NCBI GenBank assembly: GCA_051362555.1
Contig: CM120642.1
Location: 24,056,001 to 24,120,000 of the forward strand
DNA length: 64,000 nucleotides
Direction: 5' to 3'
Origin: Lingula anatina
Taxonomy: Eukaryota > Animalia > Brachiopoda
Part shown: one piece after another, positions 1-64,000 of the stretch
Numbering within the stretch: the first letter of the stretch is position 1
Layout of the letters: each line of letters begins with the position of its first letter
Made by a program: the position numbers and the translations under genes
The notes under the pieces: generated by a model
What the model saw: only the letters and a program-made list of their open reading frames with translations
Databases searched by the model: none
Told to the model about the DNA's origin: nothing

Positions 1-303
1 CAAGATGTGCATTCCGAAACAGAGCCTTCCTTTTTTTCTCTTTTGTGAGCGTTATCAGGCAAACAAAACGTTTATAAACGTTGATCCAACGACCATATGA
101 AGTCCCAAGTAGCTTTTAATATAACTTAGAGTTTACCTATTAAAATAGATTGTGTGCTATATCCTACAGGTGTATGTGAAAGTAACTTTTAGGTAATACG
201 ATTAGTTAACCGTAAAAGAAATGTTCTTTATATGTCTTTTTGACGATAGCTATCAAGTTTAAAATATTTGGTATTTTTATATACTGGTGTTGACTTTTTC
301 CAG

Positions 304-3300
304 TTCTTCCAAAATTTGAGGTGACGGTGAATCTACCATCATTCATGTTGACCACGGATAAACAACTCAAGGGGAGCGTGAGCGCAAAGTAAGTTTTCAC
401 TGTGGCTTGTTTTATTCTAAGGTGGCTCTTTATAATGAATTAATTTCTAATGTGCTTTAAATGAAGCGCTGTTGACTTAACAGACAGAAGTTGTGACACG
501 TGCACTGGCTTTTTCCACTAGATTTTTATAAAAAAAATTAATCGGAAGCGACTTAAATAGAGTATACATGTAAGATGATACAGTCAGTTTTAGATATTTA
601 TATTACAATTGATATATATTTTTATTCGCCATATTGTAAGATAGAATGGTTGCATTACGAACTGCTCTTAGCAGTCCATAGTGTTTCATGGCCCATCTAA
701 AGCACTATATTGTAACTTCCAGGTACACCTATGGCAAAGCAGTGGAAGGCACAGGTGTCGTGAAGTTGAAACTTGATTACTATTCGTATAGGTACAAGGG
801 ACCGAGGGAGATCGTCAAGCATCTCACGCTGGTAAGCTCATTGGCACAAGAACGCTTTATTACATGTCAAAGTGAATTAGTTGTTCCAGTGAATTGAATG
901 AGTAAGTGTGTTAGATGCGATAGCATTTCGATGTAAATGTGTATGTTTGAGGTGACAGCTTGTTAGATGCGATAGAGAGTTGAATGTGACCATTTTTTAT
1001 GTTACAGTGTGTTGGTTGTGTTCAGCCTGTTACTGCTTAGTTGTGACAATGCGTTGTTCATTTCAATTTGTATTGTATGCACAGACATTGCAGCGTATTC
1101 AAAATTTGTCGAAAATAGAGAGAGCGGTTATTGATTTAACAGCAGACATTATACAAATGATAGTAGAACATGTTGGTCATATAACATGAACATAATTTTT
1201 ACCTGGCATAAATTAAATGAAACAGGTCGACGGGAAAGCCGACTTCACAGAGGACGTGGCGGTCTTGGAGAATATGTATCATTATGGGCTAAGCTACAGA
1301 AAGGTAATTGTGGAAGCCCAGGTGACAGAGACCCTCACTGGCATTACGCTGAATGGGACGGCAGAAACAAAGTTCCACACTACTCCATACAAGATAGAGA
1401 TACCGTCCTCCACCCCTAAGTCTTTTAAACCGGGACTTAGATACACCGGCTTTGTAAGTACTTGTAAATACATTGTCCTGTTACCGTTCACGACTTTTAA
1501 ATTAAAATTTTCTTGGCATCCAATGAGAATAATATTCAAGAAAATAGATATTATGTGATAGTCTAGTGAATCATAGAATTTGCTTTTCATATCAACAATA
1601 TTTTAATTTAAAAAGTGTAATTCTAGTGCAAATCTATGCGAACTTTGCTGGTACTTCATTTACCAGTAGCTAAATGTATAGGGCCCAAACAGCTACGCTC
1701 GCCGCGGATAACCCTATCATGCTGGTCAGTTGTGTGTTTAGGCAGTACAGCGAAACCGATGCCGTAGCCTGGTGTAAAAGGAATTTCTGTTTTAGCTGTT
1801 CAATATATCGTCCCAAGTCTTTATGAGTATTTATATTTGCGTGTATGACATCCCTTCACAATAGGCGAAAGTGAGCTTGCAAGACGGGAGACCAATTGTT
1901 GGAGCACGCCCAAAGCTTCAGATCGACGCTCGGGTTCAATATCCAGAGGTAATTCCAGATGGAGTGACTACTACCACTCCCCGCTACTACTGGGGTGTGT
2001 ACCCCCGTTACACCTACAAAAGTGAGCCCACCCAGGTACTTGAGGTACCAGATGACGGGTTTGTGCATTTCAATATGGATGTTCCAAAGAGGGCATCAGA
2101 GGTTTCATTCACAGTGAGTATAATTTAAAAGGCTTTTTCATTACTGATTGGGTTTTGCGACTTTCCTACCTGATAATGTTGTAAAACACTTTCAGTGCCA
2201 TTTAAATTCTCATTCTTCTTGAGTCGTACAATAAATAAATGAATAAACAAATAAACAGAATGCAAGAAACTCAGTGTACACACGAAGGTTTTCATCTGAA
2301 AAAAAATGGTCTTAGAATTGATCGGTAAAGATCTTAAACATGTAAAACTATATTTATTTTATAAGATTTCAGAGGAACAAATGGTGTGTTTACGCTTCGG
2401 TTAAATTGGAAAAAATCACAATGCCTTTTATATGTTGCAACGAGTGTGTATTAATATGTATGCAAATGACCACTTGTTTTGTGTCAGTGATGGTAACTTA
2501 TATCGTAGGTTAAATATGGAACCATAACACGTTACCACAGTGTTGATGCATTTAAGTCTCCAAGCGACAGCTTTCTTCAGGTCCTATTGAAAACACCATC
2601 ACCACAGGTAAGGAACTGGTTGTTTTTTAATCTCATTTACCGGGATACTGATTAGATAGTTTGGTGGTGTAAACGTACTTGATGATTATTTATCATTTGG
2701 CCAATTTCATTCAGTGCATGGGGCTTGTTCTACGCTTGCGCGCACACGTACAGCCACACACACGCACGCACACTTGAATAAAAGTAAAAAATATAATATT
2801 ATCACCACTGATAGAAAAAACATAGTTATATTCAGAACAATTACACATGCTCGATGCATTAAGTTTTATCAGTTTATGTGTATGTTCATGTACTTTCAGG
2901 CTGGAAGCAATGCTGAATTTGAAGTCAAGTCGACCGAGCAAGTGAAAGAAGTGGTCTACCAGGTTTGATAACTGTTTCTGATCTCTTGCTCTAAAAAGGC
3001 GTTTACATTCATACTAAACAGACCCCCATTTAATCCAAAAGTCTTTCATTTCTTAAGGTATATTCCTTTTAATGTGCCCCTACGGTAGTGCCTAGAAATG
3101 CATGTGATTCTGTGTGGACTTTTCGGCTTGAAATCGCTTCGTTTGATTTTTACACACTCTTCGTGTATTGGGGAATTCTACACAATCAGCGCGCCACTAC
3201 CGTGTGTGTGTGTGTGTTACGTTGAATTTTTTTTTACTGCAAAAAACAATTTTGGCTTCTAGCCCTTCACATATGAACCACCCGTGTATTTAGTAAGTGA

Positions 3301-6300
3301 TTGATTTTAAACTTTTGTTTAGAATGGCGATAAACATACATGTATTTATTTACAAAAATATGGATCAAAACTGTTCGCAGACGGTAACTTACATTAAACC
3401 TGTGACTGAAACTCTCTTGCCACAGCATCATCGTTTTAGACCATGGTCCATGTAAATACGACACTAAATTCACATTTTAACTTAATACCACACAATTGCG
3501 TATGCCTACATATGTTTTAATCTTAAAACGTTTACAGATTTTGGCTCGTGGAAACATTGTGTCAACAAAGAGAGTCACCGTGGATGCCGCCAAGCCACTC
3601 CAAGTAGCTATTACCCCAGAGATGGCGCCTAAATCTAAGATGGTCATCTACTATGTGCGTAGCGACGGTGAAGTTGTTGCAGACAGTCTTAATTTCAACG
3701 TGAAGGGAGCTTTTAAAAACCAGGTATGCTCAAAACTTGACAAACGTTTTTTTTTTTTTGGGTTTTTTGCTGTGCGGAACAGCAAATTGGTCCAAACTAT
3801 TCCACGCGCAGTCAAATCAGTTAATTAGATAGTGATTCAAGAACAGCAAGATAGCCTACAGCTGTAACCGTCTTAAGACTGAGGTATAAATTGACTTCTT
3901 TCCATAATATTCAAAAACGTCAAGAAGGTGACGATCTTTATTTAAAAGGAGCAGTAGGCATTGTAACCTTACTTTTCTTACTGCTCTGAATAGGTAAGAA
4001 TAATTTTACTATATAAATATCATCGTCAATACTTGCCGCTTTTCTAGGTCTCCCTTCAATTTGACAAAACCAAGGCAGAACCCGGCCAAAAAGTGAGCGT
4101 GTCACTGTCTGCCGATCCTGGATCGTTTGTAGGCCTCTTGGCTGTAGACCAAAGTGTGTTGCTGCTTAAATCTGGGAATGACATCACTCAAGAGGAGGTA
4201 TTTAATACATTTGATTTTTTATGGAAGTGTGGGCCTCTTTCTTAGTATTCAAAATTACGCTCATCAAACGGATAAATAATTAAAGCACAAACAATTATTG
4301 TTTTTTTACACGAGCCCCCCTTCAAATTATCCTGGATCCGCCCCTGGTACGCATATGTGTCTGGTTTTTGAGTGGCGAACATCTGTCCAGGTGTAAAATA
4401 ACCACATACAAGGGAGAATTTGAGAAAATTGGCTATTTGGTAAGCAAAGAACTATGTTTCAACTGAATCAAACAAAGACCATTCTACCATGCTTTTTTGT
4501 TAGGTATTGGGGGAATTGGATACATACGATACAAGGAAAGAGTCGTTTTATGGTTGGGGTGGACGTCCAGTCATTGGAAGAAAGAAGCGTTCGATTTGGT
4601 GGTATCCCATTCCGATAGGTGGCACTGATGCACATGACATGTTCCAGGTAAATAAAAGATTGTTATACGGTATATGCAGTGTATATGGTCAGATCTGAAA
4701 TCAGAACGGCATATGCATTATCTCAAGAACCCCTCGAACGTTATATAGTAGCGCTCCTTGATGTCATCTTTCATTTCTCTCAAGAAGCACTGATTGTTTT
4801 TCATGGACGTTAGTGTACAAGTAGACATCACCATTTTATCAGATTTTCAAAAAAGAAAAGCAATATTGTGCTTCGTTTCTGTAATCGTTTATCAATATTT
4901 TTTTCAGAACACCGGCGTCGTTGTTTTATCCGATACAATGCTTTACCAGCATAAAGAACCAATGATATGTAAGTAGCAAGCGCATTAATATAGCCTACTG
5001 TGTGCAAAACAAATGTACCCACATTCATGCCTTACAGGTGTAGGTTTAAGTTATGAAATAAAATGAGCGGGGCGCTTAAAGAGGAAGCGCTAATATTAAA
5101 AAAGATGTGTTTATTGATTTATTATCGCCCCAGTATAAACACCTGAGAAAAAAACATGCACGAATGCATGCTTATTTTGTCAACATTACTTATATTACTC
5201 GATTATTAATTATTATTAGATGAATTAGAATAAGTAGAACGTTTATTTTTCTGTCCGTCTTTTTTAGTTTTAATGCTCTGTTATATACCCAAGCTAAAAT
5301 GAATGCATTGGTATAATTACATTATTTTCAGGATATAAGGATGCTGAGTAAGAAATGTGTTTTCATACATAAAATTTCAGTTATAAAGCAACATCTCGTT
5401 TAAGATTTAAGTCATACAAATGTTACAGCGGTATAGCCGAAAAATAGAGGAAATATCAGCAGTTTTTTTTAAATGTTTTAGCATCTAATTAATATTTAGG
5501 GTAAGATATTTAAATGGGTAATAATTCTTCGTATGAGATATATATTTTACAATAAAAAAATTTGTGAACGACTCGTAGAAATATGATATATTCTGTTTTG
5601 CCACTAAAAAGGCAGTTTTAGCTTTTATTCTGATATCTGAGCTTGTCTTTAAACCACGTGACCCCCATTGATGGCTATACTCTGTTATAATCTCCTAAGA
5701 GATTATAACTAAAAAAATTGGAAAAAAAGACTAACTTTGAATGTAAAAATGGATTCAATAAACATTGGTAAGTATGGGAAAATTGCTGTTTACTCCAGGA
5801 AAATTCATTCTTTTGGCCAAAACGAAGAGTTCTTATCACTTTAAGGATGTATCCTAAGTCAAGAATAAGCTTGATAAGATAAAGACATTTTAGTGAATCA
5901 TGTAATATCTATTCCAGTGTAGGGTAACTAATTTTCAGTTCTTTTTAGATACTTGGTAATAATAGTATAATGCATTGATTACTTGTTTCTATCTCTGTCG
6001 TAACTGGGTTGGGAATTGAACGTTGTGCGTTATTAAAGAGATTTCTGTAGAAACCCAATAAAACGTTGAAGCAAAGAGATAGACATATCTTTAGGTGAAG
6101 GAACCCATTGGCATTCAATATACGGATCTGAGACTTTACTAGAATCGGAAACGGATAACATGCTGGTACTTCATACATGTAGCAAATCCGCCATGACGAA
6201 CCCCCGCAAAAGTGGATAGAGTGCAAAATGTTTTCCTGGATATTTAACCGTTCAGGATACATAATATAATATGTGTTGGTGAATGTACAACAACAGTATG

Positions 6301-8010
6301 ATTTTGATATGAATGTTTAGATCCTCCCTTGCCAATGGCGGGTGTAATGCCGAATGTCATTCCAAAGCCAAATCCCAATCCAAATCCTGGCGGCACCACC
6401 GGGACACAGCCACTGCAAGAGGTGGGGAGAATACGTAATGTCTTCCCGGAGACATGGCTTTGGCAGAATGCCAGTATCGGGTAAATTTGAAGACTGTGTC
6501 GGGTGGATAAAAAGACTCTCTACATGTAATTATTAGCTTTCAACAGAGCTTTTTGCAGTACTGCTACTGGATACTGTATTTGACAAGTACACCATATCAG
6601 CATTGTGGGGTGCAGTATAAAAATGATAAAAATATTTTGGAATTTTCAGTCTGGATGACAGTATGTCACACCAGAAAAATAGCGCAATATTTTGCACAGC
6701 TTTTGTCTGATTGCTTGAAGAACATTGCCCAATGCCCTGTCAAAATTCTCACCAGGTTTATCTATTAAACAGAGAAAGTGTTCAGTAGTCGGCGTTTTAC
6801 TAGAGCCAATCACGATGAATGTGGGGGAATAACGCCCAAGGCTGTTCAAACATACGTAAATGTACATTGTACATTGTAAGAACAGGCCCTATGGGCAATA
6901 CAGATGTGCTACAGAAAACCAGCCAATTTGATCAAACTTAATTGAGCGCCAGTCTAAAATTAGAGATGTTTTTTATCCACCTGGTTTATAATAAGCGACC
7001 AGTTTGCTGCGGATATATAGTGCGCTGCTTCTCACTACAGATCCACCATTGCCTGGATTCGGCGGCGGCGGCGGCTGGGCAGGGGGTATTATGCCGGCTG
7101 TGGCAATCAACGGAGCGGCGGGCGCGGGTGGGCCCTTGCCGGTTCCCGCTGTCACCTCCGCTCCCGTGCCTGGGAAACAGCCACTTCAAGAAGTAGAGAA
7201 AATACGTAACGTTTTCCCAGAAACGTGGCTGTGGCAGAATGCAAGCGTTGGGTAATTCAAGTCATCAGAAAAGGGGCAGTGCGTGGAGATGTTATTGGTT
7301 TTGTGATGATGTGGCGTTTTTTAGAGAGCGTGTTTTTGTGGGATTGGCTAAAGCAAGAAACCGATGATTAGTTCTACAAATAATTAATGAATAATTCACC
7401 TTCTACGCGAAAATGCTAGATAGTTGTCGGGTTTCAGATTACAAATTCGCTGATTATAAATGTTTGATTTTGTGTTGGTGGATGTGATAGACGGTAAGTA
7501 GCAGTAGTTCATAGAAACTGTGGGGCAAATGGAAAAATGTGAGTTTGACTCGAATGACGCAAAATGACTCGTGAAACCTATCTGGAAGGTCACCTATCTG
7601 GAAGGTCACCTATCTCGAAGGTCACCTATCTGGAAGGCTACAACGGAAATATAGCTCGACCATAATATTTCTTTTTCAAAGTTACTTTAGTACTATAAAA
7701 TGAAACACCCGATAGTTATAAGACAGCATATATGCACAAAATCTTACTTAAGCAACATGACCCCATTTTAGATCGATTATTGAAAGAACGCTTTATGTAA
7801 ATGTAAGAGAGAAACACACAACATGTGTTAAATGGTAGGATTTTATATGACTTTTTATCGATGAATGAAAAGATTGAAAACATGCTTAAGGACATCTCTT
7901 TACTTCTTAAAGATACAGGTAAATCCCATGTCTTCTTCTCCTAAACATATAGATAAGACTGTATAATAATAATATTAATAATAATAATAATAATAATGAT
8001 TATAATAATA

Positions 8011-8047
<37 letters not shown>

Positions 8048-9756
8048 TTATCTATAGTCTAAAATCCATATAAAATGTTCAGTAGGCTTGACATAGGTAA
8101 AATGAACAAAATAAGATTACCAAAGAAAATGAAAAGGTAGTTAAAATAATAAGATATGAACTAAAGATGTGAACTAAAATGTGATGTAATTGATGAACAG
8201 TTAGGATTTTAAGGTATTAAAAATAAATTGTTCAATTTAAAAGATAACAGTCAGTCAAATCAGTTATAAAACTTTTTGAAAATATAAAGACAATCCGAAT
8301 GAATGGGTTTTATATTGTTACCATCAACACGTGACCCCCTGATTTTTTTTTTGCAAGGTCCGTATAGAATGGAACTGTAGTTGACTATGAAAACGATAGG
8401 CCCTGGTGTTGGGAGCGCACTACTTATTTGATGTATTGTTTTGTTTTCACCATTATCATATTTTTTGAACTTGATTTAAAGAGGGGTAAACATTTAAAGC
8501 GCAGGCTTGTCTTCCACATGACCGTCTCTTACCAGTTGTTCAGCATACTGCGTTTGTTCCCTACTTAAACCTTTATGTGCTAATTGCTTAGCAAAGAGAC
8601 AGCAGGCACCATTTTATGATGGGCTTTGGTATGACCCGGCCGGGGAATGGACCCACAACCCTCTGCACTGGAGTCGAGTACTCTAGCATTTGAACCATTC
8701 GATCTAGTATAGTTAGAGTAACTGAATGTATATGTGTACAGTTTCTATTGTGAGAGGATCCTAGAGACGCCCCTTGATTTACATTATGATTTGGTAACGT
8801 GCTCGTTTTACGCGTCAGTTCATCTTGCCGCTATTGCGAAGAGAACGATGGCGGTATCGTAGGGAACCCAAAAACCATACCACGTATCCAGACCGCATTA
8901 AACGAAGAAATTGAAAATTAGTGCCTTTAAAAAGGGACCACAAAAGCGTGGAAATAGATCTGAATTCACCTTCTTCTGAATAGATATTGTGTTTCGCTAT
9001 ATTTTCAATATTATATTTACAATTATCAATGCGTGACTTCATCTCCAGACCCTGAAGTAAGACCTATGGTAGATATGCTCGGTGGTGGCGGGCTCCCAGT
9101 GCCGGCTATAGCAAAAGAAACCATAGGTCGTCCAAGTGGTTCATCCACTGGAACATCCGGTCAACAGACACTTCAGGAAGTGGACAGAATACGTAATGTT
9201 TTCCCGGAGACTTGGCTGTGGCAGAATACGAGTCTAGGGTAATACATGTATAAACTGATAGGGATAGTTAGCATATGCTTACAGCGTAGAGTAATGGTGT
9301 TGATTTCTTTTTGGCGTATGTGAGTAGGGCAAATTCCAAGCATTCACCAAAACTAAATGGAGTAGTTACATAACCAGCTAGAGCATAAGGTAAGCGATAC
9401 ATATTAGAGAGCGTCAAGTGCGATTTTCAACCCTCTATGGTCTGTAGTAAGGGGTCGTTAGTATATGTTTACATTGCGGAGTAAAGGTCTTGATTCCTTT
9501 TTGGCGTATGTGAGTAGGGCATATTCCAAGTATGTGCCAAAACTAAATGGAGTAGGTCCTTTACACCCGCAAGTGCATGAGGCAAATGATGCATGTTAGG
9601 GAGCCACGAGCGCATTTTCCAACCTAGTCCTCTGTGGTCAATAGGCCAAGATCCGCTACAAAATGTCAGTTTTGCCAGTACCAGATTTCCAGAAACAATT
9701 GGCTGTGGTTGGAATGAACATGTCTTTGATTCCAATTCTCCTTGCAGTATATAAAT

Positions 9757-9803
<47 letters not shown>

Positions 9804-12800
9804 AAAAAGGTTTCCTGGCATTAATCGCAACGCAGTTTGTTTTGTTTACGTGTTTGTTTATCATTTATGTGAGAAAACAGACCCGCCAAACCTACAATAT
9901 CGTGTGGTGAAGAATGCTCTAAAAGCATACCCAAATCACCCTTGAAAATGTTGCTTTGGCGTTTACATAACAATATACTGGTATGTATGATAATGTGCTG
10001 TTTTTGATGTATATATTTTATTTTTTTCATCATGAGTTGTACAGGTACTTTGTCAGTAAGTTTCTTTGAGATTATGTAATGTAGTTGTAAGGGATAGACC
10101 TGTTTCAAACCACCGCCAAACAACTGGGGCAGCCTAGTGCGTGGTTTATGTAACGGTTTAATATGCATACATGGCTTCGGGCATATTATATCGATGAAAG
10201 CGCTGGATATATGCCTTTCAGAATGTATGGAGTTCTTGTAGACTGTTTTCAAATCCAGCACTTCACTGACAGGATTTATTTCAATTTCAATTCACTGTAA
10301 CTTTTAACGGAAAATTGGCCTACATTGATTATTTCGTAAACAGGGCGTTATCCGTATAGACCTCCGTACCCCAGGTACAGACCAAGAGGTCCCTCTAACG
10401 GGTCTGATGGAAGAGGAAGGGGTCCTGCGGGCCCTGCTGGTCCTGCCGGCCCAAGGCCGCCAATGACGCCAAGCACACCGAAGGAGAACCCAAAAGACTT
10501 GGCAGAAGTAGAAAAAATACGAAAAGTATTCCCAGAATCATGGCTGTGGAACAATGTGACAGTTGGGTAGGACAAGGAACAAACATGTCCCATTCACCCC
10601 TAATTATCATATATTTTTAATTTTCAAATTATATGGTGCAATGCAATGGTGCATGCTATCTATCTATCCTTATATATATCACAGTGTTCATACCCAGGTA
10701 GCATATCATTAACCTCGCTAACACTCCCCATAAACTAACTTGATAGTACGTGTGAGGGTTTTACTGGTCTGTAATCTCGATGTTACCACGTTCATATTTA
10801 TGCTCATTTAAATAGACATGTAGTGAAGCAGTGGACACAAAACCAGGTACATGTAATTTATATATGTATTTATGGAACTAACAGTACTGCGGTCTACACT
10901 TTCGTTCATGCACAGATGTACAAAAGATGTTGGGTATATTGTAGTCGACATACATGTATAATTAACCAGTGATCAATTTCAGGGGGTCTTCGGGACGTAT
11001 CATACCGTTAATGATAGCTTACACATGGTGGACAACTTAAACAAACATTGTCCAATGTTTGTCATTATTTGGCACCTTGGTAGACGCATGCTCTGTCACC
11101 ATGCATATTGTCTAACAAAACCATATATTGGTTATTTATACATTTATGAAGTGAGGAGGTACAGGCCACGACCAGGAGGCTGGGGACGACGATTTCGCTT
11201 CCGCGTGAGAATGGCGCGTCCATCAATCCGACTAAAAGTAAATTCAGTCGCCAAGCCAGATGTTGCAACCACCAGGCCTAAAAACGAAGGAGCTAATCCA
11301 GAACCTCGCATCAGAAGGATCTTCCCGGAGACATGGTTGTGGAGCAACGCGACAACAGGGTAAAGAGTGGGAAAATGGAAGAACTTGCACCTGTATATAT
11401 TAGTATGCATGACATTAAGGATACCCAATACTTTGGAGAAGACTTCTAGCCTACTGTGTACAAGCATGCCTTTGTTTTTTCATGAAGCATGTGGTCAGAG
11501 ATTCTTGATCTGTTGTTTTCAGTTACTCCGACCTTCATTTGTCCTTGGTTATGAAGTGCATGGTTTCTTTTTTATGTCATTTGTCCTTGGTCATGAAATG
11601 CATGGTTTCTTTTCTATGTCAGTCTATGTAATGTTGCATGTGGCAATGTCGTTCTGAAAAATGTTTTTGACGGCGCATGTCCTAAGAAAAAACCAAATAA
11701 CACGTGCACCAAGACCTCTTACTTTGAAGCTATTTCTTTATGATTCATGATACCGATTAACATTGGGGTAAACACTTGCAGTTTCGAAGCTAACGTTTTG
11801 TGTTTAGCTAATTTAATTAGTCTTTTATTTATAATATATTCTACAAGAAAAGAAACGTTACGTCACACGTACGTCACTGCCATAAATTACGGTTAGAATT
11901 AAATGGTGTGGATATCGTCTTCAGAAATATGCTTAATTTTGGGATCATCTTGGGCTTCAGCTGAGACTCATGCTCAGTATTTCTGTCTTTCGGCAAGACC
12001 CAGGAGCTAAATCCATTATTAAGTATTTTGAAGGGGGTAGGTTGATGGTCCAACTTTCCGTATAAGACTACGTAACAATTCAAGCAATAATAAGAAAAAG
12101 CTTGTTTTGATGTCTAGGGGGAAGAGTGGCCTTTACAATAAGCCCTGTGGTGGATTTTTCGTCGGAGACTGATGGTGATTCTGATGCGGGAGATTCTGAT
12201 GATGGTGCAGTCGAGAAAAGTGATGGGGGTTTGACGGATCTTGGGGCGATCCGTTCGTTTTTCCCTGAAACGTGGCTTTGGTCCAATATATCTATTGGGT
12301 AGGCGAGATAAGAGAGTAACCTTCCTTTATAACACACGTTCGTATGCCAGTGGATCTTCACCTCTCTGTGAATGCCATACTGACGTTACCAAACTAACAA
12401 TTTTATTTTGGCGGCAAAATGGTGCAAATGAACTTATACTCAGCCGTTTGCTTTCAACTATCTTTAATATAATACCTATCTGTAAAAAGGCACCAGTTCA
12501 ACGCTTCATGAGGGGACCCGTGACAGACTAACATTTCATTCAGGGTCCGTGGAAGTTGAGTACTAGTTTTACTTCAAAGTCATTTGGATAAATCCCATTA
12601 TGGTTCCATATTTTGTGGTTAGCAGGCAGCCTTACCTTCTGGAGTTTTGGGAAACGGAAGTCGGTCGCGTTACTAACCTAAAGGCAACTCCATTGCGCAA
12701 ATACGAACAACTGCTCCTTCAAGGCTCCTACCCTAGGTTCTAGATTCCGGTATTGCCAGCTCGATCTTGATTTAACCCATATCAGCAATACCAGGCTCTA

Positions 12801-15800
12801 GCGAACACCGACAACGAGGGCGTCCTTCTTCAAAATTTTGCCTGGGGCGCTTCCATATTTGGAAGTCACAAGTTTAGTACGTCACAGCTGTGTCCCCCTG
12901 GAGCTCCCATATTTGGAAGTCATGTCTCGTACGTCACAGCTCTGTGCCGCCTGGAGCTGCCTTTCCCGCCTTTCGCTGACGTTATCTCGTGCAGACGAGA
13001 CAAGAAGTAAAGTGGCTGACGTGGAGTTTGAGTTTTAGACGAAGAAAATCTTGCAGTCGAAGGCTGATTTTGGTCTTGCCATTGCGCAGCCCTTATGTAT
13101 AGTGGTATCGGGCATACAGTGTAGCTGTCAAACTTGGCACACGGCAAGCACGTGTATTGCAGGAGCAAATGTTTTTTGATAAGCAAATAATACAAAAAAA
13201 AAAAAAAACATTGGATATGTCTTTTTCTTTTAGAAACATTATTTATTTTTCACTTTACATCTTAAAAACAGTAAATAAAATAAAATAAAGCAGAATTAAA
13301 TCTGTTTTACGTTTCATATGGCTCTAATGACATTCAACTGCAGATTCACTGCGGAGAAGTTCTTTTTGATTGACGGTAATCGTACACTGTCGCTGTTCTT
13401 CAGAGCTCACTTTTGAAGCCCGATTCACAGTGACTCTGACACTCAGGGCAAAGGCTCTATATCGTCTCCTCTTTTTATGGTGTTCGTTTGGGATATATAT
13501 TGAGATGCTTTGTTGTGTCCAGACACAATTAATTGAATCCAAATGCACCTGACGTCTCTATTGTTATAAAAATCCAACCATCTACATGTAGTAAATTTTG
13601 TGAAACAGAAAGTATTGTATTTGGCTTATTAATGTGGTTTCAAATAAGATATTCATTGGAATAATACTGTTATGGTCTTTGTATTTAAACTTTGAAGACT
13701 GGCCCACCCCAATGCCAGGGACAATGCCAATGCCAACGCCAATGTGGCTTACTTCAAGAGTCCGCCCCATGCCTTCAATTGGTGGTGTCGTCCCAACGCG
13801 TGCATCATCATCATCATCGACTTCTGCAGGCGGAAAGTTAACCGAAGTGAAAACAATAAGAAAGTTCTTTCCAGAAACGTGGTTGTGGGCAAATACTACA
13901 ACGCGGTAGGCAAAACTGTTTGAAAAGTGACTTTTTTAGTGCACAGCTTCTCTTTATCGGCATTAACGACAGATGCCCACATCGAGAGAAGATTTTTACC
14001 CATCGCCTTTACTACCTGTGAATATAGTATTGGCTCATTCCCTAGAATCAGCGCCTTACTTTGGGGGTCCCTAGAAAACGCTTTTACCGTGGCAAGAATG
14101 ACTTATATTGTTTAATACGCTAGTCTGATATGAATAATTGGACGACATGATCGACAAGAAACAGATCCATAATGCACAAGACGTCAGTTATAAACTGGAG
14201 GACAATTTCAATGAAGCAAAAGGGTTGTATGTAACAGGAACAGTTATAGAACAGTGTGTATGCCTTATATCACGTTGGTTTCTTTTCTCCGACTTTGCTT
14301 TTAGAAGAGTGGCTTTTTTTCTCCCGCTTCATCTCAATGTGGTGTCTCGATCTGCTTTTATATCACGCTTTTATGCTTTTAGGTTTTGCTGCTACTATAT
14401 GTACGTATGCTTTGAATGCATACATGTATTCTTAATTGTCTATCGATAAATGTACATGTACGTGGATGGCATTCAATCCTTTAATTTTAAGGTTTCTCAG
14501 CACTTGTTTACTATATTTCATGTATATTCCATTCCGATAGATTAATTTACTGGTACATGTCTTTACGCGTGGCCGATTACCAAATTGCATTTTTATTTCG
14601 TTTGAGCCTCTCTCAAAGTAAATTAACTTGTGTTTCTCACGAGAATATTTCTGGTGCCTTTTTATGTTTTCCAAATAGATTGTACGCCACAATCTTAAAC
14701 ATTAACAATATTATCTTAATACCCTCTAGTACAACTGGTACGGCTGCCCTCAGTACCATCGTGCCGGACACTATTACGTCATGGGTGGCCAGTGCGTTTG
14801 CTGTCCACTCATCATCTGGGCTTGGAGTGGCTGCAGATACAGCAAAGGTATGACTGCAACGTTTTTTTTTTATAGAATAAAGTCGAGTTTTCGCAGCTTA
14901 CATTTTAAGCCCTTTTTGGTAATGTGTAGATTTAAGTGCTATGTAACGTGTTTTTTTTACAATAATCGCTTTTTTGTTATATGTCGTGTTGTACTAGTAT
15001 ATTGCGTTGCATTTTTATCTACTGCAGATGCATTGCATGGGTTTTCCTATAACACGATTAATATGCTATTGGCTTAATTAAAAAATAACGTCCAATTATT
15101 ATTTTGACCATTTGCAGTTAGAGGCATTCCGCCCGTTCTTTGTTTCTCTGAACTTGCCATATTCAGTAGTACGTGGAGAAGAGCTCATCTTGCAAGCGGT
15201 GGTTTTTAACTACATGGACCAAGATATGGACGTAAGTTGCCAGATAAACTCAAGGACTATTTCAGTTTATAAACGTCATCCGAATCCGCGGTGATACATT
15301 AATGTTCGTGTCCGTTTGTATGTCTGTGTACGTGTATTCGCATGCGGTGTGAGTTTTTAACGAAAATACAAGAGCTGAAGTTGACAAAAGCATTTTAGAG
15401 TAAAAAAAAAAATGAAAAAGAGAAGAAAAAATAAGGATTTGAATTTATCATACACTAGAATACATGTATGTAGACAAATACAATTTGCAATGGATTTTTC
15501 TACTTTGTTAGGTTCTTGTGACACTGGAAAAGTCTAACGAATTCAAGAATATTGTGCTGGACAAAATGGGTAAAGCTACAACAGTGTCTGAGACACAGAC
15601 GGAGACAGTCATGGTAAGTGAATAGTAGCCATCTACACATGTTTACGCCAGGAATAAGAACTGCTTTTACCAACATTCATATTTGTAACAGGGCTGATAC
15701 AATGTACTACAGTCTGTTACATTATCACAGATTTTCGATAAATAGGTCCATGTCATTGGCAGATTTAGCGGGTGTCAGGGGGGTCCTGACCCCCCCCCTC

Positions 15801-18800
15801 GATTTCTGAAAAAAATCACACTAATTAGAATTGTGACTAGCTGAATTATAGTTCTAAACCGTTACCCAATGGCACTGTTCACCCTCTAAAATAACATAAT
15901 TTTGGGACCCGGTGAACCCCACGCCCGGGGGTGGGGGGGGGGGGGGGTTGGGGGGTGGAAAAATGAAGTTCTCGTAGTGAAGTATATTCTTTCACAATGC
16001 CGAAGGTTTTGCAATTTTTTTATGAGGATTCGGTTTTGCTGTGTTTCTTGTAAAATATTTGGCTGTCATTATAATTTCATCTTGCTTATAATGGATGTTA
16101 CTGAATTGAAGATTTTATTAATGGCTCAAATACTACAAAAACATCAAACAACAAAAATAATTACCTGCGCCTAATGTCTTAAAGAATTTATTTTTCAATA
16201 TTTAAAAACCAGGCGACACTGTGAAAATAGTCTTCAGTTATGTATTGAGTTATTAAAAAAAATCATTTTACACATTTGGGGACATTTAGCAGCTTTTTTA
16301 CATAAGTAAAAAATAACTAGGTTAATCGGAGAATGTGACTTGGTAATGCAAATGCCAGTCACGAAGGTTTTAAAATTTAGTCCCTTTTTGGTGTGAGAAC
16401 ATATTAATAAATTTTTTTTGATGATTTGAGTTGCTAGACTGAAATTTGATAAAGTTCCACCAGGACACACAATTCTTCCTCTTGCTTACTTTTAATAAGA
16501 ATATTAATCAAAAATGGATATATATATTTAGAATCGGTGTTAACAGGAACAGGTTTAACGCTATACTGTATGTATGCAAAGTCCCCTGTGGGACTTACTT
16601 AGTTTTTTTTGAAAATCATGAAATGAAAAGACAACTTTTTCGAAACCCCCTAAGATCAGAATGATTAAAAATGTATTGCAGTGGATACAGTGGTTCGTCA
16701 TTACTATTAAAATGATTAAGGGTTAAGCTTTCATTTTTACAACACGTTCCGGTATTATGTTGTAGTTTAATTCTCCACGATGTGCAAGATTGGAGGTGAT
16801 ACCTTGTAAATGGGCGTTTGTTCGTAATCCCAATCATTAAGTCTTATTATATTTTAGGTCCAAGCTGGGAAAGGATCGTCCGTTTATTTCCCCATAATTC
16901 CATCTGCTCTGGGAAAGATCGACATTCTCGTAAAGGCACAGTCACCAGTTGCAGCTGATGGTGTGCAGAGACAGTTGCTTGTTGAGGTATACCTGAGCCT
17001 GTAGGCAGTGTCCATTCTTTATTACCACGAACATAATGTTTATTGTTTTTTAACTTATAAGTACGATGCCCAGGCAAAATATGCTCCCAGGTTACGATAA
17101 CCTACGTGTAGCTTACACAATGGCTGCCATTTTTGTTTCGTAATCGTGTGCACTTATGTTTAAAATGTACTGGGCAACACGAAATTGCTTCAAATTGTAG
17201 ATCTGTCCCTGTCTCGACTCTTACTCTTTTGCGCAAACACACACACACACACACACTTCAAAGCACCAAACAGAAGCGCACTTTTTGACAACTCTCACGA
17301 CATCAGTCGACGTCACTTTTTTAAGCACAACTCTCATCTAGTTCTTCTCTAACACATTTTTCAAGGCCGAGGGTGTTCCTCAAGAGTACAACCAGGCTGC
17401 GATGATCGATTTAACCAGCAAGTCAACGTTTAGCAAGACGTTCCAAATTGAGCTTCCATCCAACCTCGTGCAAGGGACTACTCAGATACAGGCATCTGTC
17501 ATAGGTAAGAAAAGACGAAAACTGTCATAAAAGACGAACATGGCGTGCTAGATTCAGGATGGTAAAATAAATTATCCAACAAGTGAATCTTTATCCCCCT
17601 GCCCAAAACTGTTAAAATGGCGATTAATACAAAACCCTATGACAAAGTGCATCCAGGTAGAGTACACGTACAATAAACCGATACAGTAAAATGTCAAGTA
17701 TTTGGAGACTATAAATGAAAAAAATATCATTCATTTGCAGGTGATTTAATGGGACCAGCCATGGCGGACATCGACAGCTTGTTGAAGATGCCATACGGCT
17801 GCGGTGAACAGAATATGCTCCACTTTGCTCCCGATGTTTTCATTTCAAAATATCTTACTGAAACAAACCAGTTTGTCGGTGAGATAGAGAGCAAAGCCAT
17901 TTCATACATGGAGAAAGGTATGTGCCTTTCAGTCTCGGTAAAGTATATTATATTTTGTTGAATCATTATTGCATGAAACCACAATTTATGTCTTAACCCC
18001 TCCTTTACTAAGAGCAATCAATAATAAGTTCTATCCACTTGAATGTTTTAAATATTTAAATCACCGTAGGTCTCTAAAATGACAGTCTATTACAGAATTG
18101 TTGTTTATCTATGGTGACTCTTGTAAATTATTCTATAATCCATAAATTTATCTTTTTCTTTTATGCACATATATTATGTTGTGGATCATAAAGGTAACTT
18201 TTCGTTGTGAGTAATGCAATGTTCTTCTTCAGGCTACCAGAAGGAACTTACTTACCAACACTATGATGGTTCTTTTAGTGCGTTTGGGAACAGAGATTCT
18301 TCTGGCAGCATGTGGTAAGCTGAATTATGTGGGTGCGCGTGTGTGTTACTGTACCTGTGCAAGCGCACGTATGTGTGCGTGTTTGAGTGCGCCTGAATAA
18401 GTACATAATCCTTCGTGTGTTTATGTGTTCACTTTGATTCGTGTATATAACCCAAGTGATTCCCTGGTTCTGGAGAGCCGTAACCAGTGAAGGCTTCATA
18501 TTATATAAGACGTGTTTTCTAAAACTTAGGTGGCTGGTTCTCGACATTAGTGTTTTATTTAAACGGTATTGAAACTAACAGTCAGTTAAGAACAGATGTC
18601 CCTTCATGTTAGGTTTTCCATATTTTTATCACTTGACTAAACATCTATTAATGTACAGGTAGACATTATTGGTAAAACTCGGTTGACAATATTTCAGGCT
18701 GACCGCATTTGTTGTAAAATCTTTCCACCAAGCACGTGGCCTCATCTTTATCGATGACGAGCTTCTTACCAAAGCTATCAACTGGATGATTAGAAAGCAG

Positions 18801-19592
18801 AATATAGATGGGTCCTTCCCAGAACCTGGCCGTGTACTCCATAAGGCAATGCAGGTAAACAAATTGAGATAATTACAGTTAATCAGATAGATGCCAAATT
18901 GGTGAATGTGCATTTCTCGTTACAATCACTAAAAATAAGGTATATCCATACCTCATGTTTGCTATAGTATTTTGAATTTCAATGGAAGGAAATGTCGAGA
19001 TAAACTGGCAAACAGGATCCAGCTTTGTAAGCAAATGTATTCTAATTGTAACTTTAACTGTGTAACCTGGCACAGTTAAAAAGATATTTACACCGTACAG
19101 TCTGATATCTACGTTCTTAAATGATTCTCTAATGTATGCCAGATTCACTTCCGTTTTCTAGCAAATATTTGCTATTGTTTACGATGACTTGTGTCTAAGT
19201 AGGCCTAAGTAGGCTACATTTGGTGTTCTAAAGGTTTTTTTTTTTTTTTGAAGAATTACTTTTATGTTGATTACTGTATTAGGTGCATACAATATTTTGA
19301 ACAACATATAAAACTATATGATTCATTTATGTTTTAGGGTGGTTCATCGTCAGGCGTGTCTCTGACTGCATATGTTGTGATCGCTCTTCTGGAAAATAAG
19401 GACCTGGTTAGTAATATTTATTATTTAATCCTATTGTTATTCAGGGTTATTTTGTAGTATGTAAACGGCATCAATCTCTACTTACCAAATAAATTGAAAA
19501 CCAAACCCATACAACAAAGAATGAAAACAGCTAAATCTAAGTGTACGAATTACATTTTAGAAAATTCTCTAAGATGACTATACATTAAACAG

Positions 19593-19635
<43 letters not shown>

Positions 19636-22600
19636 TGGATAATCTTGTTGGTAAGTCGAAAGCCCATGTGATAGCAAATAAATAAATAAATAAAAATAAT
19701 AAACAGAATGATAAATAGATGGTCTTATTTTATATCGATATTTCAGCCTAATTCTCATGGAATCACCTCCGCCACTGCAAGCGCCGTAAGCTACCTTGAG
19801 AACCAAGTGACGTCCATGTCGGACCCTTACGGTCTGTCCATTGTCACCTATGCCCTGCAGCTGGCCAACAGTAAGAAGGCGGACGACGCTTTCAAGAAAC
19901 TAGATGCCTTGGCAACACTGGAAGGCACGTTCTCGTCAATAAACCTGCTTTAGTGTAACAACCCTTTCAGTTGTCTGTTAGCATAAGACAACAAATTATT
20001 TTGTGAAGAGTATAATGGTTGCATTATTACCTCAGAAGCCACGGTCACTAAACAGCTCCTCTTCAGAAAGCAACATTTCTGTAATGCTGTTTTTGTCAAC
20101 CGTTGTAAATTGTGAAATTATCTAATATCAACCGGGTGCAATCGATAAGTAAGAATATATTTAACCGGTTGCACTCTTGGTGTCTTTCCCATTTTCCAAT
20201 CGAAACGTGATGTGCAATTAAATTGATCCTACCTAGAACTTTGTAGAAAATACTAAATACGGTGATAACTAATAAATATATATATGATATAAATGGTATT
20301 TCTCTCCTTTTCAAAGGTGGCTCCAAATACTGGAAGCAGCCCGAAGTCGCCAAGCCGGCGGGGCGCTATAGGAACACCTACGAGAGACAGCCCAAAGCTA
20401 ACAATGTGGAGATGAGTGCGTACGCTCTCCTTATCTATGCCGAGAGGAAGGACCTAGCAGGAGGATTGCCTGTGCTGAAATGGCTGATCTCCCAGCGCAA
20501 TGCGCACGGAGGGTTTGCCTCAACTCAGGTAACTTATTCTTCCACCAACGTATTGTACACGAGGGTTCGCGTCAATGCTAGCAAGTTTCCCAAAACTTAA
20601 TTTATTACACTCGATTGATATTTATTATTGCCCCACAGGACACGGTGATGGCGATGCAGGCGCTGTCCATGTTTGCTGCTAAGATCTACACTGGGTCGGG
20701 TCAGAACATGCAAGTGACCGTGGCCAGCGAGGGCTCTACCAGAACACTGAGCGTTGACAAGACGAATGCCATCATCCTACAAACCTTACCGGTAATTCAA
20801 AATTTTTAAATACTTTAACAATTGGTGGTGATAAACATACTGAGTACTCTTTCCATTTAGTCAAGTTCAAGTTTGCTTATTACACTGCATGATATTTTAG
20901 ATAAAAGCGGTACAATTGCATTTTAATACTGCGTATTCTGTAATTAGATTTCTCTCTCTCCCTCCCTTTTTCTCTCTCTCCCCCCCCCTCTCTCTCTCTC
21001 TCTCATAGCTAAGAGTCTATATATTATTGTTTCTTTCATAGCTCCCAAGCAGTACCAAACAGGTGGCCGTATCGGCAACAGGAAGCGGAATGGCTCTTTT
21101 CCAGGTAAGATGACTTATTGTACCAGATAATTATTAACACCAATCTATGATGTTATGTAAGTATTAGACGCCCCGTTGAAATAATGTTTTTTGGCTATTC
21201 CTTTTCAAACAAATATTAGGAATTATATTTGACAGACAGACCAGTCCAACATTAAATAAATTGGTTTAAATGGCAGCAAATGGAATAAGTTTTATTTCAA
21301 ATCCATTTTCGAGGCTAAATTACCGATAAACTTAGTCCACGAGGTAATGGAAAATACAACATGTTCATTTGATGCAATCAATAATCATTTTGGCATCGAT
21401 TGATTTATCGTATTGTTAGTCTAGCAGTAGAATGAATAGGCGTGCATATGCAATGGCATCGGTGTAAATGACAAAGAACATATCTGATAACCTTGCAGTA
21501 CTATAAAAATCAACTCTACGTTAGTATAATTACAAAAGACTTACTTTCACGCTTTTCTCTATAGGTGTCCGTGTCGTATAACATAGATAAGGTGGAGCAA
21601 GAGCCGTCCTTTGCTGTGGAAGTCTCCCTGTTGAAGGAGAGCCAGAATAGCCTTATGGTCAAAGTGTGTTCGAGGTACGTACCTTTCATATAAAACCATA
21701 ATAATCGCCACCACGATTCAAGTTCAGAGTCTCAGACCAACTAAATGTAGTATTTTGAAGTATCGTGATTTGTTAGGCCAGAATCAGCACAAAATCAGTT
21801 TAAGAATTGTTGTACTTGGATAGCTGCATTTCTGAGATTCTTAGCTAGGGATGAATTTAAGGAACAGAACTTAGGATATTTGACAGCTGATTGTGTTGAA
21901 ATCTCAATAACACTGAGTGTCTGTTTTCGCAGGTGGCTGGAGAACAGTCCAGCAAGTGGCATGGCGGTGAAAGAGATTGGAATACCTAGTGGATTTGAGG
22001 CTGATCTGGAGAGCATTTCACAGCTTTCTACACTGAAGAAGACGGAGAATGCCTTCAGGAAGATAGTGGTTTATCTTGACGAGGTTCGAATGACGCCAAT
22101 AAAACGCAGCTTTCAATTACTGTAATTGTGCAATAGAACCGTATATTGCAAAATAATTTCCTGAAGAGTTTCAGCAATTTCCCCTTTAGAATGTAACATA
22201 ACCTATGCAAAACCTTTGAGAAAAATAACGATCTATAAATGCGTTTTCTGGCTCTAAATATCTGAAATTCACCGATATTCATACCCAGAATGACAGAAAA
22301 ATCAAAGTCTGTTTGGGTGCAGATAAAATATAGCAGTATGTAAACTTGGCTTTTTCAATGAGTTTCTTTAACTTTCACATTTTGAGTTTTCATCCCGTGT
22401 TGTTTCCAGATTAGCGCCCAGTCAACTTGCATCACCTTCAATGCACAGCGTGTTGCTCAGGTGGCCAAAGCCCAGCCGGTAGCTGTTAGGGTTTACGATT
22501 ACTATTCCCCAGGTATTCCAATATTTCCTGCTTACAAAAATATTACCTGAAACTGCATGATGTTTTGATTGTCAACTATATTTTCGATTGGCCGACACAT

Positions 22601-23333
22601 TTTTTTCTATTAACAATTTCACTTTCATTCTACATTTAATTGGCTCATTGTACCAGATAATTATTAACACCAACTTGTGATGTAATCCAATTGTTAGATA
22701 TCCCCTTGAAATAATATTTTGGATATTCTTTTTTAAAATAAACGTTGAGGATATTTATGTACCAATTCAAGGTTTCCTATAAACAATTTCACTTTTATTT
22801 TTCATTGATATGATAATTGAAATACGTTTAACTAGATTTTCTACTGTGCAGGAAGGGCATTTGCATATAATATTATATAATATTATTGACGTTGAAATAA
22901 TTATTTCATAGATTTTGATTTCTTAAAAGATGTGTTGAATTGATTGACTTAATATTTGCAGATAACCAGATCACCGTCTTCTACCAATCGAAGGTTTTGA
23001 CCGACACCACGGTCTGTGACGTCTGTGGCCAGAACTGTGAAATCTGCAAGAAGGTAGGAACACCTCGGACTCTTCAGCTGTTTTAGCCCCAGGCTTACTA
23101 TTTACCAATTACTTTTTATATAGTTTTGAATATTTTAAATAGTACCTGTAACAAAAGTTTTTGAAAAATAAATGAGATCGATAATGTTGAAGCACGTTAC
23201 ATATCTGAAGTTAATCTTTTAATTTACGTTGAAACAATCACCCATGCTGCTAATGCGACTTAGTCATACCTGCATAATAAAACGCATTTCACCAGCATTA
23301 CACCTGTCTTTCATATCGTTTCAGGGCAAGTAG
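304..23333 (+). CDS. TEP: Thioester-containing protein (iTEP / CD109-like, alpha-2-macroglobulin superfamily); 5' exons lie upstream of the window
   Basis: Phase-consistent exon chain read from sequence. Constitutive exons 304-388 (VLPKFEV), 723-831 (YTYGKAVEG), 1226-1453 (FKPGL), 1865-2113, 2509-2607, 2900-2962, 3538-3723 ([10 protein letters not shown]), 4048-4197 ([16 protein letters not shown]), 4504-4647 (RKKR), 4908-4968. Then one variable exon from 6321-13905. Then 14730-14847 (VPDTITSW), 15118-15231 ([16 protein letters not shown]), 15512-15613, 16858-16986, 17366-17504, 17741-17917 ([10 protein letters not shown]), 18233-18314, 18698-18854 (GRVLHKAMQ), 19338-19406, 19747-19924, 20317-20528 (GGFASTQ), 20639-20791, 21042-21104, 21565-21674, 21933-22083, 22410-22512 (VYDYY), 22962-23053 ([11 protein letters not shown]), 23325-23333 (GK*). 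Confidence 0.96.
4504..4647 (+). CDS. TEP: TEP exon with furin-type beta/alpha processing site RKKR (4579-4590)
   Basis: tag|GTA TTG...[48 protein letters not shown]|gtaaat. Confidence 0.9.
6190..6250 (+). pseudogene. Decayed variable (bait) exon remnant psi-1
   Basis: gaa ccc ccg caa aa- gtg gat aga gtg caa aat gtt ttc ctg gat att taa reads EPPQ/[12 protein letters not shown]. This aligns with [17 protein letters not shown] of the intact exons, with a 1-nt deletion and a stop. Confidence 0.5.
6321..6480 (+). CDS. TEP: TEP alternative bait exon V1 (Pro/Asn-rich)
   Basis: tttag|AT...GG|gtaaat; 160 nt, phase 1->2; (Y)[53 protein letters not shown]. Confidence 0.92.
7041..7251 (+). CDS. TEP: TEP alternative bait exon V2 (Gly/Ala/Val/Pro-rich)
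   Basis: ctacag|AT...GG|gtaatt; 211 nt, phase 1->2; (Y)[70 protein letters not shown]. Confidence 0.93.
7577..7636. repeat. 16-bp tandem repeat (cacctatctggaaggt) about 4 copies
   Basis: Directly visible repeated unit. Confidence 0.8.
8520..8700 (-). mobile_element. tRNA-derived SINE (degenerate)
   Basis: Minus strand reads a tRNA-like head (ggttcaaatgctagagtactcgactcc...gggtccattccccggccgggtcataccaaag) followed by aaaatggtgcctgctgtctctttgctaagcaattagca, the layout of lophotrochozoan SINE2 families as recognised by eye. Confidence 0.6.
9049..9238 (+). CDS. TEP: TEP alternative bait exon V3 (Gly/Ser/Thr, mixed)
   Basis: ctccag|AC...GG|gtaata; 190 nt, phase 1->2; (Y)[63 protein letters not shown]. 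Confidence 0.93.
9280..9640 (+). repeat. Diverged ~190-bp tandem duplication inside the bait-exon array
   Basis: tgatt[t/c]ctttttggcgtatgtgagtagggca[a/t]attccaag...aaaactaaatggagtag occurs at ~9301 and ~9491; similarity continues to ...ctct[a/g]tggtc. Confidence 0.8.
9600..9725 (+). pseudogene. Decayed variable (bait) exon psi-2
   Basis: gttag|GG is a phase-1 acceptor; it reads (W)[32 protein letters not shown], then a 2-nt insertion before tgg ctg tgg (WLW); no phase-2 GT donor. Confidence 0.7.
10344..10566 (+). CDS. TEP: TEP alternative bait exon V4 (Pro/Arg/Tyr-rich + collagen-like GPA repeats)
   Basis: aaacag|GG...GG|gtagga; 223 nt, phase 1->2; (W)[74 protein letters not shown]; absent from the + strand ORF track. 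Confidence 0.92.
11152..11359 (+). CDS. TEP: TEP alternative bait exon V5 (Arg-rich)
   Basis: atgaag|TG...GG|gtaaag; 208 nt, phase 1->2 (acceptor weaker, start approximate); (L)[69 protein letters not shown]. Confidence 0.88.
11406..11679 (+). promoter_or_regulatory. Cluster of (T)GCATG Rbfox-type intronic splicing elements downstream of V5
   Basis: TGCATG at 11406, 11557, 11599, 11635; GCATG at 11464, 11487, 11675. Confidence 0.5.
12118..12298 (+). CDS. TEP: TEP alternative bait exon V6 (Asp/Glu/Ser acidic)
   Basis: gtctag|GG...GG|gtaggc; 181 nt, phase 1->2; (W)[60 protein letters not shown]; this frame is absent from the ORF track. Confidence 0.92.
13698..13905 (+). CDS. TEP: TEP alternative bait exon V7 (Pro/Met/Thr/Ser-rich)
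   Basis: ttgaag|AC...CG|gtaggc; 208 nt, phase 1->2; (Y)[69 protein letters not shown]. Confidence 0.92.
17741..17917 (+). CDS. TEP: TEP thioester exon (GCGEQ at 17797-17811)
   Basis: [35 protein letters not shown]; canonical thioester motif. Confidence 0.97.
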
Positions 23334-23664
23334 CAGAGAGGAAAAGGAAGCCCCTCGACGGTGACATTGTCTGACAGTGTCGAACTCTGGTACATGCACT
23401 GACTAAGCCGAACTGTCTTTATTCAGAATGTTATGCTTTAGAAATTAGCATTTTAAATGAACATTCAATAGTTTTAATACTTTTAATAAGAGAGATCTTG
23501 ATAAAGTGCATAAGTAGACATAAATACGTGTTTTTTTTTCGATCGACAGGCCAATTTCGTAAAATGTTGCATCAGCATGGTTAATAAGTTCAATAAAGAA
23601 ATACATTTGCAATTTTATTCATGTTTTGATTATTTGTAAATCCGTTTACACATGTGCAGTTTGT

Positions 23665-23720
<56 letters not shown>

Positions 23721-25317
23721 TACACAATGATTTGTCAATAGCAAAATCTGCACCAAAAAGTAGTCTTTTTGTTACAGTACAGCGATATTTATAGGGGCGG
23801 GGGAGGAGCGAATACGTTAAATTCGCGAATATTTTTTCGCACATTATGCAAAAGAATTTTAATTTAATAATAGTTTTGAAAAGTTCCGAATGCATCGTAC
23901 CCATTGAAATTAAAGTATATATATAAGTACGCCTTGTACCTCCCTCTGGACATGTACTTCAAATAAAGGTTGAGCACACAATGATCAAATTAAAGGACGT
24001 CCATGTACAAACTTTAACGTCATCTCTACCGTTAAATGCATGATCATTATAAATTGTACAATGGATGACGAATATCTAAATATTGCACATAGCCTGCTTG
24101 ACTACTAGTAAGATTTGTGCCTGGTTTAGGTAATCATAATACTGTCTTTTATTTCACTCTATACATTAGTAAGAAAGTTTATTATGGACTAATATAACCT
24201 GTTATTTACAACGTGTCTGTTTTTGCTTGACCGCATTAAGATGAGTGTACATTATAAATTCGTCATTTAACCATTTTTATATAAAGCATCAACTGATCCC
24301 TGATGCCTGCATTCCGAGGCATATCGAAGTGTCATTGAAAAAAAAAGGATATGTGATCCGCAATTTACTTTACAGTCACTCCGTTCAAAAGTAAACCCTG
24401 CGCTACTCTGTCAACATTTGAAAAAAGTGTATAATAGAGGTTGTCCCAAGTGCGAACATATTATTGTTTGTTTCTTTGCTTCTTTAAAACGGTTTATTTT
24501 GAAATTGATGGATAGATGGTATACGATCAGATGTTTACCACACATTTGTTCCATTTTTGTGTGATTTGAATGGTACGTTGACACTGTATGGGGCCCTCTC
24601 CTTTCAATATTGCACAGTATAACTTCTATACATCCAATACATTCTATACAAGTCCAAATTCATTTTGTTAGGAATGGGTATGCGATTGACTTGCTTACTA
24701 CTATACTTGGATAGGGGTGTTGCATACGTGTTAGATTTGCAGTATAGATGTGGATCACAGTTGTTTGATATGTATTCATGCTCGTCGCATTATTATTGAA
24801 TAAAGTTCTTGATTTTTTTCACACGGCTCCAAAATTTCTTCCACATATTCTGCATCAAACCGTGAACTTGCTATCTCAAAATATAATACTTTGCCGGTGC
24901 TGATTGTACAATTATAAAACCAATTCGATAGCAAATGTTTTGTAAAGTACAACATTTTTGGACGCATAATTCAGTAACTGCCATGGGCATTGGACTGGAA
25001 TTATAATAAAAATGGAAGAGGTTGACACAGGGTCGTCCTTTGACGTGCACACCAAGAAAGAACGAGTAGTTATGTTACATGTTTTCACTTGCGTAGAGGA
25101 AGATTCGTAGCATTTAAACAGATTCAGCATTAAGGTAAGACAGTATAACTATCCTAACGATTTATATGACACCAATCAATTCATTAAATATCCGCAGTAT
25201 CCAGGGATTATGAAAGCATTCTATTACAGTGACCAAATTGAATCGATTTTTTATTAACTCACTTATTGCCTTTTCTTCTAAAACATTTCTTGCCTGTCTC
25301 AGCCAGTAAGAGACTAA

Positions 25318-25519
25318 GGGTGCTTTCCCAGAGATTTAGATCGATCTAACTCCCTGGGGGTTCAGGCTAAATTGCAGTCAGCCGAGCGGACACCATAGTT
25401 AATTACCCCCTTACAGCTTTTAGTAGGCGGGACAGACGCTTAAGCCGGCCAAGCTGACAGTTATCTAGTGAGACTCCCCACAGGGATAGATCGATCTAAA
25501 AATCTATGGAAATGGGGTG
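25318..25519 (+). mobile_element. PIF/Harbinger-type MITE, copy 1
   Basis: Imperfect TIRs ttcccagagatttagatcgatc / gatcgatctaaaaatctatggaaa flanked by TAA...TAA; closely related copies at 29475 and 62209. Confidence 0.75.
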
Positions 25520-26459
25520 TAAACGTCGTATTCTGCATTGTCTTTGACATTTTACCTGTACGGTTACTTTTTATTTTCTATATACTTTGTCAAGAAACCT
25601 GTAACCCAAGCTTTCAAATCTGCAGGGTAAATGCTACTGTAAATGTCATGTATAAACTGCTATACAAAGTCTTTCTGTACCGGTGTAGATCAAATTCAGT
25701 GAGGATGAAGCAAATAGCTCTTGTGTTATTCTGTACTGCAACATGGGGTAAATTCTAGTCACATACTACCAGTAGACTTGCTTTCGATAATATTTGTGCT
25801 GTATTAGGATATTCTAGACCAGTACATAAATGCTTTGAGAGGTTTCTAAGTAAATATCAAACTATATAAATGTGTTCAGTGGCGATGAACTGTTGTTTTG
25901 TCTTGTTTTGGTATGTTCCTTTACTGATCTTTGAAACAGGCGTGAATTGAATGAATGAATGAAAGAAACCATCATAGAGTCGTTTAATTCACCATTAACT
26001 TAAAGGTCACTAAGTTCCCATTGTAGTACCTAGTTTCGTTTATCATATTCTCATACTGGTATTCTTTGACAATGGCACACATCATGAAGGCAAATCAATT
26101 ATAATGCCCATGAAGAAAGAGTATACAGAAGGAACATTGGTCTAACTAGATCATTGAAAAAAACAATGTTCACATATCATACATACATGTATATATATAT
26201 ATATAACTGTGCATATTTTCTCATCTTTACGTGCTTCCATTTTGCAGAGATAGATGGATTTATCACTTAGATTACATTCACTTATTATAACACGTACGCA
26301 ATATAATTTATAAAAGATAGCCTGAACGCTAGAAACATTCTATATGTTCTACAATTGAAGTATTTTTAGCTTACGGTGAAATAACCGTCCCTGCTGCTTA
26401 GGCCCATTATCAACGCAATACACCATCACCCCATCCGTCTTTCATCGCATTCTGAACAA

Positions 26460-26477
26460 GTAGTAGTAGATGTAGTT

Positions 26478-26514
<37 letters not shown>

Positions 26515-26945
26515 ACGTAGTAGTAATAGTAACAGTACACACAATGGACAATAGAAGTGTCACCCCCTGAATCAGAATAATCAAAGTAGGTAGATCTTGA
26601 GTAGTTATAATGCCTGGTCTACTTATAATGTGACTAATGAGTATAAAACCGCTGTATCATGGAATTAAATTGTTGGTCTTTTTGTGAAATTTGATGTTTT
26701 AAATTTTAAAATAAAATGATACCAGGAGCATATCATTCCACAGTCATTTATCTCCCCCAAAGTATTGGTTCAGTAGCGGCACGTGACACTTCTATTGTCC
26801 AGTAGTGCATGTAGTAGTAGTAGTAGTAGTAGTAGTAGAAGTACTAGAAGTAGTATATAGTGGTAGTAGTAATAGTCACAGTAGTAGTGCATATAGTAGT
26901 AGTACAACATGTAGTACATGTAGTAGTAGTAGTGGTAGTAGTTGT
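26460..26945. repeat. (GTA)n microsatellite split by a ~265-bp TIR element (26540-26807)
   Basis: Inverted repeat tggacaatagaagtgtcac (26545) / gtgacacttctattgtcca (26783) between two GTA tracts. Confidence 0.7.
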
Positions 26946-27685
26946 AGAGAGAAAGAGAGGGGGCGTACATAACGACATAGCTCTAGAATATGTATTGACT
27001 GAATTTTGATCAATCTTTATTCAAATTTTAAAGTTGAACAAATTTAGATATCAAGCTGAGATCTGAAAGTTTTAAATAAACATACCGGGTAATTGCACTT
27101 TTATTTATATGTTTTGTGTATTTGTACATTCTTTTCTCTGTATGCGACTGGTTACTTTTTTTATAAAAGATTTTAATTACCACGCCTCACAGAATAATTC
27201 ATTAGGTCACAAATTTTGCACCAAGATGACGTTTTGTTAAAATAACACAGCGATATTCAGACAAATACAATGCGACGAAATTCGTTAAAATAAAATTTCC
27301 ATCGTAAGCTAACCTTTGTAGAAAAGGATTTAAGTTTTGGGTGTATTCTGTCAAGACATATTACATACAAAATTCCCAAGTTGATCGGCAACCGCTATGT
27401 TCTACTCGTTCTTCCAAAGCTCAATGCCGAAGGCTGCATACAGACGATATCCCGTAGTTAGCAATGTTGACTACACGTTGACAAATGGTATGCAAATACA
27501 TGTACAACCCATTTAAAATGGTTTTGAAGCTTCTCATTCTAAAACGTACTAGTAGATGTAGGTTTGTTTCACAAATTTCTTTACACCGTCAAACCACATA
27601 CACGTACCACTTATTCTAAAATTCTTGAGAAACTGTTTCTTTGATCATGGATGTCTAAATGTCAATTTATAACGAGTCTGAATGT

Positions 27686-30600
27686 TTACAAGTAAGTCAT
27701 GCCTTTCTCACATATGTATCCGTGGTACTCGCAATAAGAAGTGACGTTACACATGACGTCATGAAAGTCGTAATCCGGTACGTATAATCCAACACAAGAT
27801 GCAGCCTCTCCTACTGGTACTTGATTTGGCTCACCATCGGCAAAGCCCCAGTACTCGCTGTTTATCGTGGCACCGGTGGCAGTCCACACCCACTCGCCGT
27901 TCACTAATTTACCACTAGTCCACCAGTTTCGGCCCTTCATGCTGCTTGACGTCCAATAGTCCCCACAGCAAGAGCCGGAAAAAACCTGATTTTCTAGGTG
28001 AAGCAAATGTAAAATATTACATTGCGGTTACATGTTAAAATTGCATAGTCAAGGACGTGTTTGTGTGTGTGCGTGCGTGCGTATGTGAGAGAGAAAGAGA
28101 GAGAGAGAGAACGAGAGAGACAGACCCAGAAAAACTTTGTATATTTCATAAATAAAAAATTATGTCCTAGCTTCGGACCCATTATCATTTTAAGCAAACA
28201 TCACTGACGCAAGTGAACCTGATGCTCGTTCCAAAATAGAGCTCGTCTAAATGTACCCCTCAAAGCAACGTGTTCTTGCAACAAAAAGATGGAGCTAAGA
28301 GCGGACGTCTCGATGTTGGACACACTCACCCTGCATTTCCCGGATCCTTGTCTTGAGATACTCGTGCTCTGTTCTCGTTTCTATGGCGACCAAGTCAGCC
28401 TGGAAATAACTGCATAGTTGTCTGGCTTTCTCCCATCCTAGCTGTATTGACGGCGTATTTATGAAATAGCACCTGTTGTCATGTAGATGGAAAGGCTGGC
28501 TGCACATACCTAAAAAAACAACAAAAAAGTATCTGTATCATCCGTGTGTAATGAATGAGACTAACGTAAGGGTGAGTGGGACACTTTCCCTCCTTTAGTC
28601 CCCCACCTGATATGCATAAAAGCGTTTAGAAAAGCTCTTTCCTTCAATATGTGATGTGGCCAAACAATTTTCACGGTGCATTAAGATAAACAGTAAAAGA
28701 ATATCCACAATAAATTCGGCAACCGAGAGGTGCGGCAACATATAGATAATTGCGGTAGTATTTATGCCGAAACATCAAAATGAATAGCCCCGCCGTTCGA
28801 GCCTTTTAATCAGATTCAGATCAGATTAACCAATCAAAGCAACGGAAAGGGGGTCACGTCACCTTCCCACCAGGCCATGCCATGTAAACAAAGCAGCATG
28901 ATCGGCTGTAATGAAGAGTCTGAGGAGGGAGACGCGAAATCTTCGCCAAATTCTCATCTTTCGTGTTGCATGCACATAGAAGAAGGTAGCTAATTAAGAG
29001 ACTCTAGATACCATCACACGTGTTCGCTGGGAAACTTTTAGAGTCGCAGCGAAACAATGGCTGAAATTTGGCAGCAGAGAAGCCGCTGCTGTTCAGTGGA
29101 TCCGTACAGTACGGATTTAGATAAGGATTCGACGATTTGGAAGCCAAACCACGATGTCACTTTTCTTGCTACAGAAAGCTAATTAACAAGAAGGGGCTAT
29201 CTCAGGCGGCAAAGAAGTATGAGAAAGCTGAGAAACAAGGCAGTCCTGCTGAAGAAGGTATGTCAACATATTGTAATTTGTTTTTAAGTCAGCCCCGATC
29301 GTGTGATGTTTACATTGTAAGTGGCTGATGTTACATAACAATATGTGACTGATAAAAGTGATATGAAAGAAAGAAAATAAGAAAATGATAAAAAAGTTTA
29401 TTAGTGTTATTATTATTTTATTTGTAAATACTTAAAGGTTTTAAGATATGAAACAACTCCTCTCTGTTGAATCAGACCCCATTTCCAGAGATTAGATAGA
29501 TCTACTTTAGGGGTTCACGCTAAACAGCTGTCAGTGGGGCGGACACGAAAGTTAAATACCCCCTTACAGCTTGTAGTAGGCGGGACGGACATTTAAGCCG
29601 GATTATCTGACAGTAATCTAGTTAGACTCCCCGCGGGGACAGATCAATCTAAAAGCTCTGGGAATACAGCCTAAGCTAGCTGTATGTTCTTGCCATGATT
29701 AACATCTCATTATTAGTTCATCCATATTTATCATAATTAGCATTGCATTTACACAAAATAATGTAAGGCTTCACACAACAAGATATACAAACAAATGTTA
29801 TGGTGGGATTTTATGAGACAGAGGCTTAAGTATCATGGTAGAATCTTTTATGTTATTTGTGGAGTGTTCCTCCCCCCCAATACATTGCTGCACATGTGCA
29901 ACCATTAGTGAATATAAATATGTATAGGCTAAGCCCAACTTCAATGAGAATGTATTTTAGGGAATATTTACTGTATCTTGTGAGCCAGAAAAAGTAGGAT
30001 AGCTTTTCACAGAACAAGCTGCAATGTGATTAATTTAATTAGGACTGTTAGGAATAATCCTTGTAACTTTCCCTTATGAATAGAATCAGTAAAGGTATAC
30101 ATAAATAGTATCAATAAAGAAATACGTTGACAAACAGTATCAATTAAGGAATAATGATAATGAGTAGGGTGACTGGTAGATATAGTTCAGTTTAAAGAGA
30201 AGAGTCACTTTTATTCAAGGCATCTGATATTAATCTGGGCAGCAGAATGCTAGTGGGCTCCCTATTAATTATTAGATCTTTAAGCTTGATTAATTTGTCT
30301 TAGTTGCAACAAATATTAAACAGTGGGTCTCATTTGCCTATAGTTTGTTACAGCTTAGTTCCTCATAAAAGGAACATGCTGAGCCACTAATACATTGAAT
30401 CCTATACCTACCCTATGCCCTTTGAATCATGAGGATATATGTAATTATAGTTGTCAATATCACTTGGTGTCAATCATGTGATAAACTCACATGCGACTGT
30501 CTTATCTTATTTCATTATTATTCATTTATTTTATAGTTAAATCATAGTGATTGTATATACAATTGCACTTGCAACAATCAAGGATTTGCGGTCTGCTCTG

Positions 30601-33600
30601 TATTTGCTAAATCATTTGTGTATCCAGGTATCCAGATGTTTTTATTTGAAATATGTATTCTATGTTGTCTTTTTATTTATACAGGGCAACTGTTTTTATA
30701 ACTGAATTTTGAGCACATTACTATTTTTACATATCTTTGTTACACCCACTTGAATATTTATCCAACGTTAAAGTTGTTTCTGTAGTAGTCAGTATCTGCA
30801 CATTATAATGCACTTATATATATGGTATGAAAAGTAAAATGTTATTTTGCTTCTTTTACAGAACCATCAACCAGTTGTACTCTTCCCAAAATACAAGGTC
30901 CATCTCCCAAGAAATTGAGATCAGTCTCAGGGTTTGGTATATCAAAGTCACCAGTGCTGCCAGCTATCTGCACTATTTGTAAAAAAAAAGTTGTGGTCAC
31001 TTAGTCTAATTTTTGCAAGTGTTTTGATATTTAATGGGGAGACACTCATTTTGATGTAATTTTCACATTCATAATATTTTTTTATTGTTTTGTATGTCCT
31101 TAATTTGTTTGAGATTGAGCTATTTAATTCCTGCCAGAAGTGTTTTTCGATTTTTATGTTCAATATTTCCAAAAGGTTTTCTATTTGATATAATTTCTTT
31201 GGTGGGTTGTTATCTTCGGATAGATTCTGTCCATGTGTTTCCCTTTGTATCTTGCTCAAGACTGTGCACCTGATTTACAGTTCTATTATCTACTAGTAAT
31301 TGTTCCAGTCTAAGACTAATCTTTAGACAGGTTTAGTTATAGTTGAAATAATAGGGTAACTGCCAAGCTCAGCTCTAAAAAAATGGTATTGCTAGCCTGC
31401 TTTCTTAGACCTAAAATCCATTTGCAAAATTTTAAGTGTACCTGTTCGAATGGCATTTTATTAATCTTTTTCAGATATGCACAAGAAATGTAGAAAGTTA
31501 TAATTTCACAGTTTAAATAATTAAGTTGGAAAAAATATATTATATATATATCATAAAAGCCTTGTTAAATGTGAGCTGTTATTTCTTTTAATATGCTGTT
31601 GTTACTAGACAATGCTGCAATTAATTGCAATAATCAAACTTCTTTAAAAATTGTACCTCTGCAATTTAAAGATAAACTTGAACATAAAAAACTCAATTAT
31701 TCTACCTAGTGAAGCACTTACATATTTTTGAAATAATTTTTTGAGCACTTACCAGCTTCATAAACAGACAGCCCACATGAATACCTAGTTTGTACTATTT
31801 ATCAGTGTAAAATATTGAGTCAAATAATTTTAAGTGATTATATGCGCTTTAACACACCTGAGAATTTAAAATGCATTCAATGTAACATTACTGAACATAC
31901 ATGCAAGTGATTATATCATCACTATATTGGGTAATAGTGTGACCTGTGTGCGATTGTAGAAGTGGTACAATGCACAGTGTACGGGCTATACTACATACCT
32001 TTTAACCGTGAATTCACGTCATCATTTAGCCAATTATATAAATACACCTAAAATACACGTATTCTCCAACTATTTAAATCTTTCTCTCGATATTGACATC
32101 GATTTTAAAAACCTAGGACTTATTTTTATTTATTGAAACAACGCATGGGAATCATCTATTAAATGTGCAAGCTTCGCATGGAAATTCATTGTTTACATCG
32201 ATGAGATGTAGGTCAAGTGATCACGTGACCCCTTTCCGTTGCTTTGATTGGTTTAAAGGGTAGAACGGCAGCACTTGGAACTACTCGGATGTCTCCGCAC
32301 TCGACAGTCGAGGATTGCCGATTGGAACGGCAGGGCTATTCATTTTGATATTTCGGCATAAATACCATCGCAATTATCTATATGTTGGCGCATCCTACGG
32401 TTGCCGAATTTATTGTGGGTATTTTTTAACTGTTTATCTTCATGGCACCGTGAAAATTGTCTGGCCACTGGAGCTTTTCACACAATGAAACGATAGACCA
32501 GTGTAGGTAAGGGACTACTTAGATGCTTCGCCGACACCCCCGCCCCCCCCCAAAAAAAAAAATTAACATACATATATATAAATGAATCCCTCTGCTATAC
32601 AAATTTCAGTAAAATGGTTCTCATCCACTGCTTTAATACGCCTCGCCAAACTCGACAAAAAAACTTCGCCTCCTCACCCATTAAAAACCTAGAGGTACAA
32701 ATGATACAAAATATTTTGCGCCTAACTGAGATACTCATGACATTTTCTTCACTTTACTCTATAATATTTCTCATGCACAAACCTATATTTCGTAAACGCG
32801 CGTGTTTTTGAGTGACAGATGCCAAGGTTGTTTATGTGTCAAAACTGATGTTCTCTTAAAAGTGCGATACACTGAATGATGCCTTAGCAACAGTGAAAGC
32901 ACCTGTTCATTAATATGAGGGTCCCACTGGGTATTTTCGTTACCCGTGAAAGCTACTTTTCATTTCCCCGAGATGCGTGGAATAACCGCGACTAGTGAAT
33001 GCAGCTTTTAATTTTTCGTTATTCGAAAAACGAAGTGAATGGTGATTTTCAACTAGTATAACCTGTTTTTTCAATTAGATATGAATAAATTTTATTTACT
33101 TTCATGTGTGAATTGATGATTATATTTCCCGTGATCTGTCATCACTACCTTCCGCCCAGTGGGACCCTCTTACATGCATATACTAGTACATGTTGCATTG
33201 ACGTCACAACTGACATAAAAGCATCCCAGGGCAAATACAATATTCCAAAGCTTTACGAATTTATCTGTTTAGTTTAACCTTCATTTTCTGTCTGCCCTGT
33301 GTGACAGAGGCCCAAGTGATAGAGAGTTCAGTGATAGAGAGTTCCTATTGACTTCTACAGATAAGCTTCGCCCCCCCCCCCCTTACGTCACGCTAACCTT
33401 TGCCTGAGCGAATTTAATGCACAGCAGACTATTTGTAAATAGTCCGAAGGTTCCATAGTGTACAGTTTACTGGCAATAAAGTCAAGTTCATCAGAGGCGC
33501 GAACAAACGATTTTTCGGACCGAAGAATCTTCGGATGATCGTGATGCCCCCTTTAAAACGTGGACCACCACTGTCTTTACACTGGCCAGGGAGGTCACAT

Positions 33601-34009
33601 GTACTTACCTTCAAGTGGGATCGCACAAAACGAGGACTTTATTTCCAGATAAAGTCACTCATTTCATCGGTTGCTAAATACGTCAACCAAATCTCGTCCC
33701 CGTCAAATCGTATTATAATTCATGAATTAGGGAAGTGCCCTTGAAATGTCAAGAGTTAGAATTTCATTAAGATACGCCCATCCATCCAAAGAGCACATGT
33801 AATTAATTTGTGACGCCAATAACGTGTTTTCGATTCTAATCTCTGATGATGTATTTCTCATAATTATTGATTTTTCCTGTAGGGGAAGGGCTGTGCGTAA
33901 CATTTGTCACCATAAAGGCTTCAAATGCTACAATCAACATCTATTTAAAAAGTTACATGTCCACGGATAAGAAGAGGCACACGCATGAGAACTCTCTCTC
34001 TCTCTCTCT

Positions 34010-34063
<54 letters not shown>

Positions 34064-35325
34064 TGCCCATTTTCAATGGCATCACTTCCAATCACACTGA
34101 CCGAACACAAAGTCACATGAACAGAGATATAGTGGAGAGGGAGAGTAATTTTAAAGACATTCCCAGCAAAAACAGAACGTTATTATAATGTTACCATAAC
34201 GTTTATATATCCCAAAAAAACGATCTGATAACGATATTTTAACGTTATAAAACGTTCTGTGTTTGCGGGGTGGAACCTTCCTAACCTGTTGGCTCGGGGT
34301 CCTCCTGGGGCGGGCCGTGTTTGCATCTATGGTTAGACGGCAAAGCTCTGCGATAGTTACAGGTGAGAGCAACCTGGTCCCAGACGAGCGATTTAGGACA
34401 CGGCATCGTGTGCGCTGCTCCCCAGGAACACATGATATACTTGGTGCAATCCGCATGCTCATAGTAACCCCATTTTCCTGGACATAAGAACTCTGCAAGA
34501 CGCAAAATGAAAAGAATTTTCTTAATTAACATTAGAAAGTTTGTTTATTAAGATGTAGAAATCGTTAATCCTTAAAGGAACTCCAAAATGGCACAAGGTC
34601 ATTTTTTAAAATTTTTGCTTTCTGTTTGTATCTACGAAAATGGTTTTAACGTTTTGTAAATGGTCAGGCGACTTGGCATAATTCGGAATCGGTAAAACAG
34701 TTTCTCTTTTCCAGACAGCCAGGCGAATTAACAATAAAAAACTGGGAACTAGAAAAGGGTGTATCTACGGGAAAAAAAATCAAGCAGAATTAAATGCAGG
34801 CGGTGACGAAATGTTTATAGAAATTCCAGTGTCATGCATGGACGATGTAAGCCCGCTTTACTCAATCCTTACTGAAAAACATCTTGCGCAGTGAAATATG
34901 GAGGAGAGATGCTCCACGAAAACAAACGTTCTTTTTATGCCAAGTGAAGACTTCAAATTCATGACACTGTATCTAAGCTCGTTTTCCTTGCCAGATCATC
35001 TTTTTGTATGCCCCGTCTAAAAAATTACATTTCCTCTTATTACGAGCCTAATTCCTTGATTCGAAATTTGGACTTGATACGCGTTTATATGTCTCGTAGA
35101 CTACAACTTCTCTACGTACATGGTAAAGGTGGAATTCAATTTATATTATGGTAAAAGTCGAAAAGAGATAAATCTCCCACTTTTCTTTAAGTAGAGAAGA
35201 TAATATTTACCTGCGCTTGAATCTTTTTTCTGTGTGTCATCCACAGGGGAACAGGACTGGCAGGCCACTGCACCAAAGCACCAAAATGCTACTATTCCGT
35301 ATATGAATATCTGAATGTACCCCAT
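27686..35325 (-). CDS. Secreted chitin-binding (CBM14/peritrophin-A) + C-type lectin domain protein
   Basis: Exon 35325-35211: signal peptide MGYIQIFIYGIVAFWCFGAVACQSC. Exon 34492-34286: six-Cys CBM14, CPGKWGYYEHADCTKYIMCSWGAAHTMPCPKSLVWDQVALTC...C. Exon 28509-28330: CSQPFHLHDNRCYF...WEKARQLC...LVAIET. Exon 27993-27686: W...GEPN...C...FHD..C...YICE. All three introns are phase 1 with GT/AG. Confidence 0.85.
29475..29671 (-). mobile_element. PIF/Harbinger-type MITE, copy 2 (nested)
   Basis: gaccccatttccagag...ctctgggaatacagcc; same family as 25318 and 62209. Confidence 0.7.
30948..31260 (-). mobile_element. Non-LTR retrotransposon (LINE) ORF2 C-terminal fragment
   Basis: FW...SNKLRTYKTIK...ENY...LAKIRLSDH motif typical of the post-RT region of CR1/L2/RTE-like LINEs. 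Confidence 0.65.
32917..33169. mobile_element. MITE with 15-bp TIRs
   Basis: gagggtcccactggg ... cccagtgggaccctc. Confidence 0.65.
34162..34269. mobile_element. Short palindromic MITE next to the CBM14 exon donor
   Basis: cccagcaaaaacagaacgttattataatgtt ... aacgttataaaacgttctgtgtttgcggg. Confidence 0.6.
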
Positions 35326-35448
35326 TCTACTTTTAATAAATTAAAATATATCACAAGTTAAGTACAAATCTCAGCGTAGAATTTTTTGGTTCAGAATCAC
35401 CAGTGGGAGAAGGCGCACAGCTGAAGAATAATCCGCATGACCACGCTC

Positions 35449-35456
35449 CTATATAC
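35449..35456 (-). promoter_or_regulatory. Putative TATA box of the CBM14-CTL gene
   Basis: Minus strand gtatatag about 125 nt upstream of the ATG. Confidence 0.35.
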
Positions 35457-38400
35457 ATGTAGTCGTGATGTCATAATGAGATTTTGTTCATAATTCAAAC
35501 TAGTTCATATTTAAGGTGTGTCGGAGATGTCATCTCTGAGTAAGTGACAGTAATTAATGCATGGATTGCACCCAGTGTCACTCATAATCGTGTAGAGACA
35601 GTTAGTCGGATTTTGGCGCGAAACAAAACACATCACGTTTACCCTTGGCGTAATTGCAAAGTTACTTTTTTATCGGTTATTTCTTTGTGGAGTTCTCGTT
35701 TGAGATGTGTTACTGGACAAGGATAGAACAGAAATACCAGACAAAGCTATGGGGGTTTTCTTTACCAGTAGAAAGGAAATTAAATGTTTCCAAATTTGTT
35801 AACGAGTGCTGATCCATTGCATCAGTAGGTTTCGGTCCCATATTAATGGAGTGCAGGCATAGGAGAGCGGACTAATTTTTTTAACGAAACATTTACTTAT
35901 AAATGATATATAGCGCCGTTCTGTATGTCTACGTAAACACTCCAGACCTCAAGCACCATGTTACCGACTGAAAGTACATAAGGAAGTAGGGACGCGTGCT
36001 TTATTGGGCGGGGTTAATTCAATGTCAAGAGTGGACGAAGTTTATGGGACTATTGGTTGTGAAGCTTGTAGTGTGTTGTCGTGCCACATATATGTATTAC
36101 CTGCTCGTAACCATTGCGCAAATTGTCTCCAGATTCGAATTCAGTGTGGTCAAGACATTTTTGGATAATTTAAAAAAGGTAAAAAGGATGTACTTTTATC
36201 ATCAGTTCGTTGACTTTGGCTATTTTGATTGCGGTCGCAACGTCACGCCTCCTCGTACATGTATGTGACGCCACAGATATCTTAGAATGAGTAACAAGAC
36301 CTATACACAGCAGATAGGCCACATTCTTCCTATATGGTCCATCATTTTTATGATGAAGCCGTCAAATGATATACCATAATGTGATTAATTTGCATCTATG
36401 CTTGAGTTTGTTTCCAACTGTATCAAACACTGTCAGGTTAAACAAGCTGCATGCCGTATGTAACAGCTACATGTAGGCCTATACAGATACTGATAAGATA
36501 GCACAACCATTTTTATTGTTCTTAATCTCATTTATTTCATTCTATTAATTTATTATTTATTTTAAGACAAAAAATGAGAAATAAGAAGTAAATTCGCCGA
36601 TTTGCTACCTTGATTTCGATGTCGCACATCACTTTTGTTTGTTGTTCAATTCCCTGTACTGGTAAATATCAGAGGTTCACTGAACAGAACACGTAAATTT
36701 CACCAATATACATATCCCTTTGTTTGAAACATTTTGAGGGATTGAAGAGTCGAATAAACCCCGCACCAAAGAAACCCTTGCTAAACTTACACAGTTCTAA
36801 TCTGCGACCACTAAGTTATTCCAGGCAAAAACCGCTAGCCGCATGGGGACGCTTTTGAAATGATATATCCCGTTAAAATGTTCTTAGATAAAGAGATGTG
36901 AAGCATATTTTTCCTTCCAACAATATGTTGCTACACGTATGTGTTATGACATAAAAGAATCCGCAATATCTATTATAAAAATATTCCAAGCGAAAGTCAC
37001 TAACCACACGGGGAACTTTAAATCAAACAGCTTTTATTTAAATCAGATCTAGTCTAGTGCTATCAGCGTCTGATACTACTTAAACAGCACAATAGGTAAT
37101 GCTTAATTCTATCCGATAGAGAGCCCGATCATCACGGGGCGTTTTTAATCAAATGCGAGGTAACGCCTTTTTGCGCAATATTTACATGTATGTACTATTT
37201 TGGCCTCTTTCACAAAATAACTTGTACCCGAAAACTGGTTCAAACTTTTACAGCAACATTGTAGTCTTCTTTGAACTGAAATTAACCAGCAGTGGTTGAA
37301 ATAAAGTCCAAATAAAACGCAATTGTTTGCCTGTTTTACAGCAAGAAACAACTGCTCATATTTCAGACCAATACTTACTTTGTCTTAGTGGACTAATATA
37401 ACTGAAGTAGCCTACTCGGTAACTTCCCGTCTAAAAGTTAAGACCAATTTTCGGACTTAAGTTATTTTGTGAAACCGTCCCCAAGTTAAAATATTATAGC
37501 CAGATTTATTGTTACAATTTAGACAGATAGCACTTATGATATACGTATGTGTCTCCACAACGTAAGCCTGTTCGCATTTGCTAGGATATATTGTATTTTG
37601 TAAGGCAGTAACACAAAGACAGTTCGGCATTTCACACAAAGACACAAATCATTTGATGGATTAACGCAAAATATGAATATTTGATTTTATTTACCGCATT
37701 TTAAACCACATCGGGAATTGTCTTATGAAGATGTGAGGGGTCCATAGTTTTTGTATATTTTGTGGGAATGTTTTGGAAGGGTGTCGGTTTTTGTATTGTT
37801 AAGTTTTTCACTATTTCCTATTTTACCTTCCGGTATCTGCGGTGCACAGACACAGGGCTATCGTGCACACCTTTATTTCCTCAATGTCAAGTGTTCTTTC
37901 AATAACACTCTTAGCTAAAATAAAACTGCTTGTGTCGTATGGGTAAATTGAATTTTTAATCACAAAAGATGTGCGATAAAATATACATCTGAGTACCACC
38001 CCGGACAGCTGGGGTCGTGGCGGTGAAGTAGCCCACATTGTTTTACTCAGGTAGACAAGGGCCGCGTAACACGAGAGGAGCGATCTTTCCTTCTCTATCT
38101 CGACATGGAAATTCACACTGCATATTTCCTCCCCTAAAGATACATTTTAAGGATAATTATGCATTGCTTATACTTCATTATGCTTTTGTTATTATGAATG
38201 CACTTGTTTTAGTTTGCATTTGCACTTCGCTCAGTTAAAAGTGTCCCTGGCTTACTTTTGCTGTGAGACACTTCTGTTTTCAAGTGCGTGAATAGATAAG
38301 GGCTCATTCCCATTGAAACTATCGGTCTACTTAGATCGATCCAACTCCGCTGCGGCTCTAGCTGAATGCAACCAGTTTAACAGATTAATAAATAAGAATT

Positions 38401-39447
38401 TAATCTGCACCAGTCACTTACTTCATTATAGGCTTTTGAAAATATTGTTCTATCTCATAAAGGATTCACTGATTAATCCGATATTGCAATATTTGTTTCA
38501 ACGTCAAGCACACCCCGTATGCAAATTGCATATAATGGGATTTGGTGATGTCAAAATATAAATATGTTCGCAAAAAAAGCTATAGTTCTTGATAAGCAAT
38601 ATTATTAAAGGTGGTCTAATTCACTGATTTATCAAAAATTTATAATTTCTAAATCATTCTTAACAATATAAATTTCAGTGTAAAATATAAAAACTTTGAT
38701 CATGCATAGATTCCTTAAGTTAGAATGACCTTAATATCACACCAACTGGCAGTGACGTATATACAGTACAACTGAAATCACGGGGACCGCCATGTGAATT
38801 GCAGTAGCATTTTGACAGATGCGCTACCAATGTATTGGATGAAGGACAGAAAATTAAAGCACAATCGAACAAAATTGCTATTAATCCTGTACATTCATAG
38901 CTGGGGGTGTCTTACCTCCCCTCCCCCCCCCCCCCCCCCCACTACCCTTGCATTTTTAACTATGCCAGTTATTTATGCATTAGGTAGAGGACGGGTCTTT
39001 ATTCCCACCTTTCGCTTTTTTTTTTTTTTTCACAACAGTTCCCCCCCACCCACCCACACACACTAAAAATGAGCTTCTTACTCGAGTAATGTACAGCGAA
39101 AAGTACATGTAGCTTGGGTTTATATGTGTACTTTTACAGCCAACACTGTGTGCGCAATTTGAATTTGATTCAAGGAAGCACAATAAATCGAAATCAAATT
39201 ATTCGAAGGTTTACTCAACTGGAGCTGTTTAAAAACATGGTGACGTCATGACATTAATCAATCGGCACGGGTGAAATATCCTGTTTCCAATTGGCTGGAT
39301 TTCCGGCAGCTAGTTTGCGGCAGTTCCGAACAGCAAGGCGGGGATATAAGGCTAAACGGCAAAATTAACTCTCATATATTGTGTGGGATCTATAGTGAGG
39401 AACACATGACCCATTGTTGATAACCAGCTACGTGACAGACCAAGGCA

Positions 39448-42400
39448 ATGGCGAAAGTATCTGCGTGTTTCTTGATTTCGTTGGCATTTGTTGCCATTCC
39501 CCGTGTTTTAGGAAGGTAGGTATTAGTAGAGACAACCCAAATTTCTTATAGCTGTAGTGAATAGAAGTGTGGTGTGTTACTTCAAGGCCTGTTTTGGGAT
39601 TTAGAAGCTACCATTTCGTCTGCGTTATAAGGTGATTACATTTCTACGACGCTGTGGCAGTAAGATTTGCCACGGAATTCCAATTTTATCAGTTGGGAGA
39701 CAGGTGTTACAATTCTCATTCTATAGTAAACAGTGATAGCTTTGGTGCCTTCCCTGTACTTGTGTATCTCGCATACAAGATAGGTCTACTGTTCGCCGAC
39801 TTATATCATTAGCAAATTCTGTAATTAATTGAGCAATTAATTTACTGGATAATCTCTCCAAACTACTGCTTTACCACACGTTTTTCGTTACCTGTACGTT
39901 AACAACGTGCGTTTATTTCCTTAATTTTACATTTGTAGTCAAGGGAGAACAATGCATTTCTGGTATTCATATTTAACGAAGCTTATATATTATGTAACTA
40001 CTTAGACAGCAAAGTCAACGGAAAACCTTATTGTTCGGTCAAATTTAGAGACACACACAGAGCGTTAGATTCATTTAGAAATCGAGATTGGGTTTATAGA
40101 TTATAATATTCTCCGTACGGTTTTTGGATAGGGCTTCACTTGGTGAAAAGGAGAAAATTCCGGTATTTTCCATGGATATTTATTTTGCTTATTAAAAGAA
40201 ATAAGCATGTCATTTAGGTTAAGTATGACCAGTTAAGTATTTTTTCTAATTCAGCTCGGAGCCTATATTCGAGGACCCGGATGAGCAGTTCAGGGTGTGC
40301 GCCAACCCCGCGGAGTACGACGGCGTGGAAGCGTTCGGCTCAGACTTGTGCGGCAACATGTGTTGGTGTGGGAAGGACGAAGAAGGACGCGTGGAACTCA
40401 CCTGTACAAATCACCCATGCGAAGGTGATTTTCATAAAAAGTCTAACCCATAATTATTTTAACCCATCCCCATCCCACCCCACACGACACACGCGACCAC
40501 ACACACACACACACACACACGCACACACATACTTGTCTATGTGTACCAACCGAGGACATCAGCACAACACCATACAACCGAGGACATCTTATTCCTTGGT
40601 TAAATCAAAATAAAAACATTCAATTTAGGGTAAAATCTATTCGAGTATGAATGTTATAAATTAATTTTTTATAAAAACTAATTTTTTGCTGACAAGAATT
40701 TTACATTCTAACCGAGGACACACACGGACACACACACGGACAGACACTACACATTACAACCGAGGACATGCATGCATCTACATGTAATAATGATTGTACT
40801 TTTAATGCAAAGCAAATTTTATATAGCGTTACTTTGCAGCAATTCACATTTTTATGAAATTCTTTCATATTTAAGGTAAATTCCAAAATAACACCAGAGG
40901 TGATGATTAAATGAACAGTTATACAATATTTAATGCTGGGCTTTGCCACTTTTTTAGAATTGAAGATTATGAGATAAAACATCAATTAATTTAGGAAAAG
41001 AAAGGATACTGATGAAATAAAATAAAAGACCAAAGAAATTCGTTTTCAAACATTTTATTTTCATAATGCTTATTTTCTATTTAGCACTCTTTTATTATCA
41101 TGAATTTTGTATTTTGATAACACAAAGTGTCGTCCATTGGATACAGACTTGAACAGTACACAATTTTACAATTGAGGACATCATGCCAGCAGCACCCAAA
41201 ATTGTGCTTTCTTCCAATTTGATGCAATATTATATAATGCGTAACAGCATAATGATCATCAATTTTTTATAATAAAATATTAGTATCATGAATATTCAGA
41301 AAATGTGACTAGCAAAGGTTTTCAGGTTCATGGAACTCCAAAGTCATACTTTGAAAATGCTAAATGTATACAAGAGAGCACTGTACTGAAATGGGTTTCT
41401 TTCCATTTTTAACTTTTTTTACATAAAATAATACAGTTTACTGCCATTTCACATGATCAACTAAGAAAATTGTTGAGATGGCAAAAATATCAATATAACA
41501 AGTTTAAATGTCCAATTTCCTCCATTCCGAACATTGTGAATGATTGAATCTGACAAACTACAATGATACGAGTTCATTTCCATTTTGGCACTTTTTTTAC
41601 ACAATACAAGATAACAGGTTTACCACCATTTTTATATAATCAACTAGCAATATTGTCAAGACGCAGAAATTGTCAAACAACCCATTTTACATATCTAGTA
41701 AATTCAATAATGAGACTGTTTACATGCCTGACAATCAAATCTGAGGAAAACCACTTATATACAAATAAAAGCTGAAGTCCCTCAAAACTCAACCAATCAA
41801 TCTTATTTTTAAATTTGATTTGTATATAGATAACATTGATCACTCTTGTGAGTTTAATGACAACAGGCCTATCCGTTCTCCCTGAAATGTGCTTACAGTG
41901 TTACTAATATGCTTTTACTAATAATCATCAGTTCTGTGAGTTTCATGAAAACATGCTTTAAGTTATTGGTTCTCCCTGAAATGTGCTTACAGTGTTACAT
42001 ATATGCTGAAAAAAAAAAAAAAAAAAAAAAAAAACAGCATAATATTTGAAAGAAAAGGGCCTGGTCTTGCTGATTTTCAATCTTGACCATTCTTTTACTA
42101 ATAATCATCAGTTCTGTGAGTTTCATGAAAACAGGCTTATTGGTTCTCCTTGAAATATGTTAACAGTGTTGCATGTACACTGAAAAAAGGAGAAAAAATG
42201 CAAAACTTTTGAAAATAATCACCCCATTTCCTCCATTTGGAGACACTGTATTACACAGTACATGATAACATGTTTACCGTCATATTTATATAATCAACTA
42301 GCAATGTTGTAAAGATGCAGACAATTTCAGAGAAACACTAACATATTTACATATCTAGTTAATTCAATAACGAAACTGTCAACATGCCTGACAATCAAAT

Positions 42401-44118
42401 CTGAGGAAAACCACTTATATACAAATAAAAGCTGAAGTCCCTCAGAACTCAACCAATCTATCTTATTTTTAAATTTGATTTGTATATAGATAACATTGAT
42501 CACTCTTGTGAGTTTAATGACAACAGGCCTATCGGTTCTCCCTGAAATGTGCTTACAGTGTTACTTATATGCTGAAAAAAACAGCATAAAATTTGAAAGA
42601 AAAGGGCCTGGTCATGCTGATTTTCAATGTTGACCATTCTTTTACTAATAATCATCAGTTCTGTGAGTTTCATGAAAACAGGCTTATTGGTTCTCCTTGA
42701 AATGTGCTTACAGTGTTACATATATGCTGAAAAAAAAACAGCATAACATTTGAAAGAAAAGGGCCTGGTCATGCTGATTTTCAATCTTGGTCATTCTTTT
42801 TAATTTACTAATAATCATCAGTTCTCTGAGTTTCATGAAAACAGGCCTATTGGTTCTCCTTGAAGTGTGTTTACAGTGTTGCATGTACACTGAAAAAAGG
42901 AGAAAAAAAATGCAAAACTTTTGAAAATAATCACCCCATTTCCTCCATTTTGAGACACTGTATTACACAGTACATGATAACATGTTTACCGTCATATTTA
43001 TTTAATCAACTAGCAATGTTGTAAAGATGCAGAAAATTTCAGACAAACACTAACATATTTACATATCTAGTTAGTTCAATAACGAAACTGTCAACATGCC
43101 TGACAATCAAATCTGAGGAAAACCACTTATATACAAATAAAAGCTGAAGTCCCTCAAAACTCAACCAATCAATCTTATTTTTAAACTTGATTTGTATATA
43201 GATAACATTGATTACTCCTGTGAGTTTCATGAAAACAGGCTTATTGGTTCTCCCTGAAATGTGCTTACAGTGTTACTTATATGCTGAAAAAAAAAAACAG
43301 CATAACATTTGAAAGAAAAGGGCCTGGTCATGCTGATTTTCAATCTTGACCTCTCTTTTACTTATAATCATCAGTTCTGTGAGTTTTATGAAAAGCCTAC
43401 TCTGAAGTATCGAATAAAAGTACTGATGGAATAAAAGTACTGGGTGGAAAAAATCTCAAAATTTAATAAAAGTACTGATGGAATAAAAGTACTGGATGGA
43501 AAAAATCTCGAAATTTAATAAAAGTACTGGGTGGAAAAAACCTTTACACCGCTCCCCCCCCCCCCCCCCCAAAAAAAAAAAAAATGAAATAAATAAATAA
43601 AAGTAAAGAAGAAGAAGAGAAAGAAACAAGGCAGCAAAGCTGTCAAATGTACAGACAAAAACCAGAAAATAAAAACGCAGGAAATAGGATACTGTCAATT
43701 CTGATGAACTAATGTATTATGCTAACTGTAAATGCATAGCCAAAATCAAATTCTTATTCTGCATAACATTGGATTAGGATGAAAGTAAAATGTGTATCAA
43801 GCATTAGACTAAGTTCCCATACCTAGATCAATCTAACAGGATCAATCCAACTCCAAGGGGTTTCTCACTAAATTGCTTTCAGTTTGAGAGTCTTAGGATT
43901 CTGGCATGCCAGTTTCAGTAGGCGTGACAGACAACTAAGCCACTTACATTGATTGCAATTTAGCGAGAATTCCCATGGAGATAGATCGATCCACAGTTAG
44001 CGTGATAGGGTCTGGAAATAGTCCCTAAGGTGTCAGGCTGATAAGAGTTAAACTTTGGAAATGCCAGAATGAGGTACAGTGAAAATTAAACACAAAAAAA
44101 AATTGCTTAAACTCATTA

Positions 44119-44192
<74 letters not shown>

Positions 44193-47100
44193 TTATTATT
44201 ATTATTATTTTTTTTTTTTTTTGCTGTATGTCAATCCTAAGAATCATTCTTGTAACTTAACAAAATACAGAAAATGTTACAAAGTAAGAGTACAGGGCTC
44301 CTGGCAGATGGGAGTGATAAGTCACGACTTGAAAATGCCAGTATAGCACTCTATAAACCTGCATTGCCTCCAAAACAGAAAACAATCACACTGGTTTTCA
44401 AACACAAGCTGCACTTCTGTCTTATGAAACTTTTCAGTAAGTTTCAGTATCGTAAGTAACATGGTTTTCCCTTAACCGCTATCCTGGCAGCAGTGTCCAA
44501 AATAGGGTTTTCTTCAACTTTCATGCAATAAACCATAATACTTAACAGCATAATGACCATCAAATTTTTTATAAAAAAATAAAAGTATCATGAATATTCA
44601 GAAAATGTGATTTGGGAAGGTCTTCAAGGCCATGGAAGTTCAGAGTCACACTTTCAAAATGCCAAAATGTAAACAAGAGATAACTGTACTGAAATGATTT
44701 TCTTTCCATTTTCAACACCTTTTTTAAAACAAAATGATCAATAAACTGTCATTTTTAAATGTTCAACTAGGAAAATTGTTGACATAGGAAAACTATCAAT
44801 AGAACAATTTTCAATGTCCAATTTGCTCCATTTGCAGATGCTGAACATAGTGAATGATTAAATCTGACAAACTGCAATGATGAGTTCCTTTCCATTTATG
44901 ATACTTTATTACACAATGCACAAAATTATAACAGGTTTACCGTCATTTTTATATAATCAACAATATTGTTAAGAAGCAGAAAATGTCAAAACAACACTTT
45001 TACATATCTTATTAGTTCCATAATGAGACTGTTAACATGTCTAAGAATTAAATCTGAAGAAATAACAATTATATACATAAATACAGAAAATGCACAGCAC
45101 TTCTGGTGGATGGGAGTAAAAAATCACATCTTGAAGATGCTAGTGTTTGAAAAATAATTTTAAAAAAATTAAAAAAAAAAAAACGTAAAAAATTCCAATA
45201 AAGCTGCTATTCAAACTTTTAATCTAGCTGTATTAACTTGATATTAATAACCCCACCAAGTTTGAGAAAAATAAAGCACTGTTATTCATCTATAGCATGA
45301 TGGCATAACACATTCTTTTTGTTGTAAATTTATTTGCAATGTTTAACACCATTTATCTGCACAATTATCACCAAATCCTAATTTTGTGACACAGTTAAGA
45401 GAGCTAAACCTATGGGACTTTACAGGGAAATCTCAAGGAGTGTTTTATGTAATCTCATTTAATGGCCAATTGAAAATTAATGAGTAGGCAAGTGACTTTA
45501 TAGACCTTAATTTAATTAGTGATCACCCAAGGGACAATTTTATAGACTGCCATCCATACAGTACCATCATATAGCACAAAGGTGTTGCATACATGCTGAA
45601 AAAAGTGAAAAACAGCATTACTTCCCTAAAAATGACCCAATCACGCTGATTTTCAAACTTGACCTGTGTATTATGAATATTCATCAGTTCTGTACGTTTG
45701 AAACCAAAAGGTAAAATGGTTTTCCACTTATCGTGTTATCGGTGCTGCATATATGCTGAAAAAAGTGAAAAAACAGCATAAATTCCCTATAAGTGACCCG
45801 ATCATGCTGATTTTCGAACTTGACCTGCGTATTACTAACATTCATCAGTTCTGTAAGTTTCAAGCCAAAAGAAAAAACAGTTTTCCACTTATCGTGTTAT
45901 CGGTAAAAGTGCACGGCGACGACGGCGACAGCGACGGCGACGACAGACGCAGATGACGGCTATATGTACAGACACATCTGTGTCTGTACATAAAAAGCTA
46001 GCTATTGATCATTGTAAAAAAAAAAAAAAATTCACCAGGTAAAATTCACTCAGTATTAAAATTTATCTTAAAAACGGGATGAGTTAAATTTCATAATTGT
46101 CAGGGGCCGAAGACCCAGATATATCGCACCTAAGCCGCCTCCGAGAGCCATACGGTTCATACTAGTAAATTTATTCTCAGATATAAGGTTCGTTTTGCAT
46201 ACCTGTAAACTCCTAAGGGTTTATCTTACATAGAAATGTGATTTAACATCGTTTAAATCATAAATCGGCATGAAATAATTGACGTTTGAAAACAGACACA
46301 ACTTCTTTGCTGCACTTGAAATGACCTCCTTAGCTATAAATATGATCCTATCACCTTGCGACATTGCATCATTCGATCGATATACATGAGTAGTTGTCAC
46401 TGCTGAAGGGAAAGCACGTCTATTTATAGAAACTGAAATCAGGTGACGCATGTACTGTTGTGTTCAGAGAGCGACTTCCGCTTGACCTACTTTCCAGTGC
46501 TGTTTGTGGAACAGTCGGTAATGAGTTGAGATTTCGATTTTCTTCTCATTATACTTCAATTTAAGAAAATAAAAAGCGTGACTTGTACTTGTGTAATTTC
46601 CCACCGGTACAATAGGTATTTAATAAACATACCGGGTGGAAGATTTTTGAAAAAATTAATAAGCGTAGGCTACTGGGTGAAAATGGAGCGTACCGGCGGG
46701 AAGAAATTTGGAAAATTAATTAACGTACCGGTACGTTTATTTGATACTTCAGAGTAGGAGAGCTTAATTTGATAAAAAAAGACCTTTAGTTTAAAAATAT
46801 GAACTTACTGAATATATAGACATCTGAGATATAACATTAGTTTCAGTTTAGTCTGCCCTTTACAGCACAACCGAGGACGCGGAATTTGGTCCGCCCTTTA
46901 CAGCACAACCGAGGACGCGTGTGTATAGCCCGATTTCAGACAAAAAGTTGGACAGTATTTCTGATACACTCGTGGCGGGAATTTGGCCCGCGCTATACAG
47001 CATAACCGAGGACTGGCTCAGAATAGCGTCAAATTTCACCACCTAACTTGAAATGGGCCCCTTTATGCATTCCACTGCTTATGTCAACCGAGGACGTCCT

Positions 47101-48432
47101 CGGTTGGAGGTGTGTCCTCGGTTAGTGGGTTTCGGGCGGGTGTGTGTCCTCGGTTAGAATGCGTGCACAAGAGCACACACACACACACTTAAAGTTGCTG
47201 TATTCTATTATTTTTATATATAAAAAACATCTGTTTTTAGAACCAGATACCAGATCCCTTCTCCGAGTCATTGAAATTAAGAATCTGTATTAACCCAGCA
47301 TAGATTATGCACCTAATTGCGAGTAATTTTTCTTTCCGAAAATTCTACAAGAAGTCTACATTTGACACTGTTTTTTTCTTAATGTAATATAAGCAGCCAG
47401 TCATTTCTTTAATTGAGACCATACAAAAACAAAGAACGCAGTAGTATAAATAGTATTAATATTACCATAAGTAATGTAGCATCACTAACAACAAAAAAGC
47501 GTTTTTATCAGTTGCATCCATATTTTTAGCTCTCCAACAACTTTTAATAGTAAAGGGCCGTTGAACTAGAACAAACCAACCACCTGTGTTTATAATGAAA
47601 CATCGGCCCATGTGCCATACCAATCCCAATGTACATGCTGCTTGTTTTCTTTTCATTATATGCTGCAGATCCGTGTCTGCCGGAGACAGCGCGCACTGCC
47701 TGTGTAAACCTTCATATATGTCATGACCTATTAGACGGCATCCGGCATAGTTTTAACTAAAGAAACTACCACCAAATAGCATATGTTAATTTGACAAATA
47801 AGGGTCTGTGTAATGGTGGGGGGGGTATTTGCTACCTTTTAATAAAACCGATTTGCACTTGCTTTTCTGACTGTTTTAATCATGGGTAATGTTTTCTTCT
47901 TTGAGTAGGTCTGACATGAAACTGTTTTAATTTGTCAGTTTACACAAATGATGCACCCGACGACCCAACGATTCCCATTGAAATGTGTTTCATTTATCTT
48001 TTAAGATAAATTAAAATTAGTAAATACGCTTTGTACAATTTACCAATAGATACCAATTTTGTCATTAAAAATGCTACTTCAAATTAATTTGGGTCAACTC
48101 CAGAATAAAAAGGAAAAATGTAAAAGGCAAAAAAAAAAAAGATTAATTCTACTAACAGGTCTTACACGACCAAAACAACGCCCATAATTCAAACTGATTA
48201 ACAATATTTTCTTTCCTCAGGCAAACTGCGGGTCCTGTGCTCAGACCACGGGGTGGCCCACCGCGACCCGTCCAGCTGCGGCCGGTTTTACGTGTGTAAA
48301 TCGATCACGTACAAGCATCTGGTGTACGACCACGTGTTGTTCAGTCAGTGTCCGGAAGGCACCGTCTTCAACGAGAAGAAGAGCATCTGCGACAAGCCAG
48401 TCAACGTAAACGAGTGTTACCAGGAGGAGTAG
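39448..48432 (+). CDS. Secreted pacifastin-like inhibitor domain + CBM14 chitin-binding domain protein (PAC-1)
   Basis: Exon 39448-39515: signal MAKVSACFLISLAFVAIPRVLG, phase 2. Exon 40255-40424: SEPIFEDPDEQFRVCANPAEYDGVEAFGSDLCGNMCWCGKDEEGRVELTCTNHPCE, phase 1. Exon 48221-48432: GKLRVLCSDHGVAHRDPSSCGRFYVC...QCPEGTVFNEKKSICDKPVNVNECYQEE*. Phases are compatible; none of these frames is in the ORF track. Confidence 0.78.
41370..45995 (+). mobile_element. Helentron/HINE-like repeat complex with internal tandem arrays and a 3' hairpin
   Basis: Tandem ~120-bp and ~660-700-bp units in 41730-43390. Block 41170-41760 recurs diverged at 44470-45080. The 3' end has a (GACGGC)n-like microsatellite, then a 14-bp perfect stem tatgtacagacaca-tc-tgtgtctgtacata (45963-45992) and AAAA. 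Confidence 0.6.
43807..44025. mobile_element. Diverged Harbinger-type MITE relative
   Basis: ttcccatacctagatcaatct...cagtaggcgtgacagac...cccatggagatagatcgatc...tctggaaata; related to the 25318 family. Confidence 0.5.
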
Positions 48433-48810
48433 TTCTTATTCATTTAACGGACGATTTGACCCAGATTCTGATGATGTCACCATTATGATTTAATATGACT
48501 GATTTCATATGATACTTGTTTTTATTGATAAAGTACAAATTAAATGAAAATGGGGAAAAGCGTGACGCTCGTGATACTACTGATGACGTACTAGTAGATG
48601 CTTTGCTGCCTCATCATTGCTCAATATTCAAGTATATACAACAAATGAAAGCCCCTTTTGATAATTGAATTGGCCGCTTAAAATATTTGAATGTTATTTA
48701 TTGATGATATCATTACGGAGTGATCAGCATAAAGTTTGTTGCATTACTACAACTACTAATGAGTTTGATTTGAAATTTGAAATTGAAATTGTTAAAAGTA
48801 CTTTATATTG

Positions 48811-48846
<36 letters not shown>

Positions 48847-50037
48847 GTTATGTAGATTTGGCTTCTGCCTATGATCGAACAATAAATTTTTTATCATGAT
48901 TTATTAGTTCAGCTTAGATGTTAGACAGGATAATAGTGCTCGCAATGAGGGTAAAATGTCTATCCATTCAGTTAATTGCGGATGTAATCAACATTTGTAA
49001 CTAAGTCTTTTTGCGCGCGTGTGTATGCAGTGGCGGATATGGGGGGGGGGGGAACAGACCCCCCCTTCGATTTCTGAAAAAAAACCACACCAATGGTTTC
49101 CTCTTGAAATTAGAATTTTGACTAGTTGAATCATAGTTCTAAACCTTACCAAATGGCACCGTTCGCCCTCTAAATTACCAAAATCTACAGTTTACAAAAT
49201 AAAGCAATTACAAAATTACTTGAACAGCTTCTCGCAGAAGGTTCAGAAGATTCGTATTCAGTTGCAAATACAACCACTCTTATCTCTCTTGATAATATAG
49301 AGCATCTGCAAAAAAAAAGGCGTCTCATCTGACAGATGTGTCTGTCGTGCCTGTTTGACGTTAAAACGGCTCCAATGTAAAAGAAAAAAAAGAAAGGAGA
49401 AGTTCTTATTATGTATAACACTTTTTGTCTGCAGAAGTACTAGTAATAGCAATTCTAGTTTCATAATGTAACTTCGTCATTTAAAGGCGGAGCTGATTTT
49501 CTTTATAGTATTCCATACACAACTTTTCCTCTTAGAGCGCTGTTTGCTTTACCGACAGTGTAAATACCCACTTACACGCGTATTGCCCGATAAAATTCAA
49601 ATCTACATGTTTAATTTGCTCTCAAGTTGGCAAGCTTAACAAATAAAATGATGGATTATCTTTCCTACAATCTATCCTTAAAAACGCTATCTTCAAGAAA
49701 GGTCGTAAATATTTCAGATTCGACAGGAGTGGAATATTAAATGCGCAAAAGAGTTGAGTATTCCGATAAAAGATATAAATCACTTTATTTTTAACTTTCG
49801 ATGAAAAGACTGCTTGATTAGGCACATAATTAATATGATCACACTTTTCAAAGAACAGGAAACCTTGTTCTCTGAGCTCTGAAAATTGACGTCGCATAAT
49901 TACGCGCCTCAAAAACAGCACTTCCTTCAAAACTTTAAGCTCTGCACTGATAGAGAATTTGACTTCATCGACAAAGTATCAGGACGTAACTTTCATCTTA
50001 TCCCAACTTCACTGAGATCTAAAATAACTCAGACAAA

Positions 50038-50792
50038 ATGGGAGAGAAGTATTTCGCTTACGTTTTGGTCGTCTGCGTTGCTGCATTGGGGATGGCAGTG
50101 CCTTTGCCAGACGAAAAACTCCCCGTGGTTGAAGAGATAAAGAAGTTCTGCGCAGAGCATGAGGAGAATACACCGTTTATGTACGCTTGTAATCGTTGTT
50201 GGTGTGGCGCCCCAAACCAACCGCCGGCGTGTACTAAAAAGGGTTGTGTCAAAGGTACGAGTTGAGCAATGGCCAATATTCTTCATTGAATATTATTTTA
50301 GACTAAGTTCCTATTTTTATTTTAGCTTTAGCATTAAACTGAGTAATCTTTCAATGAGTGTGGTCAGCTAAGATGGCTAAATACTGTTTTTTCGTGTATT
50401 ACCCTCAATTCTATATCCATTCTGGAATATATATTTTAATAGATCTACGCTTTTCAAATCACAAATTTTTTTAAAAGACAAACTTCAAATCAAGACAGAT
50501 ATTTGAAAATATTTCCGTCTGAAGAAAATTATTATTTAACTCATTATATTGCGAATTTCGGGTACAAAGATCACTATTTTAATTACATTTTTTTTATATA
50601 GAGTGGAAATGTTTTATCAGATGGTTTTTCAAAATTCGTTATTTGAGATGAGTTTTTAATTAATTTCCAGTGGACTGCGGCTCCCACGATCCATACAAGA
50701 CATGGGAGGCTGATGGCGAAGAATGTAGCTGTCAGTTCTTAGCCAACAAGGCTGGGTGGGAAGTTTTTGGTCCCGTCTGCAAGAAACCATGA
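50038..50792 (+). CDS. Secreted pacifastin-like serine protease inhibitor + 4-Cys C-terminal domain (PAC-2, putative P1 Lys)
   Basis: Exon 50038-50254: signal peptide then C-x12-CNRCWC-x8-CTKKGC. Exon 50671-50792: VDCGSHDPYKTWEADGEECSCQFLANKAGWEVFGPVCKKP*. Phase-1 GT/AG intron. Confidence 0.88.
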
Positions 50793-52672
50793 GCAAAATG
50801 AGAAAATTACTACTCCACTTGCTGCTGCACTACGCTTGGTTTAATCCGTTGTAACACTGCTTGCTGACTTGATTAAAACTCTTAAAATGTTGCAATTCTG
50901 ACCATAACATAATTGATGTCTTTATCGTCAAAACTGCCTTCCGAGGAATTGTGAATAGTGATGAAAATAGATGATTAAGAAAATAAACTTGAATTAATGA
51001 GGGCCAAAAATGAAGAGGGGAGCTTTTTTTTTCAAAAAAGGGAGGGTTGGATCTGCCTAGGTACTAAAAATAAATGAACATACATACACTTTTGTTCATT
51101 TATATTTTATATAGCATCGGTTAACATAAAGTACATAAAAGCATGGAAGTTTTGAAAATTTTATTCATAAGTAAAGTAACATTAAGGAAAATATCATAAA
51201 TCATATTGAAAGTATATTAGGTCTTTTTCATACAGAAATCAATGTAATACCGATAAAAAGATTCAATTGGTTCCATAAGTATCACAAATGCCACACTATT
51301 GAGACATTTCCTTTATTACTAATCTATTTCTAATGGACTATTTCAAATTGCAAATTCAAATTCAAGCTTTGCGTGAATAAAATCTGCTATTCTATTTTGT
51401 CATATTGTTTTTACACAAGCTATGAAACTCGTGATTCAAACGAGTGTTAAGTTCACATTAAATTTCTAAAGATTGTGTATTGATATAATAAGTTCACATT
51501 TAATTTCTAAAGATTGTGTATTGATATAATAAATATGCAGAGATTCTGCAGTCGCTTCCAAACAGAACAACCCAACGGAAGGTGGCTCGCACCGGAGTTA
51601 ATAGTCTTTAAAATTCCTCCTCCCACTATACCTGATAGACCAATCACAATTTGCAGAAGCATGGGTCACGTGAAATACCTGTAAGACTCCAGCAGATATC
51701 GCGATTTCCCTAGAAAGAAACACAGTCACACAGGTATAGGTATAAGGTTAAAAAAAAGTGCAAAAACCCGTACTCTTTTTAATAGTTTTCTGAGAAAATC
51801 AATTCTGTAGCACAATAATATTATATTAATATATTTATTTCGAGTCTAAAATCCATAAAATGTTCAATAGACTGTACAACATAAAATACAAAGAAGTTTA
51901 TAGATTAAAGGGTTAAGATATATATTATATAAATCAGAGCTAGACTAAATAGTAATAAACAGTAATTAAAAGTAAAAAATCCAAGGTTTCTTTAATGTAA
52001 AATTTAAAATTCATGAATAAAATGTCTTTAAAATGTGAGTTTTCAATTCCGTTTTAAAAGATTCTTGTGTTTCTATTCGTCTAATAAAAATTGGTAACGT
52101 ATTCCACTCTACTGGTGCGGCTACACAAAATGTTAAACTGTTAACACAAGCGAAATATCATTACTATCCTGGCCAGTGTATGTTTACCCGAGATGAAAAA
52201 AAGAGGGAAAAGCACAAGTATATGATGGCCAGATTTATAATTACATTTGTTATGAAAAGTTAAAAAAATTAAATGTTTCATTGTAACCACTGTGCTGTAC
52301 AACACGAGTTACATCAATAAGTAAACAGGGATATTGAAATGGTAAAGAACTAAAAAATGGATTAGCAAAAACAAGTTTATGAATAACACAAATTGAACCT
52401 GTGAAATTTGCGTGCCAGTTATACAGTGTGAAATGTTAATATGTTTTTTTTTTCTATTTAATATTTATTATCAATTTTTATTAGTTGTTTTCCTTACTAT
52501 TCATTTACATAAAACATTACCTGAGGTAGTCGTAGCAGTAATACGTACATGTACATAGCGTGGGGGTAAACATTAAGCAGTACAACATACACAATTTACA
52601 TTACAAGTTGTTCACATTACCGGGGAGATAGCACGCTTTCCACTGACCTAAATACTTTATCTTAAAGGTAAA

Positions 52673-53877
52673 ATGGCGAGCAAACTAGGCCTTTTGTTGT
52701 TTCTTGCGGTGTGTGTCAACGTGACATTTTCGGCAGACGACATAGTGAAAGATCCACGCGCGTTCTGCCAGAAATCGCCGTCGAGCTCTCCGTTTCGTTA
52801 TGCCTGTAACACATGCTGGTGCTCCGAAGATGGCAGCTATTTCTGTACTGAAATGGGATGCCTGAAAGGTCAGTACACATAAAGTGCCCGACATTCCACA
52901 GACTTAGCCAGAGGCGGATTTAGAGGGGGGCCAGGGGGGTCATGCCCCCCCCTCCCCCCCCCCCCCCCCCATTAGGTTTCTGAAAATAAAATCACACTAA
53001 TATTCCTCTTGGAATTAGAATCTTGACCATCTGATTCATAGTATTAAACCGTACCAAACCGTTCGCACCGTTCGCACCCGAACCCTACGTCAACCGGAAG
53101 GGGGGGGGGGGGGGTCGGCGTCGCATCCGCGGACCTCCCCCCTTCAAATGTTCCTGGATCTGCCCCTGCTTACAATATATTTTAAGAACATAATTCATAA
53201 AGAATATTGCAAAGATTGCAATCAAATAACCGTACAGACGTGTACAGTTGCATTATAGTAGGGCCTACTGGATCTACTAAACTACGTTGGTACAATTTGT
53301 TGTAATACAGATGAAACCAGAACATATGAATGTCTTTCTCTTCCATTTTTCGAAACAAGAGCCACGTGTTTTAGTATACAACCATCCTTACATCTGTGCT
53401 TCTATACGCGTGAGTGTGTATACATGGGTTCATAAACTAGGGTGTAATGACTGATTCGATACAAAGGGAGCACAGTGAGCCCCCACCCCTCCCCTGATAA
53501 GACACCAACAAGCATTTTTTTATCCCTCTCTCTTAAAATGTTCTTGTCCACTGTTACATGTACATCACCGAGAGACGCGAGTGCAAAAGATTTTACCCCT
53601 CTGCCCCCTCCCCCCCCCCCCCACACCCCCAACGCACGCGTAGCAATGGATTCGTTTTTACCGTAACTGCGTAGTATGAAAGGCCGACTTGTCAATGCGC
53701 TTGTGTCATACTGTATCGAATATTCCTATGCACTTTATCTTTACCTGTCCCTTCGTTCTAGTGGAGTGCGGGGATCGTCGAGCCGGGGACCACTGGAAAG
53801 AAGGCGACCTGAACTGCACGTGTGCCTACGACCATGATAAAGAAGGGTGGATGGTGTACAAACCAAAGTGCCAGTAA
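52673..53877 (+). CDS. Secreted pacifastin-like inhibitor + 4-Cys C-terminal domain (PAC-3, putative P1 Glu)
   Basis: Exon 52673-52868: signal peptide then C-x12-CNTCWCSEDGSYFCTEMGC, matching the pacifastin consensus. Exon 53762-53877: VECGDRRAGDHWKEGDLNCTCAYDHDKEGWMVYKPKCQ*. Confidence 0.9.
52909..53168. mobile_element. GC-rich MITE with CAG[A/G]GGCGGAT-type TIRs (hAT-like); partial copies at ~4315, ~15758, ~49029
   Basis: cagaggcggatttagagggggg ... cctggatctgcccctg; internal gaattagaatcttgac...aaaccgtaccaaa is shared with the 15800 and 49070 regions. Confidence 0.6.
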
Positions 53878-55567
53878 AACATGTGATCTTTAAATAATAT
53901 GAGCACTGGAAAAGTTAACCATATGAAAACTTGCTGCATATTGGACTTACTTGAAGAGACACCTCTTCCGTATTGTAAATAAATAAGTACTGGTATTAGA
54001 AAACAATATTATATTTGGAATTTCGCTGAAAGTCATTCTTGTAGTGTCACCCGGATACTGATACAATTATTCTACCACCTCTGAGGGCAGATACCACAGC
54101 TGCCTCTGTACATTGTGTATACATGTACATGTACATGTACCAAATGAAGTTCATTTTTAGAGGTCATTCATGTATTGTGGTTTGGGAATTAAAAAGCACC
54201 CACTGCTGAAACTTTTTACCGTTGAACTTGTTTTTAAACAATTTAAAAATTGTACTAAATTATATGTCATGAATTGCAGTGTCTAAGCACTAAAAAGTCC
54301 CTCTATTGGAATGATTCGAATGTAATTCCTTTCAAAATTTAAGGTTTATTCGTCCTTTCTATCCTGTCGTCCTATCGTACCTTTCAATCCTAAAAACAGT
54401 CAATCATATATAACAAAAATGCCTTAAGAAAAATGATTCTGGATGAAGAGAAAAACAAACCACACAATATTTCTTTTGCTTCCAGGTGCATCACCTTGAA
54501 AATTTCGTTTTGCATTTGCAAAAGAAACGGCGTACAGGAGAAGAAAAAAACTACATGTACCTGAAAATTTTTGTATACAGCTCATATGTATGTTGAACGT
54601 TTTTAATGCTTTGAATATAATTAACCTTATCTTTAATTGAACGATGCTTTCCATTAAGTTCAAACGTTGAAATTGTTAATTGAATTTTTCTAATTTCATC
54701 AACGTTTGAACTGGAAATTAATTGGACTGAATTATCTCCAATTTAAAGACCGGGTTTTAATTGACGTATTATGATCCCACTAAGACTGAATATACTATAC
54801 TATACTGTATTTGAATATACAGTATAGTGCCTGATAATTTGTCTCAGTTAGTTATACTAGTATCACAACATTCCGAATGGATAATTCAAATTGTTTTTCA
54901 CGTCAAAGCATAATTTCCTTGTCACGTTTCCGCGGCACCACTTTAAAGATCATAAACACGATAATGAAACTAATGAAAACGGGCATTAAATTCACAACCA
55001 CGAGTTTGATAAAGACTGTGGTAATCTCATTCAAACACAAAAGTATATGAAATGTTTAAAACAAAGATGTTCAAAGTTAGTATAGAAGATACGAATAGCA
55101 ATATCGCTCTTGAACCTCTGTGGTATAATAGTAAAAGTTAACATTTGTGCAGCTCAGCGCGGCGTACAACAATAGGTTAACAGAAAAAAATATTGCTTAG
55201 AATTTCAATATGGCTAAGCAAAAACAAGTTTAAGTAGAACACAGACTGAATTTATGACTAATAAGAAAGCATAAGTACAAGTTTACAATGTGAAATGTTA
55301 AAGTGTGCGTCGTCTGTATATTCATAGCCTGTGAATTTTCTTTTCTGTTTTTTTTTTTTTTTTTTTTTTTGGACGAATCGTTTTATCCGTCTAGAATTTT
55401 TTTCTTTTGCGTCCAAGTTGTTATCAAGTGAGAGCAATGTTTACCCTTACTTAATCATTTGCCATGAAAACATTTTGATTTTTTGCGTCAAGCACACACA
55501 GTTACCACACCTAAAAAGGGAGATAACATAGTTTCGTCTGACGTAAAATGTTTATCTAAACTGTTAA

Positions 55568-55714
55568 ATGTCTGACAAACTAGACTTTTTGTTGTTAATT
55601 ATGTTGTGAGTCAACGTGGCATTTTCTGTCGCACATGAGCGCACATGTTTTAGTAACACTCTGAACAGTTGCTGATGTTCCAGATATGGCAGTCACATCT
55701 CTTCTGTTTGGAAG
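55568..55714 (+). pseudogene. Pseudogenised paralogue of PAC-3 exon 1
   Basis: atgtctgacaaactagactttttgttgtt...tgagtcaacgtggcattttct aligns with atggcgagcaaactaggccttttgttgtt...tgtgtcaacgtgacattttcg. It has an in-frame TGA in place of TGT, a remnant aacagttgctgatgttcc (NSC*CS) and the same donor aag|gtcagt. The upstream flank is also similar (55213 vs 52361). Confidence 0.75.
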
Positions 55715-55960
55715 GTCAGTAGTAGTTTTTAAGATTTTTAAGACCCGTTATTTTTATTAAGCGTCATGAATTGAAGTCCCTCAGCACTAAAATTTGAATC
55801 TTGATTTAAAATAATTTTCTCTTTTATGAACACAGGCAAACTGCAAGGTTCATTTATCCTATTTACCTATCAATCATTAAAACAAGCAAAAAAGAAAAAT
55901 AAAACAATAATTCTTATGTTTTTCGTTAGTATCATCTCTTTATTATTTTCTGTCCTAACT

Positions 55961-57187
55961 TCAAGCACTCAGACACTCAACATTTTCTGGCCAATCACAA
56001 ATTCCAGTTCCATCGCCGCCATCTTTAAACCACAGGCCTTCTGGGCACGACATCGAAGTGGGAAGCTGGAATCCAGAGCCGCATTCATAAAACTTGCTGC
56101 AGTCATCTGGATCGAGCACTAGGTCTCCTTTTTTCAATTCAGAGCATCTGTTCTCTTTGAAAAAAAACATCACAGATATGAGAACATTAATCATGGAACA
56201 AAAAAATTAATAGGCTACATGTATATGTACAATAGGCGTGATGAATCAAGATATATTAGATGATACCAGCCTTTTCCCCATGTTTTCAACATTAGAATGG
56301 CAGCTGCGTGTCGTTTTTCTTAAATCAAAATTTAAAACCAAAGATTAACGCTGCTACGCATGCGTGGTAACGCGTGTCATTTGCACTACGAAAACTTTGC
56401 CAATTAAATGCCTTAGCCTTAGGAGAAAAAAAAGAGGAAAGAAAGAAAGAAAAATACGGCACATATGTTTCTTCTCATACACAAAATATGATACATCCAA
56501 AATTAATATCAAAGCTGTGAGCAGTAAAAGCTGAACTTTGGGGAAAACGCAGTACATGTATATAGTGCGACCAACTTTTCCTTTAGTTTACGAGGACCCA
56601 TTGTCAGCGTTCAAATTTTCTGGACGGGTTTGAACTGCAGCTACAGAAACATACGTGGTGATGTTGCCCTCCATTCTGCTCGGATGTGTCACACACGGTA
56701 GACAGCTGTACATCATGTAACCACTTTCTTTCAATGAATTTGTTCCACTCCCGTAACTTTAAACTTGTTTCAAATTAAAAAATTAATAATAGTGACGACT
56801 TAGGCTAAGGTATCAATGGATTTGAGTGAGTAGGCCTACTTTTTTTTTTTTTTGAAACAGGCCATACTTTTAAGCAAAAGTGTTATTATCCATCTAGACA
56901 CCCCCCCCCCCCCCCCCCCACGTTGGGCGATGTTTCGGCGTCTTTAGACAGTCGGTGCTGCCCAAGCTTATTGCGGACACATTCGACCTACCTGCGTAGC
57001 AACCAATCAGTGTGCACCCTCCGCCACAGCGACAAGTATTGCACGTATCCTGTCGGAATACCTTCCCTCCATTTTGACAAAACTTATTCACCTCCTGTTG
57101 GCCACGAAGCAGTGGTGGTTTCTTTACCTCGGCAGTCACAAAAACTGCGGCGCACAGGAAAACGCAAACGCTTACTTTGAAATTCAT
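55961..57187 (-). CDS. Secreted pacifastin-like inhibitor + CBM14 chitin-binding domain protein (PAC-4, putative P1 Leu)
   Basis: Exon 57187-56992: MNFKVSVCVFLCAAVFVTA signal, then C-x11-CNTCRCGGGCTLIGC. Exon 56154-55961: ENRCSELKKGDLVLDPDDCSKFYECGSGFQLPTSMSCPEGLWFKDGGDGTGICDWPENVECLSA*. Phase-1 GT/AG intron. Confidence 0.88.
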
Positions 57188-59322
57188 GTTAACAACAAAT
57201 GTTGATGAAGTGTACCCGTCGATTTTCAATGCTTTAAATACCATGATTATTTGCGATAGAATCAAATGTTGAAATTGAAAATTTAATTTTTCGCATTTCA
57301 TCAAAGGCAGTATATGAGCTGAAAATGGACACAGAATTAGAGGGGTAATTACTGCAGCATTTTTAAGTGGCCATTTGAAAACTCCCATTTAAAGCCCGGT
57401 TTTTAAGTGATAGATAATGGCTCCACGTATTGCAAATCAAATGTCCCAACAATACTAGTAGCTTGAAGAAAAGCCCACACTATCAATGTACTTCTTAAAA
57501 ACATGAGAACGCGATGCTATTTTTTTTTCAAGATTGCAAGATTGAAATACATATAGAACCTAAGGTTTGATTAGTTGAAATATACAGTATAGTGCCTATT
57601 ATAGCAGCGTAGAATGAACATAATTATATGATTAATTCCATTCATTTCCTAATTATCTCAACGTGCCGAAAGGACAGTCCAATTTGTCTTACACTATTAC
57701 TCTCGATAGCTTTAATCCTTATGGTTTATGAAGGCTATAAATTTCAAAACTGGTCAATTTTCTCCTGCTTTCAACTTACGAGTAAATACACATTTTTATA
57801 ACTTGAAGTAAAAAAGTCTGTCGCTGAGATATTTGGGAGAGTAAAAATTGTAGGGGCATATGCCCACCATACTTATATACTTGTCACTGCCGAGATTGTG
57901 TTTGCGGTTGAGATTCAAATTGGTTTGAGCGAAACAGCTAACGCAACCCTTGTCACGTCATATTTTGAAATAGAAGTCAAAACAAACTCAAATGGCGAAG
58001 GCTGTCATGTAACGGAATGAAGAATATGTGATGCAACTACCTCATTTTAGTCAGAGTGGAAGGTTTGCCGACTGGAAAACAAAACGTATGCTTCCTATTG
58101 CAACAAACGTCTCTTGTAATACAATTCATATCTGGATGCGTTAATTGGACAATAAGTAGTGTACAGCACTAATATTTCAGCAATTTTTTCTCACCACAAC
58201 AAGGTAGTACTAAACGCTTAACCGTTGCAGTAAGTCGTATCCTACATCTTGTTTATGCTACTAGTGCTCTTATCCCTCGCTGAGAGGTTGTACACTGTAC
58301 TGCAAACTACTTAACAGTTTCAACAAAAGATTGTTTTTTTTCATCCCCTTATGCTTGTCGTGTCATTTGATGTGCGTGTGCATGGCATAACAATTACATC
58401 TTAAAGCTGCACTGAGATGTGCCTATCTTTGTCGCCTCCTTTCCATGAACTAAACATGATATTGACCCGTATGCCACGGTTTTAATATTGGAAATAGTAT
58501 TAAATATCATGCCATTATTCCAACATTCGCTGCGTATTTTATTACTTTCTTAACAGTCGATTTTTCTGTCTCTTCTCCTCCCTTTCTGTCTCGACTACTC
58601 GGGGAGCAAGCTTTGATTGTTGGTTTAGATGAGTATCGAGTACCCTGGAAGTTTTATTAATACCTATATCTCTCACAATGATTGAAAAACACACACACAC
58701 ATATATATAAAGTGTTAACATTTTCCTCTCGGTCAGTCTCGCTGGCGGCACGTGTCTTATAGTACATTAACAGATGCCCCCCCCCCCCCCCAATACCCTA
58801 TCCTGCGCATTTTTCTCAGCCTGCGTCCCTGATAATAACAGTTTTAACTTTAAATTAAGATTGTCTTTCTAAATACAGCATTCTATCAAACGGATTGACT
58901 CTGTAAGGAGCGCTATAACCCCATGTTGCGTTGCAATATTTCAAGTGTGCATTTAGCGAAATAGGACGCTAAGTCAATATACGTTTATCCTTTAAAAATC
59001 ATGAGTCACAAAACGGAACAATGCCGTAAAGGAAAGAAACATTTATTTTGCAAACTCACCATCGACTGTTCCTACATGTAGAATCAGAGCATGCACACGT
59101 ACTGTTTATTCAGCTTAAGCTGTTGCTACAGCAAGTATGTTTGCCTTAAAAATAAAATAAAATTAATCTGAATAGATTAAATTGATCTAAAATTAATTAG
59201 ATAAAATTAATCTGAATAGGAATAGATAATTAATAACAATAGATGAGGACACCACGATAAGGAACTGTTGAGGCAGCAGCCCATTCGAAAACTGTGGACG
59301 CTGTATTTTTCACTCGGTTATT

Positions 59323-59650
59323 TAAGAAAGACTCAGGGCCTAAATAGCACCTATCGATCACCCGAAGCCTATATTATATAGACATCCATACAAAAACCCA
59401 TGTCAAACCTACGGATTAGCACTCAGAAACCGAAGACCTCCACCAAGACAAAAAAAAACTAATAACTAACCACTAATTAACTCATTAATGGATCAGCATC
59501 AAAATCTTATTACTTTTCAGCTACAGTATATCCTATTTGTGATTTATCCTGAAAGTTTCACAGAGATCCCCTTCATAAATTTTTGAGTTGCGCAGGTGAC
59601 GAGCAAACAGACAAAGGAGGTGATAACAATACCTCATTTTCGGAGGTAAC
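59323..59650 (+). mobile_element. HINE-like non-autonomous Helentron element
   Basis: aaagtttcacagagatccc...ttttgagtt...caaacagacaaa...gataacaatacctcattttcggaggtaa, ending in a terminal hairpin. Confidence 0.45.
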
Positions 59651-62208
59651 TAACCTAATATTAATAACTTAATTTATTTTCATTATTTTTAATATTTTCA
59701 GCGACATAATTTGCTGCCGAACGAGTTTCGTCATTAGTACTTACAGCTGGAGTACCGCGACTTTAACAGATTTTTTTCAGTAAAAATAAGTCTGAATAGT
59801 AAATACGGTGACCTCCTTTAGGTAAAAAGCAGTTGTCATTAACATAGGATTTTTGATACATGTCTTGATAAATAAATGGCGAGGAGTATTGATTTGCTGA
59901 AATTATTTGATTAAATTGTGTTAATTGAAGATCGACCGGGAATACAACGTGCATGTGCGTGCGCGTTTGATTGCACATACATGTATCCATGGATTCTTTC
60001 AGTTTCTCTGAGCTTATGCGAGAGTGAGTGTCTGCCTGTCTTTACGTATGTGTTTTCTGAAGACACAAACAACATCTTTTTGTTAGTAACAGTTACACGA
60101 CGCTTAATAATTCAAAACTCAAGATAGAGATTTTAACTTTATCTGCGTAAAAATGTGGAGATGTGAAAAGGGTTTCGGAAAGTGAGATCATAAACAAATA
60201 CACTTGTAAGTGTCTTTTTCCATAATTGAGTGGATTGTCAAGCTGGCAATTCAGTGACGTTCTTCTTTCTTTTGGCCAAGGGTCGGCTGATGCATGTTTT
60301 ATAACACTCAGCAGTAAGACCAGTCTTTTTCAATGTGCATGTAATTGAAAACTGTTAAGTCTATTTATTCTGCCTTGAAAAAGACACACACTCAAATACA
60401 AATCACCCTGGTTGCATGGATGACGAAGCTGAAAGATCTTATTCAGGAAAAAAGGCCTCTATTTACTCTATCAACCCAGCATCGGTTTTTCGTGGAATAG
60501 GAGCATGCGCGAAGGATTGTTTTTTCAACAAAAGCTGTTGCTATGATTGCGTAGGTTAAAAACTAGGTTAAAATGATCGGTAGTGGTCGATTTAGTGGAA
60601 AACATAACTCCACACAATATCCCGCATGCGCAGACCACCTATACAGCCATAAACCTCGGCACGAAAGTAGATTTCATTTTCTTTCTCGGGGACACATAAC
60701 GGTAAGTGTGGGGATGGCCGGTCCATGGCTCTTTTAAATATTAAAAAAAAAAAAGAGGTTCCAAAGTTAGACGGATGCGTGTTTTGCCTATTTTTGTTTT
60801 TATCGTGGGTTGTTGAAGAAAGAAGAGCGCTCACGTTTTTTCGCTAAGTATTGTTGTGTCACACTCATACAGTCGTGTTTACTACCTTTTCCTTCGGTCG
60901 CCTGCTGTACGCATACTTATTTGTGCATGCCAATCCAAAATAATATAAAATGCCTACAAATAACTTTGATATTTACATTAAATTATCGAGGTTCAAACTG
61001 AGGTTAAAATGCACACTGATTAGATTCCCTCTTATTAAATGGAGAATCCCCCCCCCCCCCTCCTTATAACCGGCCAACTAATTACTGGGACTTAGAATGA
61101 GAAAATGAAAACGAACTAAAATATTCGTCAATATACAAACTGGAATTATGCAGCAAAAAAGGACCTCTATATGAGCCAAAAAATTATAATTAATTATTTG
61201 TAACCCCTATACGGAAAATAGTTAATACAAATGTTCTTAACCGTAGATTGTGTAACTGAAAGGTTTTTAATGGATGTGATTAATGTATATTAATGATTTG
61301 AAAATGTTTGTGACTTGAGATTTCAGTCTTGTCTATGCAGATTTTAAACCCGGCTGCAGTATATATGCACCAAACTCTTAGTATTTCCTTGGAGGACTCT
61401 GGGGACCTGTTATGTAATTATGACGTAACAATATATAATCATTTTGCCAATGGGGAATTATGACGTGACCAACAGTGATTACGTAACATTACATAATATT
61501 ATGTTATGTTACATGATGTTATGTAATATTATATAATGTTACGTAATGTTATGTTATATTATATAATATATGACAATTGATATTGAAACATCCAGAAAGT
61601 TCGTTTTGTCCTCTTGCGCGTTCGTTATTATTAACCCCCCAAAAAATAAAGATGGCATCGTACGGTTCAAAGCGTCGCACCACGAGTAAATAAACAAGGG
61701 TTCGCTAACAGTCAGGTGAGACTATTGTAATTTACATAGAGAAAGGTATACAACCCAAATACCTAGAGTATTGTGATGGCGTGTGGTTTGCAAACACTCG
61801 GTAGATTGACTTTGCCTTTTATTCAACTGAATTGCTGAGCTACTTCAGATAAACACAATGTTTATATAAATACGAAATGAACACATACTACGTATTTAGA
61901 ATGGATTATACATAGACAGCTACTTTCAGAGGGTGGAGGGAAAATAAACGTTCTAACAGATTATTCATATTTTGTCTGAACTGGTATTTTGATTGGAATA
62001 GCATATCGGTCACGTGCACCAATATACATTGGATATTGACCTCTGTTTTCATAGAAATGTATAAGCGCCTTGTATCCGGGGTCATTCTCGATAGTATTAT
62101 TATTGTAATTAATCGGGTCACGGAGTTTGCTGAATATTATGTAATATTACGTAATTATGTGTTCATAGAAGCAATAAGGGATCGCTCTGAAACTTGACAG
62201 GTAGCTTA

Positions 62209-62433
62209 GGGTGTATTCCCAGAGATTTAGATCGATCCAGGGATTAAAATTTAGATCGACCTAACTATCTGAGGGCTCAAGCTAAATTGCAGTCAACCGA
62301 GCGCTCACCATAGTTAATTACCCCCTTACAGCTTTCAGTAGGCGGGACAGACGCTTAAGCCGGCTAAGCTGACAGTAATCTAGTGAGACTCCCCACAGGG
62401 ACAGATCGATCTAAAATCTATGGAAATGGGGTC
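62209..62433 (+). mobile_element. PIF/Harbinger-type MITE, copy 3
   Basis: TTA|gggtgtattcccagagatttagatcgatc...gatcgatctaaaatctatggaaatggggtc|TTA; 3-bp TSD. Confidence 0.8.
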
Positions 62434-62444
62434 TTAGAGAAGAT

Positions 62445-63448
62445 ATGGTTCGACAGCTAAGCAACGCAGCTTACTATGGGATTCTTTCTCTCAGAGAAAA
62501 TGGCCAGAGACGGACAGCCATTGCCAGCCAATGCAACATTTATCAGGAACCGGTAGTAAAGTCCTCCAAAGAAATGCTACAACAGGAGCACCTGCTCCAA
62601 TACCTCGACCAGGGTGTCCGCGTATCACACCAAGAAGACAGGATCGCCTTCTCCTTAGAGTGTGCCGTGCTGGTCGTACAAAGACAACCAGTGTCCTCAG
62701 AAAAGAGTGGCAGAATGTCAGTCAAACGCCCGTTTTAAGGTCGCTCGTGAACAAGAGATTACTGCAAGCCGGTTTATTTTGCAACCACTGTTTACAGCAG
62801 GTCATATACAGCAACGTCTGCAGTGGGCTGGGGACCACGTGCGTTTGCAGCCAAAACACTGGAATCACGTCGTTTTCGGTGATGAGGCCAGATACGCAGT
62901 TTTTAGAGTTGACGATCGAAGCCGTGTCCGCCGACGTGTACGAGAGGCATAAAACGATGATTGTGTACTGCCTAGGGTGCAAGCAGGGGGTGATAACGTC
63001 TCTGTTTGGGGAACATTTCATGCCGGTGCCCAGAACCAGTTGGTTTTTCTAGGAGGCAACCCAAACCAGGGTTCCTACAGAGACATTCTACAGCAAACAA
63101 TGCTTCGATTTGTAAGAGTCATCTTCAGGGACAACTTTGTGTACCAAGACGACTGCGCAACCCCACATCGAGCTCGCAGAATCAGTTTTTCTTCTAAACC
63201 AATGGGTTCAGCAACCGCCCTGGCCTGCAAACTCCCCAGATATGAACCCAACTGAAAATCTGTGGGCGGAAGTAACTCACAGAATTAATAGCTATGGTCA
63301 TGCATCGGCCGGTAAATAGTGATGAACTGCGTCAGGCAAATATCACTGGAATAATATCCCCATCCAAACTTTAAAAAACTTGTCACAAGGAATGCCATGT
63401 AGGATGAGGGCGCTGCAAGCGGCTGCTGGAGGTCATACCCGCTATTGA
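62445..63448 (+). mobile_element. Degenerate Tc1/mariner transposase (frameshifted)
   Basis: Fragments in different frames: PRPGCPRITPRRQDRLLLR (HTH linker), WNHVVFGDEARY, VSVWGTF, FVYQDDCATPHRAR, WPANSPDMNPTENLWAE, ...GGHTRY*; these are Tc1 DD34E motifs. Confidence 0.88.
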
Positions 63449-64000
63449 TGACTTCTCATGATTTACTGTTATGAGTTCTTTGACTGTGTAACATATCATT
63501 GTCCGGAGGATATCATTTTCTTTAATATCTTAGCTTAAAATAAATACTGACATCAAACTGTTGATATGGTTTTCTGGGGTATTTTTTTCTTTTGAATGAC
63601 ATCTTATGTCAGATTTGATATTATTGACCAAAATATCTTACAATAGAAGACTGGATATTTTTATCACTCAATGACATACTTTTTTGATGAATCAAGCCCA
63701 AAAAAATTCAATCAGCACTCAAAAATAACACTGATAATAAATATTCCATATGAAGTTGTAACCATATATATATATATATATGGATGTGAATAACTTAGCT
63801 TCCTCTCTCCATTTTATTTTAAAAAAACCCCTACGGCCGTTTCGGCCGTATCAACAGTTTTTCGTCTAAGCAAAGATTGCATAGGTGTTGATAAACTGTT
63901 GATAATGATAACACCAGATACTCTGAATAAAAGAACTGAGATAATTACCATGTGTCGGCATAAAGTGACGTAGCTAACACGGCGTGCGACGTAAGTGTCG

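Follow-up and report, generated by a model that had tools for sequence, protein, structure and literature searches.

A seven-exon bait cassette in a CD109/iTEP-class thioester protein gene of the brachiopod Lingula anatina, probably spliced one exon at a time

Introduction

Seven exons that end in the same protein motif lie between two constant exons of a thioester protein gene in Lingula anatina, raising the question of whether each mature mRNA takes only one of them and what the choice would mean for the protein. We analyzed the 64,000-nucleotide stretch of DNA that holds them, called the window below. The evidence makes it highly probable that they form a seven-exon cassette in a brachiopod CD109/iTEP-class gene: V4, V5, and V6 are shown by RNA to be used singly, the other four likely follow this pattern, and the protein likely carries a different protease bait with each choice.

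Results

Gene model and protein identity

The gene model comprises 28 constant exons and seven alternative ones, V1 to V7. The window does not reach the 5' end of the gene, which, like the paralogues, was taken from database proteins only. The constant exons are as follows.

304-388, 723-831, 1226-1453, 1865-2113, 2509-2607, 2900-2962, 3538-3723, 4048-4197, 4504-4647, + strand: nine constant upstream exons (gene model, Pfam, RNA joints, RefSeq)
4908..4968, + strand: C1, constant exon directly upstream of the cassette; phase 1 at its end; RNA joints to V5 and V6
14730..14847, + strand: C2, constant exon directly downstream of the cassette; phase 2 at its start; receives RNA joints from V4, V5, and V6
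15118..23333, + strand: seventeen further constant exons (gene model, Pfam, RefSeq)

Judged by what it encodes, the gene product is a secreted CD109/iTEP-class thioester protein of the alpha-2-macroglobulin/CD109 family. The upstream constant exons (304..4647) encode the protein from MG3 onward, with Pfam matches to MG3 and A2M_BRD and an RKKR furin-type site in exon 4504-4647; RNA joints 4197>4504 and 4647>4908 are present, and this part differs from RefSeq XP_013382628.1 at one of 457 amino acids. The Pfam A2M match begins in C2. Farther downstream lie an intact GCGEQ thioester motif (codons from 17797), the likely catalytic His (exon 18698-18854), a receptor-binding domain, and a Cys-rich C-terminal tail that ends at a stop codon at 23331-23333; a GC donor follows position 19924, and the downstream part differs from XP_013406061.1 at three of 718 amino acids. 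Across the exon translations, Pfam finds MG3, A2M_BRD, A2M, TED_complement, and A2M_recep in that order (13 of 24 exons matched, 12 above the cut-off). The His stands at +114 from the thioester Cys in the RefSeq allele, and the window model carries the same motif. In both the window model and RefSeq, the C-terminus carries four Cys and ends ...CEICKKGK-stop, and inspection by eye of this 3' end revealed no transmembrane or GPI-type tail.

The closest PDB match is human CD109 (E 1e-241), which scores above A2M, TEP1, and C3. A FastTree analysis of 42 rows, which included no C3 and gave SH-like rather than bootstrap support, places the Lingula protein on a 36-row CD109/iTEP side apart from A2M (100) and, within it, in a lophotrochozoan clade with CfTEP and BgTEP2 (96).

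Seven V exons and a single-exon reading frame

The V exons occupy the following positions.

6321..6480, + strand: V1, Pro/Asn-rich bait exon, 160 nt; a longer-NP-repeat allele occurs in full-length RefSeq XP_013406061.1
7041..7251, + strand: V2, Gly/Ala/Pro-rich bait exon, 211 nt; identical in XP_013382629.1
9049..9238, + strand: V3, mixed bait exon, 190 nt; identical in XP_013382631.1
10344..10566, + strand: V4, Arg/Pro/Tyr-rich bait exon, 223 nt; RNA joints; identical in XP_013382628.1
11152..11359, + strand: V5, strongly basic bait exon (net +13), 208 nt; RNA joints
12118..12298, + strand: V6, acidic bait exon (net -9), 181 nt; RNA joints; identical in XP_013382632.1
13698..13905, + strand: V7, Pro/Met/Thr-rich bait exon, 208 nt; recognized from sequence only (open frame, AG/GT ends, motif, N-glycosylation sequon)

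As originally predicted, all seven have AG/GT ends, a length of 3n+1, an open frame, and the terminal motif IRxxFPE[T/S]WLW. A six-frame scan of the 64 kb finds FP[ED][TSA]W in exactly seven places, all of them V tails. A DNA profile built from the tails recovers the same seven exons at E <= 8e-16, as it should by construction, and the next match has E 0.062. The cassette spans 7.6 kb, with introns of 560-1797 nt and GT-AG sites throughout. The V exons are not assembly artifacts, a possibility that the original prediction had raised against itself, because V4, V5, and V6 are joined in RNA and V2, V3, V4, and V6 recur unchanged in RefSeq proteins. Among the changes listed for V5, at least 11 nonsynonymous and at least 6 synonymous codon changes fit relaxed constraint and positive selection equally well.

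In the model with 28 constant exons, a full open reading frame is produced by 7 of the 128 possible V subsets, which are exactly the single-exon choices. A set of three V exons breaks the frame, as had been claimed; sets of four or of seven would return to the downstream frame, but these meet stops within the cassette (of 35 four-exon sets, 0 are open). Read-through past every V donor meets an in-frame stop, and in each of the 121 non-single combinations the frame closes 1939 nt or more upstream of the last junction, making their products candidates for decay.

RNA evidence for exon choice

Exon joints were scored in eight of nine RNA runs, all except X3, at a listing threshold of three reads. 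Depth was low (at most 67 reads per joint), and six of the eight runs were informative, X1 and X2 being without any exon joint. V>C2 joints from V4, V5, and V6 total 142 reads in these six runs, and C1>V joints total 41. V5 has 31 reads for C1>V5 and 106 reads in four runs for V5>C2; V4>C2 has 29 reads in five runs, and V6 has 10 reads on its C1 side and 7 on its C2 side. No V>V joint occurs among the joints listed (one complete table and 15 of 22 rows of another), and a C1>C2 joint skipping all V exons was observable in one table only, with 15 of its 22 rows listed. The lack of V>V joints is compatible with exclusive splicing and with decay of mis-spliced RNA alike. For V1, V2, V3, and V7, no joints of three or more reads are listed in these eight low-depth runs.

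Exon choice differs between samples. Run X5 has 10 reads for V4, 5 for V6, and 0 for V5, whereas run X6 has 16 for V5 and 0 for the others (Fisher p 3e-9). In runs X6, X7, and X9, one V exon takes nearly all listed reads, which indicates strong regulation. The junctions predicted at the outset are thus present as C1>V5, C1>V6, and V4, V5, and V6 to C2, with no V-V joint listed and none for the remaining exons. The claim of one V exon per mature mRNA rests on RNA joints for V4-V6, on RefSeq models only for V1-V3, and on the exon features above for V7; of at least seven proposed isoforms, RNA supports those carrying V4, V5, and V6, the other four exons being without a listed joint.

Splice signals and decay alone as a less likely reading

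Scored with a matrix drawn from 27-28 sites of the same gene, donors of the V exons fall below those of the constant exons (p 1.7e-4), and the same holds for acceptors (p 0.01); in the V donors, a Gly codon restricts positions -2 and -1. V acceptors are not significantly poorer in pyrimidines (p 0.07). In 24-nt windows across flanks of about 250 nt, the best mean duplex energies for a shared Dscam-type docking site (-20.3 kcal/mol upstream and -18.3 kcal/mol downstream) do not exceed those of 15 control introns (-15.3 to -22.3 and -15.8 to -23.1). The top upstream candidate sits in a high-depth repeat.

The single-exon pattern could arise without active exclusion, if V exons were included fairly independently and decay alone left single-exon mRNAs. 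This account is possible, although we consider it unlikely. It draws on the decay-candidate status of all 121 non-single products, on the lack of a shared docking site within the flanks searched, on the uniform GT-AG sites, and on cassette introns of 560-1797 nt, a length that makes simple steric exclusion unlikely. Against it, V>C2 joints come close to the neighboring constant joint in five of the six informative runs, which is still compatible with decay of a minority, and the dominance of one exon in X6, X7, and X9 again speaks for regulated choice.

The V segment occupies the bait position

The original prediction placed the variable part at the bait region of A2M-type proteins, and the alignment bears this out: the V tail profile aligns to human A2M 729-742, directly after the bait, P690-T728 (PMC9352918). 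The same source describes the A2M bait sequence as replaceable, function being kept once cleavage sites are restored. In an AlphaFold model of the N-terminal half with V4, the variable part (residues 679-739) has pLDDT <50 and is followed by a tail strand (743-751), so that the V variable segment is predicted to be disordered. Net charge ranges from -9 to +13 across the set.

We propose the following mechanism. Single-exon mRNAs alone keep the frame, and V choice varies between samples. With weak V splice sites, regulation would decide the choice, and skipped or double products would be cleared by nonsense-mediated decay. Each V exon would then supply an unstructured bait of 36-57 residues, located at the bait position, together with the conserved strand after it. 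If the protein works like human A2M, A2ML1, and CD109, bait cleavage would cause a conformational change that exposes the GCGEQ thioester for attachment to the protease or a nearby surface. Having baits that are basic, acidic, or rich in Pro/Gly/Met would broaden or adjust the range of proteases able to activate the protein. By analogy, the Lingula protein may act as a protease trap or opsonin.

The V segments might instead be, above all, loops with which an opsonin recognizes ligands or surfaces, or might adjust an extracellular role outside immunity, with protease choice secondary. We regard this as rather improbable. The His 114 residues after the thioester Cys matches the complement-like state described for BgTEP2, whose peptides are reported bound to the parasite surface; CfTEP isoforms are reported as sex- and pathogen-specific (cited in PMC7016707), and the very basic V5 could bind polyanions. 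However, the V segment sits where A2M and CD109 have their cleaved bait, and it is predicted to be disordered; recognition and bait roles are not exclusive.

RefSeq annotation and decayed copies

RefSeq isoforms of L. anatina hold V2, V3, V4, and V6 unchanged, and in each model a single V exon follows one and the same constant exon. Neither V5 nor V7 occurs among the eight members of the database protein cluster, and no database protein was found for V7. The C-terminal half is a separate RefSeq gene on a contig of equal length, which points to a split gene model. Annotation is thus incomplete, as anticipated; the present model corrects it and adds V5, which is expressed yet missing from the cluster.

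One further copy appears to have decayed.

6169..6275, + strand: probable remnant of an eighth V exon; tail resembles that of V3, reading frame broken, motif gone

This segment is the top non-V match among 3144 windows (score 80, next 69; mean 46.8, sd 5.2), although it is weak (E 1.7) with an ungapped-tail nhmmer profile; its sequence suggests that it is probably a relic V exon. A second candidate, 9627-9738, was rejected because its score of 65 does not rise above the background across the window.

The relic, along with the restriction of listed joints to V4-V6, would suit a reading in which function is limited to three or four V exons, the others being duplicates in decay. We find this very improbable: V1-V3 occur in RefSeq models, all seven exons keep the frame, splice sites, motif, and N-glycosylation sequon, and differences among V tails fall mostly at third codon positions (268, versus 159 and 117 at the other two), as do those of the V7 tail. 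That the V exons are alternative last exons giving truncated proteins, as in the five RefSeq isoforms (models X1-X5) that stop at a V exon and as the in-frame stop past each donor might suggest, is scarcely credible, being refuted for V4-V6 by the 142 reads to C2 and countered by full-length records with V1 and V4 and by the split model.

Discussion

Comparison with known systems

Tandem alternative exons recall Dscam1, which has tandem duplicated exon clusters whose exons are used one at a time. The term Dscam-like, used in the original prediction, holds loosely for the tandem exons; Lingula has a single cluster of seven, no combinatorial multiplication, and no shared docking site above control introns in the flanks searched.

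Bait splicing has published precedent in snail, scallop, and fruit fly, the latter two named in the original prediction, and its rarity had been overstated. Biomphalaria glabrata BgTEP2 carries 12 tandem mutually exclusive exons over 30 kb at the bait-equivalent region (PMC7016707). It belongs to the same clade as the Lingula gene and shares the catalytic His, the protein boundaries of the swapped segment, variable V lengths with a conserved C-terminal end, and a poor first annotation. It differs from the Lingula cassette (7 exons in 7.6 kb) in a tail motif that has diverged from FPETWLW and in a narrower charge range (-4 to +3 among the 11 segments seen). For CfTEP of Chlamys (Azumapecten) farreri, also in this clade, six exons and seven isoforms are reported (Zhang et al. 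2009, cited in PMC7016707); six database isoforms (P0414, P0232, P0239, P0242, P0243, and P0258) swap the same segment ending in FPETWLW, and both proteins have GCGEQ, the His, a furin-type site, and a Cys tail. The CfTEP baits seen are Gly/Met/Pro-rich with net charges of -3 to 0, unlike the wide range in Lingula, whose V set covers the broadest span of charge in a comparison of 21 isoform sets. In the arthropod iTEPs Drosophila Tep2, with five isoforms, and Daphnia TEP2, a hypervariable-region exon is described as alternatively spliced (PMC5489563, PMC2685406); the likeness is drawn at the level of alternative splicing of that exon. Human CD109, A2ML1, and A2M (PDB 8s3o, 7q1y, 6tav) share the domain order, thioester, and bait position, and each is described with one bait sequence in the accounts drawn on here. 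CD109 is GPI-anchored, whereas the Lingula protein has a Cys-rich tail without a hydrophobic anchor.

A first protein search with a single-exon query gave 2 matches among 23 candidates. RefSeq CD109-like isoforms, which are annotation models compared at the protein level, swap the same block in oysters, mussels, clams (Mya), abalone (Haliotis), Branchiostoma, and a second Lingula paralogue (XP_013389531-36). The block starts after a ...TD[AT]xxYxxxEP-type anchor and ends about seven residues past FPETWLW. Many molluscs and amphioxus have 4-10 distinct segments per gene, amphioxus itself 6-10 and the Lingula paralogue 5; amphioxus CD109 has a hydrophobic C-terminal tail, unlike the Lingula protein. 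The variable parts of V2, V3, V4, and V5 resemble those of other species more than composition shuffles do (p 0.005-0.015, 200 shuffles, uncorrected), and those of V1, V6, and V7 do not exceed the same 200 shuffles. This likeness is only a lead, the shuffle null ignoring local compositional clustering. Some bait classes may be older than phyla, the Arg-rich V5 having a close look-alike in a periwinkle.

That amphioxus swaps the same block leads one to ask whether it arose once or by repeated duplication. We tentatively suggest, as a possibility we would not put ahead of its negation, that the cassette is ancestral to bilaterian CD109/iTEP genes, that its boundaries have been kept in amphioxus, brachiopods, molluscs, and probably bryozoans, and that exon birth and death have renewed it. 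A change of protease specificity by bait exons has been proposed rather than demonstrated in the published work on such TEPs drawn on here. Seven chemically distinct baits on one scaffold form a clean test set for protease specificity and, if the cassette is ancestral, a ready panel for its control by bait exons in an invertebrate. The arrangement is already known in TEPs and would not surprise a specialist; the Lingula gene extends this known way of diversifying thioester proteins to brachiopods.

The bait-exon cassette and its gene

Between two constant exons, C1 (4908-4968) and C2 (14730-14847), we find all seven alternative bait exons (V1 to V7) at the coordinates claimed in the original prediction, each with AG/GT ends, a length of 3n+1 and an open frame. 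Each closes with a shared end, hereafter the tail, that carries the motif IRxxFPE[T/S]WLW; this motif has no further occurrence within the 64-kb window. When the cassette is set in a gene model whose constant exons number 10 on its 5′ side and 18 on its 3′ side, a full ORF (1229-1250 aa inside the window) results from 7 of the 128 V subsets, exactly the single exons, and the other 121 meet a stop at least 1939 nt ahead of the last junction. The model needs a GC-AG intron at 19924, in the thioester-domain region.

Translations of 13 of 24 exons match the Pfam families MG3, A2M_BRD, A2M, TED and A2M_recep. A stretch identical to one exon was found among 1.84 billion representatives, in a cluster of Lingula anatina "CD109 antigen-like" proteins. 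The window differs from RefSeq records of that cluster at 1 of 457 residues before the cassette and 7 of 718 after it, and from a second RefSeq copy at 14 and 3 residues, respectively, so that the DNA belongs to L. anatina or a closely allied Lingula. An RKKR furin-type site and GCGEQ are present in the protein, with a His 114 residues beyond the latter, and its Cys-rich C-terminal end lacks a hydrophobic anchor; judged by eye, the RefSeq N-terminus resembles a signal peptide. A FastTree phylogeny of 42 proteins (no C3 rows, no bootstrap) places the Lingula protein on the CD109/iTEP side, within a lophotrochozoan clade with scallop CfTEP and snail BgTEP2 (SH-like support 96).

Annotation proved as incomplete as had been expected. 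The five RefSeq isoforms contain V4, V2, V4, V3 and V6, respectively, unchanged, and each terminates at its V exon; the C-terminal half of the gene is a separate model, and V5 and V7 are absent from all eight cluster members. The second RefSeq copy is full length and carries a V1 allele. A Pro-Asn repeat in V1 (6361-6371) varies in length, with a longer RefSeq allele and an insertion in two reads of RNA run X6.

Exon use in RNA

The analysis covered eight out of nine available raw-read RNA runs, six of which gave exon joints; a joint needed 3 reads to be listed.

Splice joints (>) of the V exons, with reads per run (X)
V1, 6321-6480: none listed
V2, 7041-7251: none listed
V3, 9049-9238: none listed
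V4, 10344-10566: V4>C2, 8 reads X4, 2 X7, 5 X9, 10 X5, 4 X8
V5, 11152-11359: C1>V5, 9 reads X7, 22 X9; V5>C2, 20 reads X7, 45 X9, 16 X6, 25 X8
V6, 12118-12298: C1>V6, 10 reads X4; V6>C2, 5 reads X5, 2 X8
V7, 13698-13905: none listed

These joints comprise 142 reads from a V exon to C2 and 41 from C1 to a V exon. No joint between two V exons occurs in the complete 14-row joint table for X5, X6 and X8, which covers the stretch without C1, and neither such a joint nor one skipping all V exons is among the 15 of 22 joints listed for X4, X7 and X9. The RNA shows exclusive exon use for V4, V5 and V6; the proposal of one V exon per mRNA thus holds for these three, with no joint listed for V1-V3 and V7. 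Within one study, V4 and V6 were used in X5 and V5 alone in X6 (p 3e-9 on read counts, the reads not being independent).

All cassette splice sites are GT-AG, with introns of 560-1797 nt. On a small in-gene matrix, V donors and V acceptors score below the constant donors (p 1.7e-4) and acceptors (p 0.01) of the gene. A scan for a single docking site pairing with all seven V flanks did no better than in 15 control introns. We propose that, most likely, regulation selects one of several weak exons and decay acts as a filter. Cassette introns hold interspersed repeats (5650-5845 and 12729-13420) where read depth is high or mixed-strand, a 115-nt local duplication (9260-9374/9450-9564) and an AAT/ATT palindrome (7962-8046).

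Bait anatomy and proposed mechanism

The tail profile aligns with human A2M 729-742, and the A2M bait, P690-T728, lies directly before this stretch (excerpts of PMC9352918). For the N-terminal half carrying V4, AlphaFold predicts a strand at 743-751 and assigns pLDDT below 50 to residues 679-739. Every V exon is thus predicted to encode a disordered stretch of 36-57 residues followed by a structural strand. All seven retain an N-glycosylation sequon 3′ of the motif, and they range in net charge from -9 (V6) to +13 (V5), with between 1 and 11 potential trypsin-type sites each. Cleavage of the bait in human CD109 and A2ML1 leads to a conformational change and to conjugation through the thioester (excerpts of PMC12927315 and PMC9156758), and by analogy the Lingula protein would follow the same course. 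A2M tolerates wholesale bait replacement, and a longer bait destabilises its native state (excerpts of PMC9352918).

Exon variation and possible turnover

V1-V3 are mutually closest, sharing 51-54 of their 66 tail nucleotides. Just upstream of V1, the top-scoring of 3144 windows (6169-6275) is a probable decayed eighth copy, which suggests exon birth and death in the cassette. In study P3, 17 or more V5 sites depart from the window sequence, and for nearly all of them the difference is present in every read; the reads of study P2 match the window. Among the P3 sites listed, V5 has 11 nonsynonymous and 6 synonymous codon changes and the constant exons 1 and 13 (p 0.002; one more constant-exon change, from loose read ends, was left out). 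The contrast is evidence for relaxed constraint on the bait, not for positive selection. Strain differences are reported to be similarly concentrated in snail TEPs (excerpts of PMC9363628). P3 may represent a cryptic species or a population that has diverged. The first part of V5 (11152-11230), which is rich in Arg, is similar to the Littorina saxatilis bait in XP_070197541.1 (p 0.005, composition shuffles, uncorrected), and may be either an ancient exon or a convergence.

Neighbouring sequence

27686-28537, -: C-type lectin-like exons adjoining the TEP gene 3′ end (weak Pfam match, 1 of 2 exons, E 0.003)
34281-34544, -; 48202-48432, +; 55961-56206, -: exons of the chitin-binding peritrophin-A type (CBM_14), intermixed with those for pacifastin
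50023-50265, +; 52652-52882, +; 56894-57388, -: exons for pacifastin-type protease inhibitors, 3′ of the TEP gene (Pfam E 1e-5, 5e-9, 4e-4; 1 of 3 above cut-off)
62415-63255, +: broken ORFs that by eye resemble a Tc1/mariner transposase; Pfam match for none of three pieces

By eye, 28800-29100 and 32180-32480 share long inverted similarity, ~3.3 kb apart, possibly as DNA transposon ends.

Comparison with other TEP genes

We compared bait blocks across database isoforms, leaving out 7 records in which no tail or anchor was recognised. The same block is swapped in oysters, mussels, Mya, scallops, abalone and limpet, in three Branchiostoma CD109-like RefSeq clusters (P0295, P0296 and P0301, with sets of 6, 8 and 10 distinct blocks), and in five isoforms of a second Lingula CD109-like paralogue (XP_013389531-36; P0313, P0384-P0387). 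Some models, from chiton, bryozoan, ark clam and amphioxus, contain two or three bait blocks fused together. Other sets run against this pattern of swapping: in the nematode Diploscapter a single bait is common to all isoforms listed, the two Glandiceps isoforms differ outside the bait block, and three further Lingula paralogue clusters have a single bait each. In light of these, the cassette may be ancestral or may have arisen repeatedly.

Among the titles listed by our literature search, mostly outside subscription journals and supplements, none concerns a TEP cassette in Lingula or amphioxus or the swapped amphioxus blocks; the excerpts of snail TEP papers PMC7016707 and PMC9363628 mention neither Lingula nor Branchiostoma. 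Excerpts of the former describe BgTEP2 as having 12 exons that are mutually exclusive, and cite CfTEP as having 6 exons and 7 isoforms; Drosophila Tep2 has 5 isoforms (excerpts of PMC7016707, PMC5489563 and PMC2685406). Overall, the Lingula gene is a further case of the already known TEP bait-exon cassette.

Follow-up and report, generated by a model that had tools for sequence, protein, structure and literature searches.

The window, a 64,000-nucleotide stretch of Lingula anatina contig CM120642.1, contains on its forward strand part of a gene (723–23340) encoding a member of the iTEP/CD109 branch of thioester-containing proteins. This part is delimited by an exon model, Pfam matches and a tree, with further 5′ exons upstream of 723. 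The gene model starts at 723 and comprises 28 exons coding for about 1217 amino acids, one alternative exon included. The A2M_BRD, A2M, TED_complement and A2M_recep domains are matched by Pfam on single exons and in the expected order (10 of 14 exon pieces). The thioester motif GCGEQ is at 17797–17811 (forward strand), where TED_complement also matches, and the catalytic histidine of the thioester domain, assigned from its alignment column, is at 18840–18842 (forward strand). The modelled part thus carries an intact CGEQ thioester and the A2M-family domain order, with the N-terminal domains further upstream. There is no anaphylatoxin or C345C domain in the model, which has a short cysteine-rich tail and stops about 20 residues past its four cysteines, resembling the mollusc proteins. 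No GPI or hydrophobic signal was found at the C-terminus of the predicted tail, in contrast to the fish CD109, amphioxus and Trichoplax rows of the alignment, and the protein is therefore likely secreted.

Among 447 proteins compared, the nearest homologues are oyster proteins annotated as CD109-like, with 51% identity at best, so that the set contains no close orthologue; the closest homologue has CD109 as its best relative of solved structure (E = 4e-261). In a FastTree phylogeny of 50 proteins without C3, built on 1154 columns and rooted with A2M, the Lingula protein falls within the iTEP/CD109 group with support of 1.0, apart from A2M; it adjoins a mollusc clade containing BgTEP2 and CfTEP, and is weakly joined (0.897) with one sequence from a bryozoan and a partial one from a brachiopod. 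Taken by itself, this placement points to a probable lophotrochozoan host outside the molluscs. By its domains and its position in the tree, the predicted protein is a member of the iTEP/CD109 branch.

The central part of the gene is a tandem array of seven alternative exons, V1–V7, which like the exons flanking them are on the forward strand. Upstream are a constitutive exon with a predicted RKKR furin-type site at 4579–4590 (exon 4504–4647; found by translation, with junction reads on both sides in 4/4 runs) and the last constitutive exon before the array (4908–4968), which encodes the end of the linker, ends in phase 1, and is placed by its frame and by loose read ends before V5 and V6 that match its 3′ end. 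As read from the sequence, V1 (6321–6480) has a neutral Pro/Asn-rich predicted bait (variable to 6409) followed by the conserved α′NT/MG6 start, V2 (7041–7251) a neutral Gly/Ala/Pro bait (variable to 7180), and V3 (9049–9238) a mixed neutral bait (variable to 9167). V4 (10344–10566) has a basic Pro/Arg bait of net charge +8 with a Gly-Pro-X run at 10421–10456, V5 (11152–11359) an Arg-rich bait of net +13, V6 (12118–12298) an acidic bait of net -8, and V7 (13698–13905) a Pro/Met/Thr/Ser bait of net +3. The first constitutive exon downstream (14730–14847) starts in phase 2, as supported by frame, reads and Pfam.

All seven exons are bounded by AG and GT, are 3n+1 nucleotides long, and lie in tandem between the phase-1 donor and the phase-2 acceptor, so that the inclusion of two of them, or of none, would break the reading frame; from this we infer that each mRNA includes one. 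Each consists of a variable part of 30–51 residues and a conserved part of 24 residues ending in the motif R..FPE[TS]W.W, and in an nhmmer search the significant copies of this conserved end number exactly seven. A candidate eighth, decayed copy at about 6208–6245 scored E=3.4 in nhmmer, which is insignificant, and is not claimed. V1–V3 are recent duplicates, with the last 71 nucleotides 79–82% identical. A crude search for docking-site pairing between the flanking introns and the 400 nucleotides around each exon, with no shuffle control, gave only exact matches of 10–14 nucleotides and no element common to all exons.

In CD109 and A2M the bait is followed by an α′NT plug (PMC12927315, PMC8267569, PMC9352918), and in A2M this plug carries the R..F motif and its retraction sets off the conformational change (PMC9352918). 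Because the alternative exons end with the same R..F motif, homology places their variable part at the bait position, and it is likely that the variable part of each exon is the bait segment. All seven exons thus share the tandem, equal-phase placement at the predicted bait position that characterizes thioester-containing proteins of the BgTEP2, CfTEP and Drosophila Tep2 kind.

Both this arrangement and the hypothesis that it broadens protease range have been published for those three proteins. Biomphalaria glabrata BgTEP2 is described as having 12 tandem, mutually exclusive variable-region exons, which also vary in length and composition, ahead of a conserved C-terminal part, and as showing tissue-dependent isoform patterns (PMC7016707), as exon use also differs between samples in Lingula; the two proteins further share the catalytic His, the Cys-rich tail and neighbouring tree branches. 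The Chlamys (Azumapecten) farreri protein CfTEP (comparison sequences P0212–P0217 and P0337) has, at the corresponding position, a set of six exons that exclude one another, and it shares the branch and the His. The baits differ, however: against -8 to +13 in Lingula, the 11 BgTEP2-cluster baits listed span -3 to +3 and have no Gly-Pro-X run, and the six CfTEP baits, which lack trypsin sites, are neutral (-2 to -1). Drosophila Tep2 likewise has alternative hypervariable-region exons, with five forms of exon 5, and these were earlier proposed to broaden the repertoire of inhibited proteases (PMC5489563); its bait is cut by a bacterial metalloprotease and inhibition is thioester-dependent, with the isoforms not told apart in that account (PMC12846816). 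It belongs to the insect lineage, and its likeness to the Lingula array was judged from published descriptions. A2M and CD109 have a single broad bait where Lingula has an exon array, and CD109 is GPI-anchored whereas the Lingula protein is predicted to finish in a short Cys tail that lacks a hydrophobic terminus. An isoform-by-isoform protease test of alternative bait exons was not found in the literature searched, which did not include the CfTEP fragmentation paper.

Use of the array was followed in six RNA runs, with X1, X4, X7 and X9 mapped on 9830–15600 and X4, X5, X6 and X9 on 4040–7900, intervals that contain V1, V2 and V4–V7; junctions were listed at a threshold of three reads. The junction from V4 to the downstream exon has 8, 2 and 5 reads in X4, X7 and X9, and that from V5 has 21 and 49 in X7 and X9, where a further 14 and 24 reads have loose ends before V5 matching the 3′ end of the upstream exon. 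Among the loose ends listed, ten reads of this type precede V6 in X4. V7 has a depth of about 2.4 in X4 and no junction among those listed, and V1 and V2 have depths of about 1–2 with no joint to either among the 15 joints listed out of 17 on 4040–7900, an interval in which an intronic repeat dominates the mapped reads and constitutive joints are seen in 4/4 runs. X1 has zero reads on the exons in 9830–15600, and no joint between two alternative exons is present among the eight listed there (at least three reads each). Splicing of V4, V5 and V6 is supported by RNA, and exon use varies between samples, V4 being the leading exon in X4 and V5 in X7 and X9. As the runs carry no tissue labels and X7 and X9 diverge genetically, tissue, condition or population may each lie behind the switch.

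The variable parts total 297 residues and contain no Cys, with net charges from V1 to V7 of +1, +1, 0, +8, +13, -8 and +3. The exon compositions described in the sequence-only reading, including the 11 Arg in 26 residues of V5, are correct; its claim that every exon has its own chemistry is overstated. The seven baits are together more heterogeneous than expected from residue shuffling (chi-squared 183 versus 102±13; 0/20,000 permutations) and contrast in charge, but composition does not tell V1, V2 and V3 apart (p=0.24), nor V4 from V5 (p=0.26). When repeats of 1–3 residues are collapsed the heterogeneity falls to 131 versus 102 (p about 0.025; 487/20,000), and with V6 also removed p=0.585. 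Only two single-residue enrichments are strong, that of V5 in Arg (5.7e-6) and that of V6 in Asp (2.2e-8), and no residue of V3 is enriched at p<0.01. With V1–V3 alike, V4 and V5 alike, and the remaining signal dependent on V6, about three classes are supported, parted chiefly by charge: neutral and rich in Pro, Gly, Met or small residues (V1, V2, V3, V7), basic (V4, V5), and acidic (V6).

Cleavage sites were predicted with hand-written P1/P1′ rules from general knowledge, the collagenase rule being compared with the published G-P-X/G-P preference (PMC3985423). Trypsin-type sites number 0, 1, 1, 7, 10, 2 and 2 from V1 to V7, Glu/Asp sites 0, 0, 3, 2, 2, 10 and 0, and the collagenase motif is present in V4 only, as three full G-P-X/G-P sites. 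That the expected sites are almost exclusive to V5, V6 and V4 speaks for a strict panel in which each exon would serve one protease class as a complementary sensor, as does the heterogeneity of the array, the highest among the 20 arrays compared (z 6.0, next 3.6; Biomphalaria and Physella incomplete in this and the site analyses). But the rules for chymotrypsin-, elastase-, prolyl- and M4-type enzymes match 7/7 baits, Pro-rich sites are present in all seven, and the discriminating rules are limited to the trypsin-like, Asp/Glu-specific, glycyl and collagenase ones. Moreover, V1–V3 are recent duplicates that composition does not separate, and the compositional spread of the array (mean 0.433) is that of random cross-array sets (0.423±0.038), with overdispersion in 0/19 arrays. 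Seven specialists are thus highly improbable, and the proposal of a splice-selected panel with one protease class per exon is not upheld. Nor does full coverage of protease classes appear to be a family rule, since scallop arrays have trypsin sites in 0/28 baits.

The comparison set comprised 142 baits from 21 arrays; near-duplicates more than 75% identical were removed, and neither H. rufescens, Dreissena and Rhopilema nor duplicate oyster loci were included. The isoform sets are mostly automated RefSeq models from listings that show no more than 15 members of a cluster, and arrays may be incomplete; those of Biomphalaria and Physella were completed for the charge, Lys and final matching analyses and incomplete for orthology and spread. 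The charge range of the Lingula array is 21, against at most 12 in the 21 others, and the Gly-Pro-X run of V4 is absent from all 142 baits. Lys is rare in the Lingula baits (9/297 residues, against 79/1173 elsewhere in the protein) and in those of the other arrays (64/5134), which fits the finding that the thioester of A2M can conjugate Lys residues of its own bait (PMC8267569).

The extent to which baits are conserved bears on a second alternative, that the exons mostly drift: the bait would be simply a flexible, cleavable tether poor in Lys and Cys, slippage and relaxed substitution would drive the duplicates apart, and the isoforms would behave alike towards the proteases of importance. In molluscs, 54 reciprocal-best exon pairs, matched by the conserved end only and drawn from 20 non-independent species pairs, differ less in the composition of their baits than 806 others do (0.29 versus 0.40), with a charge correlation of rho 0.56. 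An HGFL[MG]G-type motif is present in 10/21 arrays, and bait motifs are common to abalone and oysters. A lack of compositional conservation between orthologous exons had been set beforehand as counting against specialization; in molluscs composition and motifs are both kept. For the Lingula exons themselves, V2 matches an exon of Pecten maximus, also an alternative one (score 91 versus 55±7; 0/300 in both conservative nulls), V5 matches one of Littorina saxatilis (0/300 and 9/300 in the two nulls), V3 and V7 have borderline matches, and V1, V4 and V6 have no match beyond chance among the 142 baits of the 21 arrays.

Codon use separates the causes further, being diverse in V5, whose 12 Arg are spread over five codons, and differing at third positions alone between the Gly-Pro-Ala units of V4, whereas V6, V2 and V7 have pure-codon stretches: all eight Asp of V6 are GAT, and there are pure-codon runs of five in the Gly of V2 and of four in the Ser of V7. 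The V6 Asp and the poly-Gly and poly-Ser runs of V2 and V7 look like slippage, and V1 has a repeat-length variant in two X6 reads. The V5 allele in X7 and X9 differs in the bait by at least ten non-synonymous and at least two synonymous changes (pN 0.10), counted in the best 40 rows. For six constitutive exons, by comparison, pN is 0.01 and pS is 0.10. As the bait pN equals the constitutive pS, the rate of change is near-neutral, and the change in this allele is relaxed or diversifying with the basic character retained.

These V5 values, the pure-codon runs and the V1 length variant favour drift, together with the loss of most heterogeneity on repeat collapse (and of all of it without V6), the random-like compositional spread, and the report that A2M stays functional with a Gly-Ser bait (PMC8267569). 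The motifs common to abalone and oysters, the match of V2 to a scallop exon, the codon-diverse Arg of V5, the third-position differences in V4, and the persistence of seven intact exons with open frames and sample-specific use weigh against it. We consider a mostly drifting array unlikely, and the earlier view that neutral drift alone does not explain the exons gains support from the related arrays and the codon use of V4 and V5. Selection probably bears on a handful of motifs and on the general character of the bait.

A further alternative is that the exons tune the activator or the site of action and not the response to a pathogen protease, with host convertases or tissue proteases cutting certain baits, or with the charged baits (V4/V5, V6) binding microbial surfaces or partners and the His-type thioester serving as an opsonin in the manner of mosquito TEP1. 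The catalytic position is His in Lingula, BgTEP2, CfTEP and CD109, and Asn in the mammalian A2M rows, which fits such a role, and AgTEP1 is described as a pro-form cut by unidentified proteases, with cleavage that does not immediately activate the thioester (PMC3464232). CfTEP isoforms are gonad- and pathogen-specific according to PMC7016707. V5 contains one minimal R-X-X-R site, the isoform switches between samples, and 10–13 positive charges far exceed what a trypsin-like enzyme would need. V4 and V5 may resemble Pro/Arg-rich antimicrobial peptides. Against this, the CD109 rows also carry His, yet human CD109 is a bait-triggered protease inhibitor and trap (PMC12927315), and Drosophila Tep2 and Tep4 are bait-triggered inhibitors of a bacterial protease (PMC12846816). 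Host activation or charge-based binding as the main role of the exons is decidedly unlikely.

The premise that bait sequence decides which protease triggers the protein is supported for CD109, for Drosophila Tep2 and Tep4, and for A2M, in which engineered baits determine protease selectivity (PMC8267569), but does not carry over simply to mosquito TEP1. One wild-type A2M bait already handles most proteases (PMC8267569), a point against an array that widens the range.

The reading we prefer, at a probability of roughly 0.55, is that the seven exons are alternative baits that widen, with much overlap, the range of proteases that trigger the protein. Splicing would insert one bait exon per mRNA, the 5′ two thirds of the exon forming the exposed bait and the conserved 3′ third the α′NT plug and the start of MG6; a protease cutting the bait would release the plug, which retracts and exposes the thioester, and this would bind the protease or a nearby surface. 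Enzymes of narrow specificity would discriminate between isoforms and broad ones would not, so that the panel would consist of about three broad classes and one collagen-like motif, not of seven specialists. Selection would maintain those motifs together with the general make-up of the bait (its charge, its scarcity of Lys and its lack of Cys), while the remainder drifts and slips.

A bolder form of alternative-bait use, possible but tentative, is a regulated, charge-polarised sensor that switches among three baits, one rich in Arg, one acidic and one, that of V4, a collagen-mimic decoy, the exons selecting microbial protease classes that include M9 collagenases. If true, this would be the first clean case of alternative bait exons choosing different microbial protease classes. 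The arrangement itself is ordinary for these proteins, and the Lingula array is set apart by its contrast in charge and by the collagen-like run of V4, features that make the gene well suited to testing the bait-exon hypothesis. In snails, strain differences are reported to be concentrated in these variable regions (PMC9363628). The Lingula gene has the most contrasting baits among the arrays examined, and V4, V5 and V6 offer a convenient set for an isoform test.

The exon model of the thioester-containing protein gene, which has 28 exons, requires a predicted GC-AG intron at positions 19925–20316. Upstream of the first of the seven tandem alternative exons, V1–V7, a slight match (E=3.4) to their conserved 3' end is seen at 6208–6245, and by sequence this is possibly a decayed eighth exon copy. 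The introns include interspersed repeats (5500–5845 and 12729–13400), which draw many RNA reads originating elsewhere.

Two of the alternative exons vary among the RNA read runs of the same species label. In V1, two reads of run X6 have an additional repeat unit at 6361–6371, and this variant is a length polymorphism derived by slippage. Runs X7 and X9 carry an allele of V5 (11152–11359) with at least 17 differing sites, and every charge-changing difference among those listed makes the exon more basic. In the constitutive exons, too, at least some 10% of the synonymous positions are changed in these animals, which are a divergent population or a cryptic species.

Elsewhere in the window there is a leftwards ORF (56894–57388) with a weak match to pacifastin protease inhibitors (E 3.5e-4, under the curated cut-off), and a short element present in two copies (25330–25505 and 29510–29654), the first of which bears terminal inverted repeats. 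A leftwards exon-like ORF at 27686–28027, which we take to resemble the final part of a C-type lectin domain, gave no matches in a Pfam search at 0.01; the rightwards broken frames at 62400–63255, presumably akin to a Tc1/mariner transposase, likewise had no Pfam matches.

Across the 21 arrays of alternative bait exons compared, lysine makes up 1.2% of the baits versus 5.7% of the remaining sequence, and in vertebrate A2M/PZP windows 3.1% versus 6.5%; this scarcity fits with baits avoiding self-conjugation by the thioester. In the mollusc isoform sets (P0173–P0421), alternative bait exons include an HGFL[MG]G-type motif in at least ten of the 21 arrays and a CxxC motif in at least five, both being common to gastropods and bivalves. 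Neither was found in the baits of the Lingula anatina gene. Motifs of such deep conservation within baits may indicate where particular proteases act.

Follow-up and report, generated by a model that had tools for sequence, protein, structure and literature searches.

The brachiopod Lingula anatina carries, within the 64,000-nucleotide stretch of DNA analysed here (the window), a cluster of four genes for small, apparently secreted two-module proteins, and at least one of them, the product of gene B, is predicted to inhibit serine proteases while anchored to chitin through its CBM14 domain, a reading to which we assign a probability of about 0.5. In each gene a signal-like segment and a pacifastin-like exon are followed by an interchangeable last exon, which encodes a CBM14 domain in genes A and B and a four-Cys module in genes C and D. 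The four genes and a further CBM14 gene (E) are laid out as follows:

Gene A exon 1, 39448..39515, + strand: start codon, hydrophobic signal-like segment, phase-2 donor; RefSeq XP_013382615.1 starts identically
Gene A exon 2, 40255..40424, + strand: divergent six-Cys pacifastin-like domain (spacing 16,3,1,11,4; P1-P1' Asn-His), phase-1 donor
Gene A intron 2, 40425..48220, + strand: 7796 nt, GT-AG, phase 1, repeat-filled
Gene A exon 3, 48221..48432, + strand: CBM14 (Pfam 39.8 bits) with six Cys and with Lys in place of the conserved aromatic residue, stop
Gene C exon 1, 50038..50254, + strand: signal-like segment, pacifastin-like domain (25.7 bits; P1-P1' Lys-Lys), phase-1 donor
Gene C exon 2, 50671..50792, + strand: four-Cys module, FnI/vWC-like by Cys pattern
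Gene D exon 1, 52673..52868, + strand: signal-like segment, canonical pacifastin domain (Pfam 36.6 bits; P1-P1' Glu-Met), phase-1 donor
Gene D exon 2, 53762..53877, + strand: four-Cys module, relative of that of gene C
Gene B exon 1, 57187-56992, - strand: signal-like segment, pacifastin-like domain (spacing 11,2,1,3,4; P1-P1' Leu-Ile), phase-1 donor
Gene B exon 2, 56154-55961, - strand: CBM14 (Pfam 45.9 bits) with conserved C-terminal Trp, stop
Gene E, 27686..35325, - strand: exons 35325-35211, 34492-34286, 28509-28330, 27993-27686; signal-like segment, CBM14 (46.4 bits, exon flanked by phase-1 introns) and C-type lectin (a single exon gives Lectin_C 18.8 bits against a cutoff of 22.6); 269 aa

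A preliminary description of this DNA had proposed two genes, at 39448-48432 and 57187-55961, each joining a signal peptide, one pacifastin-like and one six-Cys CBM14 domain. Open frames and splice sites confirm their exons and phase-1 GT-AG introns, and both genes encode the three elements, albeit with a weak pacifastin match and an extra intron between signal and Cys domain in gene A; both are real, and genes C and D in the same interval had been missed. The three exons of gene A give an open 149-aa frame up to the stop across GT-AG introns of 739 nt (phase 2) and 7796 nt (phase 1), and the two exons of gene B a 129-aa frame with a single GT-AG phase-1 intron of 837 nt. Secretion of both proteins, as proposed, is predicted from hydrophobic signal-like N-terminal segments (best 11-residue Kyte-Doolittle mean 2.9 for A and 3.2 for B, as compared to 0.8 and 1.1 after residue 30). 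Loose six-Cys motifs occur four (pacifastin-like) and three (CBM14-like) times in the window and never in 200 local shuffles, counts that show only rarity by chance since the patterns were drafted after sight of these sequences.

The two-domain models also hold in RefSeq, where XP_013382615.1, derived from another assembly or haplotype, joins the three exons of gene A identically and agrees in 146 of 149 residues (3 substitutions). XP_013382619.1 corresponds to gene C (108/112 identical) and XP_013382620.1 to gene D (101/103); gene B has no model in the protein collection searched. This is stronger support than the argument that the architecture occurs twice: both occurrences were found, but the CBM14 domains of A and B rank each other only 330th and 287th of 512 and are therefore not close duplicates.

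Genes C and D sit between A and B and have, spliced to the pacifastin-like exon, a four-Cys module in place of CBM14, and in all four genes a phase-1 intron lies one or two codons past Cys6, followed by the interchangeable last exon. As C and D thus reuse the pacifastin-like exon with a different last exon, A to D form a four-gene exon-shuffled cluster, and from the arrangement of the exons shuffling would be the origin of its two-module genes. The linker between the domains of A and B is 5–7 residues long and devoid of a dibasic site, so that the protein would stay a single piece.

Membership of the pacifastin family is clearest for gene D. Among the four domains it alone clears the PF05375 gathering cutoff of 27.9 bits, gene C scoring 25.7 and gene B 21.9 bits (E 1.5e-4; 20.4 for the exon alone) and gene A having no match, and it matches the published signature C-x9-12-C-N-x-C-x-C-x2-3-G-x3-6-C-T-x3-C (PMC2689174), which A, B and C fail. 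The C4-C5 loop of gene B has 3 residues (three Gly) versus the 6–10 required by the signature, and the loops of gene A hold 16 and 11 residues, with one Gly inserted ahead of the Asn, a residue that is otherwise invariant and directly follows Cys2 in B, C and D. All four domains share six Cys and the loop Cys5-Thr-P1-P1'-x-Cys6. A profile built from the four domains found 14 matches in the PDB (E up to 10), all pacifastin-type (best E 8e-7) and no vWC entry among them; this signal stems mainly from B, C and D, as gene A exon 2 alone matches nothing in Pfam or the PDB. For the gene B domain alone the 8 best of 27 PDB matches are pacifastins, with PMP-C first (E 0.031), and 16 of the 27 are chance matches to dipeptidases. 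In leave-one-out comparisons none of 500 Cys-fixed shuffles reaches the scores of C or D, and 4 of 500 reach each of those of A (9.4 bits) and B, which would lend modest support to the latter two. Family members have a three-stranded fold with disulfides C1-C4, C2-C6 and C3-C5; an AlphaFold model of the gene A domain, a check suggested in the preliminary description, shows a C3-C5 beta-hairpin at a mean pLDDT of 69, and fold searches gave no clear match. The pacifastin-like identity proposed earlier is supported by the loop and, mainly for B, C and D, by the profile but not, for A and B, by signature and cutoff, and since their domains score under the Pfam cutoff we label them pacifastin-like and not established members.

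A vWC or FnI identity of the six-Cys domain, the former named beforehand as the alternative fold, is not supported by Pfam or by the Cys count: there is no VWC match, the A and B exons have six and not ten Cys, and the sole FnI-type match is FnI_RECK to gene D exon 1 (E 0.23). The four-Cys module of gene C exon 2, which we take from its Cys pattern to be FnI/vWC-like, has no Pfam match, and Atlas matches likewise give weak leads to FnI/vWC.

Could the proteins be matrix adaptors without inhibitory activity, in which a six-Cys FnI/vWC-like bead holds a partner such as collagen or a growth factor and CBM14 ties it to chitin? The departure of A and B from the inhibitor signature and the pairing of the domain with FnI/vWC-like modules in the sister genes C and D would fit such a role, as would the VWC2L/VWC clusters that the Atlas lists next after pacifastin for gene D (scores 0.80–0.85, leads only). 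Moreover, non-arthropod pacifastin domains are often found in adhesion and biomineral proteins, their activity being mostly predicted (PMC13388995), and 'VWC/pacifastin' is the annotation given to a shell protein of Lottia in the available part of its source (PMC4094399). We nevertheless consider adaptors somewhat unlikely, as all PDB matches of the four-domain profile are pacifastin inhibitors, the domain is present once per protein and not as an array, and P2 Thr and the Cys5-Cys6 spacing are kept in all four domains while P1-P1' differs in each paralogue (Asn-His, Leu-Ile, Lys-Lys and Glu-Met in A to D), variation with a kept loop being the usual diversification of inhibitors (PMC2689174). 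Lys-Lys and Glu-Met are reactive pairs reported to be typical outside arthropods (PMC13388995).

The second module is less ambiguous, as the CBM14 domains of A (39.8 bits) and B (45.9 bits), with six Cys each, clear the PF01607 gathering cutoff of 22.1 bits, and that of B matches chitinase CBM14 domains in the PDB (E 7e-7). Gene B has Pro-x-Gly-Leu and a Trp at the position of Trp465 of human CHIT1, aligned with Trp or Tyr of solved chitinase domains, and both features are given as most important for chitin binding by CHIT1 in the accessible part of that study (PMC5459812). Gene A has Lys at this chitin-stacking position, where 501 CBM14 domains from the gene A matches have Trp, Tyr or Phe in 395 cases and Lys in 9; the aromatic residue is a binding determinant and not a strict family criterion. 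Targeting to chitin, previously proposed for both proteins, would therefore be expected of B, which keeps the Trp, and less of A with its Lys. Judged by these residues, B would be the best candidate for a chitin-held inhibitor, with P1 Leu and chitin-stacking Trp both kept, and A a diverged copy in which either activity may have changed or disappeared.

How would such an inhibitor work? From what is known of the family, S1 proteases would take up the Cys5-Thr-P1-P1'-x-Cys6 loop in their active site like a substrate; P1 Leu of gene B would direct it to chymotrypsin-like targets and P1 Asn of gene A to an unknown target or none. Chitin binding by a single CBM14 would be weak and reversible and would enrich the inhibitor at exposed chitin, in a protective or defence role. 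Chitin of Lingula is located in the shell, the chaetae and probably the gut peritrophic matrix, according to the part of the source at hand (PMC4595640). As to the site, the neighbourhood and the absence from one shell proteome would point away from the mineral shell and towards unmineralised chitin, as in cuticle, chaetae, the gut peritrophic matrix or the walls of microbes. Neighbours in the window are the CBM14-lectin gene E and a thioester-protein gene. The radula, also named as a site, is excluded as brachiopods have none.

The shell had been proposed as well, and an inhibitor might shield the organic scaffold of the chitin-apatite shell from proteolysis during secretion. As far as the source is accessible, the Lingula shell is a composite of chitin and apatite with Kunitz-type inhibitors as well as chitin-binding proteins in its matrix, and the supplement includes pacifastin domains in the hard-part proteome lists of oyster and scaly-foot snail (PMC13425148). 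In addition, the accession number of a tyrosinase-like shell protein, XP_013382611.1, is close to that of gene A, which may indicate the same scaffold. On the other hand, XP_013382615.1, XP_013382619.1 and XP_013382620.1 are absent from the 54 proteins of the Lingula shell matrix, for which this RefSeq set served as the search database, and from the peptide tables, and 'pacifastin' does not occur in the 2015 Lingula supplement, making this site unlikely. Shotgun proteomics can miss small disulfide-rich proteins, and gene B, if outside the searched database, could not have been identified.

Expression bears on whether the fusions are real. Exon 3 of gene A is transcribed in two of four runs (X7 and X9, depth ~33–49), the reads running past the stop as 3' UTR to ~48720. 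The mean depth of the bin over the acceptor at 48221 (23.4 and 31.0) is close to that expected if coverage starts there (21.2 and 28.6) and fits less well to coverage crossing the intron (34.7 and 46.8). At the junctions 40424->48221 and 56992->56154, for which an RNA-seq check had been proposed beforehand, spanning reads were not seen in the four RNA runs. Genes B, C and D have essentially no reads in these runs (4 of 9 listed, 6–30% of each). Within intron 2 of gene A the acceptor at 48221 alone passed a filter that asked for phase 1, 11 or more pyrimidines among 14 and an open frame of 30 aa or more. This intron, bracketed by a perfect inverted repeat of 22 nt (40704-40725 / 47140-47161), was likely enlarged through insertion of a mobile element. 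That B is a pseudogene or is not expressed, with the CBM14 exon of A part of another transcript, as the lack of reads and of a database model for B, the repeat-filled 7.8-kb intron and the missing spanning reads might indicate, is very improbable given the polyadenylation signal of B (AATAAA 17 nt downstream of the stop exon), its canonical splice sites and its intact frame with 12 Cys in the two domains, the independent RefSeq joining of A, the lack of a start codon and signal segment in exon 3 of A, where 7 of the 8 listed read differences in the coding part are synonymous, and the RefSeq models of the equally unread C and D.

The closest characterised relatives are the locust inhibitors PMP-C and SGPI-2 (MEROPS I19, PF05375; PDB 1GL1, 1KGM), which have six Cys in the same order, the Cys2-Asn-x-Cys3-x-Cys4 core also found in B, C and D, the shared Cys5-Thr-x3-Cys6 loop and, in PMP-C, the P1 Leu of gene B. 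The locust inhibitors are released from precursors of several domains and circulate as free peptides, whereas the brachiopod proteins fuse one domain to CBM14 without a dibasic linker site, with a shortened hairpin loop in B and lengthened loops in A, and their inhibitory activity is predicted. Also similar is the 'ancestral' class of non-arthropod, uncleaved proteins with matrix-binding partners, lophotrochozoan pacifastin domains in multidomain matrix proteins having been published already (Rodriguez-Aguilar et al., 2026; PMC13388995), which narrows the novelty outside arthropods. The C1-C2 loop of gene A (16) falls within their range of 13–20, and Pfam misses its domain as it does those of their 'cryptic' set, although their class also has a structural criterion (TM-score 0.5 and a disulfide check); the Lys-Lys and Glu-Met pairs of C and D fit the non-arthropod profile. 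B (11), C (12) and D (12) belong to the short-loop class and yet have an accessory domain, unlike the short-loop proteins of that study, of which 155 of 155 are reported to be pacifastin-only. The partners named in that text are Laminin G, Lustrin, VWC, FnI, Pentraxin, TIL, WAP, Thyroglobulin, Kazal and Kunitz, with no chitin binder; 'chitin', 'CBM', 'Lingula' and 'brachiopod' have 0 occurrences there, and its supplement contains no Lingula-type accession. CHIT1, insect chitinase domains, tachycitin and peritrophins share the six-Cys CBM14 with A and B, and GH18 chitinases also place a single C-terminal CBM14 behind an effector, which here is inhibitor-like and not a hydrolase, A moreover lacking the C-terminal aromatic residue. 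Mollusc shell proteins (Lottia Lotgi1|230854, VWC/pacifastin; oyster CGI_10028286, Lustrin and pacifastin) likewise carry a pacifastin-like domain in a secreted matrix protein; the accessible parts of the sources list no chitin-binding domain for them, and the Lingula proteins are absent from the shell proteome. A functional analogue, as far as its source is available, is the plant Kunitz inhibitor ApKTI, which combines trypsin inhibition and binding to peritrophic-membrane chitin in one protein, albeit with an unrelated fold, in a single domain and against the gut of another organism (PMC6930628).

The pairing of pacifastin and CBM14, suspected at the outset to be undescribed, was not found in searchable papers and apparently is so. 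There was no second such protein among 106 other matches and no relative with both domains outside Lingula, so conservation cannot vouch for function. Tentatively, and with less confidence than for gene B itself, we propose that Lingula built a chitin-anchored inhibitor from these modules, possibly twice independently, beside sister genes with different anchors.

The ceiling is modest, since each of the modules is familiar, lophotrochozoans commonly shuffle CBM14 and inhibitor domains, and the search found no relative of the two-domain protein outside Lingula. If true, these would be the first chitin-tethered pacifastin and the first brachiopod pacifastins described, extending the range of the family. 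According to a 2026 model based on computational evidence, pacifastins began matrix-tethered and were freed in arthropods (PMC13388995). With mature proteins of ~110–130 residues that combine one inhibitor-like domain with an anchor for a cheap and well-characterised ligand, and sisters with other anchors, tethered inhibition becomes directly testable, and the cluster would be a compact natural test of non-arthropod pacifastins as matrix-tethered inhibitors guarding a chitin scaffold. It suggests how a chitin-rich animal may guard its gut lining, cuticle or chaetae, or its shell scaffold, against proteases.

The preliminary description had placed two genes in this interval, each joining a pacifastin-like exon to a CBM14 exon. 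Both gene models (A and B) are borne out by translation and a splice-site check of the window: the frames are open, the introns have GT-AG borders and the intron preceding the final exon is in phase 1 in both genes. However, the interval holds more than this pair, as two sister genes (C and D) lie between them.

39448-39515, 40255-40424, 48221-48432, plus strand: gene A, pacifastin-like and CBM14 exons, 149 aa
50038-50254, 50671-50792, plus strand: gene C, sister gene, 112 aa
52673-52868, 53762-53877, plus strand: gene D, sister gene, 103 aa
57187-56992, 56154-55961, minus strand: gene B, pacifastin-like and CBM14 exons, 129 aa

In the 7.8-kb second intron of A, position 48221 is the sole acceptor that passes the filter of a phase-1 open frame of at least 30 aa. 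This intron is filled with repeats and bracketed by a 22-nt perfect inverted repeat, so that a mobile insertion would account for its length. Its two copies, at 40700-47160, enclose some 6.4 kb of direct repeats, nested and with units of ~160, 245-300 and 700 nt, and this block looks like a non-autonomous mobile element. The Lingula anatina RefSeq protein XP_013382615.1 equals the gene A model with 3 differences in 149 residues, indicating that the joined model exists in the annotation of another assembly or haplotype; XP_013382619.1 corresponds to gene C (4 differences in 112) and XP_013382620.1 to gene D (2 differences in 103). Three proteins among 29 candidates matched a profile built from the four Cys exons, all of them 'uncharacterized' Lingula anatina RefSeq entries (A, C and D) with lengths identical to the models made here, and word-based protein searches recovered Lingula proteins alone. 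For gene B neither type of search found a protein among database entries of 36-2000 residues.

How close are the first modules to genuine pacifastins? Searched against the PDB, a profile of the four domains retrieved exclusively pacifastin-type inhibitors (14/14 matches, best E 8e-7), and a similar profile search gave 16 pacifastin-type chains among 17 matches, one of the 16 being a locust peptide. Moreover, the Cys5-Thr-x3-Cys6 loop is kept in all four domains, and gene D, at 36.6 bits, is a textbook case that also matches the published signature. As a group, the six-Cys domains can thus be regarded on sequence grounds as pacifastin homologues, of which A and B, taken singly, are the poorest members. 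B reaches 21.9 bits with the Pfam Pacifastin_I model (cutoff 27.9); for A, Pfam gives no match. In leave-one-out comparisons the score of A or B was reached by 4 of 500 Cys-fixed shuffles, that of C or D by none of 500. Searched alone, B finds PMP-C as best PDB match (E 0.031) and A finds none. Both also depart from the published signature, in which the C4-C5 loop has 6-10 residues (PMC2689174): this loop consists of three Gly in B, and in A two loops are 16 and 11 residues long and a Gly stands ahead of the conserved Asn. Because of these shortfalls A and B are termed pacifastin-like here and left out of family I19, the MEROPS label for pacifastins (PMC2689174). Of the pairing originally claimed, the CBM14 half passes the Pfam cutoff in both genes, whereas the inhibitor half is below cutoff in B and unmatched in A. 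Structure prediction carries little weight: the Cys domain of A was modeled as a 56-residue disulfide domain with a pLDDT of 69, for which Foldseek returned no match at E 0.001 and VIA-align nothing clear (best Z 2.9 among 48161 chains), and AlphaFold of full-length A without alignment gave a pLDDT of 38. Atlas matches, all below 0.9 and counted as leads, were CBM14 clusters for A and pacifastin followed by VWC2L for D.

Genes C and D combine a signal-like segment with a pacifastin-like exon, followed by the same kind of phase-1 intron and then, replacing CBM14, a four-Cys module of 37-39 residues with two conserved Trp. This module, presumably 'FnI-like', has no match in Pfam or PDB and does not align to the pacifastin profile. 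The locus is a small cluster whose members have a common first module and an exchanged last module, which is the usual mark of exon shuffling and suggests such an origin.

The last exons of A and B clearly encode CBM14, at 39.8 and 45.9 bits against a Pfam cutoff of 22.1. In human CHIT1 a Pro, a Leu and a Trp are the most important residues by mutagenesis, and the domain binds chitotriose with a Kd of ~10 mM (PMC5459812), meaning that binding by a single CBM14 is weak. B retains these three residues. In A the Trp is replaced by Lys, which occupies this position in 9 of 501 scored CBM14 domains from A's matches, as compared to an aromatic residue in 395. Since other CBM14 proteins rely in part on different residues (PMC6128652), A could still bind chitin, albeit its role as a chitin binder is doubtful.

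Transcription was followed in four of the nine runs listed under the species label, tissues unstated, mapped over 48100-57400; depth in the bins with poly-C/G artefacts (53114, 53604-53630 and 56899-56921) does not represent expression. Among the joints displayed, taken up by these artefacts, no read crossed a splice junction. In runs X7 and X9, reads cover the last exon of A and continue ~290 nt into 3' sequence at depths of ~33-49; coverage is thin in X4 and absent from X1. In the bin at the acceptor, depths of 23.4 and 31.0 were observed, close to the 21.2 and 28.6 expected for a start at 48221; read-through of the intron would give 34.7 and 46.8, a poorer fit. At fixed positions the reads deviate from the window sequence, as would those of another population or a close paralogue. 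Seven of eight displayed coding differences in this exon are synonymous, suggesting conservation of the reading frame. In the four runs, essentially no reads fall on B, C or D. A has annotation and transcript support, yet both its functional sites are degenerate; B has both sites intact, yet is without annotation or transcript support.

A recent duplication of A and B was ruled out, their exons sharing no nucleotide similarity. In a set of 512 picked for likeness to A, their CBM14 domains rank 330th and 287th against one another and are no more alike than unrelated ones. In a tree of 63 rows, to which the 60 highest-ranked of 102 proteins each gave their best domain and A, B and the lectin gene E were added, A and B do not group, but grouping is still tolerated (p-AU 0.145), leaving the number of fusion events at one or two; either an old duplication or two separate fusions would fit.

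What could such proteins do? The frames of A and B are secreted-type and two-domain, with a short linker devoid of dibasic sites. The CBM14 domain would hold the protein on chitin, where the exposed P1 loop would block S1 proteases. The P1-P1' pairs are Asn-His in A, Leu-Ile in B, Lys-Lys in C and Glu-Met in D; the Leu of B predicts chymotrypsin-like targets, and C would be expected to act on trypsin-like enzymes. An acidic or amide P1 is found in 13% of predicted pacifastins (PMC2689174). We give roughly even odds, about 0.5, to these proteins, B at least, acting as chitin-held S1 protease inhibitors, probably on unmineralised chitin. An adaptor without inhibitory activity is a distinctly less probable alternative. 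Lingula chitin occurs in shell, chaetae and probably the gut peritrophic matrix (PMC4595640), and an inhibitor of the shell matrix is unlikely: A, C and D are absent from the 54 shell-matrix proteins identified against RefSeq in the supplement of PMC13425148, and this absence, together with neighbours resembling recognition or defence genes, makes us lean to unmineralised chitin for the proposed inhibitors. That the fusion is in part an artefact or a dying gene is very improbable. A mollusc host and a role in the radula are rejected, the host being Lingula; brachiopods are not known to have a radula.

The neighbours upstream of the cluster, and further features of the window, are:

~2900-23350 (exons seen at 17719-17958 and 21769-22122), plus strand: thioester-containing protein gene, Pfam TED 68.9 bits, A2M_recep 35.8 bits
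35325-27686, minus strand: gene E, CBM14 plus C-type lectin, 269 aa, secreted-type
62438-63255, plus strand: broken Tc1/mariner-like transposase remnant, weak (Pfam HTH_Tnp_Tc3_2, E 0.021)

The thioester-containing protein belongs to the alpha-2-macroglobulin/TEP/CD109 type, and its GCGEQ motif is intact. The CBM14 exon of E is flanked by phase-1 introns on both sides, making it a candidate mobile module. An interspersed element of ~200 nt is present in three copies by eye, with similar ends (~25320-25520, 29490-29680 and 62200-62430). Crayfish pacifastin regulates phenoloxidase activation, and XP_013382611.1 is of interest for this reason. This tyrosinase-like Lingula shell protein (PMC13425148 supplement) lies outside the window, with an accession four below that of gene A, and may be on the same scaffold.

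That a pacifastin-CBM14 protein was undescribed, as the preliminary description tentatively had it, agrees with the protein searches, which yielded no second example, albeit with little sensitivity for the inhibitor half. A phmmer search with A, run on 1.84 billion representatives, returned 107 matches, namely A itself, 105 CBM14 proteins and a repeat protein that is unrelated; PF05375 was found in none of the 106 others (scan threshold E 1e-3 for 70 of them and E 1e-5 for 36), and the local pacifastin profile had no match above 5 bits among them. The same search also missed the paralogues C and D, hence its insensitivity. In the searchable literature, which leaves most subscription papers outside, no description of the fusion was found. 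In 2009 pacifastins had not been found in molluscs or annelids (PMC2689174); a 2026 survey counts 109 in molluscs, reports that many non-arthropod pacifastin domains sit in multidomain matrix proteins, and puts forward tethering as the ancestral state (PMC13388995). Its text contains the words chitin, CBM, Lingula and brachiopod zero times, and its two supplementary files, as distinct from the Fig. 7 network, hold no Lingula accession or CBM14 terms; a CBM14 partner may still figure in that network. C and D are non-arthropod pacifastins that have a short loop and yet carry an accessory domain, a combination unreported in the accessible parts of this survey. The feature is real, and the pairing apparently undescribed before. 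It recombines two familiar modules in a lineage-restricted way, and the fusion fits the pattern already proposed for non-arthropod pacifastins.
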